Assembly (NCBI GenBank): GCA_965219345.1
Contig: OZ244732.1
Span: 128,001-192,000 of the forward strand
Direction of reading: 5' to 3'
Length of the DNA: 64,000 nt
Origin: Nitrosopumilus sp.
Lineage (GTDB): Archaea > Thermoproteota > Nitrososphaeria > Nitrososphaerales > Nitrosopumilaceae
Below, piece by piece: positions 1 to 64,000 of the stretch. The position numbers were made by a program, and so were the translations under genes. The notes beneath the pieces were generated by a model that saw nothing but the letters and a program-made list of their open reading frames with translations, made no database searches and was not told the DNA's origin. Each line of letters opens with the position of its first letter. Within the stretch, counting starts at the first letter, position 1.

Positions 1-1
1 A

Positions 2-712
2 GCTAATTCACTTGAAGAAAAAGAGAGAATTTTTGGGTGGAGAGGAAAAATCATTCAATCGTATTGTAAAAAATGTAGATATGTATCTCATTCACAAAAT
101 CCACATACTGAAAATGTAAATCCTATGGTTGATATTATTTTTAAAGGAATTAACCGAGATTATAAATTTACTAATGATTATATTTCAAAGCTTCCAAGAT
201 ATGATAAAAATGGAAAACTCTTAAGTCATAATATGAAAAATAAATTAGCAAAACAATATTTACTAAATAAAAACCATCTTTTTGTATCACATTTTTTAAA
301 ATTACTTGATGAATCAGAACCCTATATTGAAGAAGAAAAATTTTTAAAGTTATTTGAAATTTATAATTTTCATACTAAAAAACCAGAAAAAGAAAGTTTT
401 TTCAATTTTGTAATTTCAGAATCTAAAGAAATTAGTCTTAAACAAGAATTAAATCCAAAAAAACAAATTTTCGTAATTTTGAAAATTTACCAAACGATTA
501 CTGAAACATATGTAAAAATTCTATCTGAAAAATTAAAAAAATCACCTGCAATAATCATTAGTTTTGTAAGTGATATACATCAAGATTTTATTGAAAATAA
601 TGATCAAATTTGTATTTTTGATCGTGATATGATTCAATTCTTATTAGAATATAGAGATGATAGACTCAAATTATTTGATGTAGTATTTAATTCAGAAAAG
701 AATTCAACATAA
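2..712 (+). CDS. Hypothetical island protein, 5'-partial (frame open from window start; includes CxxC motif YCKKC)
   Basis: No stop codon in frame from position 2 to the track's ATG at 125; stop overlaps the start of the next ORF. Confidence 0.7.
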   Translation, partial: ANSLEEKERIFGWRGKIIQSYCKKCRYVSHSQNPHTENVNPMVDIIFKGINRDYKFTNDYISKLPRYDKNGKLLSHNMKNKLAKQYLLNKNHLFVSHFLKLLDESEPYIEEEKFLKLFEIYNFHTKKPEKESFFNFVISESKEISLKQELNPKKQIFVILKIYQTITETYVKILSEKLKKSPAIIISFVSDIHQDFIENNDQICIFDRDMIQFLLEYRDDRLKLFDVVFNSEKNST

Positions 713-3012
713 TGCCTCCTAATAAGAAATCTACCGCATACGACAAAATCAACATTGAAGAATTCACAAATGATTGGAATTCTGGAATGAGTTTAGTTGA
801 TCTAGCTAGAAAATACAACTTTTCCTATCCTGAAAAAGCAAAAAGAATTGGTCAAAAACTTGGTTTGAAAAAACAAAAAAATCTAACGTTTTTCGATAAA
901 TTTCTAAAAGATTCACGAAAAACTAATGAGCTAATAACAATGTATGCTGATGAATCTATAACTATTTCCAAAATTACTACTCACTTTGGGTTTACCGATA
1001 ATGGATATGTTTCTAGACTTGTTAAAAAAATTGGAATTACTCCACGAAGAGGTGGCCAAGGTAGTATAGAGAAATTTAAGGAATCTAAAAATGAATTTAT
1101 AGAAATGTGGAATGATAATGTTCTCAAAAAAATAATAGCAAAAAAATTTAATATTAGTTATCCAACTGTTAGTTTATGGAGAAAAAGACTCGGTTTAGAA
1201 CCTAGAAGTTTAGGGAGAATTAGGCCTGAATCATTATCAGAAAAAATCGAATTATTATTACTTGAAAATTTAGGCGCTTTAACAACAAAAGAAATAAAAA
1301 AAATATTGAATATTTCGACTGTACATCTTGCTAATTGTTTAAATCTCGAAAAAATTCAAAGACTATCTTTAACTATGCATGTAACTGGTAGGCTGTATCG
1401 CAAACCTAGTGATTATTTTGGTGATTATACTGGACAATCAATTGTGTATTTGCGTGGCATGAATGATAGTTTGATTTTAAAACTATCAAAAATTCTACAA
1501 ACTGGTCGTATGTTTAAAAATAATCTACTCAAGAAAGCAAATTATAATTTTATGATTTCTAGACTAACTGAATCTGAAAAAGATATTGAAAATCGATCAC
1601 AACAATTGTATGGTCTAATACATTTCAAAAATAACCAAAACAAACTTGAATCTATTGTAGAATCACAATTAAAAAAATATCGAATAATTACGAACACATC
1701 AGAATTAATTTCTAGAATAGAGTCAAATGATTCACTAATACCAAAGATCTTGAGTGAAAAGCCTAAATCAAAATTTTATGGAAGAAAATTTGAACCTAAA
1801 TTAGTTATAAAAGAACTAGATTCGTCATATCCTGATGACCAAAAAAGACTCGTTCAAGAAATATTTACCCCATTTAATTTCATTTGTAGAACATCAAATG
1901 ATGAATATTTTGACTTGGAAATAACTTCAGATGATAAATTTTTAATAAAATTAATACTGCATCAACAGCTTACTACCACTAGTCTAAAAATATTTCATAA
2001 TAAATTGCAAGGACAGAAGGGAATTATAATAAATTTTGAATCTATCTCTGAATCTGTTAAAAAACTAGAATATGAAAATATTAGCATTTTGGCAAATGCT
2101 GATTTATTATTATTATTAAACTCATTAGAATTTTTACCTGTAAGGGCAAAATCTTTTGCAAAAATTACTTTTGGAGAGGATAAGGAAAAAATTATTTTTT
2201 GTGAAAATATAGATTTTGAAACTAATATTGCTACAGTGAGTGATTCTGATCATAATACAAAAAAAATATTAATAAAATTTTTAAAACAAATTGAATTACC
2301 AGAAAATGTAGGTAATTCAGATTATTTTAATTTTATTGAAAAATTCAAAACAATATCTATTATTGAAAATATCTCTACTATGGACGAATGTATTGTGAAT
2401 GTTACAAGAGATATTCTAAATAGACATGGAGATATTCTGATTACTTCACAAGTTGATTCTTATATTACTAAAATTTCACTTCTTTACAATTTATTTGATG
2501 AAAAAATTGGTGATGATCATCATGTCACTAGTATTGGTATACTGCGAAATAAGCTAATTCAATGTAATTGTTTATCATGGGAATCTCAAGATTATATTGT
2601 TTTATGTAAACATTCTATTGCATTATTATTTCATTTATGGACAGGGGATATTAATAAATATGATAATGTTGTTGGGGGGGAAACCATTGAGAACTTTTTA
2701 GATTATGTTAATTTCTTAATTAATTATTCTATTAAGATAGAAGAATTTTGGTTTGAAAAAATAGATGGTAAAAAAATCAATCATCATTTAATTCATTATG
2801 CAATTTGTAATCTTATACATGAAAATTATAAGACAACATCTTTTTTCCTTGATTGCGATATTGCTGAAAAGATTGAATTAGAGAATTTAATGGCTGAATA
2901 CAAAAATGAAAAAATAAAATTATTTGAATCTGTAAGAAAACTATCTTCTGAACAAAAAACATTACTTTTGAATACGCTTTTTGCTCAGTTTAGAGATGCA
3001 TACAAAAATTAA
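712..3012 (+). CDS. Multidomain protein: N-terminal HTH repeats, degenerate restriction-endonuclease-like middle region, SWIM-type Zn finger
   Basis: HTH-like segments (SLVDLARKYNFS; KKIIAKKFNISYPTVSLWRKRLGL); SWIM-like CNCxxW...CKHSIAL. Confidence 0.6.
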   Translation: MPPNKKSTAYDKINIEEFTNDWNSGMSLVDLARKYNFSYPEKAKRIGQKLGLKKQKNLTFFDKFLKDSRKTNELITMYADESITISKITTHFGFTDNGYVSRLVKKIGITPRRGGQGSIEKFKESKNEFIEMWNDNVLKKIIAKKFNISYPTVSLWRKRLGLEPRSLGRIRPESLSEKIELLLLENLGALTTKEIKKILNISTVHLANCLNLEKIQRLSLTMHVTGRLYRKPSDYFGDYTGQSIVYLRGMNDSLILKLSKILQTGRMFKNNLLKKANYNFMISRLTESEKDIENRSQQLYGLIHFKNNQNKLESIVESQLKKYRIITNTSELISRIESNDSLIPKILSEKPKSKFYGRKFEPKLVIKELDSSYPDDQKRLVQEIFTPFNFICRTSNDEYFDLEITSDDKFLIKLILHQQLTTTSLKIFHNKLQGQKGIIINFESISESVKKLEYENISILANADLLLLLNSLEFLPVRAKSFAKITFGEDKEKIIFCENIDFETNIATVSDSDHNTKKILIKFLKQIELPENVGNSDYFNFIEKFKTISIIENISTMDECIVNVTRDILNRHGDILITSQVDSYITKISLLYNLFDEKIGDDHHVTSIGILRNKLIQCNCLSWESQDYIVLCKHSIALLFHLWTGDINKYDNVVGGETIENFLDYVNFLINYSIKIEEFWFEKIDGKKINHHLIHYAICNLIHENYKTTSFFLDCDIAEKIELENLMAEYKNEKIKLFESVRKLSSEQKTLLLNTLFAQFRDAYKN

Positions 3013-3051
3013 TTTCAAATAAAATACCAAATTTACCTAAAGGTTTTATTC

Positions 3052-5577
3052 ATGCAAATTAATATTCTCATACGTATGTTAATTGAAAAATATGGTTTAA
3101 AGGCAATTCCATTTCAATCTCAAGGCTCAGAATCTGGAAAATACCCTTTTGTTCCATCTGAATCATTTAATGAATTAGTATCCGAAATTGAAAAAATCCA
3201 AGAACAAAAAGATTCTGGTGCAATAATAGTTCAAGGGCCACAAGGGAGTGGAAAGACAGCTACTAGAAAAGGTCTTTTTGAGGCATTTTCATCAAAATCG
3301 GGGGTTGGCATCATTACTATACATCTATCTTCCCTTGATTTGAAAGATTTAGCATGGTCTATAATAGATGAGGCAAAAAAACAGAATTATATTGATAATG
3401 GCTTTCTTGAAAAAAACTCAGAAGGTGAAGAATTTAAAAATTTTACAAAACCTAAACTAGAACAAATAATTACTAAAGTGCTAGAACAAATTGTATCAAA
3501 AAATGAATTGGGAATTTTAATTATCGATGAATTTGATATTATTTCTCAGCCTACTTTTCATGATACAAATGATCAAACTATTTTTCTTCATGCTATTACA
3601 AATATTTTAAACTCTATTAATGAATCAAAAATAATTCAAGAAAAATCATTTTGTACTATACTTGCACAAACTGATAGAAGCTCTGAAGACTTCAGAAACT
3701 ATATTTCCGATAGACACAAACCTCTTTCAACTAGATTAAAGAGAAATATCAATATCAACTATAACTTTGATGTAACAAAAAAAATTATTCTAAAAAGATT
3801 AGAAACTGAACAGTTATCTGGATTTGAAAAACCTAATGGAAATGAATTATTCCCTCTAGATGAGGAAATTTTAAAATCCCTTTATGATAAAATTAATCAT
3901 TTCACACAAAGTAATTCAATGAAAGCATTCAGAGACATGGAACAAATCTTACACGATTCAATTGAAAAATCATTAGAAAATAATCTACCAAAAGTTGAAA
4001 TGAATATTATCCAAGAAATTTTTACTCGTATATCTCCTAAATTTGATTATAATCCTAAAGAAAATAGGAGGAAAATATCCATTGAAACATCTAATGAATT
4101 AAAGGGTGTAATGAAAGACCCAGATCAAAATAGGTCTAATTGTATATATTTGAATGGAATTAAAACTGCTATGGAATATTGGGAGGCAAGAGAATACTCG
4201 TCAGTCGAATCAAATCTTGCATCTTCAAGATATGAAAATGAAGAAATGGGCATTTTTATTAGCAGTATTAAGATAAACTTACGAACTACTGATAGATCTA
4301 AATACGCAAAAAATATTTTTTGGTACACTGTCTCAAAATCTGAAGATAAACCTCCATTAAATGATGGTGACTTTAAACAAATTAATTTATTTTTAGAAGA
4401 AAATAAATCTGAACAAATTGGTTGCCAATACTCTATTCTGACAATTTTTTCAGAAGAATTTGCTGGAAAATCAGAACAAGAATTACAAAGTGAATTAATT
4501 CCTACTGTTGATCGAATTTTTTACAGAGGAAATTCATTCAAACAAGCTATAGCAGGAATATATTTATCACAATCTGATGAAGAACGGGAAGAATTTAGAG
4601 ACGAATGGGATACTCACCTTCACAAATTTTGTGCTAATACTTTAGGTTCAACACTATTTGATCTTGGAGCAAAAATTGACAGTAGACATATATCATTAAT
4701 TCAATATTTGTATGCAAAAACGATTGTTAAACAAAAATTTAAGAAAGATGATTGGTTATTTTGGGGTAAAAAACTTTCTCCCGGAAAAATGATTAGAGAT
4801 GATGTATTTAAACAAATTAAACTTTTGGGATTTACCGATGATGAGTGTAACGCTTTTGTACCAAGAAATTTAAAATCTCTTAAATCTTTGATTGATTCAA
4901 AAGATGGACAAGATTCACTTTCAAACGATGAAATTGAAAATTATTTTGAAAATAATTATACGCTTAACGCAGCTAAATTATTGGGAATTTTGACTAAAGA
5001 AAATCGACTGTATGATATTACTTTACTAAAAGAAAGAATTTCTAATGAATTAATTGATGATATTGATAATGCATTACCCGAAATTGAAACCACTACTATG
5101 TCTGATAGTTTGAAAATGTTAAATCTCTTAAAAGAAACATTTGAAAAAATTGATGAAGAAGATGATTATATCAAAAAAGTTGTTTCGTTACAATTCATTC
5201 TGAAGCAATCACCTCTTTTATTGTCTGATATTGGATCTGCAAGTGGTGGTGAATCTGCAAGTGGTGGTGAATCTGCAAGTGGTGGTGAATCTGCAGGTGG
5301 TGGTGAATCTGCAGGTGGTGGTGAATCTGCAGGTGGTGGTGAATCTGCAGGTGGTGGTGAATCTGCAGGTGGTGGTGAATCTGCAGGAATAGAGATAACC
5401 AAATTCATGCTCATAGAGACTTGTAAAAATATTCTAGGCGGTGGGCAAAAATTAAGCCTCTCAACTCTAAAAAAAGAAATAGGTAAAAAACCTGGATTTG
5501 AAGATCAAAGCAAATGGGCTGGTGAGCTTGCAAAATTAATCCTAAATGACATTCTACTAATTACAATTGATGAGTGA
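3052..5577 (+). CDS. P-loop ATPase (DpdH-like position in a defence operon)
   Basis: Walker A GPQGSGKT, Walker B ILIIDEFD; first gene of a coupled ATPase-X-helicase-DUF1998-PLD operon. Confidence 0.75.
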   Translation: MQINILIRMLIEKYGLKAIPFQSQGSESGKYPFVPSESFNELVSEIEKIQEQKDSGAIIVQGPQGSGKTATRKGLFEAFSSKSGVGIITIHLSSLDLKDLAWSIIDEAKKQNYIDNGFLEKNSEGEEFKNFTKPKLEQIITKVLEQIVSKNELGILIIDEFDIISQPTFHDTNDQTIFLHAITNILNSINESKIIQEKSFCTILAQTDRSSEDFRNYISDRHKPLSTRLKRNININYNFDVTKKIILKRLETEQLSGFEKPNGNELFPLDEEILKSLYDKINHFTQSNSMKAFRDMEQILHDSIEKSLENNLPKVEMNIIQEIFTRISPKFDYNPKENRRKISIETSNELKGVMKDPDQNRSNCIYLNGIKTAMEYWEAREYSSVESNLASSRYENEEMGIFISSIKINLRTTDRSKYAKNIFWYTVSKSEDKPPLNDGDFKQINLFLEENKSEQIGCQYSILTIFSEEFAGKSEQELQSELIPTVDRIFYRGNSFKQAIAGIYLSQSDEEREEFRDEWDTHLHKFCANTLGSTLFDLGAKIDSRHISLIQYLYAKTIVKQKFKKDDWLFWGKKLSPGKMIRDDVFKQIKLLGFTDDECNAFVPRNLKSLKSLIDSKDGQDSLSNDEIENYFENNYTLNAAKLLGILTKENRLYDITLLKERISNELIDDIDNALPEIETTTMSDSLKMLNLLKETFEKIDEEDDYIKKVVSLQFILKQSPLLLSDIGSASGGESASGGESASGGESAGGGESAGGGESAGGGESAGGGESAGGGESAGIEITKFMLIETCKNILGGGQKLSLSTLKKEIGKKPGFEDQSKWAGELAKLILNDILLITIDE
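5235..5387 (+). repeat. 18-bp tandem repeat (atctgca[a/g]gtggtggtga, ~8.5 copies) encoding an SA[S/G]GGE linker
   Basis: Directly visible; protein reads SASGGE x3, SAGGGE x5, SAG. Confidence 0.95.
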
Positions 5578-6560
5578 TACAAATAAATCAAAATATAATC
5601 AAGGCACCAGCTGTAGATAACTTAAATGATTTGAAAGATATTATTAAAAGTCTTGAATATAATTCCATTCCTTACAGCTATATTGACAAACGACGTCTCG
5701 AAAATCTTTTAGAAAATAAAAAACTTTCAAAAGATAATTATGATATTATTTGTAATTGGAAAATTGAACAAGACATTCATGATAACAAAGGGGATTTACA
5801 ATCAATTGTCTCACTGATGAAATCTCTTGGAATAATTATAACTGAAAAAATACAGAGAGATAACTTGGAACAACCACTTGGCTTTGCTGGTCCCATGCTC
5901 AATTCATTTATTGCTAAATCTGTTGATGCTGTAAAATTAACTGAGATAGGCCAAGTTTTGTGTAATTTACTTGAAGAAACTAATACTGAATCTTTAATTG
6001 AATATGATAATCTTTTGTTTTGGAGATTCTTACACAGTAACATTACTCACAATTTTCAAAAATTAATTGAAGATAATGATTCATATAATAAAGGAGTTGA
6101 TGTTGTGTTACAAAAAATTGAAATGGATTCTAGGTCTGCAAATTATTTTTTGAAATGGACTAGTTATTTTGAATTGCTCGGAATTGGATCAAAACTTCTT
6201 ATCCAAAACAAAGTTGCGAAAAAAATAATTTTTTGTACTATTTTTGAATTAAATAAATTGGAATGTGGAATATATGGAATTCAGAAACTTTCAAATCATG
6301 TTTCAAAAGAACTTGATTTTTCAAATAATTTAATTAATTTCTTTTTGATTTTTGAAATCATCTTACGTCATATACAATTATCAAATGAACATGAAAAAGC
6401 ATTAGAGGGAACCACTTCATCTAGGGGTGAACGATCGTTGTCAAATTTTCCAAATGTAACTATGTTGAAAATCAATCACAAAATTAACTTCAATTCAATA
6501 ATGTCTCATGTTTCAAACTCTGAATTAGCCACAATATGGAATATAGGTACAAAACCATGA
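5574..6560 (+). CDS. Hypothetical defence-operon protein (DpdI-like position), possible winged-helix elements
   Basis: 328 aa; GTGA and ATGA overlaps with the flanking ATPase and helicase. Confidence 0.6.
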   Translation: MIQINQNIIKAPAVDNLNDLKDIIKSLEYNSIPYSYIDKRRLENLLENKKLSKDNYDIICNWKIEQDIHDNKGDLQSIVSLMKSLGIIITEKIQRDNLEQPLGFAGPMLNSFIAKSVDAVKLTEIGQVLCNLLEETNTESLIEYDNLLFWRFLHSNITHNFQKLIEDNDSYNKGVDVVLQKIEMDSRSANYFLKWTSYFELLGIGSKLLIQNKVAKKIIFCTIFELNKLECGIYGIQKLSNHVSKELDFSNNLINFFLIFEIILRHIQLSNEHEKALEGTTSSRGERSLSNFPNVTMLKINHKINFNSIMSHVSNSELATIWNIGTKP

Positions 6561-9247
6561 GTAATGGTGGAAATGTCGATATTGTAAGGGAAATTATTTA
6601 TGAACTAGAGAAAGATCTTATCAAAAAAAAGAAATTTTTAGATGATGATGGAAAGCCTATTTTTATCACTAATGTTGAAATTCAAAATCATAGTGAATTA
6701 CCCAATAATGATATAATTAATGCAATTAAAAAATTGAAAGATGATGAATTTATTGTTTTTGATAATCAACTCATTTCTCTTGAAGAGAGTGTTGAATTTT
6801 TAATTCGTTCTAGAATATATCACACCATTTGGTGTATTTATAAAACAGAAAATCGGCCAGCAATGGAACGTAATGTGGATGATTTTCAATACATCCGACA
6901 TATTAAACGAACACCATCCCAAAACCACAATTTAGATGAACTCTTTAATGATCCTGATGTTAAAAATATTCTTCGATGGGGAAAATCAGATCATCAATTA
7001 ATTGTTGAAATTATTAAACATCTAAAAAACACAACTAATTACAAAAAAATGAGTCAATTTCAGCTTAATTCTACTACAACTATCATCAAGAACCTTGATA
7101 CTCATAATGTTTCAAAAGGTCTTGCAATTGTAGCTGGTACAGGATCTGGAAAATCTTTTGCGTATCAATTCCCTTTGTTGCTTTGGATTTTACATAAAAA
7201 GATTAACAAGTATAATGATCTTATAAAATGCAATATCAAACCATCTCAACTATATGTTAATTGTTCAGCAATTCTTATTTTTCCAAGAAATTCCTTAGCA
7301 AGAGATCAAAATGATTCAATTAAAATCTTGATCGAAAAAATTAATGATTTTATTTTGAAAAATGTTCATGATAAAAATAAAAAAGAATTTCTTTTTATAA
7401 AAAATCCCATTACTGATTTTGGAAGTCGTGCTGGTAAATTAGATGAAGTTTATGGCACAGACACTAGATTGGGATATCCTGATCTGATTATCACTACTCC
7501 CTCCTCACTAAATCATAGATTGCTTAATCCTGAATGTCATCCTGTATTTCGAAATGGTGTAGATATAATATTATATGATGAAATTCACATATGGGAGGGA
7601 ATTAGTGGAGCTGAAATTGCTTCGTTAAACTCCCGACTGCAAAATTTGTTTAAAATAGATCCTCCAAAATATCCTCTTTTCATTGGTATATCTGCCACAA
7701 TTGATAAACCTGATCTTCATTGTCAAAAATTGTTTTGTCTATTGAAAAATGATCAAAAACCTTCAATAATAACTCAAAGTAATTTAGATGATACCAAAAT
7801 ATTTTCAATTGAACATCATTTAATTCTAAAACCTGCAAGTGGTCGTTTTGTTAATGGTGTTGCCATGGAATCTACATCTTGCTTAATACATAATAGGAGA
7901 GATGGTTTATCACAATATCATGATGATGTAAATAATGGAAGATTTGTTAATGCAGAAAATAAACCTAAAAGCATCACTTTTCTTGATTCATTAAATGGAT
8001 CAGCAAAATATACTTCTGATTTTAATGATTATGAAAATTTTAAATGGGCCCACGGAAATACTCCTCCTGCTCAAACTACTAGAGTAAAACGTACGTATTA
8101 TTTTTACAATCGACCCAAACAAGGACAAAGCGGAATACCTCATACATTTTCATGTGACAATTGTATAGATAGATCTAATCCTGAACTCTTTGATTGTGAA
8201 TTTTATAAAAATGGCCAATGTTGGTATTATTCTTTAGATGACGCTGGTCAATTCAATAATATGAGATTCGGAAACTGGCATCCGTTTGTACGGGGGTTGG
8301 TAGACATCCCAATTGACAATATACGATCAATAAGAGTATCTTCTCAAGAAAAAGCTCCAAAACCAACTGAAGACAAATACAATTATTTTAAGATGAATCA
8401 ACAAGTGAAGGTTTGGACTGCAGGTGAGAATCAATCTCACACATTTCGTTCTCAAATTGATCATGTTATTACAACGCCTACTCTAGAAGTTGGAGTTGAT
8501 TTTAACAATATTAAAGAAGTAATTCAAGTTGGCTCTATACGTTCACCTTCTACTTACAAACAAAAAGTTGGAAGAGGTGCCCGAGAAGGAAATCTCAAAG
8601 AAGGATTATTTGCAATGAGCATAATTGATGAATCTCCTTTATCCTATTATCATTTTAAACATTTTAAAAGGTTGATCACTTCTACTCTAGATCCGTTAAA
8701 ACTTGAAATTACTAATCCTAATGTGGTTCTCGCAAATGCATTTTTATCTATTTTTGATTTTCTTGCATTCAATGGAATTAATTTATTTAGAATAAAACTT
8801 GGACGGGGTAAATATTTGACAGACACTGAAATAGACACTAATTATAAGAATGCATTAACGTTGATCGACAACGACAAAACTAAAAAGTTTATTAAAAGTT
8901 TCCTAGATCAATTGGGTTTTCCTAATTCAGCTGCAAAAACCAATGATATAATTAATGATGTCAAAAATTTCTTGACAGAACTTTGTAAAAAAATTACTAT
9001 TAAAATACACGATAAAAACGAGACTCATACTCTGCATGAGTGGTTTATACGTTCTACTGAAGATCATACCACCTACGAAAATTTGATACACGAAGAAAAA
9101 TATGATGTTATTAAATCAACTGGAGATGAAACAGAAAAAATCCTTAATGCGATAGCGGATTTAAAAGATGTTTACACCAAATTCTTTCCTGGAGATGACT
9201 CAATTAGTAAAAAATTAGATTTGTTACGAGGTGAATTAATTGGATAA
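6557..9247 (+). CDS. DEAD/DEAH-box SF2 helicase (DrmA / DpdJ N-terminal / MrfA-like)
   Basis: Motifs I AGTGSGKS, Ia FPRNSLARDQ, Ib ITTPSSL, II DEIH, III SAT, V TPTLEVGVDF, VI QKVGRGAR; start placed at the ATGA overlap at 6557. Confidence 0.9.
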   Translation: MSNGGNVDIVREIIYELEKDLIKKKKFLDDDGKPIFITNVEIQNHSELPNNDIINAIKKLKDDEFIVFDNQLISLEESVEFLIRSRIYHTIWCIYKTENRPAMERNVDDFQYIRHIKRTPSQNHNLDELFNDPDVKNILRWGKSDHQLIVEIIKHLKNTTNYKKMSQFQLNSTTTIIKNLDTHNVSKGLAIVAGTGSGKSFAYQFPLLLWILHKKINKYNDLIKCNIKPSQLYVNCSAILIFPRNSLARDQNDSIKILIEKINDFILKNVHDKNKKEFLFIKNPITDFGSRAGKLDEVYGTDTRLGYPDLIITTPSSLNHRLLNPECHPVFRNGVDIILYDEIHIWEGISGAEIASLNSRLQNLFKIDPPKYPLFIGISATIDKPDLHCQKLFCLLKNDQKPSIITQSNLDDTKIFSIEHHLILKPASGRFVNGVAMESTSCLIHNRRDGLSQYHDDVNNGRFVNAENKPKSITFLDSLNGSAKYTSDFNDYENFKWAHGNTPPAQTTRVKRTYYFYNRPKQGQSGIPHTFSCDNCIDRSNPELFDCEFYKNGQCWYYSLDDAGQFNNMRFGNWHPFVRGLVDIPIDNIRSIRVSSQEKAPKPTEDKYNYFKMNQQVKVWTAGENQSHTFRSQIDHVITTPTLEVGVDFNNIKEVIQVGSIRSPSTYKQKVGRGAREGNLKEGLFAMSIIDESPLSYYHFKHFKRLITSTLDPLKLEITNPNVVLANAFLSIFDFLAFNGINLFRIKLGRGKYLTDTEIDTNYKNALTLIDNDKTKKFIKSFLDQLGFPNSAAKTNDIINDVKNFLTELCKKITIKIHDKNETHTLHEWFIRSTEDHTTYENLIHEEKYDVIKSTGDETEKILNAIADLKDVYTKFFPGDDSISKKLDLLRGELIG

Positions 9248-11477
9248 CCTAGATGAAATTAAAGAAATGATTTCCATGAAAAAAAATGAATTAAATGATA
9301 TTGATAAAGAATTTGAACTTACTGGACCATTGATCACTTTAATGAATGCATTAAAAAAAATTAAAGAGATTAAATCGGTTAAAAGTAATACTGGTATTGA
9401 TTTAATTAATTTAGAAGTATACTTGTCTAAATTAACTGCGAATCATCAATCAGAACATCCTAAATATGACTATACTTTGTTTCCTCTACTTACTGGTTTA
9501 CCTAGACGTCCATATTCTAAAACTACTGATTATTTTGGAGGGGGGATAGGATCATTGATCCAAATTGAAAAAAAAGGCACTGGTCTGCCTCAAACTACAA
9601 TACCTGCAAACGATGTTTTTATTTCCATGTATCCTGGTTCTATTAGTTATAGATTTGGAGCATATAATCAAATTCGAATACCTTGTGGCCAATATTATGA
9701 GGATTTTGTTAGTCATTTACAAGGATTGCATAAATTATCCAAATCTCCGATTTCCACATTTGAAGACAATGATGTTTATGAGATAGAAAAAATCATTGGA
9801 ATTGCATTAGATATTATTAGGAATAGAAATCATGGCAACATCCCAATTTGTCCTAGGTGTTTGTCAATCAGTGTTTTTAGTGGACCACAAAGAGAACAAT
9901 GTGATCACATTAGAGATAAAACCGAATCTGTAGTAATGGTAAAAAATTTTCAACATCAACCAATTTTGAAAACAAAAGAAAATATTGATGAACGAAAAAT
10001 TCTTGAGTCAAAAAAGTTTACTTTTCCTCTTAATGAAATATTTGATAAGGTAGAATTTTTGGGAAACGCCCAAATTGTAACTGTTGCTACTGGATTTTCT
10101 AGACAAGCTTCATGGGGACAAGGTGCAAATGCTGGACATAATTCTGTTCATGTAAAATATAATCCATATGTTGGATATAAAATGGATACTAATGGAGTAA
10201 TATTCAAAATCAAAGAAATTCCTGAAAATTTTATTGATCAAATATTTGATGAATATTTTCTTGTTCGGGATATTTTAATTGATATTTTTGCAGAAAAAAT
10301 TGAAAAAATTATCCATGACAATGATAGATCAATTTTTGAATTAGAACTATGGTTATCTGGAATTATTAAAACACTCAATTTGGATTCTATTGATGATTCT
10401 TTTAATGTTAATGATGTTTTACAGGCTCTTCTTGGTTCAAATTTCAGGGAGAATTTTAAAAATAATATTGTTAGAGAGATAAGCTACTATTCACACATTC
10501 CAAATAATATTGGGCCTGATATAATTGATATTTTCAGTCAGGAGATAAACTCAGTATCCATTTCAATAGATGACTTAAAATTAAAAATTAAAGCTTTACT
10601 TAAAATTTCATTATCCTATTTAGCATATATGAGTGCATTAATAACATCTGGTTCGATGAACAAGGATGTAGATTTTATTTACCCTCAAGGGGCTAAAAAC
10701 GATGTTGTAATTTTTGACAGTGTTTCAAACGGTAATGGTGCTTCAAAATTAATTAATGATTATCTTATTGGAGAAGAAACGTCAGTTTCTCAAGAAAAAG
10801 GTTTACGTTCAAAATATTTCCAAGAGACTCTTTTTGAATTATTACTACCTTGCTCACAGGGTATTGCTGATAGAATTTTTTTCCAGAATTTAGATGATAA
10901 TTTTTCAAATTTCACTAGAAATGATTTGATTACTTATAGGTTAAATGAATTAAAAGAACAAAATAATTCTGCAACAGAGGAATTCAATCAAATAAAAAAT
11001 TCAAAAATTGAAAATATGTTTCCGATATCTATTGGAAAAAGACCTTTGCAAAAGCCTGATGGTGCCAATGTCGAAAATAAAAAAATCCAAGAAATTGCAC
11101 ATATCTGTATACACGGCTGTCCTGAATGTTTGCTTTTGAATAGTTATTCTGGACCTTCTATTCCTAGGTTGGAGCGATTTTATGTAAGCAAATATCTACT
11201 AGATCTTTATTTCAAATTTGTAACAGAGAAAATCCGTATAAGATCAAATGAAAGTATTTCGAATATTGAGAAAATTCTTAATCAATATGGTGTGATAATT
11301 ATTTCTCAAAAAATCACTGGAACTAACTGTGATTTTAGTGATTTGCTAACAAAAATTAATTCCTTAATTGGGGAAAAATTCAACAGTAAATTGGTAAAGT
11401 TTTCAGGAATTTGGTTTGATTGTCCAATTACAAAACCTTCTGATTTTAACATCTCTATTTTGGTAAGTGTGATATAA
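9240..11477 (+). CDS. DUF1998/MZB-type Zn-binding helicase partner (DrmB / DpdJ C-terminal-like)
   Basis: IFDSVSNGNGAS plus CIHGCPECL near the C-terminus, extra CPRC; TTG start after GAGGTGA ribosome-binding site, overlapping the helicase stop. Confidence 0.7.
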   Translation: MDNLDEIKEMISMKKNELNDIDKEFELTGPLITLMNALKKIKEIKSVKSNTGIDLINLEVYLSKLTANHQSEHPKYDYTLFPLLTGLPRRPYSKTTDYFGGGIGSLIQIEKKGTGLPQTTIPANDVFISMYPGSISYRFGAYNQIRIPCGQYYEDFVSHLQGLHKLSKSPISTFEDNDVYEIEKIIGIALDIIRNRNHGNIPICPRCLSISVFSGPQREQCDHIRDKTESVVMVKNFQHQPILKTKENIDERKILESKKFTFPLNEIFDKVEFLGNAQIVTVATGFSRQASWGQGANAGHNSVHVKYNPYVGYKMDTNGVIFKIKEIPENFIDQIFDEYFLVRDILIDIFAEKIEKIIHDNDRSIFELELWLSGIIKTLNLDSIDDSFNVNDVLQALLGSNFRENFKNNIVREISYYSHIPNNIGPDIIDIFSQEINSVSISIDDLKLKIKALLKISLSYLAYMSALITSGSMNKDVDFIYPQGAKNDVVIFDSVSNGNGASKLINDYLIGEETSVSQEKGLRSKYFQETLFELLLPCSQGIADRIFFQNLDDNFSNFTRNDLITYRLNELKEQNNSATEEFNQIKNSKIENMFPISIGKRPLQKPDGANVENKKIQEIAHICIHGCPECLLLNSYSGPSIPRLERFYVSKYLLDLYFKFVTEKIRIRSNESISNIEKILNQYGVIIISQKITGTNCDFSDLLTKINSLIGEKFNSKLVKFSGIWFDCPITKPSDFNISILVSVI

Positions 11478-12025
11478 TGACTCATGTTGATGAAGATAAC
11501 TATTCTATTGTTGAACTTGATATTTTGTCTTTAGAATTAATAAAATCTACCAATAACAATAATGTTGAAGTGATTATTATTTCTCCTTGGATTAAAGATT
11601 ATGCCATACCTATCACTTGGCCTTCTTTCACAAGTAATTTTATCGATATCACTGACATGCAAAGAACAAGTGATATTCTGAGATTATTATTACAAAATAA
11701 TGTATCTGTGACTATTGTTACTAGCTCTCCTGCAAAATTAAAAAGTGACAATTGGAACCAAAAACATATTCTAGATGCTACAGGATTTTGTGAACAAATT
11801 AAAAATGCTGGAGGAAAAATTGTTTACAATAAAAAAAATCATGGTAAAGTAACTTTAACTTCAGAATGCAGTTTGACTGGTTCTGGTAATTTTACGAATA
11901 AGGGTAGAGATCCAAAATTACAAGATAATGCTGGAGATCTAATTAATAAAAGTGTGGATGAGCGAAGTTATATCGCAAAACTTGCATGGGCAAATAAAAT
12001 TATCGATGAAGGACAATCAGAATAA
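11477..12025 (+). CDS. Single-domain phospholipase D-like nuclease (DpdK/DrmC-like)
   Basis: IISPWIKD and HGK...GSGNFT motifs. Confidence 0.8.
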   Translation: MTHVDEDNYSIVELDILSLELIKSTNNNNVEVIIISPWIKDYAIPITWPSFTSNFIDITDMQRTSDILRLLLQNNVSVTIVTSSPAKLKSDNWNQKHILDATGFCEQIKNAGGKIVYNKKNHGKVTLTSECSLTGSGNFTNKGRDPKLQDNAGDLINKSVDERSYIAKLAWANKIIDEGQSE

Positions 12026-12044
12026 TAAATTGAAATCAAAGAAA

Positions 12045-13304
12045 TTATTTTCCAAAATAATACAAACCCATTCTTCTATCTATAGAATTACACCAAGTCG
12101 CTAATCCTAATAATAATGATACATCTTCTTTATCTTTCATAGAATACTTTTTTGATCTTTTCAAATCATTTACAATGTCATCAAAACTTTGGGGTGTATC
12201 AGATAACAGTTTTAACATGTAATTGTATTCTGGAATGTTTTCTTTTAATTTTTTATTCAACTTTGATTTACCTGATCTTTTTTCCAATGACTCTAAGAAA
12301 TCTTTTCCTTCATTACTAAGATAAACAACACCCTTACGTTTAGTTGTAAATTTTAACAATTCTCCTAATTTTGTATAGCTACCATTCTCTGTTTCATATC
12401 TTGAATGTAACAAATTTTTTAATTGAATTCCATCTTTAATTGATTCCAAAAATTTGGGAAATTTAGTAACTGAGATCTGGGGTGGTTTAAAATTACCTGT
12501 AACTGGACTTGTTTTTTTATAATCTACATTTTGTTTATTGCCTTTTTCTGATGAACTTAATGCTTTATTTGAAATAATAAAAGTAAAACTTCCATATCCT
12601 CGATATGATAAATCCACTCTTAATGGTAAATCATCACTCAAACTTAGTTTAACTTCTCCACATTGTGCTACTATCTCAGATACTGTTGTTAAATAATCTA
12701 AAATTGTCCAACTTTTTACATCTCTTCTAGGAATTTTATTTTTAAGTGAATCAAATATTTGCCCTGAAAGATCAATGGTTTTACGATATGATAATCCCCC
12801 CTCATCTGAACCTACAATAAATTTTCCATCTTCCATACCAAAAAAGATCTCACGTGACACTGTTGATGCTTTAACTATCTCCAAAAATTCACTGGATGGA
12901 ATTGTTATTTGTGCATCATAATTCAAACTTTGAGGCTCTGGTAAGTTGAATTGTTCCTCCTCAAGCCATTCTAATTCATATCTAGTCTTTCCACTATTTA
13001 CAAAATTTAGTGCAATGTTTCTTTTTCTAATATCCAAATATAGTGTCTTATCTTTAGTAATTTTTGAAATGACTTGTCTTAATTTACCAATGTCTGCTTC
13101 ACTTGTAAATTTCTCAGAATTCCAACTAAACCCATCAAAAAATGAAGGTTGTAATTTTATGTCAATATAGCAAAAATCATGAGGATCAATACTTCTAATC
13201 CTTATCCCATTAGAACTTACATCAAATCTAGCTACGTCTGTAAATTTTGTAATTCCACGAAAGATAGCTTTGAATAATGATAAATCATCAATTTTTAATT
13301 CCAT
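12045..13304 (-). CDS. PCNA sliding-clamp paralog fused to a C-terminal winged-helix-like domain
   Basis: First ~245 aa follow the PCNA pattern end to end (FKAIFRGITKFTDVARFDVSSNGIRIRSIDP...YLTTVSEIVAQCGEVKLSLSDDLPLRVDLSYRGYGSFTFII), then a linker and ~150-aa extension. Confidence 0.8.
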   Translation of the reverse strand: MELKIDDLSLFKAIFRGITKFTDVARFDVSSNGIRIRSIDPHDFCYIDIKLQPSFFDGFSWNSEKFTSEADIGKLRQVISKITKDKTLYLDIRKRNIALNFVNSGKTRYELEWLEEEQFNLPEPQSLNYDAQITIPSSEFLEIVKASTVSREIFFGMEDGKFIVGSDEGGLSYRKTIDLSGQIFDSLKNKIPRRDVKSWTILDYLTTVSEIVAQCGEVKLSLSDDLPLRVDLSYRGYGSFTFIISNKALSSSEKGNKQNVDYKKTSPVTGNFKPPQISVTKFPKFLESIKDGIQLKNLLHSRYETENGSYTKLGELLKFTTKRKGVVYLSNEGKDFLESLEKRSGKSKLNKKLKENIPEYNYMLKLLSDTPQSFDDIVNDLKRSKKYSMKDKEDVSLLLGLATWCNSIDRRMGLYYFGK

Positions 13305-14354
13305 TTACTTTCTACCAAACAATACATTTGAAATACTATTGTATTTTCTCTTTAATTTAGCATATCTCCATAAATAATCTAGAGATGATCTCTTGTAAAT
13401 CTCGTTTAGATATTTTTCATATTCTTCTTGCCCTTGTTTGATTAGTTTTTTTGCTAACTTTCTTTCATTTTTCATGACATGATCATTGTGAATTGCTCTC
13501 GATTTCCAATCATCCCATAGTGAATCTTGATTTACTCTACAAACTGGGCAATCACATTCTTGTAATTTTTTCAAATCTTTTCTTTTTAATAATGCACCGC
13601 CTCCAAACTTGGCTGTGTTATTGCCTACATACCTCTCAGCCGTGCCGGGTAATACAATCTGACCAAATGCAGCCTTTCTTCTATATCCTGATGAATCTGT
13701 ACTGTCTATTCCTAGATAGAATCCAAAATGTAACGAAAGTGGTGATGAACCTAATCCCATAATGTGGACATTGTAATCTGTATTTTGTTTTACACTTTCT
13801 ACAGTATACGATAACATATCAATTAGATTTTTGTTTGGTTGTCTATCTCCAAAAAATCCATTATAGTTTGTAAATTCAGGATTAACAATACTTCCAACTG
13901 CTACATAATCTGAATTCCCATACTTTTGAATCCATTTCAAATTTTTCATTAATGATTTTTTATTCCATGCATGAATTGAAGGAACTAGTTTTTCATCCAA
14001 ATTTGTAGATGATTGCCAATACTGAATATTTTTTGCAGTCTCTTTCCATCTTTTTTGCATTGTTGAGGGAGACATTCCATTTTTAAATGGATAATCAAAT
14101 GGAATTGTTTTATCAGGTTCTAAAGTTTCTTGAATATCTATAATTTTTTCTAAATCTAATTCTATATCTTGCATATTTGCTGTAAATGCTCCATTATCTA
14201 GAAACAATTTCCCAGGATTGTATGGAAGTTTTGGTTCTTCTTTTTTGTAATAGTTGATAGCAGAATCCATAATGTGATCTTTTCTACGATCTGTTTTTAC
14301 AGGAGCAGTTGGTTGTTCGCCCATCCATAACAATACATCTTCATTTTGAGACAT
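13305..14354 (-). CDS. tRNA-guanine-transglycosylase-fold protein, short (DpdA/TGT-like)
   Basis: FLDNGAF, PFDYP, VAVGS, HIMGLG, DSTDSS (catalytic Asp), Zn site CDCPVC...H; no C-terminal PUA domain. Confidence 0.85.
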   Translation of the reverse strand: MSQNEDVLLWMGEQPTAPVKTDRRKDHIMDSAINYYKKEEPKLPYNPGKLFLDNGAFTANMQDIELDLEKIIDIQETLEPDKTIPFDYPFKNGMSPSTMQKRWKETAKNIQYWQSSTNLDEKLVPSIHAWNKKSLMKNLKWIQKYGNSDYVAVGSIVNPEFTNYNGFFGDRQPNKNLIDMLSYTVESVKQNTDYNVHIMGLGSSPLSLHFGFYLGIDSTDSSGYRRKAAFGQIVLPGTAERYVGNNTAKFGGGALLKRKDLKKLQECDCPVCRVNQDSLWDDWKSRAIHNDHVMKNERKLAKKLIKQGQEEYEKYLNEIYKRSSLDYLWRYAKLKRKYNSISNVLFGRK

Positions 14355-14425
14355 ATCAAAAAGATATGAACATCACTATTTTAACTTGAGGACAATTTTC
14401 TTTTAGGAAATCATCTGATATTAAT

Positions 14426-15805
14426 TTAAATTTTGTACGTCTTGTTCTCCTGAACAATTGTGATTTTATCAGTCGCTTTCTTGTAGGCTTCTGGATAAAC
14501 TGTATGAATTGGATAAAGCATATCTGCATCTATTTTTTTCACTACATCTAAGAGATCTTGTCCTTTTGCATGTCCTGAACAATGACTCTGAACTCGTTCC
14601 AAATCAAAGTGATTCAGCCATATATCCACTCGTTCTTTGTCAAATATTCCTTCATCATTGAAGGGCTCAGATGACGAATGAATATAAAGTGAGCCTGATT
14701 GTGGTTTGATATCAATTAGAGCACCAAAATTCCAAAATGAAAACGCACAAAGCATCTTATCTTGATTTTTTGCAATATCTACTGCAGTTACAATATTTGG
14801 TTCATCAAATAGTTCCTTTTGATATTTTTTCCAAGATGCTTTTTCTGGCTTGAAAATTGCAATATTTTCATCATCAAAGTTTGGAACCTTGAGCTGTGGG
14901 TCTTTTGATAGATATTTAAGATATACAACATTGGCTATATCAACTACAAACTTTCTATTATTTTCTTTTGCTATATTGTAAAAGGTTCGCATTCTATCCA
15001 TGTCTTTGAAATTAAAATCAGCAATGACTAGACCTGAATTGTTTTTTACATGAGAAGTACAATCATTGTATACTTTTTGTTCACTCTCATCAGTTTCTAA
15101 ATCTGTAATTCTAGTTCCTTCACAGATCAATGCAATAGGCTTTGAATCAGTAACTGCTTTTACAAAGTCTTCAGTCATATCTGGCCTAATACCATGCAGA
15201 CGAATGTCTCCAGTATATGCAACTGCGCCCTCGGATGTATGAATAATAAAACCATATGCGCCAGGTACTGAATGATCTACATGAATTGGTTCCACCTCTA
15301 ATGAACCAATTTTGAATTTATCTCCAGTTCTAAATGTTTTAATGTCTCGTTCTATCTCATCTGCTTTTTTATCTGTACGTGGTTTGAATGCTAGAATTTC
15401 TTTTTCAAAACTTCGTTGTCCACGTTCACGTATTGCTTCTAGTATTAGTTTACATGTATCTCCCATGTAGATTGGGATGTTTTCATGCAAAAATGAAATG
15501 TAATCTGCGTGATCTGCATGTGCATGAGTCAATAATACTGCATCAATGTCAGTATCTGCCTCTCTTTTCCCCATCATTTCCATTAAATCACTGCGATAAA
15601 CTCTATCCAAATTAGGAATCAAACCAATTTCTAGAAAATCACGTAGTCCTGTAGCGGTTCGTGGACTCATAAACTCGTCAAAATAATCACCACGTTTACC
15701 AAAACTCATCCCAAAATCAAGAAAAACTCTGGTATCTTTGTCCTGGAGTAGAATTTTGTTACCTCCAATCTCATTTACTCCTCCATAGAAAGTAATCTTT
15801 GTCAT
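14426..15805 (-). CDS. MBL-fold beta-CASP hydrolase (RNase J-like)
   Basis: ITFYGGVNEIGGN, THAHADH, VDHSVPGA, YTGD, HCSGH, PIHT; start moved to MTKITF. Confidence 0.85.
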   Translation of the reverse strand: MTKITFYGGVNEIGGNKILLQDKDTRVFLDFGMSFGKRGDYFDEFMSPRTATGLRDFLEIGLIPNLDRVYRSDLMEMMGKREADTDIDAVLLTHAHADHADYISFLHENIPIYMGDTCKLILEAIRERGQRSFEKEILAFKPRTDKKADEIERDIKTFRTGDKFKIGSLEVEPIHVDHSVPGAYGFIIHTSEGAVAYTGDIRLHGIRPDMTEDFVKAVTDSKPIALICEGTRITDLETDESEQKVYNDCTSHVKNNSGLVIADFNFKDMDRMRTFYNIAKENNRKFVVDIANVVYLKYLSKDPQLKVPNFDDENIAIFKPEKASWKKYQKELFDEPNIVTAVDIAKNQDKMLCAFSFWNFGALIDIKPQSGSLYIHSSSEPFNDEGIFDKERVDIWLNHFDLERVQSHCSGHAKGQDLLDVVKKIDADMLYPIHTVYPEAYKKATDKITIVQENKTYKI

Positions 15806-15921
15806 AAAATTAACATAATATCTTCTCATATATGACAATTTCATAAAATATTATATTTCATCTAGGAAGGAAAATCTCATTTATTATAAAAAGTTACATA
15901 TTAGTAGTTTCATTATTTTTT

Positions 15922-16809
15922 ATGAATTATGATTGTCCCTTAAAATGTGGAAAAACCATCTATTTTGAAGAAATCAAATTCAATGATGGATTTTCATTTA
16001 ACATTCCATGTGAAAATAAACTTGGAACAATTCATGATTGTAAATATGATAATATAGAAAATTGGGAAAATTCTGGACATGTAATATATGATCATCCATT
16101 ATTCAAATCAAACAAGATTTTGCAAGAAGCTATCACTAAAAAAGAAAACGGAAATTTAGAAGAATACAAAAAAAATATTCAAAAAGCAATTAAAGAAGAT
16201 CCTGGATATGATAGTCTAAATTATTTGTCAGAGGCATATCAGGTAAATAATGAACTTGATGACGCACTAACTGCCACAATAACTCATTTGAGATTTGAAC
16301 CAAATCAGTGGGAAAGCATGATAGAAAAAGCGCAAATATTGACTGAAATGAAAAAAGAACCAGAAGCAATTGCTCATTTGAAAAAATGTATTGAAAACTA
16401 TGATCTGTTTAATGATCCTGAAGAATCTCCACGAGGAGGATGGGATTATAGATCTGGGTATTCCGGATATGGTTATTTGTATTATTGTATTGGAATAACA
16501 TATTTGTCAATGCGAGATTCATCAAATGCCAAGATCTATTTGGAATTAGCAGTTGCATGGATAAATGAAAATAACTCTGATAAAGTTTTGACAAAAGATT
16601 GGTTTAGTGAAGCATATTATAGATTAGGAGATGTCTTTGAAAATTTACGTGAACATAAAAAATCTTTAGAGATGAATTCAAAGGGAAATAATTTCTTAGA
16701 TGCAAAAAAAATTCAAAAGAAAATAAAAGAATCAATGACAATCAATACTATTGTGACAGATACTGCAAATAGTATCCGTGAAAGGAAAAAAATACATTTG
16801 AACCTATAA
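15922..16809 (+). CDS. TPR-repeat protein with N-terminal Cys/His cluster
   Basis: TPR-like helices (AYYRLGDVFENLREHKKSLE); CPLKCG...HDC. Confidence 0.7.
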   Translation: MNYDCPLKCGKTIYFEEIKFNDGFSFNIPCENKLGTIHDCKYDNIENWENSGHVIYDHPLFKSNKILQEAITKKENGNLEEYKKNIQKAIKEDPGYDSLNYLSEAYQVNNELDDALTATITHLRFEPNQWESMIEKAQILTEMKKEPEAIAHLKKCIENYDLFNDPEESPRGGWDYRSGYSGYGYLYYCIGITYLSMRDSSNAKIYLELAVAWINENNSDKVLTKDWFSEAYYRLGDVFENLREHKKSLEMNSKGNNFLDAKKIQKKIKESMTINTIVTDTANSIRERKKIHLNL

Positions 16810-16814
16810 CTAAC

Positions 16815-17267
16815 ATGACGCAAGATGATCTTATAGCAATTCTTGAAATAGATTTTAGGGATCTGATTATGTATAAATTAACAGAAAAAAATTTTAAAAA
16901 TAGGGTTAATATACAAATCTATGAATCTGCTGTAAAATCACAGAATAGGGAATTGGAAAATGTTTTGTTCACCGCTGATGAAGAAAAACATAGAGTAATA
17001 GATTATTTTGAGTTTGGAGATTTAATTGGTGTTTTTGGGCACGCCTCTAATTATACGAAAAGTTTTGAAAAAATTTTTGGGGATAGTGATATATTTTTTG
17101 GATACCTGAAACAAATAGTACAATTAAGAAATCCAATTGAACATCACAGAGGAAAGATATTCAGAGAATATCTCAATGAAGAAAATAACTTTTTATTAAA
17201 AAAAGCTTTCAAGTATTTTCAATTTTATATCAAAAAACACAAAAATCATAATAGCATTCCATCTTAG
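16815..17267 (+). CDS. Swt1-like HEPN domain protein
   Basis: LEIDFRDLI...IDYFEFGDLI...RNPIEH (Rx4H). Confidence 0.7.
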   Translation: MTQDDLIAILEIDFRDLIMYKLTEKNFKNRVNIQIYESAVKSQNRELENVLFTADEEKHRVIDYFEFGDLIGVFGHASNYTKSFEKIFGDSDIFFGYLKQIVQLRNPIEHHRGKIFREYLNEENNFLLKKAFKYFQFYIKKHKNHNSIPS

Positions 17268-17845
17268 ATTGGAGTGATTGGAACTCCTTCTGTATTTGCA
17301 GCTTTAATCAGTAGCCTATCTCGCGTAATCAATTGAACTTGTTCAGTTAAATGCATTTGAAGTAAAATACAATCGGTTACAGAAAGTGGTACTCCCTTTT
17401 CGTTAACATATTTTTTTGAATCAAATATTTCTCTTGCCTTGATCATTTCTTTATCTGCATGATCTATTTGGATTTTTTTGACTGTACCTATCTTTCTTAA
17501 TGATTTAATAATTTGATCTTGAGTTAATGACATACTGTACTCTTGTTTTTCCATATGGATGGTTTCAATTAGTATTCTATCAACTAAGACTAGATTTTTC
17601 TCAGTGCCTTGAATTTTTTTTGTAAGCTTTTCAACAATATTTTCATTATTGATTATTTCATGAATTATCATTGAATCTAGTAACAAATAGGTTATTTTTT
17701 CAGTACTTTGCTCTGATGTTTTGATATTTTGATTAGATATTTTGATGGTTGATAATTCTTTTTCGGATTTTTTATCAAGAAATTTGGTTGCTTCTTCTCT
17801 TCTTTTTCTATCCTTTTCTTTTCTTCGCTCTCTTTTAGACATCAA
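17264..17845 (-). CDS. PIN-domain protein (VapC-like)
   Basis: LLLDSMII, ILIE, LSVTDCILL, LITRDRLL acidic PIN pattern. Confidence 0.75.
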   Translation of the reverse strand: MMSKRERRKEKDRKRREEATKFLDKKSEKELSTIKISNQNIKTSEQSTEKITYLLLDSMIIHEIINNENIVEKLTKKIQGTEKNLVLVDRILIETIHMEKQEYSMSLTQDQIIKSLRKIGTVKKIQIDHADKEMIKAREIFDSKKYVNEKGVPLSVTDCILLQMHLTEQVQLITRDRLLIKAANTEGVPITPI

Positions 17846-17974
17846 TCAAATCTCTATTTTTTAATATTTTACTTTTCTCTCTAATTATTTACTATTTTTC
17901 CAAGCTTTGAGTATGCCTCAATTATTTCCCAGCATTTTTTTTCAGCATCAGGAGACTTAAACTGCTAACCATTT

Positions 17975-18280
17975 TTATCCTCTACCACGGCTAATTATTT
18001 TTAAAATTCCTTTTTTGCCTAATCGAATAAAATTATCATCAATTCCAAATCTCTCAAAGATGCGTCTAAGAAAATAACTTCTGGTAAAAGAAACCGAAGC
18101 ATAAACAAAAGTGATTGCTAAATTTGCTACTACTGGGTCTTCTTGAATCCATCCCATAGAGATTGGTAAAATTACTATTCCAATTCCATACCCAATTGGA
18201 TAGCCTCCAAAAGAGTTCACAAAGGCCTCAGATAGGCTCTTTTTATGAGAATCTCGTGTATTTTTTTTAATTGTGGACAT
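17975..18280 (-). CDS. Small membrane protein
   Basis: Two hydrophobic helices; SLSEAFVN...SFTRSYFLRRIFE; start at MSTIKK. Confidence 0.6.
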   Translation of the reverse strand: MSTIKKNTRDSHKKSLSEAFVNSFGGYPIGYGIGIVILPISMGWIQEDPVVANLAITFVYASVSFTRSYFLRRIFERFGIDDNFIRLGKKGILKIISRGRG

Positions 18281-18281
18281 A

Positions 18282-18650
18282 CTAAACTCCAAATCCCTTG
18301 ATATTGTATTTCCAAAAGAATAATGTACTGCGATTACACCACTGTGGATGCCACCTTCTATCCTCAAGGCAGTTGAAAATCTCTCTATTCACTCCGTTCA
18401 CATAGATAGTGTTTATTTTCATTTTCTTTAGTAATGAATCAGTTTCCCCTACTTCAGACATGGTCTCTTCACCATAATCTTCAGCTTCATAATCAAATAC
18501 TGGAAGTCCCTTGTAGAACCAAGCAGTTTCTTGATAAGTCCAGATCCCTCCTTTTTTACCAAGAAAGTCTTCAGACTTTTTCATAAAGTTAATTTCTGGA
18601 ATCATTTCTCGTAGTCCTTTCATGATTTGCCGTCTACTCCATTGTTTCAT
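18282..18650 (-). CDS. Hypothetical protein
   Basis: 122-aa ORF coupled to neighbours. Confidence 0.6.
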   Translation of the reverse strand: MKQWSRRQIMKGLREMIPEINFMKKSEDFLGKKGGIWTYQETAWFYKGLPVFDYEAEDYGEETMSEVGETDSLLKKMKINTIYVNGVNREIFNCLEDRRWHPQWCNRSTLFFWKYNIKGFGV

Positions 18651-18910
18651 TATTTCATGTCCTTCAACGTATCTTCAGAAAATGAATCCATTTTAGGTGG
18701 TGGTTGGTCTGGTCTGTATTTTCTTGTCTCTCTGTATGTGTATTCAGTATATTCAACTGTATCATCACATGCTTCTTTGCATGTTTGACATATTTCTTGA
18801 ACAATATTTAGCAAATAATACAATACAATTAATGCAAAACTAATCACTGGACTGACAAATCCCAAAATTATAACACATATCCAAAAGAAAATCTTTCCAA
18901 ATGTATTCAT
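18650..18910 (-). CDS. Small membrane protein
   Basis: Hydrophobic N-terminus; ATGA overlap with upstream ORF. Confidence 0.6.
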   Translation of the reverse strand: MNTFGKIFFWICVIILGFVSPVISFALIVLYYLLNIVQEICQTCKEACDDTVEYTEYTYRETRKYRPDQPPPKMDSFSEDTLKDMK

Positions 18911-19134
18911 TTTTCAGAATCTCCATCTAGATGTCTTTCAAAAAATTCATCTACAGCAACTGCATTCCTCCAAATTATTGCTGTAAGAGCCATCATTATA
19001 CTTGTTATAAAAAATAAAAATCCAACACCAAATACTGCATCAATATGTTCAGCTACAGCCATTAGTATTATTCCTATGATAAACATAAAAATTCCAAACA
19101 TTGCAACTGCTGATTTTGTTTTTTGTGAACTCAT
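18907..19134 (-). CDS. Small two-TM membrane protein
   Basis: Two hydrophobic segments; GAGGTG upstream. Confidence 0.6.
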   Translation of the reverse strand: MSSQKTKSAVAMFGIFMFIIGIILMAVAEHIDAVFGVGFLFFITSIMMALTAIIWRNAVAVDEFFERHLDGDSEK

Positions 19135-19155
19135 TGGTCATACACCTCATCAATC

Positions 19156-19305
19156 TTAATTCTTAGCCGCCCAGTATTCGTGCAAATAATTTCCATTCCA
19201 AGAAAAATATTCACATATTCCACTACAAAATCTACAAACTTGTTCCTCCCATGATTGAAATCTACTTATATTCTTGTGTGGAATATTGCATATTTTGCAT
19301 CTCAT
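19156..19305 (-). CDS. 49-aa Zn-finger micro-protein (not in ORF track)
   Basis: MRCKICNIPH...VCRFCSGIC...KN*; ATGA overlap with upstream ORF. Confidence 0.6.
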   Translation of the reverse strand: MRCKICNIPHKNISRFQSWEEQVCRFCSGICEYFSWNGNYLHEYWAAKN

Positions 19306-19664
19306 TTTCTTTTCCCCTGTTTTTTTGATTTCTGTAATTTCAAGCGATTGTAATCTTTGTTCAACTTTTGAACGTTATCGTAAAATGGTTTGTAGATTTT
19401 TCTGAACTCACTATCTGTTCTATGTTCTTCGATGATAAATTCAACTAGATGTTCACAACACTCAAAAAATTCTTTTTCTACAAACTTTGGATCTATTCTG
19501 TATTTATCCCAAAGACTGACAAACAGCGAGTCGTAACCTTTTCGAAGTTTTCTTACTAGCTGCCATTCGTGTTCATTCTCATCCATCACTCTATACAGTG
19601 CTTCTCTTGCAAGATTTCTTGCTCGTGCTAGTGAACGAAGTTCTTTCTTGCTTGATTTTTTCAT
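19302..19664 (-). CDS. Hypothetical protein
   Basis: 120-aa ORF with ATGA coupling. Confidence 0.6.
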   Translation of the reverse strand: MKKSSKKELRSLARARNLAREALYRVMDENEHEWQLVRKLRKGYDSLFVSLWDKYRIDPKFVEKEFFECCEHLVEFIIEEHRTDSEFRKIYKPFYDNVQKLNKDYNRLKLQKSKKQGKRK

Positions 19665-19879
19665 TTTCTTTTACCCCAAATTTTCTCGAGATTCTCCTTG
19701 TTCTTTTGCTCCCTAACTTTGGATTCCTTGCCTGATTTCTCGATATCTGATGACAGTTCTTTAGTCATGATATCCATCGAATTTCCAAAATCCTGAACAG
19801 CCTTGTTGAATGTGTCAATTCCATGATTGATATTTTTCATGTTGATCTTTTTGAGAATTATGATGATTGTTTTCTTCAT
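19661..19879 (-). CDS. Hypothetical protein
   Basis: Start MKKTII at ATGA overlap. Confidence 0.55.
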   Translation of the reverse strand: MKKTIIIILKKINMKNINHGIDTFNKAVQDFGNSMDIMTKELSSDIEKSGKESKVREQKNKENLEKIWGKRK

Positions 19880-20247
19880 TTTATTCTCTCCGGCTTTATT
19901 TTCCAGGCTGAATGAGATTTTATCCACTTGGCAAGTTCTTTGAATCGAGGACTATTGTTGTAATTTCGTAACATGAGTTCATAATTACCTCCATTCCACT
20001 TTACGCTCTTGGCAAATTTTGGATATTTTACAAAAGTGATTCTTTCAAAATATTTTAGGTTTTTAATTGATTGTTTTGCAGATACTTCAAAAGAAGTTAA
20101 TGGAGTGAGGTCGATAATAATTCCATTAACCCATATTGCTGTAATCACGCTATGTACATAGCATTGATGAAGAAAATTTTCAATATCTTCATGAATAATA
20201 TCATGAATTATCACTTGTTGAATTGATTCAATTTTAACTTCTATCAT
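19876..20247 (-). CDS. Hypothetical archaeal protein
   Basis: 123-aa ORF in coupled chain. Confidence 0.6.
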   Translation of the reverse strand: MIEVKIESIQQVIIHDIIHEDIENFLHQCYVHSVITAIWVNGIIIDLTPLTSFEVSAKQSIKNLKYFERITFVKYPKFAKSVKWNGGNYELMLRNYNNSPRFKELAKWIKSHSAWKIKPERIK

Positions 20248-20249
20248 TT

Positions 20250-20426
20250 CTACTTTTCCTTATCTTCTTTCTTGCGTTGTTCATATCCCATTCCGTATGC
20301 CATTCTTATTTTGATTTCATTTTTGAATTCTACCCCATATTTTTTTTCTAAATAACTCATTAGAGGATCCCAATCTAATGTGCACCAATATTCTAATTCC
20401 TTCTGGTCTACCTTAATTTTTTTCAT
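20250..20426 (-). CDS. 58-aa micro-protein (not in track)
   Basis: MKKIKVDQKELEYWCTLDWDP...; GAGAGG upstream. Confidence 0.55.
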   Translation of the reverse strand: MKKIKVDQKELEYWCTLDWDPLMSYLEKKYGVEFKNEIKIRMAYGMGYEQRKKEDKEK

Positions 20427-20428
20427 CT

Positions 20429-20587
20429 TTAGTTTAACCTCTCTAGTTCAGCACATCTTTCTACTACTCTGTATTCAAGATTTCTAACCAAACCTCTATA
20501 GTATTCTAAATGAATTTCTGCTCGTCTCAAGTCTTCTTCTTGGTATGTCTTTGCAAGAAACTTTGGAAGTATTCTTGTTATCTTCAT
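20429..20587 (-). CDS. 52-aa micro-protein (not in track)
   Basis: MKITRILPKFLAK...; GAGGTGA ribosome-binding site; ATGA overlap. Confidence 0.55.
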   Translation of the reverse strand: MKITRILPKFLAKTYQEEDLRRAEIHLEYYRGLVRNLEYRVVERCAELERLN

Positions 20588-20760
20588 TCTTTAATCACCT
20601 CTTTAAACAAATCAAAATATTTTATAATATCTTCAAGGTCCCCAAATCTTAACAGAACATAACTATTATGATCATTTTTGTCTCTTAACATTAAACCAAA
20701 TTGACATTCTATTTCGCCAAGTTCTAGTTTCTCTGCTAACCACTCTTTCTTTGAGTTCAT
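20584..20760 (-). CDS. 58-aa micro-protein (not in track)
   Basis: MNSKKEWLAEKLELGE...; GAGGAG upstream. Confidence 0.55.
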   Translation of the reverse strand: MNSKKEWLAEKLELGEIECQFGLMLRDKNDHNSYVLLRFGDLEDIIKYFDLFKEVIKE

Positions 20761-21139
20761 CTGTAGATCTCCTCTTTTGATGTAGAATGTTGTGTGGTAC
20801 CCATAATTTCATCCAGGTTCATTTGTTATGCTTTAATGGTCTGCTCAAAAATCAATGTTTTTGCTTTGTGATAATTCATTTCTGCAGATAATCTTTTGAT
20901 ATCATATTCTAGATCTGCAACATCAAGTCTGTCAGATAGTGTATTTCTAATTTCGTTTTGTTCCATTTATTTCTCTCCATAAATCATTGGTTCGTCATTA
21001 TCATCAAACTCTCGAATTATTCTTGGAAAAAAAGTGGGGGATGTGGGCTTTTCACCCACTTGATGACTTTTGTGCAATAGCGTAATTGATTTCATGATTC
21101 AATTATGAGGCTAAAATTATTATATAGCATGTCAATAGT

Positions 21140-21904
21140 ATGCATACTAAGAATACTGTTATGGCTAAAATTGCAAAATTACGTATACATATTGCTTCTG
21201 TCGGCTATGAAGTTGATAGGATAGTTCTTGCCGCAAAACAAGAAAAAGCAGACAAGGTTTGGCTATTGCTCCATGAAAACAAGAGTGAAGACAAGGCAGG
21301 ACCATTCATCACAAAGATAACAAACCAACTCTTAAAACAAAACATAGAGGTCAAAGAAGAGTATCACAACAGACGAGACTTGTTTAAAATTATTCGTGCA
21401 GTAAAATGTATCATAGAGAAAGAAAAAGGCAATGAAATCTATGTAAATCTGGCATCCGGAAGTAAAATACAAGCAATTGGAACTATGATGGCATGCATGA
21501 TGTTTAATGATGATTCAAACGTTCATCCATTTTATGTCGAAGCTAAAAACTATCCTGGATTTAATGCAAAACTACCTCTATCTACTGGAATTAAAGATAT
21601 TGTTGATGTTCCGCCTTATTCGATTAAAACTCCTGATCAAAAACTAATTACTGCACTACAAATTATAACAGAACATAACGGTAAATTAACAAAAAAAGAG
21701 ATGGCAAAAATAGCTGAAGAACAACAACTAATCACAATTAATTCAAAAGAAAATAACCATTCCATGGCAAGATTTGCAAGTTTGGATAAAAATATCATAC
21801 AACCATTAGAAGAATGGAAGTTTATTAAAACTGAAAAAATTGGAAGAAACAGATGGATTAGAATTACTTCTGAAGGTGAAAATGCCTCAGAATTTTTAAT
21901 CTGA
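21140..21904 (+). CDS. CARF-like Rossmann plus winged-HTH regulator (HFX_2341/DUF6293/Csa3-like)
   Basis: HIASVGYEVDRI, IYVNLASGSKI, C-terminal wHTH (IIQPLEEWKFIKTEKIGRNRWIRITSEG). Confidence 0.75.
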   Translation: MHTKNTVMAKIAKLRIHIASVGYEVDRIVLAAKQEKADKVWLLLHENKSEDKAGPFITKITNQLLKQNIEVKEEYHNRRDLFKIIRAVKCIIEKEKGNEIYVNLASGSKIQAIGTMMACMMFNDDSNVHPFYVEAKNYPGFNAKLPLSTGIKDIVDVPPYSIKTPDQKLITALQIITEHNGKLTKKEMAKIAEEQQLITINSKENNHSMARFASLDKNIIQPLEEWKFIKTEKIGRNRWIRITSEGENASEFLI

Positions 21905-21940
21905 CTAATTTCTAAAATACTAGGAATTTATTATTATGTT

Positions 21941-22495
21941 ATGGAATTTTGTAAAATTTGTGATTCAAAATTATTTGAAACATCTGATGGATTCAAATGT
22001 AAAAAATGTGATAATTTTAACCCTGATGAAAAAAAGATAATAAGAAAAATAGTTTATTCTACAAATGAATCATTTCCATATATTAAAAATGAGTATTATA
22101 TTCAAAAAGAGATTCGAGTCAGGCTCGGATTAGGTTTGATTACGGGCATAAATCTCAAAAAAGAACAAAGCATGATAATTGTATTTAGAAATGCCCATAT
22201 TATAAAACCAAATCAAACCAATATCTATTTGGACAAATTTGATGAAGAAACTGGAATTTACCGTTATGTTGGCAAAGGCCTAATTGGAGACCAATCTTTG
22301 ACTGCTGAAAATGAATATTTGAAAAATTCCAAAGAATACAACTATGACATTCATCTTTTCTGGCAACAAAATGCCAATAGTGATCATCAATATGTGGGAA
22401 AAGTAAGTGTGGATGGAGTAATTTCAGAGAAACAACCAGACAAGAATGGAAAAATTAGAAATGTCTATGTGTTTTTATTGAAACCTGAAAACTAA
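21941..22495 (+). CDS. Zn-ribbon plus SRA/YDG-like modified-base-binding domain
   Basis: CKIC...CKKC; YLDKF...YRYVGKGLIGDQ...IHLF...YVGKV. Confidence 0.65.
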   Translation: MEFCKICDSKLFETSDGFKCKKCDNFNPDEKKIIRKIVYSTNESFPYIKNEYYIQKEIRVRLGLGLITGINLKKEQSMIIVFRNAHIIKPNQTNIYLDKFDEETGIYRYVGKGLIGDQSLTAENEYLKNSKEYNYDIHLFWQQNANSDHQYVGKVSVDGVISEKQPDKNGKIRNVYVFLLKPEN

Positions 22496-22520
22496 AGTTC
22501 ATGTAACATAGTTACATGAT

Positions 22521-22964
22521 ATGGAAGACATTGTGCTGATTTTTCTTATTGGTACAATTCTTGCTATTGGGATCTTGTTATATTTCATATTACGATTTAG
22601 ACAAAAAATACAAGAATTGTCTTTAAGATTATCCAAAAAAGAAAAGAAATCATATCAAATGGGCGAAAATCAATACAAGGGGAACATCAATGAGATTCTA
22701 GCTGGGTTTGCACTACTCACAGAATACAAACAACTAGCTATGTTATCTAGCGTATCAAAACAATTCTCAATAGACTTGTTAGGAATTACTAATGATTCCG
22801 TAGACTTTATTGAAGTAAAGACAAAAGGAACTGATTTATCATCAGAAGAAAACAAAATTCAGAAATTAATCAATGACAAGAAAGTAAAATATAGAATAAT
22901 TGATGGTGACTTTCCAGAATTTCAAATCAACGAAAGAACTCAAAAAGAGAATACGAAAAAATGA
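22521..22964 (+). CDS. Membrane-anchored PD-(D/E)xK Holliday-junction-resolvase-like nuclease
   Basis: N-terminal TM helix; IDLLG...FIEVKT...LSSEENKIQ. Confidence 0.7.
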   Translation: MEDIVLIFLIGTILAIGILLYFILRFRQKIQELSLRLSKKEKKSYQMGENQYKGNINEILAGFALLTEYKQLAMLSSVSKQFSIDLLGITNDSVDFIEVKTKGTDLSSEENKIQKLINDKKVKYRIIDGDFPEFQINERTQKENTKK

Positions 22965-23407
22965 AAATTAGTTTTGATGTTTATGATAAGCCTCCAAAGA
23001 AATCAAATTAGGGTACTGATGATGCTCACTTAATAATAAAATTAAGAGAAGCGGCACTAATTGCTAGAAACAATGATGGTTTTCCAGAAGGTTATGACGG
23101 AAATGTTAAATTGAATTTGATAGTGTATGCTCCAAATATTGCAGATAAAGACTATAAACAAACTAGAGACGATGACCCAAAAAAATTCATTGGTGATTTA
23201 GATAGTTTAGTTGCTGGTGTATATGAATACTTACAACCTGCACCAACAAACCCTGAACTTAAGATTAATCCTGTGTTTGATGGAAAAGATGAGATTGGAT
23301 CTTCTGTTCCACTAATTATAAAAAATGATGCTCAAATAGTAGAAATTAATACAAAAAAAGAACTAGATGATAAAACACATTATCATGTTGAAATTATTAC
23401 TTTCTGA
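22961..23407 (+). pseudogene. RusA-like nuclease with in-frame TAG at 23009-23011
   Basis: ATG at 22961 is in frame with the 23111 ORF; GDLDSLV...IIKNDAQIV resembles RusA motifs. Confidence 0.55.
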
Positions 23408-24201
23408 TTTTCTTCTTCTTCAATTTCATGTTTACTCTGAAAACGTCTTTTCACAATCTCTATAAACTCCTTATCTGTCACATATTCTCGAAGACTTGTA
23501 AATTTTCCAATGTTGTATGCGCTAGACAGATCATTGAACACCATCTGATTAAAATTTTCAGTATTTCTGTTTCGTAATTCACAAAAAACTAGTCCATCTT
23601 TTTTCATTTTTTCCACAGCACTTACCGCGTCGGCTACACTACATTTTTCTTTCCTGATAAAATTAAACTTCAATTCGTCTTCTGTGTATACGTCATAAAA
23701 TTCTTGTCTCTCTTTTGTGGCTACGTGAAAAAATGCATGCCCCTCGTCTGATAGAATCAATTCCCTGACAAACTCTCTCAGAACATCTTCGTTAACTTTC
23801 TCTTTTAAGGACTTGTGATTTTTTGAATTAATCTTTGAAAAATGTCTAGCAAGCATATCATTAATGTGTGAAATTAGTTTCTCTATCTTCACCCTATCTT
23901 CTGTATTTTTTGCAAACTCCAAATCCTCTAACAATCTGTCTTCCTGGATTTCCATTCTCTGAATCTGTTTTGTCATTTTTGAAACAGTTTGCTTAGGATC
24001 AGTTTCGCTAACAATTTGCTTGTTCCAAAATTTGATATCATCATTAATCGTATTTCGATTTATGTTAAGCACTGTTGCAATTTCAACAGCTGATTTGTTT
24101 TGCTCAAAGTGTAAGTCATAAACTTGTAACTTTCTTTTCTCCTGCTCTTTTTTGGTATATCTTCCACCTTCTTGACTTGCTGGGCTAACACCATTAATCA
24201 T
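23383..24201 (-). CDS. HTH-domain hypothetical protein at island edge
   Basis: SAVEIATVLNINRNTINDDIK HTH followed by coiled coil. Confidence 0.65.
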   Translation of the reverse strand: MINGVSPASQEGGRYTKKEQEKRKLQVYDLHFEQNKSAVEIATVLNINRNTINDDIKFWNKQIVSETDPKQTVSKMTKQIQRMEIQEDRLLEDLEFAKNTEDRVKIEKLISHINDMLARHFSKINSKNHKSLKEKVNEDVLREFVRELILSDEGHAFFHVATKERQEFYDVYTEDELKFNFIRKEKCSVADAVSAVEKMKKDGLVFCELRNRNTENFNQMVFNDLSSAYNIGKFTSLREYVTDKEFIEIVKRRFQSKHEIEEEENQKVIIST

Positions 24202-24309
24202 TAGGCTGTATTTGTGCTAAAGAAATGGATCATGCTTTTCACATTGACACATAGTCAATTATAAATCCATAAATTTTGAAAACTGCCTAAGTTCTGCATG
24301 GTTATGATG

Positions 24310-27156
24310 TCATTCAATTAGTATTGCTGGCTTGAATGGCCTTGCATGTCTAGCTTTTCCTTTTGGATCATAGATGTTTTTATCATCTTCAGCAAATACC
24401 GTAACCTCAACACCAAAATCTTGTTTTGCAATTGAGATCAACTCGTCTGACACAAACTGTTTTTCATCAAATTCCTTAACCTCTAGTTTTGTCTTTCTGA
24501 TTTCAGTTGGTTCAGACAAAATATCCTTGATTGTCTTTTGAACAAAGTCAGGATTCTTCTTAATATCTGAAGTTTCGGGATTAGCTATCAACTCTTTCAT
24601 TGTCACTCCCACGTTAGTCTGCTCATTCATCACTTGCTCTAAAATAGCATGATAAGCTTTAGACTTGAATGAGTCAGCTGTGTAAATTGTAATTTTCTTT
24701 GGAGTAATCTTTGTAACTTTGAGAATATTTGTAATGTCGTTAATGATTGACTTTAACAAGTCTTCAGCTTGGATAGCTTTAGCATCTATTACTCCAGTAT
24801 CTATTTCAGGCCAGCTAGACTTTGAGACCATCTCTGAATTTCCAAGCTTCTCCCACATCTCTTCAGCTATATGTGGTGCAAATGGTGATAACATAGCGAC
24901 TCTAGCGCTTTGAATTTGGTGCAATATCGCATCATAATCATCTCGACCTTTGGCTTTAGCTCGTTTGAGATACCAAGTCAAGTCACCTTCAAATGCAAAT
25001 AATATCTCATGAAGTGCTTCACGCAATCTCATCTTTTCAACAGAAGCTGAAACATTAGAGATCAGACTCTGCAATCTACTTGCAATCCACCTATCCTCAG
25101 CCTCAGAATAGCTAACTGAGCCTGATTTTAGCGTCGAACATTCCTCTAAAATTGATTCTAGCTTATTCTTAATCCCACCTACTGATTCTAAATTAAAGTC
25201 AGCGTCCTGTAACAGCTCAGCTGATATGATTATCGCCAATCTAATTGGATCAGATCCATAATCTTGTATTGCTTGTCGCAATGGAATGATATTTCCCATT
25301 GACTTGGACATTTTTTTACCATCCATCAATACAGAACCATTAACAATGATCTGTTGCGGCCAATTATCTTCAGGAAATATAGCTACATGATTAAAGACAA
25401 AAAATGTCAAGTGATTTGGAACTAAATCTCTACCAGAATGTCTTGAATCAACTGGATAAAAGTATGCAAACTCTTTTCTTATCTCTTCTATTTTACTAGC
25501 TTCAATACCAGATACTTTATCAGCTGAACCTTCACCTAAAAATACATAATCAAAGAATTCTTTAGATAAATTCTCAGCTGAAATAGTTCCATCATTAACA
25601 AATCTAGATATGACATAATATGCCATATAGATTACAGAATCAGACAAACTTTCAACAATCCAGTCCTTATCCCAAGGTAGTTTAGTACCCAAACCATGTT
25701 GTCTAGCACAAGCTCTTTCCCGTAACCACCCAACTACATAATGAAACTCACCAACTATCTCATTTGGCAATATGCTCATTCCATCAAAACACTTTGTAGC
25801 TTTATCTTTCCAGTCTTTATCACCATAATTAAGAAACCATTGGTTTGTCAAAACTTTAACAACACATTCAGTTCCACAACGACACTTTACAGGAGAATTA
25901 GTTAATTCTAACAAAATATCTGAATATTTTTTCTCCTCTAACCATTCCTTTATTCCATCTTTAGCTTCAGATACTTTTTTTCCAGCAAACTGCTCGCAAT
26001 TCTCTTTGAGAACTCCGCCGTAGAACTCTTTTCCGTAAATCTCATCTGTAGCTTCTTCCAGCTTGGGGTCATCTTGATCTTTTATCTCAAATTTCTCACA
26101 GGCCTCTTTAGATGAAAACTCGCCATATCCCTCAGTAGCTATGATTGAGATAGGCTCGATATTTGTGCCTGAATCCTTTTGATAGTCTACTAGGGCCTGA
26201 TAGTCAAATGGAGCGTGAGCTGGAACAGACATCACCAGACCAGTTCCAGTAGCTGATTCCACAAAGCTAGCCTGAATCATTGGAATTGATTTATCGAGAT
26301 GAGGAATGGCAACGTTCTTTCCAATCAAATCAGAACCAGCTATCTCGCCGTCACAAGTAATCTCTTTATCTAAAAATTCTAGCTTGCGTGCACATTCTTC
26401 AGATACAATCCATTTCTCACCATCAACGGTAATTTTCTTATACATTGTTCCAGGATTGACCCACAAATTAGTAACACCAAAGATAGTTTCTGGACGTAAC
26501 GTTGCCGTTGGAATGACATAATCATCAAACTTGAATTTAATTAAAATATATTCAGTGAAATCAGGCTCTACATCACCCATTGTATCGTGTTGTGATACGG
26601 GATTCTGATCACGTGGACACCAACCAACAGGATGATTCCCTTGGATGATCAAGTTCTTCTCTTTTAAAACATTAATCTGCCATTCGATAAACTTCTGATA
26701 AGCTGGAACTATAGTTGTGAATTCTCGTCGCCAATCTATGGAATAACCCATCTCTATCATTCCAGATTTTATCTCTTCATGAAAATAATCCGCAATCTTT
26801 ATCGGTTCAACAAATGTTTTGATAGCTTCTTCTGGAACATGATAAATATTACGTAAACCATCCATTATCTCCTTATCATTGGATTCAACTCTTCGCGCCA
26901 TTCCGAGTATTGGTGTTCCAGTATAATGGAAACCCATTGGGAACAAGACATTATACCCTTTCATTCTATAGAACCTAGCATGAATGTCAGCTATCGTATA
27001 AGTTCGCCCATGTCCAATGTGTTGCGGTGAGTTTGGATATGGATAAGCTACTGTAATGAATTTTTTTGGTTTGTCATTTGGATTTGTCTCAAAGTCTTTG
27101 GAATCATTCCATTTTTCTCTCCACTTTGATTCTAATTCATTCCAGTTAATTTCCAT
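24310..27156 (-). CDS. leuS: Leucine--tRNA ligase
   Basis: HIGH and KMSKS motifs, archaeal LeuRS editing domain. Confidence 0.97.
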   Translation of the reverse strand: MEINWNELESKWREKWNDSKDFETNPNDKPKKFITVAYPYPNSPQHIGHGRTYTIADIHARFYRMKGYNVLFPMGFHYTGTPILGMARRVESNDKEIMDGLRNIYHVPEEAIKTFVEPIKIADYFHEEIKSGMIEMGYSIDWRREFTTIVPAYQKFIEWQINVLKEKNLIIQGNHPVGWCPRDQNPVSQHDTMGDVEPDFTEYILIKFKFDDYVIPTATLRPETIFGVTNLWVNPGTMYKKITVDGEKWIVSEECARKLEFLDKEITCDGEIAGSDLIGKNVAIPHLDKSIPMIQASFVESATGTGLVMSVPAHAPFDYQALVDYQKDSGTNIEPISIIATEGYGEFSSKEACEKFEIKDQDDPKLEEATDEIYGKEFYGGVLKENCEQFAGKKVSEAKDGIKEWLEEKKYSDILLELTNSPVKCRCGTECVVKVLTNQWFLNYGDKDWKDKATKCFDGMSILPNEIVGEFHYVVGWLRERACARQHGLGTKLPWDKDWIVESLSDSVIYMAYYVISRFVNDGTISAENLSKEFFDYVFLGEGSADKVSGIEASKIEEIRKEFAYFYPVDSRHSGRDLVPNHLTFFVFNHVAIFPEDNWPQQIIVNGSVLMDGKKMSKSMGNIIPLRQAIQDYGSDPIRLAIIISAELLQDADFNLESVGGIKNKLESILEECSTLKSGSVSYSEAEDRWIASRLQSLISNVSASVEKMRLREALHEILFAFEGDLTWYLKRAKAKGRDDYDAILHQIQSARVAMLSPFAPHIAEEMWEKLGNSEMVSKSSWPEIDTGVIDAKAIQAEDLLKSIINDITNILKVTKITPKKITIYTADSFKSKAYHAILEQVMNEQTNVGVTMKELIANPETSDIKKNPDFVQKTIKDILSEPTEIRKTKLEVKEFDEKQFVSDELISIAKQDFGVEVTVFAEDDKNIYDPKGKARHARPFKPAILIE

Positions 27157-27160
27157 AATA

Positions 27161-29827
27161 TCATCCTAAAATCATTGATTTTGCTCTTTCAACTGCCTCG
27201 TCTTTTTTAGATGTGTCTTTTCCTCCTCCTTGGGCAAATTTAGCATCTCCACCACCGGAACCGCCTAGAATTTCCGATATTTCCTTGGAAATTGAGCCTG
27301 CATCTACCCCCGATTGCTTACCTGAAAATACCATTATTCTAACTGTTGGACCAGCTTCAAAGATTCCACAATATGCAGCTTTTGGGTCTTGCACCAGTTT
27401 TTTGCCAAAGTTTTGATGAAAATACTCATCATAATTACTACTAGCTGTAAAGCACAACTTGTTCTTCACCATAATTCCATCAAGATCTCCTGATTCTCCA
27501 GCTAGAACTTTTTCTAATAGAACAGAAATCTTTTCTCTAGCTTTTTGCTTGTTTTCTTCTCTCTGTTTTTCTATAATCTCTTTTTGAGCTGATTCTTCAG
27601 CTAGTTCTGATTGTTTTACCTTTTGTTGTTCAACATATTGATTAGCAGTTGGTCCGGAAACAAATTCTATTCGAACAACTCCATCCTGAATTCGTTTTGT
27701 TCTAGTAATTTTGATTAGTTCAATCTCTTTTGTCTTTTTGACATGAGTTCCGCCACAAGCTTCAACATCAAAGTCTTCGATGGATACAATTCTAACTGAT
27801 TTGACAGGAACTACTCCTCCTTGGTAAATTTTAAATCCATATTTCTGTTCAGCAGTACCTCGGTCATAATTTTCAATGGTCACTGACATGTCTTTTGCAA
27901 CTATTTCGTTTGCAGCTTTTTCAATGTCTGCTACTTGTTGATCAGTTAGTGAAGAATGGTGTGTTATATCTAATCTGGCATGATCAGCTTCTTTGAATGC
28001 AGAGTGTTGCCAAACCCATGAACCCAAAGTTTTACGAGCTGATGAATTTAGAATGTGTGTACTGGTATGGTTTTTAGTAATGTTAGAACGACGAGTCTCA
28101 TCAACTATACATGGAACGGTCTCTCCTTCTTTTGGAATCTCTCCCTCCAGCTTGTGCAAAATTACACCGCCATGTTTGTTCACATCAACAACTTTCGAGC
28201 CCGATATGGTTCCATAATCTGGCTCTTGCCCTCCTCCTCTAGCATAAAATGAAGTCTTATCCAATGCCACCAAATCATCAATTACTCTGAGAACTTTGGC
28301 ATCAAATGACATTGGATCATCGGAATAAAATAACATCGCAGTTTCAGGAAGATCCTCAATGGATGGTTGCTCTGCGGTCTTTTTCTTGTCTGACTGGTGC
28401 AGATCAGAGAGTTTCTCATAAAATGACGAGGGAATTTCAGAGATTGCATCTATCTCTTTGAGATATTCAGGTGTAATTCCATCTGACTCGTATAGTGTGA
28501 TTAGTTCATCAACTGATGGTGTTCCCTTTTCACGAATTTTATCTGCCTTTTTCTTCATGTGTACTTTGGATTCAACATGTCTCTGGGATTCTATCTTTAG
28601 GATAGTTTTGACGTCTTGTCTTTTTCCATCAAGTTCTGGATAGGTATCTTTGAGATAGTCAATATGCATGTCCACCAATCCATCAATGTCTAGCTTGAGA
28701 TTCATTCTATCTATTGTTCCATTAATTCTTCTAATCATCATTCTGAGATTATACCCACCACCAACATTGCTTGGCAGGGCACCATCAGCTATTGCAAAGA
28801 TCAGAGTACGAAGATGATCTGCAATTAGATACATTCCTTCAAGTGGTGTGATAATTTTTCTTACTTGATCATCAGTCAGTCCTGCAGAACCAACGGCATG
28901 TTTCCTTACATCAATCAAATCATCATAAATCTCAAGATTCTTTGCAATTGCTGTAAAGTATTTTCGTAACATCTCAGAATCTGAATCGGTTCCTATCTTC
29001 TCAAATAGATGATTAGTAATTGGGCCAAAACAGCAGTCATATGCAGTAGGAGTTCCTTTTGTAATCCATGCAAGTCTCTCAAGACCTGCTCCCATGTCTA
29101 TGATTTTCTGGTCAAGAATGGTATGCTTGCCTAGCTCACCCTGAAATTCAGTAAATACCGCATTTCCAAGCTCCAGTCCTCTAACAAAATACTCTAGTGA
29201 TGAGCCAAATGAACCGCCGCCGGCCCAGACATCCTCAACAAAGACAACCTCCTCTTTCTTTATTCCAAATTGCTCAGTTAGTAATCTAAAGTCCAAATCA
29301 ACACATTCGTCTTTCCAGTAACCATCATTATTTGGAATGCTGTGTTGTCCTATCATACAAAAGCTAGAAAAGTGTCTGCCAGTTACTCCGACATTTTCTA
29401 AATCCTTGAAACGCAAACAAGTCTGTGGTACTACTAGAGGATTTGCAGGAAACTCAAAGACTACCTTGGAACCCATCACTCTCTGAAAGTCAACAATTGA
29501 TGCTATAGTAAAATACAGATCATCACGCCAACGACACACAACAGGATATCTGCTAACTGAAGTGTGACCATTCTTTACAAAAAATTCTTCGACTTGCTTC
29601 CAAGCTTCTGTATAATCAAATCTCTTGGTTGTTGGAGGTTCTCCAATGAATGAATACGTATCATCTGCATCCTCCGGACACATATCTCGTCCAGAATCTA
29701 GGGTCCAAAAGAATCTGCCACATTTCGAACAAGACTTTCTAACAAAACCTTGTTCTTCGAATAGCTTGACTTTGTAGTATCTGTCAGAATCTGCTGAAAA
29801 TTCCTTTAGAATCTCTTTTTTATCCAA
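27161..29827 (-). CDS. alaS: Alanine--tRNA ligase
   Basis: RWRDDLYFT, VGVTGRH, HTSTH and CGGTH editing motifs, GGGG C-terminus. Confidence 0.97.
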   Translation of the reverse strand: MDKKEILKEFSADSDRYYKVKLFEEQGFVRKSCSKCGRFFWTLDSGRDMCPEDADDTYSFIGEPPTTKRFDYTEAWKQVEEFFVKNGHTSVSRYPVVCRWRDDLYFTIASIVDFQRVMGSKVVFEFPANPLVVPQTCLRFKDLENVGVTGRHFSSFCMIGQHSIPNNDGYWKDECVDLDFRLLTEQFGIKKEEVVFVEDVWAGGGSFGSSLEYFVRGLELGNAVFTEFQGELGKHTILDQKIIDMGAGLERLAWITKGTPTAYDCCFGPITNHLFEKIGTDSDSEMLRKYFTAIAKNLEIYDDLIDVRKHAVGSAGLTDDQVRKIITPLEGMYLIADHLRTLIFAIADGALPSNVGGGYNLRMMIRRINGTIDRMNLKLDIDGLVDMHIDYLKDTYPELDGKRQDVKTILKIESQRHVESKVHMKKKADKIREKGTPSVDELITLYESDGITPEYLKEIDAISEIPSSFYEKLSDLHQSDKKKTAEQPSIEDLPETAMLFYSDDPMSFDAKVLRVIDDLVALDKTSFYARGGGQEPDYGTISGSKVVDVNKHGGVILHKLEGEIPKEGETVPCIVDETRRSNITKNHTSTHILNSSARKTLGSWVWQHSAFKEADHARLDITHHSSLTDQQVADIEKAANEIVAKDMSVTIENYDRGTAEQKYGFKIYQGGVVPVKSVRIVSIEDFDVEACGGTHVKKTKEIELIKITRTKRIQDGVVRIEFVSGPTANQYVEQQKVKQSELAEESAQKEIIEKQREENKQKAREKISVLLEKVLAGESGDLDGIMVKNKLCFTASSNYDEYFHQNFGKKLVQDPKAAYCGIFEAGPTVRIMVFSGKQSGVDAGSISKEISEILGGSGGGDAKFAQGGGKDTSKKDEAVERAKSMILG

Positions 29828-29905
29828 CGTTGAGCATGCTCCAATCCAATATTAAGAATTGTCTGTTAATAATAAATTAAATACACTACATAATTCAGTT
29901 AACTC

Positions 29906-30415
29906 ATGTTTGGAAAAAAGCTTGCTCTGAAAGAAGGGGCTCATGTTTTCTCTGTTAAAAAAAATGGTGATTTTAACGACTTTATCTTTGGTGTAATTAC
30001 GGGTGTAGATGGCAGGCAAGTGGGGGTTAACGGCGTAATTGTCAATCCTGTTGGGCTCAAAAATAAGATAGAACAAGGAAAGACAGGAGACCGCTCCCGA
30101 GAGATACTTGAGAACCCAACCCCCGATAACGTTGTTCTAGCTTTAGTGTATAGAGTGGAATACGAAAATTTTGCTGAAATACTGGATCTTGATAAAGACA
30201 GATGCGATCTTATTCCTCCCCAGGTCTATTCAATGATGGATGGCTGGATTCGAGAATCTCTGTCAGAATTTCTCAATAATGTATTATCACTGCCTCTTGG
30301 TTCAGAGAGAGATGAAGCAAAACGGGTTTTGAAAAACAGAATGGATACTTTGATTGATAAAAACCTGAAAAGAACACTCTATTCCGTTTGTCGAAGTCTC
30401 AAGGTCTTGAACTAG
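29906..30415 (+). CDS. Hypothetical protein, probably core
   Basis: 169-aa ORF with core-like composition, divergent from alaS. Confidence 0.7.
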   Translation: MFGKKLALKEGAHVFSVKKNGDFNDFIFGVITGVDGRQVGVNGVIVNPVGLKNKIEQGKTGDRSREILENPTPDNVVLALVYRVEYENFAEILDLDKDRCDLIPPQVYSMMDGWIRESLSEFLNNVLSLPLGSERDEAKRVLKNRMDTLIDKNLKRTLYSVCRSLKVLN

Positions 30416-30508
30416 ATTTCAAATTTTAGGCATATTTCTAGTTCTGTTTTGTCATCAGTTGTTTTCTACCTGTCCTATGTTTTGTAAATCTCTTAAACAG
30501 GTTCAAAT

Positions 30509-30760
30509 ATGATAGAAGGACTTGAAGAAAGAATGTTTGAACCAAAGTTATTGCCATCATACCTTGATGCAGGCAAAGCGGTGGAAAAAGCTACAGAATT
30601 TCTTGAGGATTATCATAATATGATTGATCTTAAATCTGCTGAATTAATAGGAGGTGTTTGGAAACTTATTTTTGATGTTGGATTTTTGAATGTGCAATTA
30701 AAGGAAGTTTCGGTAGATGCCATTAGTGGTAAAATAAGAGGATATACTGATGCCGATTAA
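30509..30760 (+). CDS. Small hypothetical protein (PepSY-like pattern)
   Basis: KAVEKATEFL...WKLIF...VSVDAISGKI. Confidence 0.5.
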   Translation: MIEGLEERMFEPKLLPSYLDAGKAVEKATEFLEDYHNMIDLKSAELIGGVWKLIFDVGFLNVQLKEVSVDAISGKIRGYTDAD

Positions 30761-31181
30761 AATAGAAATACCAGAATTAAAAGAAAAACCAAAGGAAGGA
30801 ACCGAAGAGCAAAAAGAGGCAGTAGAAAGATACGCAAAGCTGGCGTTGTATTACAGTAATAACGCCTCACTTTTTCTTAAACAAAAAGAATTTCAAAAAG
30901 CAGGTGAAATGATGTGGGGTGCTATGGCTTCAATTTTAAAGGCTGTGGCAGCAAAAAAGGGGAAAAAAGTAGAAGGACATTCACAACTTTTTACTCTAGC
31001 TGCAAAATTAACAAAAAATTTAGATGACAAACAAATCTATACGGCATTTTTAGAAGCAAGTCACCTACACAAAAATTTCTATGAATCTGACATTACAGAG
31101 AAAGAACTGCGATTACAGATAAAATCGATTGCTAAAACAATTGGTAAATTAGTAGAACATTTAGGGTATAGAGCCCGCTAA
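30750..31181 (+). CDS. PaREP1-family HEPN-like protein
   Basis: QKAGEMMWGA...AVAAK...GHSQL...ASHLHKNFYE. Confidence 0.75.
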   Translation: MPIKIEIPELKEKPKEGTEEQKEAVERYAKLALYYSNNASLFLKQKEFQKAGEMMWGAMASILKAVAAKKGKKVEGHSQLFTLAAKLTKNLDDKQIYTAFLEASHLHKNFYESDITEKELRLQIKSIAKTIGKLVEHLGYRAR

Positions 31182-31216
31182 GATTTTTAATTAATTTTGT
31201 TTTTTTGAAAAAATTA

Positions 31217-31363
31217 TTAACATGCTGTAAATGGATCAAATATTATATGTCCTCTTACTCCGCATTTAGAACACTCCTCTTTTTTTAATCCTTCCTCTTT
31301 CAACATACCTTTTGGTATGCCATAACACTCTGAATGTCCACAATTCTCACATTTGCCAGCCAC
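31217..31363 (-). CDS. 48-aa Zn-ribbon micro-protein (not in track)
   Basis: GTG start; AGKCENCGH...CSKCG. Confidence 0.5.
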   Translation of the reverse strand: MAGKCENCGHSECYGIPKGMLKEEGLKKEECSKCGVRGHIIFDPFTAC

Positions 31364-31534
31364 ATTATATGACAATGAGTTGTGTCAAAGGAAAAATTAT
31401 TTAATTGTTCTTACCATGTTGTGTATCTTCTCATTGAATCATCCATCATACTAACCAATCAACAACTAATCAAGCACATTTCACGCCTAATTTCTCCATA
31501 GTTTTATATTATGCCCTAAGAAAATCTCGATGCA

Positions 31535-31858
31535 ATGGAATATGTTTACGCCGCTTTACTTCTTCACAAGCTAAAACAAGAAGTCAATGAGACAAACATC
31601 AGCTCAGTTGTAAAGGCATCTGGTACTGATGTCAACGAAGCCCAAGTTAAGGCACTAGTTGCAGCATTAGCCGATGTAAATATCGATGATGCAGTCAAAG
31701 CCGCACCTGTAGCAGTTGCAGCAGCAACAGCAGCAGCAGCCACCGCCGCACCAGCAGCAGATGCAGCCGGTAATGAGGCAAAGAAAGAGAAAGCACCAAA
31801 AGCCGATGGCAAGACCGAAGAAGCAGCCATGGAAGGATTGTCTTCTCTGTTTGGCTAG
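31535..31858 (+). CDS. rpl12: 50S ribosomal protein P1/L12
   Basis: MEYVYAALLLH...EGLSSLFG. Confidence 0.97.
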   Translation: MEYVYAALLLHKLKQEVNETNISSVVKASGTDVNEAQVKALVAALADVNIDDAVKAAPVAVAAATAAAATAAPAADAAGNEAKKEKAPKADGKTEEAAMEGLSSLFG

Positions 31859-31893
31859 ATAACTTTCAATTTTAGTTCTTTATTTTCATTAAT

Positions 31894-32697
31894 TTGATTA
31901 AAAAAATGAAAACCATCTACTATGGAATAATTATAGCAATTGCATTTTCTGTGCTTCTTACTAATGCTTTTTTTGGCCATTTGATCTTTACATCTGAAAC
32001 TCAACAGATAATCCACAAGTATTCCGTGTATGTGCACTTACTGTCTGAATGGGATAGCGATTCAAAGAACATAATCTTTGATGTAACAAACTCCTGGTAC
32101 AATTCAGAAAAAGGTAACAATGCAAATCATGTGTTTAATGCAGAATCAAAGGAATACAACACAAACCAACTGCAAACAACTAATGACAAGTCCTATGTTG
32201 AACTAAAGCATGATTTTAGTGACTGCCGGGAAGGACTGCAACCTATGCTTTACAAAAAAGCCGTAGATTTAGTGCGCCATGAGATTGAATATGTACAGGG
32301 AAAGCAATTAAGCACAAATCCTGACATCTCTATTTATCCAGATATTGAAAATACAAACTATGACAATTCAGAACAACAGTTAAAAATTAAAAATGGGTAT
32401 ATGCAATTTTTTCCAATATGTACATCTAAGGAATTTACATCATATGATTACAGCATAAGAATGGATAACAAAGATTTGGGCTTTGATGTGTATTTTGTTT
32501 CATCTTCAATACAGCATGGAGAATTTTCTAATTCTGACTTTGATTATTATCAGGAACCAGGTTGTTTTGGTCAAAACAAACAAAGCTATAGCGGAACTTG
32601 CAATAATCTACAAAAGGACAGTGGGTTACTGGTGATATTTCCTGATGAATTCAAGCCTTGGACTACAAAAGTTACAGTAAATCTATATGAAAAATAG
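31894..32697 (+). CDS. Membrane-anchored/secreted hypothetical protein
   Basis: N-terminal hydrophobic helix. Confidence 0.65.
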   Translation: MIKKMKTIYYGIIIAIAFSVLLTNAFFGHLIFTSETQQIIHKYSVYVHLLSEWDSDSKNIIFDVTNSWYNSEKGNNANHVFNAESKEYNTNQLQTTNDKSYVELKHDFSDCREGLQPMLYKKAVDLVRHEIEYVQGKQLSTNPDISIYPDIENTNYDNSEQQLKIKNGYMQFFPICTSKEFTSYDYSIRMDNKDLGFDVYFVSSSIQHGEFSNSDFDYYQEPGCFGQNKQSYSGTCNNLQKDSGLLVIFPDEFKPWTTKVTVNLYEK

Positions 32698-32835
32698 TCT
32701 AGAACCAAAATACTTGAATTAATTTTCTGACAAATTACCAAAAAGGAATCTCAAAAATTAATGAATTTCCACACTTGATATATCAAAAATTGCCGTATGC
32801 ATACTAAGCCAAGAAGAGTCTAAGATGGTTCTGCA

Positions 32836-33029
32836 ATGGATAGAAGAATGTAGTTCCTTTGTCATGTCCAACCTGTACCAGTGTACTGTCTCTGGCAGGG
32901 TTTGTGATACCATCAAAAGATCAAAAGTCTCAATATTGGCATATGTGCAAACGTTGTGGCTTTGAGCGAAGTGCAGATGACTTCAAAAGATTTGCCCACT
33001 GTTTAATCAAGATTAAATCTGAATCATAG
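32836..33029 (+). pseudogene. Degenerate small Zn-ribbon gene
   Basis: Frame reads VVPLSCPTC...WHMCKRCGFERS but the nearby ATG is out of frame. Confidence 0.35.
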
Positions 33030-33065
33030 AATTCTTAATTAGCAATAGAGTTGTCTTTGTATTGA

Positions 33066-33698
33066 TTGGTTGATTTCTCTTTTCCAATAGATGGTTTCAT
33101 TAGCATTCTTGATTATTTGGGCACTGCATCTTTTGCCATTACTGGAGCATCAAAAGCTATTGAACACAAGGCTGATATTTTTGGAATAATTGTTTTGGCA
33201 ACTGTAGTTGGGATGGCAGGCGGAATTACTAGGGATGTAATATTTGGCAGATTTCCTACAGCCCTTTCAGATCCCATCTATATTGGCATAACTGTGACTA
33301 TTGGAATTGTCATGTTCTTCCTTTACTTATATTTCAAAAAGCGAATGAATGTCTGGTTAGTTTTTGACGCAATAGGATTGGGAGTTTTTTCAATTATAGG
33401 TGCTTCAATTGCATATCAAATGGTCGGATTGGACTTTCTTCCAATTATGTTTGCAGGAGTAATTACCGCAATTGGTGGCGGAATTCTCAGAGATGTTTTT
33501 GTCAGAGAGATTCCAATAGTCTTTGTCAAAGAAGTCTATGCCGTTGCAAGCATAATTGGTATTGTAATTTTTTACGCCATTCTTTCCCATGGCGGAGAGA
33601 TGCAAGTTGCGTCGATAATTGGAATTATTGCAGCAACTGGAATAAGGCTACTTGCAATGAAGTTTAATTGGAATCTTCCTAAAGTTCGTGAAACCTAA
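33066..33698 (+). CDS. Trimeric intracellular cation channel family (UPF0126)
   Basis: Duplicated GGITRD / GGGILRD motifs. Confidence 0.9.
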   Translation: MVDFSFPIDGFISILDYLGTASFAITGASKAIEHKADIFGIIVLATVVGMAGGITRDVIFGRFPTALSDPIYIGITVTIGIVMFFLYLYFKKRMNVWLVFDAIGLGVFSIIGASIAYQMVGLDFLPIMFAGVITAIGGGILRDVFVREIPIVFVKEVYAVASIIGIVIFYAILSHGGEMQVASIIGIIAATGIRLLAMKFNWNLPKVRET

Positions 33699-34561
33699 GC
33701 TGGAGTGTAATCTTTTGCTTGTCCAGCAAGTGCTTTTGCTTGGGCATCTGCTTTCTGTAAAATCTGCTCCTTTGTTTCATCAGTCATAAAGCCTGATTCG
33801 ATAGATACAGAACGTGCTGATTGTGCTGCTTGACTGAGGATTTGTGAAATGTTCTCTGGTGTGACATATGCTGCCGCTATAGATAATGAAACTGCTTCTT
33901 GGTGTGCTTGTGCAAATTCTCCCCGAATCTTCTCAACATCAATTATCATCTCTTCTTCAGCATACTTGAGGCCATCTTCTAGTGCTACATAGAGTGAAAT
34001 TCCTGCTTCTACTGGCTTGATATCTAATTTTCCAAGAATTGCTGCTAGTTTCTCATTGATAACTTCGCCTTTTAGTACAGGAGTAGAATCCCTTGCAATC
34101 CAAATTGTTCCTTGGTCAATCTTAGTTGGAATTCCCGCTTCTTTGAATTCTGTAAGCATTGGTCCTGGTGCAATTCCTGTATTTTTTGCAGGTACTACAA
34201 TATCGATACTTGCTATATCTCCCCCTCTGGCAATCATCATGATCTTGTTTTTGGCAAGAAGAACATTTAGCTTGAATGGTGACATATTGGTAAACATGAA
34301 CATACATTGCCCTGTAAGGTCTCCAACTATCTCTTTAATTCCTGGCACATCCAGCTGTTCTAGTGCTTTCCGTGCAATCTTATCTTTGATACTTACAAAT
34401 TCTACGTCATCTTTGAGAATTTTTCTTAAAGGCAATATCTGTGTAGAACGTACTTTGTGCGTTTTGATTAGAGCCAGAACTTTGTATTTTTTTGGCAGTT
34501 CTTGTAACTGCCGATACATTTGAGTTTTTTTCTTAGGATAAGATGTTCTATTTTCATGCAT
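33695..34561 (-). CDS. rpl10: 50S ribosomal protein L10/P0
   Basis: VPAKNTGIAPGP, KLDIKP. Confidence 0.95.
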   Translation of the reverse strand: MHENRTSYPKKKTQMYRQLQELPKKYKVLALIKTHKVRSTQILPLRKILKDDVEFVSIKDKIARKALEQLDVPGIKEIVGDLTGQCMFMFTNMSPFKLNVLLAKNKIMMIARGGDIASIDIVVPAKNTGIAPGPMLTEFKEAGIPTKIDQGTIWIARDSTPVLKGEVINEKLAAILGKLDIKPVEAGISLYVALEDGLKYAEEEMIIDVEKIRGEFAQAHQEAVSLSIAAAYVTPENISQILSQAAQSARSVSIESGFMTDETKEQILQKADAQAKALAGQAKDYTPA

Positions 34562-35225
34562 GTTTCTTCTTAACCTCTTGTACTTGTTTTACTGGTTTTC
34601 CCATTGTAGTTTTTACCATTACTCGTTTGATATTTCTCTCCCCGTTTGGCAATTTCTTTTCAATTGCAACAAGAACGGCATGTGCATTAATTGCCAAATC
34701 TGCATCTTCCATGGATTCATCCCCAATTTTACATGATATGGATAAAGATGCCCTTGTTCTAACTTTGATTGATGTTCTAAATCTCTGTAAAAATGATTCA
34801 ATAGGTGCATCAAATGGAACTGGTGTTGGCATTTTTCCTCTAGGACCTAAAAGCTGACCCAGAGTTTTTCCCACAGTTGGCATGACTTTGGTGTCTGCCA
34901 AAAAGAAATCATACTTGTTAATGAATTTCCGAGATTCTCTTTTGTTAGCTGCAAATTTATCTAATTCACCTGTCCCAATTACAATATCGGCATTTGCCTG
35001 TTTTGCTTTCAGACTCATATCTCCTGTAGCTATAACACAAACAGTTGCCGGAGAACTTGTCTTTGGTAGCTGAACCACTTCATTGAGGGCAAACCCTTTC
35101 TTGACATCAATATCCTTGAAATTTACGATTAACTCTATGGCTTGAGTAAACTTCTTCGGTTTAGTCGCAGTCTTGGCTTCCTTAATCACTTCAACTAACT
35201 GTGTCTCATTAATCATTACGAACAT
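34554..35225 (-). CDS. rpl1: 50S ribosomal protein L1
   Basis: LGPRGKMP, KTTMGKP; true start may be 35216. Confidence 0.96.
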   Translation of the reverse strand: MFVMINETQLVEVIKEAKTATKPKKFTQAIELIVNFKDIDVKKGFALNEVVQLPKTSSPATVCVIATGDMSLKAKQANADIVIGTGELDKFAANKRESRKFINKYDFFLADTKVMPTVGKTLGQLLGPRGKMPTPVPFDAPIESFLQRFRTSIKVRTRASLSISCKIGDESMEDADLAINAHAVLVAIEKKLPNGERNIKRVMVKTTMGKPVKQVQEVKKKHA

Positions 35226-35382
35226 TTTCGAGAAAGCCTACTTAAAATCGTTTATAGATTGAGATTTCTGATTTTCCTTTATTTTAAAAAATTACACTTT
35301 TTATACAAAATAATTGCAATTCCGAGAGAAATTTATCTCAAAACCTACATATATTAAATCACAATCACAGTTTTCTAATACG

Positions 35383-35838
35383 TTGCAGCAATTTGACGAT
35401 CTTGATATGAACTTGCTTTTTGAGCTAATCAGAGATGCTTCCATCTCTGTTCCTAATTTGTCAAAAAAACTAGGGATCAATGCTTCCGTGCTGTATAGCA
35501 GAATCAAGAGATTGCAGAAGAAGAAACTGATCAAAAAGTTTACCGTTGAAATTGATGAATCACTCTTAGGCATAGGTGTAAAAGCTACTGTTGGAATCAA
35601 TCGAGATCCTAAATTTAAGGACGCAATTCACCAAAAATTCATGGATACCACAGAAGTTGTCTCAATCTCAGAAATTACTGGCAGATTTGATATAATGATT
35701 AAAGTTTATGCCCAGAGTCTTGAAGCCCTTCATACTGTGGTTATTGAAAAAATTGGAAAAATAGATGGCATTCAAAATACTGAAACCTTTGTTGAATTAC
35801 AAAGAACCAATAAAGATCCTGTTTATCTAATTCAATAA
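35383..35838 (+). CDS. Lrp/AsnC family regulator
   Basis: DDLDMNLL...SRIKRL...EITGRFDIM. Confidence 0.9.
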   Translation: MQQFDDLDMNLLFELIRDASISVPNLSKKLGINASVLYSRIKRLQKKKLIKKFTVEIDESLLGIGVKATVGINRDPKFKDAIHQKFMDTTEVVSISEITGRFDIMIKVYAQSLEALHTVVIEKIGKIDGIQNTETFVELQRTNKDPVYLIQ

Positions 35839-36318
35839 TTATTGGAATTTTTCATCCCATTTGCCTTCGTTAATTTCGGCAGTAATTTCTTTTGGAGTCT
35901 TTCCTTCTATTTTTACTCCTAATGCTACACATGTACCAATTATGGTTTTTGCAACAGATTTCAATGAAGAAGCATAAGATTTCTCTAGTTTTGTATTTGC
36001 TACTTTGACAATTCCATCCATTGTAACATCTCCTGCCCATTCAGTACCTGATGCTCCTGAACCTTTCTGAATTCCTGCTTCTTTCATGATTAGTGCTGCA
36101 GCTGAAGGAATACCAATTTCAATTTCATACTTTTTTGTATCGCTATCAACAGAAACAGTTACTGGAACTTTCATTCCCTCAAAGTCTTTTGTCTTATCAT
36201 TGATTGATTGGATAACTTCCATAATGTTAACTCCTAGAGGTCCTAATGCTGGACCTAATGGCGGACCTGCAGATGCTGCTCCTCCGGTTACAAGTGCTGA
36301 TACTTTTTGTTCTCCCAT
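35839..36318 (-). CDS. rpl11: 50S ribosomal protein L11
   Basis: GPPLGPALGPLG. Confidence 0.97.
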   Translation of the reverse strand: MGEQKVSALVTGGAASAGPPLGPALGPLGVNIMEVIQSINDKTKDFEGMKVPVTVSVDSDTKKYEIEIGIPSAAALIMKEAGIQKGSGASGTEWAGDVTMDGIVKVANTKLEKSYASSLKSVAKTIIGTCVALGVKIEGKTPKEITAEINEGKWDEKFQ

Positions 36319-36353
36319 TCCTCATTCACTCTATACGAAAAATTTAATCCTTC

Positions 36354-36974
36354 CTAAACCCCACTCGATAGTTTCAGGTAGTTTGCGTCTACTGTTACTG
36401 GTAACTGATATGATGCATCCAACAAAACTACTGTTGCTTCTTCTTTATCCGCATCTATTCTAGTAACTGTTGCCTTCATTCCTTTGAATGGACCTCCTGT
36501 GATTTCTACTACATTATCTATTGCTAATTGTGAAACTGTTGATTTTTTGACAAGGTATCCCTCAATATCTTTGAATTCTAATTCCCCTCTTAATTGACCG
36601 CGAATGTGTCTAATTCCTTCAACTGCCATGTAAGCATCACTTGGATTGATTGCTTCAATTACAACGTAGCCTTTTAGATTGTCAACTAGCAAAACTGATT
36701 GAATGTTAATTTTATCTGCATTTGCTTTAGCTTCTAATAACCTCATTACCACTTTTTCTTGTCCACCAGTGGTCCTAATTGCAAACAAATGTGATTTTAT
36801 TTCCTCGGTTGATTTTACTTCCTCTGACAATTTTACTTCCTCGGTTGATTTTACTTCCTCTGACAATTTTATTTCCTCGGTTGATTTTACTTCCTCTGAC
36901 AATTTTATTTCCTCGGTTGATTTTACTTCCTCTGACAATTTTATTTCCTCGGTTGATTTTACTTCCTCTGACAA
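36354..36974 (-). CDS. spt5: Transcription elongation factor Spt5 (NusG) with N-terminal repeat expansion
   Basis: FAIRTTGGQE NGN domain, KOW motif VEITGGPFKG. Confidence 0.95.
   Translation of the reverse strand: MSEEVKSTEEIKLSEEVKSTEEIKLSEEVKSTEEIKLSEEVKSTEEVKLSEEVKSTEEIKSHLFAIRTTGGQEKVVMRLLEAKANADKINIQSVLLVDNLKGYVVIEAINPSDAYMAVEGIRHIRGQLRGELEFKDIEGYLVKKSTVSQLAIDNVVEITGGPFKGMKATVTRIDADKEEATVVLLDASYQLPVTVDANYLKLSSGV
36795..36974 (-). repeat. Five 36-bp tandem repeats encoding LSEEVKSTEE[I/V]K
   Basis: Directly visible, near-perfect copies. Confidence 0.95.
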
Positions 36975-36976
36975 TT

Positions 36977-37150
36977 TTATCTACCAAATGTAATTACCGA
37001 AAAGACAAACTGAATGATAAATCCAATTGAACCAACTCCAGCTATTCCAAACAATACCAATCTGAGATGTTGTTGATACTCATCAGCATCTGGTTTTTTG
37101 GCCATTTTCATGGTATTGGCCATGTTTCTCAAAGTCTGCTTCGGATTCAT
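36977..37150 (-). CDS. secE: Protein translocase SecE/Sec61-gamma (57 aa, not in track)
   Basis: MAKKPDADEY...GIAGVGSIGFII; canonical position before spt5. Confidence 0.9.
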   Translation of the reverse strand: MNPKQTLRNMANTMKMAKKPDADEYQQHLRLVLFGIAGVGSIGFIIQFVFSVITFGR

Positions 37151-37189
37151 TGCTGGAAATTAATAAGGTGTCCTTATATTCCTTATCTC

Positions 37190-37966
37190 ATGGAGTTGCT
37201 AGTTGCGTATCGAGATGACCCTGCAGGTCATAATATGGCAAAATTTCTTTCTAATGAAATGACACAAGAAGGCGATATTTTCCGTGGAAAGTATTATGAC
37301 TTGATAATAATTTCTACTCCTGCCATTTCGGCTGATTGGTTAGAAGAAAAATATGATTATGATGGATTTGTATTTCTCTCAAAACATGCTGCTGAATCAG
37401 GAGTATTGGCTCTGACTTGTCATTGTACTGGTAATTTTTCTGAAGCAAAATTTGGCGGAAATGACAGACAAATTGCAGTTCCTCACCCAGATCTTCAAAA
37501 AGCATATCTTCAAATTTTGAAGAAAAATCAGTCTCAATTTTCAGAATTCCAAATCACTATTGAAGCAACACATCATGGACCTACTTCACTAACTAAACCA
37601 TCTATATTCATAGAAATAGGCACATCTGAAAAACAGTGGAATGATGTATCTCTGTGTAATTCAGTAGCAACCTTAGTTCATCAAGTAATTTCACAACCAA
37701 TTAAAGAAAATCCTATTGCAATTTGTTTTGGAGGGACTCACTATCCTTCAAAATTTACTAATGAACTACTTGTAGGAAAACATGCACTTGGAACTGTAAT
37801 TCCAAAACATGCCTTAGATAATCTTGATGAAAAATTATTCGCTCACATTCTTTCACAAAATAGTATGGCAAAGACTGCTCTTCTGGATTGGGGTGGATTG
37901 GGTTCGAATAAACAAAAAGTACTTGATTTTATTGAATCAACAGAACTCGAGGTTATCAAACTTTGA
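37190..37966 (+). CDS. dtdA: D-aminoacyl-tRNA deacylase (archaeal DTD2/GEK1 type)
   Basis: FLSKH, EATHHGPT, FIEIG, FGGTHY. Confidence 0.9.
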   Translation: MELLVAYRDDPAGHNMAKFLSNEMTQEGDIFRGKYYDLIIISTPAISADWLEEKYDYDGFVFLSKHAAESGVLALTCHCTGNFSEAKFGGNDRQIAVPHPDLQKAYLQILKKNQSQFSEFQITIEATHHGPTSLTKPSIFIEIGTSEKQWNDVSLCNSVATLVHQVISQPIKENPIAICFGGTHYPSKFTNELLVGKHALGTVIPKHALDNLDEKLFAHILSQNSMAKTALLDWGGLGSNKQKVLDFIESTELEVIKL

Positions 37967-38262
37967 ATCTTGAACAAAAGATTTACAAAAAATTACTAGA
38001 GGTTCCAAAAGGCCAAATCACAACTTACGGTGAATTAGCGAAAGCTGTTGGATTGAAAAATGGACAGAGAACTGTAGGAAAAATAATGAACAAGAACCCC
38101 TATCCTGTGATTGTTCCCTGTCATAGAGTTGTAATGTCTACTGGAAAAGTCGGCGGTTACGCATATGGAGAAAATATCAAAACAAAATTACTAAATGATG
38201 AAGGTATTCAAATTAAAAATGGTAAAATTATAGATTTGAAAAATAAGGTCTATCGATTCTAG
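37963..38262 (+). CDS. MGMT family O6-alkylguanine alkyltransferase
   Basis: TTYGELA, VPCHRV. Confidence 0.92.
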   Translation: MNLEQKIYKKLLEVPKGQITTYGELAKAVGLKNGQRTVGKIMNKNPYPVIVPCHRVVMSTGKVGGYAYGENIKTKLLNDEGIQIKNGKIIDLKNKVYRF

Positions 38263-38714
38263 TTCTTTCTGTCTGCTTTGATTTCTTCCATCAAAGTTCT
38301 AAGATGTGCTTTATTTCTAACCGTATTTCCACCAACTTTTTTGTAGAGTATCCAAAATTCTGGGTTTGTCAAATCTTCTCTGTCTTTTGCAATCTTCAAC
38401 AGCCGTCTCAATGAACGAACTTTAGCAACGTATACCTCTTTTTTACCTACTCGTGCTCCTTTCCTACCTTGTTTTGAACCTTGAGTTGTACCTCTTTTGT
38501 TTTTCTGGGCTTTCTTTACCTGTGCCCTGCCTCTAGATGTACCTGTAAATGATTTGATTCTGATTGTATTTGCTGTGATAAGACTTCGAATATTTTCTCT
38601 TGTAATTGCATCTGCAACATCATCTAGATGATCATTGTCCAATCTAATTCTATTAACTCCAACGCCCGTAACTCTGGCTGCCAGTCTTTTCTTAGCTTTA
38701 AGATTTACTACCAA
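38259..38714 (-). CDS. rpl19e: 50S ribosomal protein L19e
   Basis: KKRLAA...ITRENIR...GRKGAR. Confidence 0.96.
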   Translation of the reverse strand: MVVNLKAKKRLAARVTGVGVNRIRLDNDHLDDVADAITRENIRSLITANTIRIKSFTGTSRGRAQVKKAQKNKRGTTQGSKQGRKGARVGKKEVYVAKVRSLRRLLKIAKDREDLTNPEFWILYKKVGGNTVRNKAHLRTLMEEIKADRKN

Positions 38715-39102
38715 TTACACTCACTCTTGCATTAAAAATTTTAAATTTATTTTCAATTGCTTTTGCAACAATTTCTTTTCTCTTCTTAGTACCAACACTA
38801 TGTCCAAATCTAACGCCGTCTTTTTTTGGGTCTAATTTTTCCAAATCATTCAAGTTGTAAACTAAATTATCTGTAAATCCTGAAGGATGTAATCCCCTTG
38901 CATCTTTGGGTCCCCTATATCCAACTTTAACAAGACCCGGACGACCTCTACTCTTTTGTTTTCTTTGATGATTATCAATTCCTTTTGGTTTTCTCCAGTT
39001 AGTTTGAAGTCTAACATAACGCCAGCTTTCCGGTCTAACAAAATCAGGATTATGTTCTTTAATTTCCTGTCTCTTTGCAAGTTTTTCTTTATTGATCGGC
39101 AT
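38698..39102 (-). CDS. rpl32e: 50S ribosomal protein L32e
   Basis: WRKPKGIDN, GLHPSG. Confidence 0.96.
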   Translation of the reverse strand: MPINKEKLAKRQEIKEHNPDFVRPESWRYVRLQTNWRKPKGIDNHQRKQKSRGRPGLVKVGYRGPKDARGLHPSGFTDNLVYNLNDLEKLDPKKDGVRFGHSVGTKKRKEIVAKAIENKFKIFNARVSVIGSKS

Positions 39103-39250
39103 TAGAGTGACTCTTGAATTTTGAAATAAATACGTTCCTAGGAAAGAAAAATTTCAGATAACAAAGAGATAATAAGGAAATTCGAGGCGAATCGAAATAT
39201 CTCATGAACAAACCTGAGATTGATGAAATTATTTTTGGGGGTGTAATCCT

Positions 39251-40855
39251 CTGACCCAAGTCGTAGGTACTGCTGTAACTGACAAATTCTCATCACAATT
39301 AACAGAATTTGGAATCAATCCTTCCAAAGTTCACAGAAATCTAAACGCAGATGAAATGACACGCCTCGCAGTAGAAAGAAATGAAGGCATCATAAATTCG
39401 ACAGGTTCTCTTTCTGTTAATACTGGTAAATATACTGGCAGATCACCTGATGACCGCTTTATTGTAAATGATGACAAAACTCATGATACAGTTGATTGGG
39501 GAAAGATCAATCATCAATTTCCAAGTGATAAATTTGAAAAACTTCTTGAAAAAATGAAAAGCTTTGTTGAAAATAAGGAACTTTTTGTTTTCGATGGTTT
39601 TGCAGGTTCTGACCCAAAAAATCGCTTACCAATTAGAGTGATTAATGACCATGTTTGGCAAAATCTGTTTGGGAAAAACTTGTTTATTGGACCCACAAAT
39701 GAAGAGTTAGAGAATCATGAACCAGAGTTTACTATATTATGTATTAATGACTTTGAAGCAGTTCCAAAAATCGATGGAACCAGAACTGATGTCTTCATCC
39801 TAGTTGATTTAACAAGAAAAATTGTTTTGATTGGAGGTACACAATATGCAGGAGAAATGAAAAAATCAATGTTTAGTGTAATGAACTTCCTTTTGCCAGA
39901 ACGTGGTGTTTTTCCAATGCATTGCTCTGCAAATATTGGAAAAAAAGGAGACACAGCATTATTCTTTGGATTGTCCGGTACTGGTAAAACTACACTTTCT
40001 GCGGATCCTAACAGAAAGCTAATTGGTGATGATGAGCATGGATGGTCTGATGATGGTACATTCAACTTTGAAGGTGGATGCTATGCAAAATGTATCAATC
40101 TTAGCCAAGAAGCAGAACCTGAAATCTGGAATGCTATCAAACCAGGTTCAGTTTTAGAAAATGTGGTTCTTAAAGATAATGTACCAAATTATGACGACAG
40201 TAGTTTAACAGAAAATACTCGTGTAGCCTATCCTCTAGACTACATTCCAGGCGCAGTATTTCCCAGTATTGGCGGACATCCTAAAGTGATTGTATTTTTG
40301 ACTGCTGATGCATTAGGAGTTTTGCCTCCCGTTTCTAAACTAACAAAAGAAGGAGCTATGTATCACTTCATGTCAGGTTACACCAGCAAATTGGCAGGAA
40401 CTGAAAGAGGAATCAAAGAACCAAAATCTGTATTTTCTGAGTGCTTTGGGGCTCCATTTATGCCTAGACCTGCATCAGTTTATGCAAAATTACTTGGAGA
40501 AAAAATCAATCAACACAATACTCTAGTTTATCTCATAAACACCGGTTGGTCCGGCGGTCCGTATGGGGTTGGCAAAAGAATTAAGATCAAATATAGCCGC
40601 GCTATGATTACTGCAGCTCTTTCAGGTGCACTTGATTCTGTAAAATATGACCATGATGATTTGTTCAATCTAGATGTTCCAACTGAAGTGGATGGTGTTC
40701 CTTCTGAAATTTTAGATCCAAAAAATACTTGGGATAACAAAGACTCGTATGATCTTTCCGCAAAAAAATTAGCTCAGATGTTTGTTGAAAACTTTGAGAA
40801 ATTTGAAAATGTTTCATCCGAGATAACTGATGCAGGCCCTAAATCTACTGCATAG
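39251..40855 (+). CDS. pckA: Phosphoenolpyruvate carboxykinase (ATP)
   Basis: TGRSP, YAGEMKK, GLSGTGKTT, IGDDEHGW; likely CTG start at 39251 (track start 39356). Confidence 0.95.
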   Translation: MTQVVGTAVTDKFSSQLTEFGINPSKVHRNLNADEMTRLAVERNEGIINSTGSLSVNTGKYTGRSPDDRFIVNDDKTHDTVDWGKINHQFPSDKFEKLLEKMKSFVENKELFVFDGFAGSDPKNRLPIRVINDHVWQNLFGKNLFIGPTNEELENHEPEFTILCINDFEAVPKIDGTRTDVFILVDLTRKIVLIGGTQYAGEMKKSMFSVMNFLLPERGVFPMHCSANIGKKGDTALFFGLSGTGKTTLSADPNRKLIGDDEHGWSDDGTFNFEGGCYAKCINLSQEAEPEIWNAIKPGSVLENVVLKDNVPNYDDSSLTENTRVAYPLDYIPGAVFPSIGGHPKVIVFLTADALGVLPPVSKLTKEGAMYHFMSGYTSKLAGTERGIKEPKSVFSECFGAPFMPRPASVYAKLLGEKINQHNTLVYLINTGWSGGPYGVGKRIKIKYSRAMITAALSGALDSVKYDHDDLFNLDVPTEVDGVPSEILDPKNTWDNKDSYDLSAKKLAQMFVENFEKFENVSSEITDAGPKSTA

Positions 40856-42881
40856 ATTGCTTTCTTTTAACTAGTCCAATAGTGCCTATTATCATTACCA
40901 TTCCTGCAATTATCCCAATCTGTTTTTCTGGAATGTCAATTATTTCTAATCTTTGGGAATTTTCTGGAAGTGAACTAGTTACAATTGTGCTAAATGCATT
41001 TGATGTGTTTCCGTCAACTCTGATTTTAGCATCAATCCAATATTCTGCATTTTCATAGATTTCTATTGATGCCATTTTGTTTGGCGAAGCAGTTGCAACG
41101 TCTGTTTTTCCGTCTTTACTGTTCGTAACTGAAATTTTTGTAAAACTCCATTCTTCTGGATGATAAATTTCAAAGAAAAGTTTTTGATTTTGTTGATTTA
41201 CGGAAATTGAGCCCAGTGTATAATGTAATAGAAACGGAATTACATATCGAGTATCATCATGATTGATGATTATTTTTCCTTCATGATCTCCAAAATTTTC
41301 TTCAGTCATATTCATTTTAATTTGCAAAGCATTACCTTCAAGAAAATGTTCAAATTTTATGAATTCTGGTCCTTCAAATCTAACATCAAAATTATTCAAT
41401 GTACCATCAATCAATTTTAATTGAAACTGTTTTTCAGCGATTAGATCATCTGATGATACATTAACTACAAAACTTGGTGGTGTGATGATTAATTTTGCAC
41501 CATAAGCATTTCCTATGTCTAATCTTCCAGCACCTGCTGCATGTACCGGAAATTCTTGTTCATAGGCGTCTGAAACAGGCTCAACCGTAGTTAGTAATAG
41601 AGACTTTATCTCATGATGGTGAAGTTCTGGGCTTTTTTGAAGTAATAACGCTGCTGCCCCAGAAACATGTGGTGCAGCATAACTTGTTCCACTGGTAAAA
41701 TTGTATCCTCCATTGTTCTGTGTGGAATTGATGTATGCACCAGGAGCTACGATATCTGGTTTCAAGTAAAATGGCGATACTGGTCCTCTGGAACTAAAAT
41801 GTACTACAAAATCTGGATTGTAGAATAAATGAACGGTTGCCTCATTACCATTTTTTATTGATTCTATGATTTCAAGTCCTTCTTTTCTATCGATGGATAC
41901 AACTGGAATTTGTGGTTTGTAATTTGGCTCTATAAATTCATGAACTAATTCACCCAAAAAAATTCCAGGTTTATTATTGTAAACAATCATAACTTTTGCT
42001 CCAGCATTAGCAGCATTGTTTTCCTTAATAGAAAAATACAATAGTTCTCCTTCAATATCACTTCCTCTTTCAACAATTAATATTGCATCTCTGACATCAA
42101 TTTCTTTCAAGTCCTCAATTTTTCCAAAACCCCCAAAAATTATTTTTCCTGTAATTGGTTCTTCTAGTTTTGTAGAGCCTACCATTGGAATTACAGTATA
42201 TGGCTTTTCATCTACTTCTAATGTTGCAACTAAGCTTGAAGTAAGATTATTGTATGTTGCACCTACAGTAACAGAACCAAAATTCCTGCCCGGACTGCCA
42301 ATAGTTTCGAATCCTGGACCATCATTTCCGGCAGCAGTTACTACAAAAATTTCTTTTTCTAATGCGTCATTTACTGCACGTTCAATCTTTGCATTTGTTT
42401 TGTTTACTCCTAAACTAATATTGATAATATCTGCCCCATCTTCAATTGCTTTTTCAATGGCTCTAACGATTAATTCTGATGATACGCCTTCCCCATCTTC
42501 TGATACTTTGTAAGCAAGAATTTTTGCCTTCGGTGCTATTCCAATTGCTTGACCATCGGCTGCAATAACTCCAGCAACCTGAGTACCATGACCATTTGTA
42601 TCCAGAGGTGATTTATCTTCTTGAATGAAATTGTATCCTCCAATTACTTTTCCTTCAGGACCCCATCCAAAAAGATCCGGATGATTAAAGTCAACTCCAG
42701 TATCAATGACTGCTACTTTGATTCCGGTTCCATCAATTCCATCAATTCTTAGAATTTCTGTTCCAACAAATGGTACACTTCTCTCCAAATATGTCTGGAT
42801 CTCATTTTCAGATTGCAGGGATTGAAACAAAACAAAACCCATCAAAAATACTATCATTAAAGAAAAAACTAAGAATTTCAC
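40845..42881 (-). CDS. Secreted S8 subtilisin-like peptidase with PA domain and C-terminal anchor
   Basis: Catalytic triad DTG, HGT, GTS. Confidence 0.92.
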   Translation of the reverse strand: MKFLVFSLMIVFLMGFVLFQSLQSENEIQTYLERSVPFVGTEILRIDGIDGTGIKVAVIDTGVDFNHPDLFGWGPEGKVIGGYNFIQEDKSPLDTNGHGTQVAGVIAADGQAIGIAPKAKILAYKVSEDGEGVSSELIVRAIEKAIEDGADIINISLGVNKTNAKIERAVNDALEKEIFVVTAAGNDGPGFETIGSPGRNFGSVTVGATYNNLTSSLVATLEVDEKPYTVIPMVGSTKLEEPITGKIIFGGFGKIEDLKEIDVRDAILIVERGSDIEGELLYFSIKENNAANAGAKVMIVYNNKPGIFLGELVHEFIEPNYKPQIPVVSIDRKEGLEIIESIKNGNEATVHLFYNPDFVVHFSSRGPVSPFYLKPDIVAPGAYINSTQNNGGYNFTSGTSYAAPHVSGAAALLLQKSPELHHHEIKSLLLTTVEPVSDAYEQEFPVHAAGAGRLDIGNAYGAKLIITPPSFVVNVSSDDLIAEKQFQLKLIDGTLNNFDVRFEGPEFIKFEHFLEGNALQIKMNMTEENFGDHEGKIIINHDDTRYVIPFLLHYTLGSISVNQQNQKLFFEIYHPEEWSFTKISVTNSKDGKTDVATASPNKMASIEIYENAEYWIDAKIRVDGNTSNAFSTIVTSSLPENSQRLEIIDIPEKQIGIIAGMVMIIGTIGLVKRKQSMQ

Positions 42882-42959
42882 AAATTTTCTAACTATTTTT
42901 ACAAGTAAAAATGAATTGCTTTCTAAACCAATAAATTGAATAAACTTTCAAAAGAACTA

Positions 42960-43580
42960 ATGGGAAAATATACACTTCCTGAAATGCCATATGCATATGA
43001 TGCATTAGAACCTCACATTGACGCAAGAACAATGGAGATTCATCATACAAAACATCATCAAGCATACACTGACAAACTAAATGCAGCTCTTGAAGGATGT
43101 CCAGCTGAAATTCAAGAAAAAGATATTCTTGACATCTTATCTGATATTAACTCAGTACCAGAGGACAAAAGAGGTGCAATTAATTTCAACGGTGGTGGTT
43201 ATGATAACCATAGGTTATTTTGGAACAATATGAAAGCAAATGGAGGTGGAGAACCTGGAGGATCAATTGCTGATGCAATTAAGGATTCTTTCGGAAGCTT
43301 CTCTGACTTCAAAGAGAAATTTTCATCCACAACAGCAGTAATTCAAGGTAGTGGCTGGGGATGGTTAGTATACAATCCTTCTTCAGGAAAGGTTGAGTAC
43401 AAATCAATGCCAAACCAAACTAGTCCAAGAACTGAAGGATTAGTACCATTGTTAGGCTGTGATGTTTGGGAACATGCATACTATCTCAACTATCAAAACA
43501 AAAGACCAGTCTATATCGAAGCATGGTGGAATGTAGTTAACTGGGATGAAGTAGAAGATAGATTCTCAAAAGCAAAATAA
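42960..43580 (+). CDS. sod: Fe/Mn superoxide dismutase
   Basis: HHTKHH, NHRLFW, DVWEHAYY. Confidence 0.96.
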   Translation: MGKYTLPEMPYAYDALEPHIDARTMEIHHTKHHQAYTDKLNAALEGCPAEIQEKDILDILSDINSVPEDKRGAINFNGGGYDNHRLFWNNMKANGGGEPGGSIADAIKDSFGSFSDFKEKFSSTTAVIQGSGWGWLVYNPSSGKVEYKSMPNQTSPRTEGLVPLLGCDVWEHAYYLNYQNKRPVYIEAWWNVVNWDEVEDRFSKAK

Positions 43581-43660
43581 AGTTCTTATCTTTATTTTTT
43601 TTATCGTCCTAGTTCTACCTGTGAATGAATTTATAACCATCCGAGAAAGGTTTGTTGTAA

Positions 43661-44086
43661 ATGAGTGAAGAACAGGCACAGCAGTTAATGCAGCAAATGC
43701 AAATGCTTGAAACATATTTTTCTGATTTATCTCAAAGAGAAGCAACCTTTGTAGGTGTTTTAAGAGAGGCAACTGCTGCAATTGAATCTATGAAATCTCT
43801 TAGCCAAAAACCTGAATCAGAAACTCTTGTTCCTATAGGGATTGGAACATATGTTCCTACAAAAATTTCATCCAATAGCAAGATTGTTTTGAGTATTGGC
43901 GCTGGAGTTGCAGTGGAAAAAGATTTTCCTTCAGCCATAAACTACCTTGAGGCACACATTAAAGAAATTGAGGTTGCTTTACAAGATAACGCTGCAAAAA
44001 AACAAGATGCAGCAGCGCGATTAGAGCAAGGAAGAGAACAAATCAATCAATTAACGCAAGCTGTGTCAAAACCGAATTCGGGATAA
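43661..44086 (+). CDS. pfdA: Prefoldin alpha subunit
   Basis: LVPIG...IGAGVAVEK beta-hairpins between coiled coils. Confidence 0.92.
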   Translation: MSEEQAQQLMQQMQMLETYFSDLSQREATFVGVLREATAAIESMKSLSQKPESETLVPIGIGTYVPTKISSNSKIVLSIGAGVAVEKDFPSAINYLEAHIKEIEVALQDNAAKKQDAAARLEQGREQINQLTQAVSKPNSG

Positions 44087-44090
44087 AAAC

Positions 44091-45269
44091 ATGTTTGATA
44101 AACTTCATGATGCATTTTCTAATGCAGCAAAAAGTCTAGGCGAGAAGGAACTCAAAGAAAAAGATATTGAGGATATTCTTTTTGAATTAGAAGTTTCTCT
44201 TTTAGAATCTGATGTAGCTAGTGAAGTAATTGATGAAATCAAATCTAATCTAAAAGAAAAACTAATTGGCTCAAAAATTGACAAGCATCAAATTGAAAAA
44301 TTTGTTAAAGATAGTTTGATTTCAAACATCTCTGCATTATTTGATTCTGCAGGGGAAATTGATTTATTTGAAAAAATTAATGAAAAAAAGAATCAAGGAC
44401 AATCTTTTTTGATTTTATTTGTTGGAATTAATGGAACTGGGAAAACTACTTCTTTAGCTAAAGTTGCATATATGTTGCAACAAGCAAAATATTCTGTTGT
44501 TGTTGCGGCAGCAGATACCTTTAGAGCTGGCGCAATTGAGCAATTACGAGAACATACTAATCGTCTTAATCTAAAACTTGTTGCACAGAATTATAACTCA
44601 GATCCTGCTGCAGTTGCTCGAGATGCCGTATTGTATGCCAGATCTCACAAAACAGATTGTGTGTTAATTGATACTGCAGGAAGGATGCAAACAAGCAAAA
44701 ACCTGATGGAACAAATTGAAAAAATCAACAAAGTTGTAAACCCTGATATGACAATTTTCGTAGGTGATTCATTAGCTGGAAATGATACTGTTAACCAAGC
44801 ACGTGAATTCTTTGAACGTGTAAAATTCAATGCTTCTATTTTGACAAAAAGTGACGCAGATGCAAAAGGTGGTGCAGCGCTATCAATTGTGAAAGTCACT
44901 TCTACACCAGTTCTTTATGTTGGAACTGGGCAAGAATATTCTGATCTAAAACCATTTGATAAGGAAACTTTTCTAGAAACTGTCTTTGGTTCATTAGATG
45001 ATATTGATGTGAAGCAAACGGATGAACCAGAACCAACACCGGAACCGGAACTAGAACTAGAACTAGAACCGGAACTAGAACCAGCACCGGAACCAGCACC
45101 AGCACCGGAATCTTCTGATGATCCGTTTGAAGGAATTAGTGATGAAGACATTACAACTTATTCAGAAATATTTCAAGTTCCTCCACCTGAAAGTGACGAC
45201 GAAGCTTTCAAACTAGGAAAAAAGATTCGTGAATGGATAAAACGTGGCCGACCTGAATCTGATCAATAA
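44091..45269 (+). CDS. ftsY: SRP receptor FtsY
   Basis: GINGTGKTT, DTFRAGA, DTAGR, TKSD; Pro/Glu-rich C-terminal tail. Confidence 0.96.
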   Translation: MFDKLHDAFSNAAKSLGEKELKEKDIEDILFELEVSLLESDVASEVIDEIKSNLKEKLIGSKIDKHQIEKFVKDSLISNISALFDSAGEIDLFEKINEKKNQGQSFLILFVGINGTGKTTSLAKVAYMLQQAKYSVVVAAADTFRAGAIEQLREHTNRLNLKLVAQNYNSDPAAVARDAVLYARSHKTDCVLIDTAGRMQTSKNLMEQIEKINKVVNPDMTIFVGDSLAGNDTVNQAREFFERVKFNASILTKSDADAKGGAALSIVKVTSTPVLYVGTGQEYSDLKPFDKETFLETVFGSLDDIDVKQTDEPEPTPEPELELELEPELEPAPEPAPAPESSDDPFEGISDEDITTYSEIFQVPPPESDDEAFKLGKKIREWIKRGRPESDQ

Positions 45270-45323
45270 AGTGTCAAAGAATTCAAAAACAAGATAAAGA
45301 GGCATGTTTACACATTAAAGGAA

Positions 45324-46238
45324 ATGAAACTCAAAACAAAAGATTTACTCACTTTAGCGGAATTAACCCCAAAGGAATTTGTAGAATTAATCAATCAATC
45401 AATCAAACTAAAAAAAGAACTCAAAAAAGGTGGAAACAAACCTATTTTGAAAAATAAAACATTGACAATGATTTTTCAAAAACCATCCACCAGAACACGT
45501 GTAAGTTTTGAGATTGGAATGTATCAGTTGGGCGGATATGCAGTTAATTTATCATCAAATGACATGCAATTGTCACGAGGTGAATCTATCGAGGATACAG
45601 CAAAAACCCTATCCCGATACACTAATTGTATAATGGCACGTGTTTACGAACATAAATTACTAGAAAAACTATCTAAACATGCAAGCGTACCTGTCATAAA
45701 TGGATTATCTGATTCTTTTCATCCTTGTCAAACTTTGGCAGACTTTATGACAATTAAAGAGAAGAAAGGAAAACTCAAAGGACTAAAGATTGCTTGGATA
45801 GGAGATGGAAATAACGTATGTAATTCTATGATTTATGGTGCTGCATTGTCTGGAGTTGACATGTCGATTGCAACTCCCAAAGGATTTGAACCAGACAAAA
45901 CTGTTGTTAAAGAATCAAGGAAATCAACTAACATTGAATTGACTACAGATCCATTCATTGCAACTAAAAATGCGGATGTTGTTGTAACTGATACTCACTC
46001 TTCTATTCATAATAATGATCCAAAAAGAACCAAGAAATTCTTTCCAAAGTATCAAGTTAATTCCAAGTTGGTGAATACTGCAAAGAAAAATGCGATCTTT
46101 ATGCATTGTCTTCCTGCTAAGCGAGAACAAGAAGTAACGTCATCAGTAATTGATGGTTCAAAGTCAGTTGTTTGGGATGAGGCAGAAAATCGTCTTCATA
46201 CTCAAAAGGCATTACTTGTTGCTCTTATTCGCGCTTAA
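45324..46238 (+). CDS. argF: Ornithine carbamoyltransferase
   Basis: STRTR, HPCQ, HCLP. Confidence 0.95.
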
Positions 46239-46301
46239 CGTATATAATAACCATAATTTTCTGGTATTATTTTTTATGATTATTTCATTTTAATCTAAAG
46301 C

Positions 46302-46556
46302 CTAATCATATTTATTCCAAATTCTTATTGCCACATAAACAGATATTCCACCGAATATTACAAATAATATCATATCCAGGATTGTGATTAATAATCCAAT
46401 TTCAAAAGTTGGAGATATAGTAGTAGAATTTGCCAAATTTGCTATCGGTCTATCTAAAAAATAAAACAAAAGCAATGGTATTACTAGTGCAATAATTTTA
46501 AATGATCTAACCAAAATAAAAAAAGAGGATATTAAGGAACCCATATGAAATCCCAA
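46302..46556 (-). CDS. Small membrane protein
   Basis: Two hydrophobic helices. Confidence 0.45.
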   Translation of the reverse strand: MGFHMGSLISSFFILVRSFKIIALVIPLLLFYFLDRPIANLANSTTISPTFEIGLLITILDMILFVIFGGISVYVAIRIWNKYD

Positions 46557-47299
46557 CCTTCAGTGATATTAAATGGATTGTATCCATCATACCATGCAAA
46601 GGACGTAATCAATACAGGATTACCTGAACCAAACTTGGCACAATAACCTTGATCTGTAGAACTAGCATCGTTAAATGTACTAGTACACATACCACCAGTA
46701 AACACGTTTCTATATTTTACGTATCCATTATCAAAGTCCTTTTCAAAACAATATCCATTTACCAGTATTGCAATAGAACCAGGATAGCCTTGAACTCCTA
46801 CAACATATGATTCAATAAAATCCAAACCTGTTACAGTCCCCCAATTATAGCCTGTTTGGGTAGATGCTGTATAGCAGTTGAATTTTGTCTGAGTTGATGT
46901 TTGGAAATGTGCGGTTCCAGTTCTTGGTGCTATTCTATCAGAATCGCCTGATTCTAGAGATTGGGAATCCGAATCATCAAATGTGGCATCTAATTTTACT
47001 AACAGATTTTTGGTAGAGGTATTGGCAGATTCTTGTCCGATTGTATAGGATCTAAGATCATCTGTGACTTGTAACAAATCAAGTATTATATTAACACGTT
47101 GTAAGACTAATTTAATCTCATTCTTTTTAGATTCATCCTTTGTTTGTGTTAGTTGAGTTTTTAGCTCTTCTTTGTATTGTACTAGTTTTGTTATTTTGTC
47201 ACTTGTTTGTACTTTTGCTTCTGCATAATCCATCATACTAAATGGTAGAATCATTGCAGCAATCAAAGATGCAAACAGAATTGTCTTTGTATTTTTCAT
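46532..47299 (-). CDS. Secreted protein with KTILFASLIAAMILPFS signal peptide
   Basis: Signal peptide followed by polar, Cys-containing body. Confidence 0.7.
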   Translation of the reverse strand: MKNTKTILFASLIAAMILPFSMMDYAEAKVQTSDKITKLVQYKEELKTQLTQTKDESKKNEIKLVLQRVNIILDLLQVTDDLRSYTIGQESANTSTKNLLVKLDATFDDSDSQSLESGDSDRIAPRTGTAHFQTSTQTKFNCYTASTQTGYNWGTVTGLDFIESYVVGVQGYPGSIAILVNGYCFEKDFDNGYVKYRNVFTGGMCTSTFNDASSTDQGYCAKFGSGNPVLITSFAWYDGYNPFNITEGWDFIWVP

Positions 47300-47478
47300 A
47301 ATCATTGCCATATTTAGAAATATCATAGATAAAACTGTGGCAATTAAACTGCGATGAAAAATAGATCGCAATTTGATCGTTAGATTTTTATTCTAAATTA
47401 TTGATTGAAAAATAATCACATGAAAAACAAAACAAAAACAATCTTGTTTGCATCTTTGATTGCTGCAATGATTCTACC
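47244..47478. repeat. Perfect 34-bp inverted repeat (47244-47277 / 47445-47478) in the signal-peptide coding regions of two divergent genes
   Basis: tgtttgcatctttgattgctgcaatgattctacc and its reverse complement. Confidence 0.9.
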
Positions 47479-47848
47479 GTTTTCTGCAATGAGTTTTGCT
47501 CAAACAGATACATCAGTAGATAATGAAACAAAAAACTATGTAAATAACAAGATCAACGAATTAAGTACAAAAAAGAATCAAAACACAACAAGTAGTTACG
47601 AATTAGAAAAACTCAAACTTGTAAAACAATGGATTAATGCAAAGGAGAATGGTAATGATACAAGAATGCATGAACTTATGGAACAAATCACTCTAGATTT
47701 CCTACCTGATGATGAATATACAGAAAGTGTAAAATCATTTGATGTAGGCAATCAACTTAAAGATCATCCATTCATACGATACACTGGTTCGACTGAAAAA
47801 AAATGGGACTGTCGTGATGACTCTGATCTATTAGGATTCTCAAAATGA
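47420..47848 (+). CDS. Secreted protein with the same signal peptide, probably 3'-truncated
   Basis: Runs into the truncated end of the integrase remnant. Confidence 0.55.
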   Translation: MKNKTKTILFASLIAAMILPFSAMSFAQTDTSVDNETKNYVNNKINELSTKKNQNTTSSYELEKLKLVKQWINAKENGNDTRMHELMEQITLDFLPDDEYTESVKSFDVGNQLKDHPFIRYTGSTEKKWDCRDDSDLLGFSK

Positions 47849-48238
47849 ATTATTGCCCTTTGTTTTGTGTTTGAACACACATCAAGCATTTTCCGGATCT
47901 CTTCTGTGGTCCATCCACGCTCTATTACAGATTTGATCTTTGCTGGGAATATTTTTCTCAATTTCTTGAAATTTATAATAACATCATTCATCTCCAAAAA
48001 CGCCTGAATTGGATAATAATAGTAGCCTATACTGTTAGGATTATTTTTTTTCACGCCTAAATACGATATAATCCTCGATTAATCTGGTGAGTTTTTTTGG
48101 TTTTAGTTTTAATATATCCCGATATTTGTTAAATTTTCCAAAATCTTTGAAATATTTCATACAATTGAGATAGTTCTCTTCTGTTGATTTTGTTTTAATA
48201 GATGCTCGAAATACTTTCATACATCTTTCCTCTACCAT
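47840..48238 (-). pseudogene. Tyrosine integrase remnant (frameshift in an A8 run, truncated before the catalytic Arg)
   Basis: SIKTKSTEENY...IEDYI / FLEMNDV..NFKKLRK...RGWTTEEIRKML...RAIIHF. Confidence 0.75.
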
Positions 48239-48324
48239 GATTAACCTAGGTGTGAGTAATTAATAAAGACAGATTATTGTGTCTTTAACGTATATAAGAG
48301 AAGATTCGAACTCGGTTTCTATAG

Positions 48325-48807
48325 ATGGCTTATTCAAAAATATTGAGAAGGCTTAGAGAGGAAAAGACCAATTATAAAAAACGTGGAACCATGTTGATGG
48401 GAAAACGCGATTTTATTACTGTAAATATTACTAATGAAAATACCCAAGTCCAAATTCTCAAGGCTGAAATGACTGGCGATAAGGTTGTTGCATCTGCACA
48501 TTCCAGATATCTACTTGACAAAGGATGGAAGGGATCAAGAAAGAGTGTACCCGCAGCTTATCTTACAGGCTATTTAGCTGGAAAGAAAGCACTTGGTCAA
48601 GGCTCAAAGGATGCTATTCTTTATACTGGAACTAGAAGATATACGCAAAGAATGGCTGCAGCTCTAAAAGGAGTCATTGATGCGGGTGTTAAAGTACCAG
48701 CTAACGAAGAAACATTTCCATCTGATGACAGAATTAACGGAGAACATCTTACTGTTAAAAACGATGTCCCAAAAATAAAATCTGCAATTGATACTGAGGT
48801 TAAATAG
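48325..48807 (+). CDS. rpl18: 50S ribosomal protein L18
   Basis: RREEKTNYKKR-like N-terminus, PAAYLTG. Confidence 0.95.
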   Translation: MAYSKILRRLREEKTNYKKRGTMLMGKRDFITVNITNENTQVQILKAEMTGDKVVASAHSRYLLDKGWKGSRKSVPAAYLTGYLAGKKALGQGSKDAILYTGTRRYTQRMAAALKGVIDAGVKVPANEETFPSDDRINGEHLTVKNDVPKIKSAIDTEVK

Positions 48808-48809
48808 AA

Positions 48810-49523
48810 ATGAGTCAAGCAACGCAATCTAGCGGTCCACGTGGAAAAAGAGCACCCGTATACGGACGAGGTCCACCAGGAGGAGCTAAAGGAAATGGTG
48901 ATCGTCCTAAAAGACCAAGAAGAGAACCGGTAGAAGAGGTCTGGGTTCCAAAAACTGTCTTAGGGCAGAAAGTTAATTCAGGAGAAATTTCTTCGCTTGA
49001 AGAAATAATTGAATCAGGATTAAGAATTCAAGAAGCAGGAATTATCAAGAAACTACTTCCAGATTTAACAAGTGAAGTTGTGGATGTGGGAATTATTCAA
49101 AAAATGACTTCAAATGGACAGTCTACTAGATTCAAAGCAATGGTTGCAGCTGGAAATGAAAATGGTTACTTGGGAATAGGTCAAGGAAAATCAAAACAGA
49201 TGAGAATTGCTATTGAGAAAGCAACAAGTCAAGCTTTTCTGAATGTTAATCCGATTAAGCTAGGATGCGGTAGTTGGGAATGTAGATGTGATCAAAAACA
49301 TTCTGTACCATTCAGGGTTAGAGGAAAGGGCGGAAGTGTCACGATTGAAATTATTCCAGCACCTCGCGGATTAGGTCTTGTTGCTGGTGGTAAAATTAAA
49401 CGATTATTGGAATTGGCAGGTCTTAAAGATGCATGGACTACTGCAAAAGGCTCCACTCCAACAATGAATTCAACTTCAAAAGCAGTACTAGATTGTCTTA
49501 GACAGACATTTAGTCAGGGTTGA
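48810..49523 (+). CDS. rps5: 30S ribosomal protein S5
   Basis: WVPKT, GCGSWEC, PAPRGLGL. Confidence 0.96.
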   Translation: MSQATQSSGPRGKRAPVYGRGPPGGAKGNGDRPKRPRREPVEEVWVPKTVLGQKVNSGEISSLEEIIESGLRIQEAGIIKKLLPDLTSEVVDVGIIQKMTSNGQSTRFKAMVAAGNENGYLGIGQGKSKQMRIAIEKATSQAFLNVNPIKLGCGSWECRCDQKHSVPFRVRGKGGSVTIEIIPAPRGLGLVAGGKIKRLLELAGLKDAWTTAKGSTPTMNSTSKAVLDCLRQTFSQG

Positions 49524-49529
49524 TGAAAA

Positions 49530-49997
49530 ATGGCAAATGCATATCTTGTTGTTAGAATAAAAGGTCAAGCTGATTGTCCATATTGGGCAACTCACACGAT
49601 GACTTTGTTAAAATTGGATAAAAAATATCGTGCAACAATTTTGCCTGCTAAAGAAAACACTTTGGGAATGTTAAAAAAAGTACAACATTATGTGTCTTGG
49701 ATCGAACTTGACGCTTCTTTGGCAAAAGAACTGATTGACAAGAAAGCAAGAAAATCCGGTTATCAGAAAATAACTGCCGATGATCTAAAAGAACTTGGTT
49801 TTGCAAGTTCTGATGAATTGGCAGCAGCTTTGGCTGAAGGCAGGGCCACCTTATCTAAATTAAAACCCCTAAAACCATGGTTTGCTTTGGCACCTCCAAG
49901 ACATGGATTCAAGAGGAGCACCAAGAAACTGTATGGACAGAAAGGTGTCCTTGGAAAAAACAAAGAACTTGGCACTATAGTACGGAATATGATGTAA
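49530..49997 (+). CDS. rpl30: 50S ribosomal protein L30
   Basis: VVRIKG, LAPPRHGF. Confidence 0.95.
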   Translation: MANAYLVVRIKGQADCPYWATHTMTLLKLDKKYRATILPAKENTLGMLKKVQHYVSWIELDASLAKELIDKKARKSGYQKITADDLKELGFASSDELAAALAEGRATLSKLKPLKPWFALAPPRHGFKRSTKKLYGQKGVLGKNKELGTIVRNMM

Positions 49998-49998
49998 C

Positions 49999-50427
49999 AT
50001 GGCAACAAGATTAAGAAAGACCAGAAGACTCAGAGGAGGACGACATATGGGATGGGGACAAGTAGGTCAGCATCGTTCAAGTGGTCACAGGGGAGGTCTT
50101 GGGAATATTGGTATGATGAAACACCACTACAGTTCCATGTTAAAATTTGATCCAGATCATTATGGCCATGATTCAACTAAACCACCTCACCCAAATATTA
50201 CAAAAAAATGGACTAGCGTCCGGGATCTAGATGACCTGTTCACTAAATTCGGTAAAGAAGAAGAAGGAGGAAAGAAAATCGTAGACCTACAAAGTGCAGG
50301 ATATGAAAAGCTCCTTGGTGGCGGAAAACTAACTAACGCTTATTCCGTCAAAGTACAACAATTTACAGCATCTGCAGAAGAGAAATTAAAAGCAGTTGGG
50401 GGAGAGGTATTATCAAATAATGGCTGA
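49999..50427 (+). CDS. rpl15: 50S ribosomal protein L15
   Basis: RKTRRLRG, KLLGGG. Confidence 0.95.
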   Translation: MATRLRKTRRLRGGRHMGWGQVGQHRSSGHRGGLGNIGMMKHHYSSMLKFDPDHYGHDSTKPPHPNITKKWTSVRDLDDLFTKFGKEEEGGKKIVDLQSAGYEKLLGGGKLTNAYSVKVQQFTASAEEKLKAVGGEVLSNNG

Positions 50428-51850
50428 AGGTAGCATTACCACTATTATCAGAAAAATCGTTTTTAGAGTGGAACCATATCTTCCTCAAGTACCAAAACCA
50501 AAAAAGAAAATTTCTCTTCAGAAAAAATTGTTATGGTGTGGATGCATACTACTGATCTATATGGTAATGGGGCAAACCCCATTATTTGGTGCCACAGCAC
50601 CGCAGTTTGACTTTCTAGCATTTGCTAGAGTTATTTTTGCATCACAGCAAGGCACACTGGTTGAATTAGGAATAGGGCCGATAGTCACAGCTGGACTCTT
50701 GATGCAATTATTGAGAGGTTCAGAAATTCTCAAATTTGATTTCAAAAAACCGGAAGAAAGAGGAATATTTCAAACAGCTACCAAAATGGTCACATACATT
50801 GTAATTGTAGTTGAATCTATCGTATATGCCATAGCAGTTTATGGCCCCGGAGTTGCTGAACCGACCGTTTTGTATGTGATGATTGCGCAGCTGATGGGGG
50901 CATCGATAATTATTATGTTCTTAGACGAAACAATCCAAAAGGGTTGGGGTCTTGGCAGTGGAATCAGTCTATTCATTATGGCCGGTGTTGCTCAACAGAT
51001 TCTTTGGAGTCTGTTTAGCCCGTTACCCGCAGGTGATGGAGGAATGATCGGCATTATCCCGTACATAGGAGAGTCTATCATTAATGGTGATGTTTCAAAC
51101 ATCTTGTTCCGTGCAAATCAACTCCCGAGTATCTTTGGACTGTGTCTTACCGCAGGAATACTGTTAATACTTGTATTTACTCAAGGTATGAAAATTGAGA
51201 TTCCAATTGTCTCTACAAAATACAGAGGTTTCTCTGCTGTCTATCCCATTAAAATGATGTATGTCTCCAACATTCCAGTAATTTTAGCATCTGCACTTAC
51301 TGCAAATGCCGTTTTCATATTCCAAATGCTGTGGGCAAATGCGAACCCGCGGAATAATAATTTCTTTATGAATTTTATAGCGCAATTTGATCCTACAAGT
51401 CCCAATACCCCGATAGACGGGATCATCTATTACATCACTCCTCCAAGAGGTTTGGATGTTGCCGCTTTAGATCCTATGCGTGCGGTAGGCTATGTGATAT
51501 TCATGATTGGAATCGTAGTTGTATTTGGCAAGTTATGGGTAGAACTTGGAGGCTTGTCGCCAAAAAGTGCAGCTCAGAACTTACTTGATGCGGATGTTCA
51601 AATTCCCGGATTTAGAAGATCTAACAAACCAGTTGAAGCATTACTCAACAAGTACATTCCGTCAGTTACCATAATTGGCTCTATGATTTTGGGTCTCTTG
51701 GCAGGCGTATCTGATGTTCTTGGCGTATTTGGTTCTGGTATTGGAATTTTACTTATGGTAGATATTCTCATAAACTATTATACGCAGTTGGTTAGAGAAC
51801 AGGTTGAGGTCGTCATGCCGCGTTTGGGTGCTCTGCTTGGTAGAAAATAA
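50420..51850 (+). CDS. secY: Preprotein translocase SecY
   Basis: ELGIGPIVTA, GSGISLFI, YVSNIPVIL. Confidence 0.97.
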   Translation: MAEGSITTIIRKIVFRVEPYLPQVPKPKKKISLQKKLLWCGCILLIYMVMGQTPLFGATAPQFDFLAFARVIFASQQGTLVELGIGPIVTAGLLMQLLRGSEILKFDFKKPEERGIFQTATKMVTYIVIVVESIVYAIAVYGPGVAEPTVLYVMIAQLMGASIIIMFLDETIQKGWGLGSGISLFIMAGVAQQILWSLFSPLPAGDGGMIGIIPYIGESIINGDVSNILFRANQLPSIFGLCLTAGILLILVFTQGMKIEIPIVSTKYRGFSAVYPIKMMYVSNIPVILASALTANAVFIFQMLWANANPRNNNFFMNFIAQFDPTSPNTPIDGIIYYITPPRGLDVAALDPMRAVGYVIFMIGIVVVFGKLWVELGGLSPKSAAQNLLDADVQIPGFRRSNKPVEALLNKYIPSVTIIGSMILGLLAGVSDVLGVFGSGIGILLMVDILINYYTQLVREQVEVVMPRLGALLGRK

Positions 51851-52415
51851 GACAATTGTGATGGTAGGAATACCAGGTGTTGGAAAAACTACACTGTTAT
51901 CCAAAATGGTTGAAGTCATAAAAAAACATGGTAAAAGTGTTCATGTGATTAGTTTTGGAACTTTGATGTGTGAGGTTGCCAAGAAAAATGGTCTTAGTGA
52001 TAGAGATGAGCTTCGAAAATTACCAGTAACTGAGCAACAAGAACTTCAAAAACTTGCCGCAGAAAAAATCGCTGCACAGACTGAACAAGTTATAATTATT
52101 GACACTCATGCGTTTATCAATTCTCCAGGAGGCTATTATCCTGGCTTGCCGGAACATGTTTTGAAAATTATCAAACCAACAAACTTTGTTTCTATTTCTG
52201 CAAAACCAGAAGAAATCTACAACAGACGAATGAAAGATGATACCAGAAATAGAGACAAAATCACCGTTACTAACATTAAAAAAGAATTAGATATTCAAGC
52301 AGGTATGATTTCCGCATGTTCAGTAATTACTGGCTCTCCAGTGAAATTCATCAACAATCAAGAGGGAAAGATTGATGAGATATCCGAGAAAATAATTGAT
52401 GCAATAGGAGTGTAA
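51837..52415 (+). CDS. adkA: Adenylate kinase, archaeal type
   Basis: GIPGVGKTT, DRDELRKL, DTH, YYPGLP. Confidence 0.93.
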   Translation: MVENKTIVMVGIPGVGKTTLLSKMVEVIKKHGKSVHVISFGTLMCEVAKKNGLSDRDELRKLPVTEQQELQKLAAEKIAAQTEQVIIIDTHAFINSPGGYYPGLPEHVLKIIKPTNFVSISAKPEEIYNRRMKDDTRNRDKITVTNIKKELDIQAGMISACSVITGSPVKFINNQEGKIDEISEKIIDAIGV

Positions 52416-52418
52416 AAA

Positions 52419-53045
52419 ATGGATTTTAACTTTATTCTGCTTTTCATCGAATCAATTTACCTTCAATTTGACTTCTTTGGGGAAGAAGGAAGTAGAATGA
52501 ATTTAGGAAGTGATGATCCAATAATTCAGGGACTAATTCTTTCTATGTTTGTAGTATCTGGATTTGGCATCCTGCTCAATCTATTCAATGCCGGAGTTAG
52601 AAAGAAGATGGTTGATCAAGTAAAACTAAAACGCATTATGAAGGAAACACGTGCATATCAGAAAGAAAGAATGAAGGCGATGAGATCCAAAGATCAGGCA
52701 AAAATAAATGAACTAAGCAAAAAATCTTCGTACATGAACAAAATGTCAATGGAAATGATGCAGATGAATATGAAACCTATGATGATTACTTTTGTACCTT
52801 TAATCCTGATATTTTATCTTGTATTGCCACAGCTATTCTCTTTCACTGTAGCCTTATCTCCAATTCCACTAAATGTGATTCCAGGGGATTTCTTTCAGTT
52901 AACATGTACTGCGGCACAGGCAGCAGATCCAGAACATATTTGTCCCGAAGAAGACGCGATATATCTTTGGGCATGGTATTTCCTCTCCTCCATTGCTTTT
53001 AGTGGCATGGTTATGAAACTAACAAAAACAACAATGGGTACTTGA
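52419..53045 (+). CDS. EMC3/TMCO1 (DUF106) membrane protein
   Basis: MKPMMITFVP, WYFL; conserved position after adk. Confidence 0.88.
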   Translation: MDFNFILLFIESIYLQFDFFGEEGSRMNLGSDDPIIQGLILSMFVVSGFGILLNLFNAGVRKKMVDQVKLKRIMKETRAYQKERMKAMRSKDQAKINELSKKSSYMNKMSMEMMQMNMKPMMITFVPLILIFYLVLPQLFSFTVALSPIPLNVIPGDFFQLTCTAAQAADPEHICPEEDAIYLWAWYFLSSIAFSGMVMKLTKTTMGT

Positions 53046-53602
53046 CAAAATCCATTGTTATTTCTGGTCCTCCCGCAGTAGGCAAAACAACTGTTGCTAA
53101 AGGATTAGCAGAAAAATTTCAGTTACAATATCTTAGCGGAGGAGATGTACTAAAAGAGATGGCCAAAGAACAAGGTTTTGATTCTGATGGCGATGACTGG
53201 TGGGATACGGAAGATGGGATGAAGTTTCTCAGTCAGCGTGAGCAAAATTCTGAATTTGATAAAAAACTGGATGAAAAGCTAACTGGGCTCTTCAATGAGG
53301 GCGGAATGGTAGTCACAAGCTACACTTTACCATGGCTAGTCAAAGATGGCATCAAAATTTGGCTGGAGGGTTCTCATAAAAGTAGTACCATGAGAATGCA
53401 GTTCAGAGATGATATGAGCACTGAAAATGCTTACGAAATTACAAAAAAACGATTTGATAAGAATAAAGCATTGTACAAAAAATTATACAACTTTGATTTT
53501 GGTGATGATACGTCTGTGTTTGATGTAATAATTAATACGGATAACCTAACCGCCCAACAAGTAATTGATGTCGCAAAAGAAACCGTGAGAAAATTACTAT
53601 GA
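53042..53602 (+). CDS. cmk: Cytidylate kinase
   Basis: ISGPPAVGKTT; position in operon. Confidence 0.9.
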   Translation: MTKSIVISGPPAVGKTTVAKGLAEKFQLQYLSGGDVLKEMAKEQGFDSDGDDWWDTEDGMKFLSQREQNSEFDKKLDEKLTGLFNEGGMVVTSYTLPWLVKDGIKIWLEGSHKSSTMRMQFRDDMSTENAYEITKKRFDKNKALYKKLYNFDFGDDTSVFDVIINTDNLTAQQVIDVAKETVRKLL

Positions 53603-54600
53603 CCCTCAAACAACTTGAAAATCTTACTGAAATTGATCAGGATATTACTGATGATACCTTTGGAACATATTATGATAAAAGAACAGTAGAACAGCTACTA
53701 AATTATGGAATTATTCTATTGGACAAACCACCAGGCCCAACAAGTCATGAAACCGTAGCTTGGACTAAACGTATTTTGAAACTACCAAAGATTGGCCATA
53801 GTGGAACCCTTGATCCTCAAGTTTCAGGAGTCTTGCCCTTAGGGCTTGGCGAAGCTACCAAAGCATTGGGAGTTTTACTTTACGGTCCCAAAGAATATCA
53901 TGCATTAGGACGAGTTCATTCCCTTCCCCCTAAAGAAAAACTTGACGAAACAATTGACTTGTTTAGAGGAGAAATCTTTCAAAAACCTCCGCAACGTTCT
54001 GCTGTTGTAAGACAAACAAGAACAAGAACTATCTATGAATTTGAAGTGTTAGAACAAAAAGAACGGTTACTCTTAACCAGAGTTTTGTGTGAAGCCGGAA
54101 CCTATATTCGAAAATTATACTATGATTTAGGAGAAATTCTTGGGCCTGGCGCTACAATGATAGAGCTTAGGCGAACCAGAGTGGGTCAATTTCGCGAGAC
54201 TGATGGGTTGGTAACTCTTCATGAACTTGCAAATGCATATGCAATATGGGAAGAGGAAAAAGATGACAGTAAATTAATGAAAATAATCAAGCCTGTCGAA
54301 TATGCATTTAGCGAATTAAGGTCGGCAGTAATTCGCGACTCTGCAGTAGATGCAATGTGTCATGGAGCACAACTTGCAATTCCTGGCATTTTACAAATTT
54401 CTCCAAATCTAAAGAATGGAGATATTGTTGCAATCTATACACAAAAAGGAGAGGCTGTTGCTTTAGCTGAATCGATGATGTCTGAGGAAGAGATTCGTGA
54501 CGCTACTAAAGGATATGCATTCGAAACAAAGAGAATCATCATGGCTCCAAATACCTATCCAAAAAAGTGGAGAACAAAGCAAATCCCTCCAAAGGATTAA
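53599..54600 (+). CDS. cbf5: RNA-guided pseudouridine synthase Cbf5
   Basis: LDKPPGPTSH, GHSGTLDP, GTYIR, PUA domain. Confidence 0.96.
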   Translation: MTLKQLENLTEIDQDITDDTFGTYYDKRTVEQLLNYGIILLDKPPGPTSHETVAWTKRILKLPKIGHSGTLDPQVSGVLPLGLGEATKALGVLLYGPKEYHALGRVHSLPPKEKLDETIDLFRGEIFQKPPQRSAVVRQTRTRTIYEFEVLEQKERLLLTRVLCEAGTYIRKLYYDLGEILGPGATMIELRRTRVGQFRETDGLVTLHELANAYAIWEEEKDDSKLMKIIKPVEYAFSELRSAVIRDSAVDAMCHGAQLAIPGILQISPNLKNGDIVAIYTQKGEAVALAESMMSEEEIRDATKGYAFETKRIIMAPNTYPKKWRTKQIPPKD

Positions 54601-55073
54601 AAAATCAAGAAATTATTTTAAAAGAATTGTTAGCAAAAAGTTTGGTAATCTTTATTGGAATTGGTTTGATTTCCGGACTTGCATTTGGCGCTTATTTGCT
54701 TGATGTAAAAAATACTAGTCAACTAGTTTTTGTTGAAGGATCTTCGGTTTCGGTGGTAACAGAAAAATTTGATTTTAAAAAAGGTGAAGAGATAAAAATT
54801 CGAATTGTGAATTCTGGAACCGTTCCATTGATTTTTTCTGATGCTTCATATGGTCTTAGAATTACTGGATTATCTGGAATATTGATATATTCGCCTGTTG
54901 CTGCGCAAGTGATCTCTCAGCTAGAACCTGGTGATGAAATTGAATTTTTATGGGATCAAATAAAAAATGATGGTGAAACCGCTTTGGAAGGTCTTTATAA
55001 AATATCTACAAAGGGAATGGACAGACAGGGAAACCAAGTAGAAAAATCAACCACTGTTACAATTTGGAAATAG
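54567..55073 (+). CDS. Membrane-anchored Ig-like hypothetical protein
   Basis: TM helix then beta-rich domain (LEPG...WDQ...GLY). Confidence 0.65.
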   Translation: MENKANPSKGLKNQEIILKELLAKSLVIFIGIGLISGLAFGAYLLDVKNTSQLVFVEGSSVSVVTEKFDFKKGEEIKIRIVNSGTVPLIFSDASYGLRITGLSGILIYSPVAAQVISQLEPGDEIEFLWDQIKNDGETALEGLYKISTKGMDRQGNQVEKSTTVTIWK

Positions 55074-55136
55074 TTTTTGATTCCAAATCATATAATATAT
55101 AATCAAATCTTACCGAATAATTTTGTCGTAAGACTT

Positions 55137-55234
55137 GCCGGGGTCGCCTAGCCTGGTAGGGCGCGCGCCTGGAAATAATTTACCATAAAGCGCGTTCTCG
55201 CAAGGGAACGGGAGTTCAAATCTCCCTCCCGGCG
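55137..55234 (+). tRNA. tRNA-Ser(GGA) with ~14-nt intron at 37/38 (55175-55188)
   Basis: Acceptor GCCGGGG/TCCCGGC, anticodon stem CGCGC/GCGCG, long variable arm, TTCAAAT T-loop, followed by a T-run. Confidence 0.92.
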
Positions 55235-55612
55235 CTTTTTTTGAGTACCAATATAGTTTTGTAAATCTCCTCAAGGATTATATTTTCACATACTAAGAAG
55301 GGTGTTTGAAATATTTTTCTTTACATTCTTGAGAGTAAAATTCGCTTATGAACAGATCAAAAATTTTCCCACAATTTTTACGTCTTATATCCATCAATAT
55401 GCCCCAATTATTTTCAAAATGCTCATAATCAAAATGGTTTTTAGATACAGTGCTTGCATGGGGTAAATTTTTCTTTTATTGCTTGTTCAAGCATATCTGG
55501 AAAAGTAATGCCTGCCTTCTTTTTTTATATCACGGATTTTACATTCTGGCTTCATCATTGCCAAATGATGACAGTCACATTCAGTTTATCTCTGAGATAT
55601 CCTGCCATGATA

Positions 55613-56401
55613 TTATTTGCTTATTTCCAAGAGAATGTTCTCATCTTGCCATCGAATATTCTCTAAATCATCAAAATTATTTCTAATATTTTGCTTGAAT
55701 TTCTCTAATGATTTTTTAAACTTATCTTTGCTGTACAGAGTAAATGTGGAATAATGATTATTTTTTGCTTTTTTTATAAGACTACTCAGACTAGAGATTC
55801 TATTATGCCCAAATACATGGGTATGATCAATTTTCATATCTGTCTTTTCAACAGCATATTTTAATTCATCAAATTCAAACAGACGATCCTCAATTTCTGC
55901 AAATAATGGAAAGTATTGTCCCCAAATGTTTCTAGAATTTTGATTTCGTAATCGTGTGTAAATAAATGCATGACCGTCATCTTTTAGGCATTCATAAACT
56001 TCCGCTAAAAATTTTTGAATGTCAAAATGATGTATGGCATTAAATGTTACAATACAATCCATGGAATCACTTTCTAAAGGCAATTTACTGGCATTTCCGG
56101 GTACCGCACAAAAATTCAAAATATTGTTATCTTTCAGATAACTTCTCAAATGTCTGATCATGTCTTCATTGTAATCAATACAGTGAAGATAACTATCATC
56201 ATCTAATGATTTTAAAAGTTCCAGTGAATATCGTCCATCCCCACAACCTACATCAGTCATGGTGATTCCTGATTTTTTACGCAGATGATTCATTATGTGT
56301 TGTATTGGATCTGAATCGGTTGTTCTCAGACCTTTATATTTTGGAGCAATTTCTGAAAAATGACTACTTGTCTTTTGTTCAGCAATTATGGTTTCATTCA
56401 A
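55613..56401 (-). CDS. Class I SAM-dependent methyltransferase
   Basis: DVGCGDG, LPLESDSMD, AIHHF. Confidence 0.88.
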   Translation of the reverse strand: MNETIIAEQKTSSHFSEIAPKYKGLRTTDSDPIQHIMNHLRKKSGITMTDVGCGDGRYSLELLKSLDDDSYLHCIDYNEDMIRHLRSYLKDNNILNFCAVPGNASKLPLESDSMDCIVTFNAIHHFDIQKFLAEVYECLKDDGHAFIYTRLRNQNSRNIWGQYFPLFAEIEDRLFEFDELKYAVEKTDMKIDHTHVFGHNRISSLSSLIKKAKNNHYSTFTLYSKDKFKKSLEKFKQNIRNNFDDLENIRWQDENILLEISK

Positions 56402-56521
56402 GATGTTGTCTCCTTTTTCATTCCCACATCACACAAACAAATCAAGAAGATATGAACGAAATTCCCATACTGAGTATTGTTGTAACTGGGATTACAAGTA
56501 CACGTAAAATTATTCATTAAT

Positions 56522-56541
56522 TGCACCCGGAGGGATTTGAA
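56522..56541 (-). other. tRNA 3'-end fragment (TTCAAATCCCTCCGGGTGCA), probable att site
   Basis: T-loop, 3' T-stem, 3' acceptor strand and discriminator without the rest of a tRNA. Confidence 0.6.
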
Positions 56542-56683
56542 TCGGTATGACTCTAAATTGAACTGAATTCCAAAAAATCATTCTATTTTCATTACCTTGC
56601 TTTGTCCTATAAACTAGTTGCCTGAAAATACCCATTATTTCCGAAAATGCGTCGGCATATACCCAAGTAAAACAGCTTATAGT

Positions 56684-57004
56684 ATGTTTAAAAAAATAAT
56701 TGAAAAACTGAAATTTGATCCTTGTAAAACCAAAGTCACTAGTGGCGTAAATGCATTTACAGAATCTGAGAAAAAGAGATCAGAGGATGTAGAAAAATAA
56801 ATGGCATATCATCGCAGACATTGTAGTTTTAGTTGGGATGCATCTGAAGGAGATATTCAAAAGTTACTTCCTCATAAAAAGACTCATCAAAAGAAGGTTT
56901 CAGCCTAAATGTTGACTTGTAATAAATGCTACAATGGGCATCATGATCAGTGTATGGGAAAAGATGGAATGTTTGATTGCGGTCGTAAGTGTTTTAAAAA
57001 ATAA
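56684..57004 (+). other. Three coupled micro-ORFs (56684-56800, 56801-56908, 56909-57004)
   Basis: TAA-ATG junctions; the last two are Cys/His-rich. Confidence 0.45.
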
Positions 57005-57056
57005 ATAAAACAAGATAATCATGATAAATTTGTTTTATTTTTAGGAATTTACAACA

Positions 57057-57600
57057 CTAGTCATAGACCATTAATTTTTTTCTTCAAGCAAACTATGAAT
57101 TTGATTGACAGACCGATGAACATTTTTTTCAAATTTAGCTCCCACACAGACTAATTTGCCTGATGCAAAAATTAGAATCACAGTTTTAGGATCAAGCATT
57201 CTGTGAATCAACCCTGGAAATTGCTCTGGCTCATACATGCTTCTAGGAAGAGTCCTAGCTGCTTGTTCCAAGTTAACCTTGCCTCCAAGATTAATTGATG
57301 AAACAATATTTTGTATTGAAACTATGGGGTCGTTTTTAATTTTGATTTTACCTTTCCTCAACATTTCCGTAACTCTATGTACTGCAGTTTCTACTAATTC
57401 TTGTGATTTGGCCCAGTACATACCATTTTCCCTGAGCCAAAAAGTAGCGTAGCAGTTTTTGGAGTTTTAAGTCTAAAAACAGCCCTTGGAAATTGTTCTG
57501 GATGATACTCTACAGCAGGGAATTTTTTTGTGATATCTACAAGATCTAATCTTTGATTTATGGTTGCAGAAGATACTATGTTGACTATTGCAATTACAGT
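57057..57600 (-). pseudogene. tbp: TATA-binding protein paralog with two frameshifts and no start codon
   Basis: VNIVSSA...EYHPEQFP...FGSGKMVCTG / AKS...YEPEQFPGLIHR...EEK / LMVYD*. Confidence 0.85.
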
Positions 57601-57982
57601 TGCGTATTATTTCCAGTTCAGGTTGGCTTGGTTCATAATGCAGAGGTGCCTTGTTCCCTCCCTGAGACCTTGACGGGACGGCATTTGGATTTTTTCATGG
57701 CTTGCCTTAATTTCATCGGGTTCCCCGGTACGTGCCGAAGTCCGGCCGCGGGATTGGCAATGATTCCTGCATGCGGCCAGTTCCCGGAGATTCCACAAAC
57801 TGGTTCAGGTGGATATCTCGGTGAGTAATGTAGCAGCAAAATGTGAGCGGCCAGTTCCTGGAAATTCCACAGGTTGGCTCAGATGCGACATGTAATTCTT
57901 TTTTTTGGCGCATTGCGGCTTTCTTAATGCCGTATGCACATACGCGCATACACGCATATACGCACACGCACACGTACACGTA

Positions 57983-60900
57983 CTATCCTACTATTGATTC
58001 TACCCAGCCGCGCTCCATCAATGGCTGTACCGAGCGGTCAAGGAGGCAGGCAAGATCATCTCTCAGGTTCTTGACCATCGTAAAGCCAGGCTTGCATTCC
58101 ATGTCGCCTTTGGATACGTCGCTGCTACTACCGGACTGGGACTGGGATGTGGACTTTGGCGTATCTGACATGTCATCGTCATCATCATCGTCATATGTCT
58201 TCTCGCCAACGCACTGCTTTATGGCAATGCTTTCGTTTCTAATGTTGCTGTCCCGTCCCGCTATGTCCACCAGCAGTATGCCAAGGTATGTCTCGGAAGG
58301 CCCTATGTGGGATGTGAATACCTTGCTGCCGGGTATGCTTTCATCGGATAAACTGGCCTCGGCCAGGCCGCCAATGGAGGTTCTGACGGATACCGACAGC
58401 GTAGACGAGTCATCACCGGTTATTATTCTGACTAGGCCCGTCTCACAGTTCCATGAAACGCCGTAAAGTTCAATGTCGGACAGGGGTTCTCCTCCTCCGC
58501 CTGTACTGACGCCGGTACGGCCGCCGCCACCACCGCCGCCACCGCCGCTTCTGCCGCTCTTTTCGGGCTTTCTTTCCGGTTCAGGTTCTGGTTCCTCCGT
58601 ATCATCCACAATGGTAACTGTTGTATCAATGTCACCTGACTGTGCAATGTTGTTTGTAACTGTAGTTGCCGCAAAGCTGGCAAGCGAGTTTGGCTGTGAG
58701 AATAGCATAAATGGCTCGGGCAGTGTGTACTGGTATACGGCACTGTTGTCAATGCCTGCGACAAACATCCTGGTACCGTCGTTAGAGAAGGCCAGTCCTC
58801 GCGGGGATGACTCTTGTGAACCTACCGGGAAGGAGCCGGCATGGGAGACATCCGATGTGCCGGTGACATTGGATATGTCAAATGGGGCGGGTAGCGCGTA
58901 CTGGTGTACGGCATCGTTAACGCTGCCTATGACAAACATGCTGGTTCCGTTAGCAGAGAAGGCCAGGCCCCGCGGGGAGTTGTCTTGTGAAAGTACTGAG
59001 AAGGAGATGTCGTCATAGGAGGCAGTGGATACGTCAAAGGGGGCGGACAAATCGTACTGGTGTACGGCATCACTCTGTTCACCCACTACAAACATCCTGT
59101 GTCCGTCGTTGGAGAAGGCCACGTCTCGCGGGAATATGTCCTGTGAACCTACCGGGAAGGAGCCGGCAAGGGTGACATTGGATACGCCGGTGACATTGGA
59201 TATGTCAAATGGGGCGGGTAGCGCGTACTGGTATACGGCATCGTTACCGCTGCCTATGACAAACATGCTGGTTCCGTTAGCAGAGAAGGCCAGGCCGTTT
59301 GGGGTTGTGTCCTGTGAACCTACCAGTAAACGGGCGACATGGGAGACATCCGATGTGCCGGTGACATTGGATATGTCAAATGGGGCGGGTAGCGCGTACT
59401 GGTGTACGGCATCGTTACCGCTGCCTATGACAAACATGCTGGTTCCGTTAGCAGAGAAGGCCAGGCCGTTTGGCGTTGGGTCTTGTGAACGTACCGAGAA
59501 GGAGCCGTCAGGGAAGGCAGAAGCGGCAGGAATGTCATCTATGCTGCCCGTGGTTTTGTCGTATGCCAGGAGGATGACATCGTCATGATCAAGCGTATCA
59601 TTGAGGGTAAGGGTGACCGTGTCTGCGGCGGCCGTGATTCCAGTTACGGTTGGGTCTGTGGATATGTCGCCGGACAGCACAAAGTCTCCGGGTGCCGCAC
59701 CGTTTATTGTAACGTCTTTGGACAGCACGATATCAATTGCCGATGTGCCGGCAGTTGCAACGGAGGACACGGTCAGCGTTGGCGGAACGGTGTCATCCGG
59801 CAGCGGGGTGGTGTCATCCGGCAGCGGGGTGGTGTCAGTAAAGGTCTGGCTCGCTGCAGAGTTTGATGCGCTGTTAACCACGGTGCCAGGTGGAGCGGTA
59901 TAGGTTATAGCTGGAGCATCGGATGCCGTGATGCCGGAGACGGTAAGGGTTATGGTGTTGTCCGTACCGGCGGGATTGGTGTTTGCCGTCACTTGTCCGA
60001 CGGAGAGGGTGAATCCGGTGCCGTCTGTGGTTGTGACGTCTATGTTCTCGCTGTACGTCAGGAGTATCTCGGTAGCCGAGGTCACGGCGGCCGCGGTGAT
60101 TTCCGGTGGAACGGTATCATCTATTGGGGGATCAGTGCCATCCGGTGGTGATGGCGATGCAATGTTGTTTGTAACTGAAATTGCCTCAAAGCTGGCAAGC
60201 GAGTTTGGCTGCGGAAGCAAGGTAAACGGCTCGGACAGCGCGTACTGGTGTACGTTCGCGCCATCAAAACCCAGGACAAACATGCCGGTACCGTCACCGG
60301 AGAAGGCCAGGCCTGCCGGGGATGAGTCCTGTGATTCCACGGAGAAGGAGCTATCAATGGTGGCAGACGATACGTCAAAGGCGGTGGTTAATGCGTATTC
60401 GTGAACCGAGTCACTGCTGGAACCCACTACAAACATCTTTGTTCCGTCAGCAGAGAAGGCCAGGCCCCGCGGGGATGAGTCCTGTGATTCCACGGAGAAG
60501 GAGCTATCAATGGTGGCAGACGATACGTCAAAGGCGGAGGTTAATGCGTATTCGTGAACCGAGGCACTGCTGGAACCCACGACAAACATCTTTGTTCCGT
60601 CAGCAGAGAAGGCCAGGCCCCGCGGGGATGAGTCCTGTGATTCCACGGAGAAGGAGCTGTCAAAGGAGGCAGACGATACGTCAAAGGCGGAGGTTAATGC
60701 GTATTCGTGAACCGAGGCACTGCTGGAACCCACGACAAACATCTTTGTTCCGTCAGCAGAGAAGGCCAGGCCCCGCGGGGATGTGTCCTGTGAGCCTACC
60801 AGGAAACGGTCGACATGGGAGACATCCGATGTGCCGGTGACATTGGACACGTCAAATGGGGCGGCCAATGTGTACTCGTATACGGCATTGAAGTTATTGC

Positions 60901-63900
60901 CCGTGACGAACATCCTTGTTCCGTCAGCAGAGAAGGCCAGGCCGTTTGGTGTTGGGTCTTGTGAACGTACCGAGAAGGAGCCGTCAGGGAAGGCAGAAGC
61001 GGCAGGAATGTCATCTATGCTGCCCGTGGTTCTGGTGTATGCCAGGAGGATGACATCGTCATGATCAAGCGTATCATTGAGGGTAAGGGTGACCGTGTCT
61101 GCGGCGGCCGTGATTCCAGTTACGGTTGGGTCTGCGGATATGGTGCCGGACAGCACAAAGTCTCCGGGTGCCGCACCGTTTATTGTAACGTCTTTGGACA
61201 GCACGATATCAATTGCCGATGTGCCGGCAGTTGCAACGGAGGACACGGTCAGCGTTGGCGGAACGGTGTCATCCGGCAGCGGGGTGGTGTCATCTGGCAG
61301 CGGGGTGGTGTCAGTAAAGGTCTGGTTTGCTGCAGGGTTTAATGCGCTGTCAACCACGGTGCCAGGTGGAGCGGTATAGGTTATAGCTGGAGTATCGGAT
61401 GCCGTGATGCCGGAGACGGTGAGGGTTATGGTGTTGTCCGTACCGGCGGGATTGGTGTTTGCCGTCACTTGCCCGACGGAGAGGGTGAATCCCTGGCCGT
61501 CTGTGGTTGTGACGTCTATGTCCTCGCTGTACGTCAGGGTTATCTCGGTAAGGGAGGTCACGGCAGCTGCGGTAATTGCTGGGGCAACGGTATCTGATGA
61601 AATGTTGTTTGTGACCAGGGTTGCCGCAAAGCTGGCAAGCGAGTTTGGCTGTGAGAATAGCGTAAACGGCTCGGGCAGCGCGTACTGGTGTACGTTCGCG
61701 CCATCAAAACCCAGGACAAACATGCCGGTACCGTCACCGGAGAAGGCCAGGCCTGCCGGGGATGAGTCCTGTGATTCCACGGAGAAGGAGCTGTCAAAGG
61801 AGGCAGTAGATACGTCAAAGGCGGAGGTTAATGCGTATTCGTGAACCGAGGCACTGCTGGAACCCACGACAAACATCTTTGTTCCGTCAGCAGAGAAGGC
61901 CAGGCCCCGCGGGGATGTGTCCTGTGATTCCACGGAGAAGGAGCTGTCAATGGTGGCAGTAGATACGTCAAAGGCGGAGGTTAATGCGTATTCGTGAACC
62001 GAGGCACTGCTGGAACCCACGACAAACATCTTTGTTCCGTCAGCAGAGAAGGCCAGGCCCCGCGGGGATGAGTCCTGTGATTCCACGGAGAAGGAGCTGT
62101 CAATGGTGGCAGTAGATACGTCAAAGGCGGTGGTTAATGCGTATTCGTGAACCGAGTCACTGCTGGAACCCACTACAAACATCTTTGTTCCGTTGGCAGA
62201 GAAGGCCAGGCCCCGCGGGGATGATTCCTGTGAGTCTACCAGGAAACGGTCGACATGGGAGACATCCGATGTGCCGGTGACATTGGACACGTCAAATGGG
62301 GCGGCCAATGTGTACTGGTATACGGCATTGAAGTTATTGCCCGTGACGAACATCCTTGTTCCGTCAGCAGAGAAGGCCAGGCCGTTTGGCGTTGGGTCTT
62401 GTGAACGTACCGAGAAGGAGCCGTCAGGGAAGGCAGAAGCGGCAGGAATGTCATCTATGCTGCCCGTGGTTCTGGTGTATGCCAGGAGGATGACATCGTC
62501 ATGATCAAGCGTATCATTGAGGGTAAGGGTGACCGTGTCTGCGGCGGCCGTGATTCCAGTTACGGTTGGGTCTGAGGATATGGTGCCGGACAGCACAAAG
62601 TCTCCGGGTGCCGCACCGTTTATTGTAACGTCTTTGGACAGCACGATGTCAATTGCCGATGTGCCGGCAGTTGCAACGGAGGACACGGTCAGCGTTGGCG
62701 GAACGGTGTCATCCGGCAGCGGGGTGGTGTCATCTGGCAGCGGGGTGGTGTCAGTAAAGGTCTGGTTTGCTGCAGGGTTTAATGCGCTGTCAACCACGGT
62801 GCCAGGTGGAGCGGTATAGGTTATAGCTGGAGTATCGGATGCCGTGATGCCGGAGACGGTGAGGGTTATGGTGTTGTCCGTACCGGCGGGATTGGTGTTT
62901 GCCGTCACTTGTCCGACGGAGAGGATGAATCCCTGGCCGTCTGTGGTTGTGACGTCTATGTTCTCGCTGTACGTCAGGAGTATCTCGGTAAGGGAGGTCA
63001 CGGCGGCCGCGGTGATTGTTGGCGGGGTGTCATCCGGCAGCGGGGTGGTGCCAGTAAAGGTCTGGTCTGCCGCCTGGTTTGATGCGGTGTCTGTCACGGT
63101 GCCAGGTGGAGCGGTATAGGTTATAGCTGGAGCATCGGATGCCGTGATGCCGGAGACGGTAAGGGTTATGGTGTTGCCCGTACCGGCGGGATTGGTGTTT
63201 GCCGTCACCGTTCCTCCGTCAGAGAGGGCGAATCCGGTGCCGTCTGTGGTTGTGACGTCTATGTCCTCGCTGTACGTCAGGGTTATCTCGGTAAGGGAGG
63301 TCACGGCAGCCGCGATGATTTCCGGTGGAACGGTATCATCTATTGGGGGATCAATGTCATCCGGTGGTGGCGATCCAATGTTGTTTGTGACCAGGGTTGC
63401 CTCAAAGCTGGCAAGCGAGTTTGGCTGTTGGAATAGCGTAAATGGTTCAGATAGCGCGTACTGGTGTACGTTCTCGCTGTCACTACCCAAGACAAATATC
63501 CTCGTTCCGTCAGCAGAGAAGGCCAGGCCCCGCGGGAATCTGTCTTGTGATGTCACTGAGAAAGAGTCGACAAAGGTGGCAGTGGACACGTCAAAGGGGG
63601 CGGTTAGTGCGTACCCGTATACGGCACCGTTGATACTACCCACTACAAACATCCTCGTTCCGTCAGCAGAGAAGGTTAGGCCCTGCGTGGATCTGTCTTG
63701 TGATGCCACTGGGAAAGAGTCGACAAAGGTGACATCCGATGTGCCGGCGACATTCGATACGTCAAAGGGGGCGGATAGCGTGTACTCGTTTATGTCATCG
63801 CCAGCACCGCCCAAGACAAACATCTTTGTTCCGTCACCAGAGAAGGCCATGTCTAGCGGGAGTATGTCTTGTGATGCCACTGAGAAAGAGTCGACAAAGG

Positions 63901-64000
63901 CGGCGGTGGACACGTCAAAGGCGGCGGTTAGTGTGTACTCGTTTATGTTATTGTCGAAACTACCCACAACAAACATCTTTGTTCCGTCGTTGGAGAAGGC
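57983..64000 (-). CDS. Giant repetitive surface protein (beta-propeller blades plus Ig-like domains), 5'-partial
   Basis: Frame open to window end; many GLAFSxDGTKMFV blades; C-terminal C...AC...LMERGW motif; GC-rich. Confidence 0.85.
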   Translation of the reverse strand, partial: AFSNDGTKMFVVGSFDNNINEYTLTAAFDVSTAAFVDSFSVASQDILPLDMAFSGDGTKMFVLGGAGDDINEYTLSAPFDVSNVAGTSDVTFVDSFPVASQDRSTQGLTFSADGTRMFVVGSINGAVYGYALTAPFDVSTATFVDSFSVTSQDRFPRGLAFSADGTRIFVLGSDSENVHQYALSEPFTLFQQPNSLASFEATLVTNNIGSPPPDDIDPPIDDTVPPEIIAAAVTSLTEITLTYSEDIDVTTTDGTGFALSDGGTVTANTNPAGTGNTITLTVSGITASDAPAITYTAPPGTVTDTASNQAADQTFTGTTPLPDDTPPTITAAAVTSLTEILLTYSENIDVTTTDGQGFILSVGQVTANTNPAGTDNTITLTVSGITASDTPAITYTAPPGTVVDSALNPAANQTFTDTTPLPDDTTPLPDDTVPPTLTVSSVATAGTSAIDIVLSKDVTINGAAPGDFVLSGTISSDPTVTGITAAADTVTLTLNDTLDHDDVILLAYTRTTGSIDDIPAASAFPDGSFSVRSQDPTPNGLAFSADGTRMFVTGNNFNAVYQYTLAAPFDVSNVTGTSDVSHVDRFLVDSQESSPRGLAFSANGTKMFVVGSSSDSVHEYALTTAFDVSTATIDSSFSVESQDSSPRGLAFSADGTKMFVVGSSSASVHEYALTSAFDVSTATIDSSFSVESQDTSPRGLAFSADGTKMFVVGSSSASVHEYALTSAFDVSTASFDSSFSVESQDSSPAGLAFSGDGTGMFVLGFDGANVHQYALPEPFTLFSQPNSLASFAATLVTNNISSDTVAPAITAAAVTSLTEITLTYSEDIDVTTTDGQGFTLSVGQVTANTNPAGTDNTITLTVSGITASDTPAITYTAPPGTVVDSALNPAANQTFTDTTPLPDDTTPLPDDTVPPTLTVSSVATAGTSAIDIVLSKDVTINGAAPGDFVLSGTISADPTVTGITAAADTVTLTLNDTLDHDDVILLAYTRTTGSIDDIPAASAFPDGSFSVRSQDPTPNGLAFSADGTRMFVTGNNFNAVYEYTLAAPFDVSNVTGTSDVSHVDRFLVGSQDTSPRGLAFSADGTKMFVVGSSSASVHEYALTSAFDVSSASFDSSFSVESQDSSPRGLAFSADGTKMFVVGSSSASVHEYALTSAFDVSSATIDSSFSVESQDSSPRGLAFSADGTKMFVVGSSSDSVHEYALTTAFDVSSATIDSSFSVESQDSSPAGLAFSGDGTGMFVLGFDGANVHQYALSEPFTLLPQPNSLASFEAISVTNNIASPSPPDGTDPPIDDTVPPEITAAAVTSATEILLTYSENIDVTTTDGTGFTLSVGQVTANTNPAGTDNTITLTVSGITASDAPAITYTAPPGTVVNSASNSAASQTFTDTTPLPDDTTPLPDDTVPPTLTVSSVATAGTSAIDIVLSKDVTINGAAPGDFVLSGDISTDPTVTGITAAADTVTLTLNDTLDHDDVILLAYDKTTGSIDDIPAASAFPDGSFSVRSQDPTPNGLAFSANGTSMFVIGSGNDAVHQYALPAPFDISNVTGTSDVSHVARLLVGSQDTTPNGLAFSANGTSMFVIGSGNDAVYQYALPAPFDISNVTGVSNVTLAGSFPVGSQDIFPRDVAFSNDGHRMFVVGEQSDAVHQYDLSAPFDVSTASYDDISFSVLSQDNSPRGLAFSANGTSMFVIGSVNDAVHQYALPAPFDISNVTGTSDVSHAGSFPVGSQESSPRGLAFSNDGTRMFVAGIDNSAVYQYTLPEPFMLFSQPNSLASFAATTVTNNIAQSGDIDTTVTIVDDTEEPEPEPERKPEKSGRSGGGGGGGGGRTGVSTGGGGEPLSDIELYGVSWNCETGLVRIITGDDSSTLSVSVRTSIGGLAEASLSDESIPGSKVFTSHIGPSETYLGILLVDIAGRDSNIRNESIAIKQCVGEKTYDDDDDDDMSDTPKSTSQSQSGSSSDVSKGDMECKPGFTMVKNLRDDLACLLDRSVQPLMERGWVESIVG
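59450..63300 (-). repeat. Nested repeats in the giant gene: ~1440/1476-bp modules containing 153-bp blade repeats
   Basis: Same segment at 59501, 60977 and 62417; blade offset 60451 to 60604. Confidence 0.9.

Follow-up and report, generated by a model that had tools for sequence, protein, structure and literature searches.

A DpdA-like, probably DNA-acting transglycosylase encoded beside a PCNA-like protein in a low-GC island of Nitrosopumilus

A convergent gene cluster in a low-GC island

The window (the whole stretch of Nitrosopumilus sp. DNA analysed, 64,000 nucleotides) opens within a low-GC island of approximately 26 kb that extends from position -2000 to position 24000 of the window (contig positions 126001-152000). 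The GC content of the island, taken in 2-kb steps, is 0.257-0.336 compared with a mean of 0.360 (sd 0.054) for the genome as a whole, in agreement with the initial annotation, which had placed the gene for a short TGT-fold enzyme in an island. That gene and a PCNA-like gene form a pair on the minus strand, the start of the latter abutting the stop of the former, and an operon on the plus strand (1..12025) converges on the pair (Table 1). No integrase was recognised in the scanned ORFs and the TGT-like family is nearly absent from viral contigs, leaving the idea that the island is a provirus unsupported.

Table 1. Genes of the convergent cluster, in window coordinates.
Feature	Position	Strand	Basis or remark
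First gene of the convergent operon, 249 aa, no family match	1..712	+	starts 37 bases left of the window
766-aa protein	712..3012	+	HTH matches, sub-threshold only
P-loop (AAA_22/STAND-like) ATPase, 841 aa	3052..5577	+	Pfam AAA_22 7.6e-7
328-aa protein, no family match, conserved in the system	5574..6560	+	in 12/80 metagenome loci
DpdJ-like DEAD/DEAH helicase, 903 aa	6536..9247	+	PADLOC DpdJ 1.1e-29, DrmA 3.3e-11
745-aa protein, possible MZB/DUF1998 zinc domain	9240..11477	+	leads only
DpdK-like phospholipase-D-family nuclease, 182 aa	11477..12025	+	PADLOC DpdK 1.9e-8
Putative PCNA-fold/winged-helix fusion, 419 aa	12045..13304	-	PCNA_N; AF2 model; Foldseek
Putative TGT-fold DpdA-like transglycosylase, 349 aa	13305..14354	-	ATG-started ORF; PF01702; AF2 model

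Several members of the operon recur in relatives. The products of the first two genes are encoded syntenically in the related genome G151 (63% and 57% identity, respectively), and the ATPase is conserved in loci L003 and L005 as well as in 14 of 80 metagenome loci. In locus L005 all seven genes lie in a single co-directional operon. A beta-CASP/MBL gene located upstream on the minus strand (14426-15844) was considered as a further component and was left out because the syntenic locus L003 lacks an equivalent.

The helicase and nuclease assignments were examined against curated models. With the NCBIfam models the two proteins score far below the cut-offs: DpdJ (NF041067) gives 1.3e-27 and 96 bits where the cut-off is 800, and DpdK (NF041068) gives 6.6e-8 and 32 bits where it is 100. 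The L005 homologs of both proteins are closer to their families: the helicase matches DpdJ at 4.6e-43, and the nuclease matches PLDc_2 (2.7e-9), DpdK (2.4e-10) and DrmC (2.3e-5). For the 745-aa protein, the L005 homolog gave a Pfam MZB match of 7.6e-4, under the cut-off, and MZB is found in 35% of the members of its best atlas cluster (0.93). At locus L126 its homolog is fused to the helicase in one ORF. If it does bear an MZB domain, the 745-aa protein may supply the second part of a DpdJ/DrmB-like unit divided between two genes. Among the 30 metagenome loci possessing at least 6 kb of downstream sequence, the helicase was present in 18; in the 21 of these that also have the PCNA-like gene, the helicase was present in 16 and HerA/NurA in four. 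No relative of DpdB or DpdC was detected by PADLOC among the 24 island ORFs, nor among the neighbours of relatives.

Two genes for 7-deazaguanine precursor synthesis, encoding QueE (TIGR03963, 1.3e-34) and QueD (TIGR03367, 3.9e-22), lie at the island edge and are likewise syntenic in G151. Of 41 genomes belonging to the same taxonomic family, just two, G000 and G024, encode a homolog sharing more than 50% identity with the island QueE; the other QueE-matching genomes hold only a type of approximately 30% identity, situated beside QueC. The island QueE and QueD are extra, non-housekeeping copies. Furthermore, QueC and/or QueT adjoin members of the TGT-like family in loci L004 and L007 and in five metagenome loci (QueC in four, QueT in two, one locus having both).

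The TGT-fold protein and its relatives

The reading frame of the TGT-like gene is open for 355 aa only, so a longer N-terminus is impossible. Its product matches the Pfam TGT family (PF01702) with an E-value of 4.4e-16 and 59.3 bits (cut-off 26.3) over profile positions 109-353 of 357. The initial annotation had reported that the TGT hallmarks are kept within 349 aa, and all of them could be read in the translation: LFLDNGAF (50-57), PFDYPF (85-90), DSTDSSG (217-223), CDCPVC (267-272) and H289, which together supply the three active-site aspartates and the CxCxxC...H zinc site. Residues D53, D87, H128, D220, C267, C269, C272 and H289 are invariant in a family alignment of 18 sequences, and D53, D87, D220 and the four zinc ligands are retained in 21 of 21 family rows. 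D53, D220 and D87 are the counterparts of the catalytic D95 and D256 and the base-binding D130, respectively, of Salmonella Montevideo DpdA, as given in the available text of PMC10164549.

The AF2 model (pLDDT 92.5) predicts a TGT-type TIM barrel with a zinc subdomain. Structural comparison returned VIA Z scores of 29.1 for arcTGT, 25.1 for bTGT, 20.9 for DpdA (7ui4, 274 residues aligned) and 19.1 for Cap10; the arcTGT match (1IQ8) extends over 312 residues with an rmsd of 3.2 A and 19% identity. The model is accordingly placed nearer to arcTGT than to DpdA, with the caveat that AF2 may favour structures in its own training set. At the level of sequence, arcTGT 1iq8 was the sole PDB profile match (1.8e-5), and a single-sequence phmmer search of the PDB returned nothing relevant.

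The protein is not the housekeeping enzyme of its genome. A separate arcTGT of 503 aa (266 bits to PF01702) is encoded 690 kb away, so that the gene is not the sole TGT, a point which the initial annotation had left to be checked. Long canonical TGTs similarly coexist with members of the TGT-like family in eight of ten other genomes. Its catalytic and zinc residues are those of arcTGT, and the archaeal preQ0 would be a plausible substrate. The architecture differs: 59 residues follow the zinc histidine (family median 59), compared with about 220 in arcTGT (median 220.5 in eight housekeeping enzymes), and the first catalytic aspartate stands at position 53 (family median 52) rather than at a median of 87.5, the N-terminus being some 35 residues shorter. 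The C-terminal tRNA-binding domains (the C1/C2/PUA part) are absent. The missing PUA domain and truncated N-terminus described previously are therefore both real. Against TIGR00432 (TgtA) the protein scores 40.7 bits, where the equivalog cut-off is 350, and its pI is 9.16 compared with 6.36 for the catalytic part of the arcTGT from the same genome. The gene is an accessory paralog of the housekeeping arcTGT; it is patchily distributed, whereas the true arcTGT is retained.

Individual residues were assessed as potential markers of kinship. Arg286 is common to the family (21/21), to a more distant tier (35/35), to the NCBI-annotated DpdA clade (3/3) and to STSV1 ORF18, and its position is occupied by Leu or Ile in arcTGT (8/8) and in bTGT. 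His128 aligns with His181 of S. Montevideo DpdA (PMC10164549, available text), and arcTGT has Gln here in seven of eight sequences. As a DpdA marker, however, His128 was rejected, because the cyanobacterial annotated DpdA clade also carries Gln (3/3). The replacement of Ser by Asn in the DSGGF motif, from which, together with the island location, a separate clade had been proposed at the outset, is genuine in this protein and is no family trait. Sixteen of the 21 family rows have N here, four have S and one has C; among 80 metagenome relatives, N occurs in 44, S in 28 and C in two, with six unread. Since it varies within the family, it defines nothing and was rejected as a clade marker.

Curated DpdA models did not recognise the protein. 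PADLOC, including its DpdA models (PDLC02807-9), gave no family at E <= 0.1, and NCBIfam returned TgtA, tgt_general, Tgt and ArcS only, all far under their cut-offs, and no DpdA. Among 24 scanned relatives, 16 do match PADLOC DpdA (PDLC02807; E 5.5e-18 to 2.9e-4), and relatives are labelled 'queuine/archaeosine tRNA-ribosyltransferase' in their sources. In the best tree, the family (branch value 97) is nested in a clade of 62 rows (also 97) that contains the PADLOC-DpdA-matching relatives, the NCBI-annotated DpdA and the STSV1 viral homolog, and that stands apart from the arcTGT clade (100). A topology uniting the family with arcTGT in one clade has an lnL lower by 18.6 and is nevertheless not rejected by the AU test (p 0.29), and descent from arcTGT is compatible with this result. 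The tree was built by a quick search with one bTGT outgroup and one annotated DpdA, and the group submitted to the AU test was named after the tree had been viewed.

The family is conserved and archaeal, with a patchy distribution: a scan of 151 genomes from the same taxonomic family located it in two, and none of nine other genomes from the genus contained it. It is essentially absent from viral contigs, which yielded one partial match at 49% identity and 24 other loci at 22-28%. Matches in 50,697 phage and virus records were confined to five Sulfolobus virus records at 27% identity.

The PCNA-like partner

The fused PCNA-like partner, which the initial annotation had missed, is the most distinctive feature of the locus. 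Its AF2 model comprises a PCNA fold (residues 1-247), a disordered linker (248-276) and a basic winged-helix/helical domain (277-419). Pfam PCNA_N matches with 1.5e-5 and 25.2 bits (cut-off 20.3), and Foldseek aligned the model to Sulfolobus solfataricus PCNA (2ix2_B) with an E-value of 6.8e-18, a TMt of 0.87 and 21% identity; the two-domain PCNA fold is thereby predicted to be present. Two ordinary PCNAs, with frames of 257 and 262 aa, are encoded elsewhere in the genome. The best score of the partner against the NCBIfam sliding-clamp models is 89 bits where the cut-off is 284, and its length of 419 aa, with an added domain, departs from the approximately 250 aa of a replicative clamp, which forms a ring trimer on DNA; by these measures it classes as a non-replicative PCNA paralog. 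Its C-terminal part resembles AAA_assoc_C/DUF7226 (atlas 0.93), which we record as a lead only.

In 41 of 66 informative metagenome loci, and in four of ten genome loci, the gene immediately downstream of the TGT-like one is PCNA-like; no such gene was detected in the remaining 25 metagenome loci. The pairing is conserved across phyla. A C-terminal 'IS..LF' tail occurs in 37 of 43 PCNA-partnered members of the TGT-like family and in 0 of 26 others. Considered as a clamp-binding motif, this tail did not hold up: of four independent contrasts about one was in the same direction (sign test p 1), and since the association fails these contrasts we treat it as a lead and not as evidence. Nor, by our reading of the sequence, does it fit the canonical PIP spacing.

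A proposed archaeal Dpd-type system

We propose that the locus encodes an archaeal modification-restriction system of the Dpd type, marking DNA with 7-deazaguanine and employing a PCNA-like clamp in place of the ParB-like DpdB, and we assign this reading a probability of roughly 0.6. The TGT-fold protein would be a DpdA-like and probably DNA-acting paralog, the proposed DNA 7-deazaguanine insertase. The DpdA-like character suggested by the initial annotation gains from the DpdJ- and DpdK-like neighbours, the clamp paralog and the spare QueE and QueD; it does not extend to the curated DpdA models, and the predicted fold is nearer arcTGT.

In the proposed mechanism, the island QueD and QueE would act with the host QueC to enlarge the pool of 7-deazaguanine precursor, probably preQ0 and possibly 7-carboxy-7-deazaguanine. 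The TGT-fold enzyme, with D220 as nucleophile and D53 as acid/base, would exchange chosen guanines in the double-stranded DNA of the cell itself for the 7-deazaguanine. The enzyme itself is devoid of nucleic-acid-binding domains and would be brought to DNA by the co-translated PCNA-like/winged-helix partner. In bacteria DpdA requires DpdB, for which a dimer model encloses a 20-A tunnel (PMC10164549, available text), and the archaeal partner, a flexible-linker fusion, is proposed by analogy as a stand-in for this ring-forming ParB-like ATPase. The convergent operon, with its P-loop ATPase, DpdJ-like helicase, MZB-like protein and DpdK-like PLD nuclease, would then attack incoming DNA lacking the mark.

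An unlikely alternative, although the strongest of those weighed, is that the TGT-fold enzyme on its PCNA-like clamp serves as an effector or sensor on invading viral DNA and not as a marker of self, excising or exchanging bases such as 7-deazaguanines before the helicase and nuclease degrade the molecule. Family members do stand beside varied effector sets (DpdJ/K-type, HerA-NurA, a PglZ-like protein and IetA), archaeal viruses carry 7-deazaguanine marks (PMC10516641, available text), and glycosylases directed against 7-deazaguanine-modified phage DNA are a known class of defence. The available text of the report on those glycosylases does not, however, describe them as TGT-fold (bioRxiv 10.1101/2025.10.29.685425). 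Moreover, the full transglycosylase residue set is invariant, including the substrate-base Asp87, and dedicated precursor genes adjoin the system (QueE/QueD here, QueC/QueT elsewhere); these count against base removal because they are needed for inserting a base and not for removing one.

It is improbable that the protein is a second RNA-modifying transglycosylase, inserting preQ0 elsewhere in tRNA or in a different RNA, with its place in the island incidental. The resemblance to arcTGT, both as the closest solved structure and as the only PDB profile match, points in this direction, as do the unrejected arcTGT-derived origin and the names given to relatives in their sources. Such an enzyme would have to act without the C-terminal tRNA-binding part of approximately 200 residues found in all eight arcTGTs compared, in a family of very restricted occurrence among related genomes (2/151) that keep arcTGT alongside. 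The translationally adjacent DNA-clamp paralog, paired with it across phyla, and the linkage to helicase and PLD nuclease genes also argue against an RNA substrate.

Least probable of all is a Cap10-like enzyme acting on a 7-deazaguanine attached to a protein, for example the PCNA-like partner, as in the 'deazaguanylation' of type IV CBASS. Cap10 likewise has a TGT fold and works alongside a QueC-like enzyme (bioRxiv 10.1101/2025.04.06.647259, available text), QueC adjoins some family members, a tightly coupled protein partner is present and the model has a VIA Z of 19.1 to Cap10 (9ntn_B). Cap10, whose partners are a CD-NTase and Cap9, is described in the same text as lacking the zinc site and having a remodelled nucleic-acid surface, whereas the zinc ligands are invariant here. 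The protein is not matched by the PADLOC 'TGT' models of Cap10 type, PADLOC recognised neither a CD-NTase nor any further CBASS component in the island ORFs, and the QueC proteins beside relatives score as ordinary QueC (208-228 bits).

Returning to the Dpd-type reading, 7-deazaguanine in DNA has been described from bacteria (Dpd), phages and archaeal viruses (DpdA1-4). In the literature searched, to which subscription-only papers and bioRxiv supplements did not belong, we found no description of a cellular archaeal 7-deazaguanine DNA system and no publication on a Dpd defence system in Nitrosopumilus; no publication among the matches listed treats a PCNA-like protein together with a tRNA-guanine transglycosylase, and 'PCNA' is absent from the DpdA literature consulted for comparison. 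If the reading is correct, a PCNA paralog would here fill the place of the DNA-encircling helper that DpdA requires for reasons so far unexplained, and the helper's role in loading or scanning on duplex DNA would become directly testable in a simpler two-protein system. It would also follow that archaea already producing preQ0 for the archaeosine of their tRNA have, more than once, co-opted a stripped TGT core for marking their own DNA, and that environmental Nitrosopumilus DNA may bear a modification affecting sequencing and virus-host studies. More tentatively, and at somewhat less than even odds, we suggest that 7-deazaguanine is written into the chromosomes of marine ammonia-oxidising archaea, and of many further archaeal lineages, by their own DpdA-like enzymes, each tethered to a PCNA clamp that is dedicated to this task and non-replicative. 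The clamp would then be a novel answer to the difficulty for which bacteria use the ParB-like clamp DpdB. Such a system would be the first Dpd-type restriction-modification system known from cellular archaea, and its sliding clamp the first to be devoted to epigenetic marking of DNA in defence.

On the restriction side, the combination of a helicase with an MZB/DUF1998-like protein and a PLD nuclease recalls DISARM (DrmA helicase, DrmB DUF1998 and DrmC PLD), to which DrmA and DrmC matches exist but are weaker, the Dpd models outscoring the Drm models. DISARM further differs in its methyltransferase, absent here, where the modification module would be the TGT-like/PCNA-like pair. With the viral DpdA homologs STSV1 ORF18 and STSV2 (Hutinet 2019, PMC6884629; 2023, PMC10516641, available text) the protein shares the same large tree clade and a minimal TGT core from archaeal mobile DNA. 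STSV-type viruses encode DpdA homologs and the DNA of STSV-2 carries dCDG (PMC10516641, available text). The STSV1 protein, in contrast, is of 266 aa with T, Y, P and V at the zinc-ligand positions of the alignment, and the viral enzymes are virus-encoded and serve counter-defence.

The bacterial Dpd system of Salmonella Montevideo (dpdA-K; PMC10164549, available text) offers the closest set of parallels. Both have a TGT-fold enzyme without tRNA-binding domains, bearing two catalytic aspartates, a base-binding aspartate and a zinc site; both lie in a low-GC island and are linked to a DpdJ-like helicase, a DpdK-like PLD protein and deazaguanine precursor genes; and both would employ an obligatory insertase partner, the two partners being non-homologous and the clamp role of the archaeal one drawn by analogy. 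They differ in that the archaeal enzyme matches no curated DpdA model and reaches a Z of only 20.9 to 7UI4, no equivalents of DpdD-I were recognised, and the DpdJ-like unit is apparently split into the helicase and the 745-aa protein. A PCNA-fold/winged-helix fusion occupies the partner position in place of the ParB-like ATPase DpdB, DpdC being absent too, and the host is an archaeon already making preQ0 for archaeosine.

Gene, fold and relatives of the TGT-like enzyme

The translation of the 349-aa TGT-like gene contains the hallmarks named in the initial annotation, namely LFLDNGAF (residues 50-57), PFDYPF (85-90), DSTDSSG (217-223), CDCPVC (267-272) and His289. The frame is open over just 355 codons, hence a misassigned start codon does not explain the short N-terminus. 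Pfam TGT (PF01702) matched with E 4.4e-16 (59.3 bits, cut-off 26.3) but only through profile positions 109-353 of 357, while PHROGs returned phrog_887, 'queuine tRNA-ribosyltransferase' (9.2e-14). The NCBIfam equivalog for arcTGT, the housekeeping archaeosine TGT, scored 40.7 bits against a cut-off of 350, with TGT and ArcS models weaker still. In a PADLOC search no model matched, those for Cap10-type 'TGT' and for DpdA, the insertase of the bacterial 7-deazaguanine DNA modification-restriction system (Dpd), included.

An AlphaFold2 model computed from an alignment of 51 sequences was confident (mean pLDDT 92.5, pTM 0.91). Comparison by Foldseek and VIA-align revealed resemblance to every TGT-family structure: arcTGT 1iq8 was nearest (Z 29.1, 312 residues aligned, 19% identity), followed by bacterial TGT 3unt (Z 25.1), QTRT2 (Z 23.4), DpdA 7ui4 (Z 20.9, 274 residues aligned, 19% identity) and Cap10 9ntn_B (Z 19.1), with the next unrelated TIM barrel at Z 13.6. 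The proximity to arcTGT may reflect AlphaFold leaning to a structure from its training set.

In an alignment of 76 TGT-family proteins, including eight housekeeping arcTGTs, the family (the enzyme and its close archaeal relatives) has its first catalytic Asp at a median of residue 52, and the enzyme itself at 53, compared with 87.5 in the arcTGTs. A median of 59 residues follows the zinc His in the family, as in the enzyme, compared with 220.5. Thus, the truncated N-terminus and the absence of C-terminal tRNA-binding domains reported initially are real. The S-to-N change, offered there as the mark of a separate clade, does not hold as such, varying inside the family (of 21 rows, 16 have N, four have S and one has C); all three residues also occur among 80 metagenome relatives.

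A word-indexed search recovered 164 proteins at E <= 1e-3. The 120 matches listed span 294-382 aa and 44-89% identity, and derive from Nitrosopumilaceae, Nitrosocaldaceae, Conexivisphaerales, Bathyarchaeia, Verstraetearchaeota, Freyarchaeum and one WOR-3 bacterium. An exhaustive representative search yielded 332 proteins at E <= 1e-3, 158 at <= 1e-10 and 14 at <= 1e-30; outside the tight family, a further tier is made up of proteins approximately 25-33% identical. When 24 proteins from this search (three close family members, the rest tier) were scanned with PADLOC, 16 matched DpdA PDLC02807 (E 5.5e-18 to 2.9e-4), two matched Cap10-type TGT models alone and six had no match. The sole matches among 50,697 phage and virus records were five Sulfolobus virus records (STSV1, STSV2, STSV4; 27% identity), and IMG/VR held one partial family copy at 49% identity beside 24 loci at 22-28%. 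With both collections nearly empty of it, we consider the family cellular, not viral.

A quick IQ-TREE phylogeny (LG+C20, SH-aLRT support) was constructed from 76 rows: 21 family members, 35 tier proteins, the eight arcTGTs, one bacterial Tgt (Collinsella) as outgroup, one NCBI-annotated DpdA (Picosynechococcus plasmid), haloarchaeal plasmid TGT-like proteins, STSV1 ORF18 and other paralogs. The arcTGTs formed a clade (support 100), as did the family with row P0130 (97); the latter is enclosed in a 62-row clade (97) that also takes in the tier, the annotated DpdA and STSV1 ORF18. The best tree separates the family from arcTGT, but this placement is not secure: a tree holding the two together, a grouping chosen after the tree was seen, was 18.6 lnL worse and not rejected (p-AU 0.29).

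D53, D87 and D220 are kept in all rows, and the zinc ligands likewise with few exceptions. Arg286 is present in all 21 family members, all 35 tier proteins, the DpdA clade (3/3), STSV1, Aulosira and one Bathyarchaeia paralog; this position is Leu or Ile in bTGT and all eight arcTGTs. By position, His128 is the counterpart of His181 in S. Montevideo DpdA (PMC10164549), and 7/8 arcTGTs have Gln instead. It was dropped as a deciding residue because the cyanobacterial DpdA clade also has Gln.

The Bathyarchaeia genome of locus L004 contains at least five TGT-family genes (loci L035, L036, L040, L043), comprising two of approximately 360 aa, one of 313 aa grouping with STSV1 ORF18, a 560-aa gene grouping with the annotated DpdA, and the family member. 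A Halobaculum plasmid (L021; NZ_CP119991.1 183934-204716) encodes folE-queE-queD, a 968-aa TGT fusion, a 344-aa TGT-like gene and a BREX-type ATPase, and tblastn with a tier protein matched TGT-like genes on several other haloarchaeal plasmids.

A second PF01702 match (266 bits; OZ244732.1 829454-830422) was located in the window's genome (1.91 Mb, 99.5% complete), within a 503-aa protein possessing a DSGGYQ motif and a long C-terminal part. The separate housekeeping TGT sought since the initial annotation is thus present, and the TGT-like protein is not the genome's sole TGT. QueC was also detected (163 bits), and no DUF5591/ArcS-type domain was found in this genome. Ten other genomes with a family member were searched as well. 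A canonical long TGT turned up in eight of them (211-287 bits, in frames of 441-569 aa); a Bathyarchaeia MAG encodes a pair of 360-aa TGTs (142 and 133 bits), and a Promethearchaeota MAG yielded none. The short family occurs in only 2/151 genomes of the same taxonomic family, the window's own included, and in none of nine other genomes of the genus, which identifies a rare accessory gene; the only match besides the window's own is a distant one (143 bits) that contains a stop codon.

The PCNA-like partner and the island

Features of the island on contig OZ244732.1
Feature	Position	Strand	Length (aa)	Remarks
QueE, radical-SAM	contig 126850-127527			directly left of operon, outside window; TIGR03963 1.3e-34
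QueD	contig 127534-127884			directly left of operon, outside window; TIGR03367 3.9e-22
Operon gene 1	starts 37 bases left of window	+	249	
Operon gene 2		+	766	
Operon gene 3		+	841	P-loop ATPase
Operon gene 4		+	328	
Operon gene 5, helicase		+	903	PADLOC DpdJ 1.1e-29; NCBIfam DpdJ 1.3e-27, 96 bits (cut-off 800)
Operon gene 6		+	745	leads to MZB/DUF1998 zinc domain
Operon gene 7, PLD protein		+	182	PADLOC DpdK 1.9e-8; NCBIfam DpdK 6.6e-8, 32 bits (cut-off 100)
PCNA-like	window 12045..13304	-	419	start abuts TGT-like stop
TGT-like	window 13305..14354	-	349	ATG start

Residues 1-247 of the PCNA-like protein have a PCNA fold (Pfam PCNA_N 1.5e-5; Foldseek to S. solfataricus PCNA, E 6.8e-18, TMt 0.87). 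The predicted model continues with a disordered linker (248-276) and a tail domain of winged-helix-like and helical character; this tail domain is basic (pI 9.5), the PCNA part acidic (pI 5.3). The genome encodes two ordinary PCNAs besides. The fusion family has 63 members of 333-450 aa, and the longest contigs of 10 of its entries equal in size those listed for TGT-like matches. A conserved C-terminal tail of the TGT-like protein, present in 37/43 PCNA-partnered members versus 0/26 others, was given no weight as a clamp-binding peptide since it represents just four independent contrasts.

The island location was borne out by a GC content of 0.257-0.336 over contig positions 126001-152000 (window -2000 to 24000), against a genome mean of 0.360 (sd 0.054); LeuRS (window 24310) and AlaRS (27161) follow. 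An operon of seven overlapping genes converges on the TGT-like/PCNA-like pair. In locus L126 (7074-11490) the DpdJ-like helicase and the 745-aa protein are fused in one ORF of at least 1472 aa, like the bacterial DpdJ model of 1487 positions, which suggests that a split DpdJ is encoded by the two genes of the window. The island QueE and QueD are extra copies: another QueE-type gene (30-36% identical) stands beside the genome's QueC, and there is a second PTPS match. Among 41 same-family genomes, only this one and one other (G024) have an island-QueE homolog above 50% identity, the other 23 matching genomes having the ~30% type only. A tRNA-Glu lies 4.5 kb to the left of the island QueE/QueD pair.

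The complete layout recurs in a related Nitrosopumilus genome (L003, L051), with identities of 87% (TGT-like), 79% (PCNA-like), 79% (QueE), 85% (QueD), 63% (249-aa protein), 57% (766-aa protein) and 45-61% (other operon genes). A Thaumarchaeota MAG (L005) has seven genes in a single co-directional operon: TGT-like, PCNA-like, ATPase, 340-aa protein, helicase (DpdJ 4.6e-43), 729-aa protein and PLD (DpdK 2.4e-10). QueT and QueC adjoin the pair in L004, and a Freyarchaeota locus (L007) reads giant P-loop protein, NurA, HerA, TGT-like, PCNA-like, nucleoside deoxyribosyltransferase, QueC.

Metagenome neighbourhoods were tallied for the best 80 of 156 relatives. Of the 66 loci that extend at least 400 bases past the TGT-like gene, 41 have the PCNA-like gene directly downstream on the same strand. 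In 14/80 loci (e.g. L103, L113, L129) there is a DUF5591 (ArcS-type domain) neighbour, which accompanies the PCNA-like gene in two of them (L099, L101) and replaces it in the rest. These DUF5591-paired members, with L006, L008 and L009, form a sister subgroup of the family in which the DUF5591 protein is small and HerA often alongside. Downstream sequence extends 6 kb or more in 30 loci, and among these the DpdJ-like helicase is present in 18 and the 745-aa protein in 17; in the 21 of these with a PCNA-like gene, 16 have the helicase, four HerA/NurA and one neither.

Other features of the window were noted. Within the island, 14426-17845 is defence-like, encoding a beta-CASP/RNase J-like MBL protein (472 aa; no counterpart in syntenic L003), a TPR protein, a small Abi_2/PDC-M34B-like protein and a PIN-domain protein. 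At 21140-22964 (+), a CARF/Csa3-like protein (HFX_2341_N 8.6e-34, PADLOC CARF3 1.3e-76) precedes two further proteins, one of 184 aa and unknown type, the other of 147 aa and matching a Holliday-junction-resolvase-like endonuclease; the three may constitute a module for sensing cyclic oligonucleotides that lacks a visible CRISPR locus. An Rfam tRNA at 55137-55234 (+; 98 bases, 40.5 bits), absent from ARAGORN output, may be an intron-containing archaeal tRNA. A giant ORF (57983-64000, -; at least 2005 aa) runs off the window in DNA of GC 0.55-0.56, within a genome of GC 0.36; this stretch, in which no rRNA or other Rfam match was found, reaches at least contig position 196000.

Proposed function and comparison with Dpd

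According to PMC10164549, bacterial DpdA inserts preQ0 into DNA only with DpdB, a ParB-like ATPase modelled as a dimer around a 20-A tunnel; DpdC converts the inserted base and DpdD-K restrict. The island follows the same logic with one substitution, a PCNA-like clamp paralog as partner. The transglycosylase core is intact and free of nucleic-acid-binding appendages. It is co-translated with a DNA-clamp paralog bearing a basic winged-helix domain, and the pair adjoins precursor genes and faces a DpdJ/DpdK-like helicase-nuclease set. On this likeness we propose, as the most likely function, that the PCNA-like protein would carry the TGT-like enzyme onto duplex DNA, that the enzyme would mark self DNA with a 7-deazaguanine, and that unmarked DNA would be restricted by the helicase-nuclease set. 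QueD and QueE without QueC in the island fit either preQ0 (via host QueC) or 7-carboxy-7-deazaguanine, the latter reported in STSV-2 DNA (PMC10516641). The DUF5591-partnered subfamily may proceed to an archaeosine-like base.

The enzyme could instead be a DNA-directed effector that removes viral modified bases; the adjacent precursor genes speak against this, and we regard it as unlikely. A second RNA-modifying TGT is less probable again, given that the protein lacks the tRNA domains, is patchily distributed and has a DNA-clamp partner. A protein-directed enzyme like Cap10 has the slimmest chance, as the zinc site invariant in the family is missing in Cap10 (bioRxiv 10.1101/2025.04.06.647259).

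The proposed self-marking with restriction of unmarked DNA does not make the island a member of Dpd. No curated DpdA profile matches the enzyme and its partner is not a DpdB, and for these reasons we do not count it as one; no DpdB or DpdC was recognised among 24 island ORFs, and the DpdJ and DpdK matches fall far under curated cut-offs. The closeness of the fold to arcTGT also speaks against simple DpdA membership. The AU test leaves an arcTGT-derived origin of the family possible. The known DpdA subfamilies, as listed in PMC10516641, are bDpdA and viral DpdA1-4. The DpdA literature searched makes no mention of PCNA, and the literature searched (bioRxiv supplements and subscription journals lay outside its scope) contains no description of the TGT-like/PCNA-like pairing. 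By analogy, the island would work like bacterial Dpd, yet as a variant of that system.
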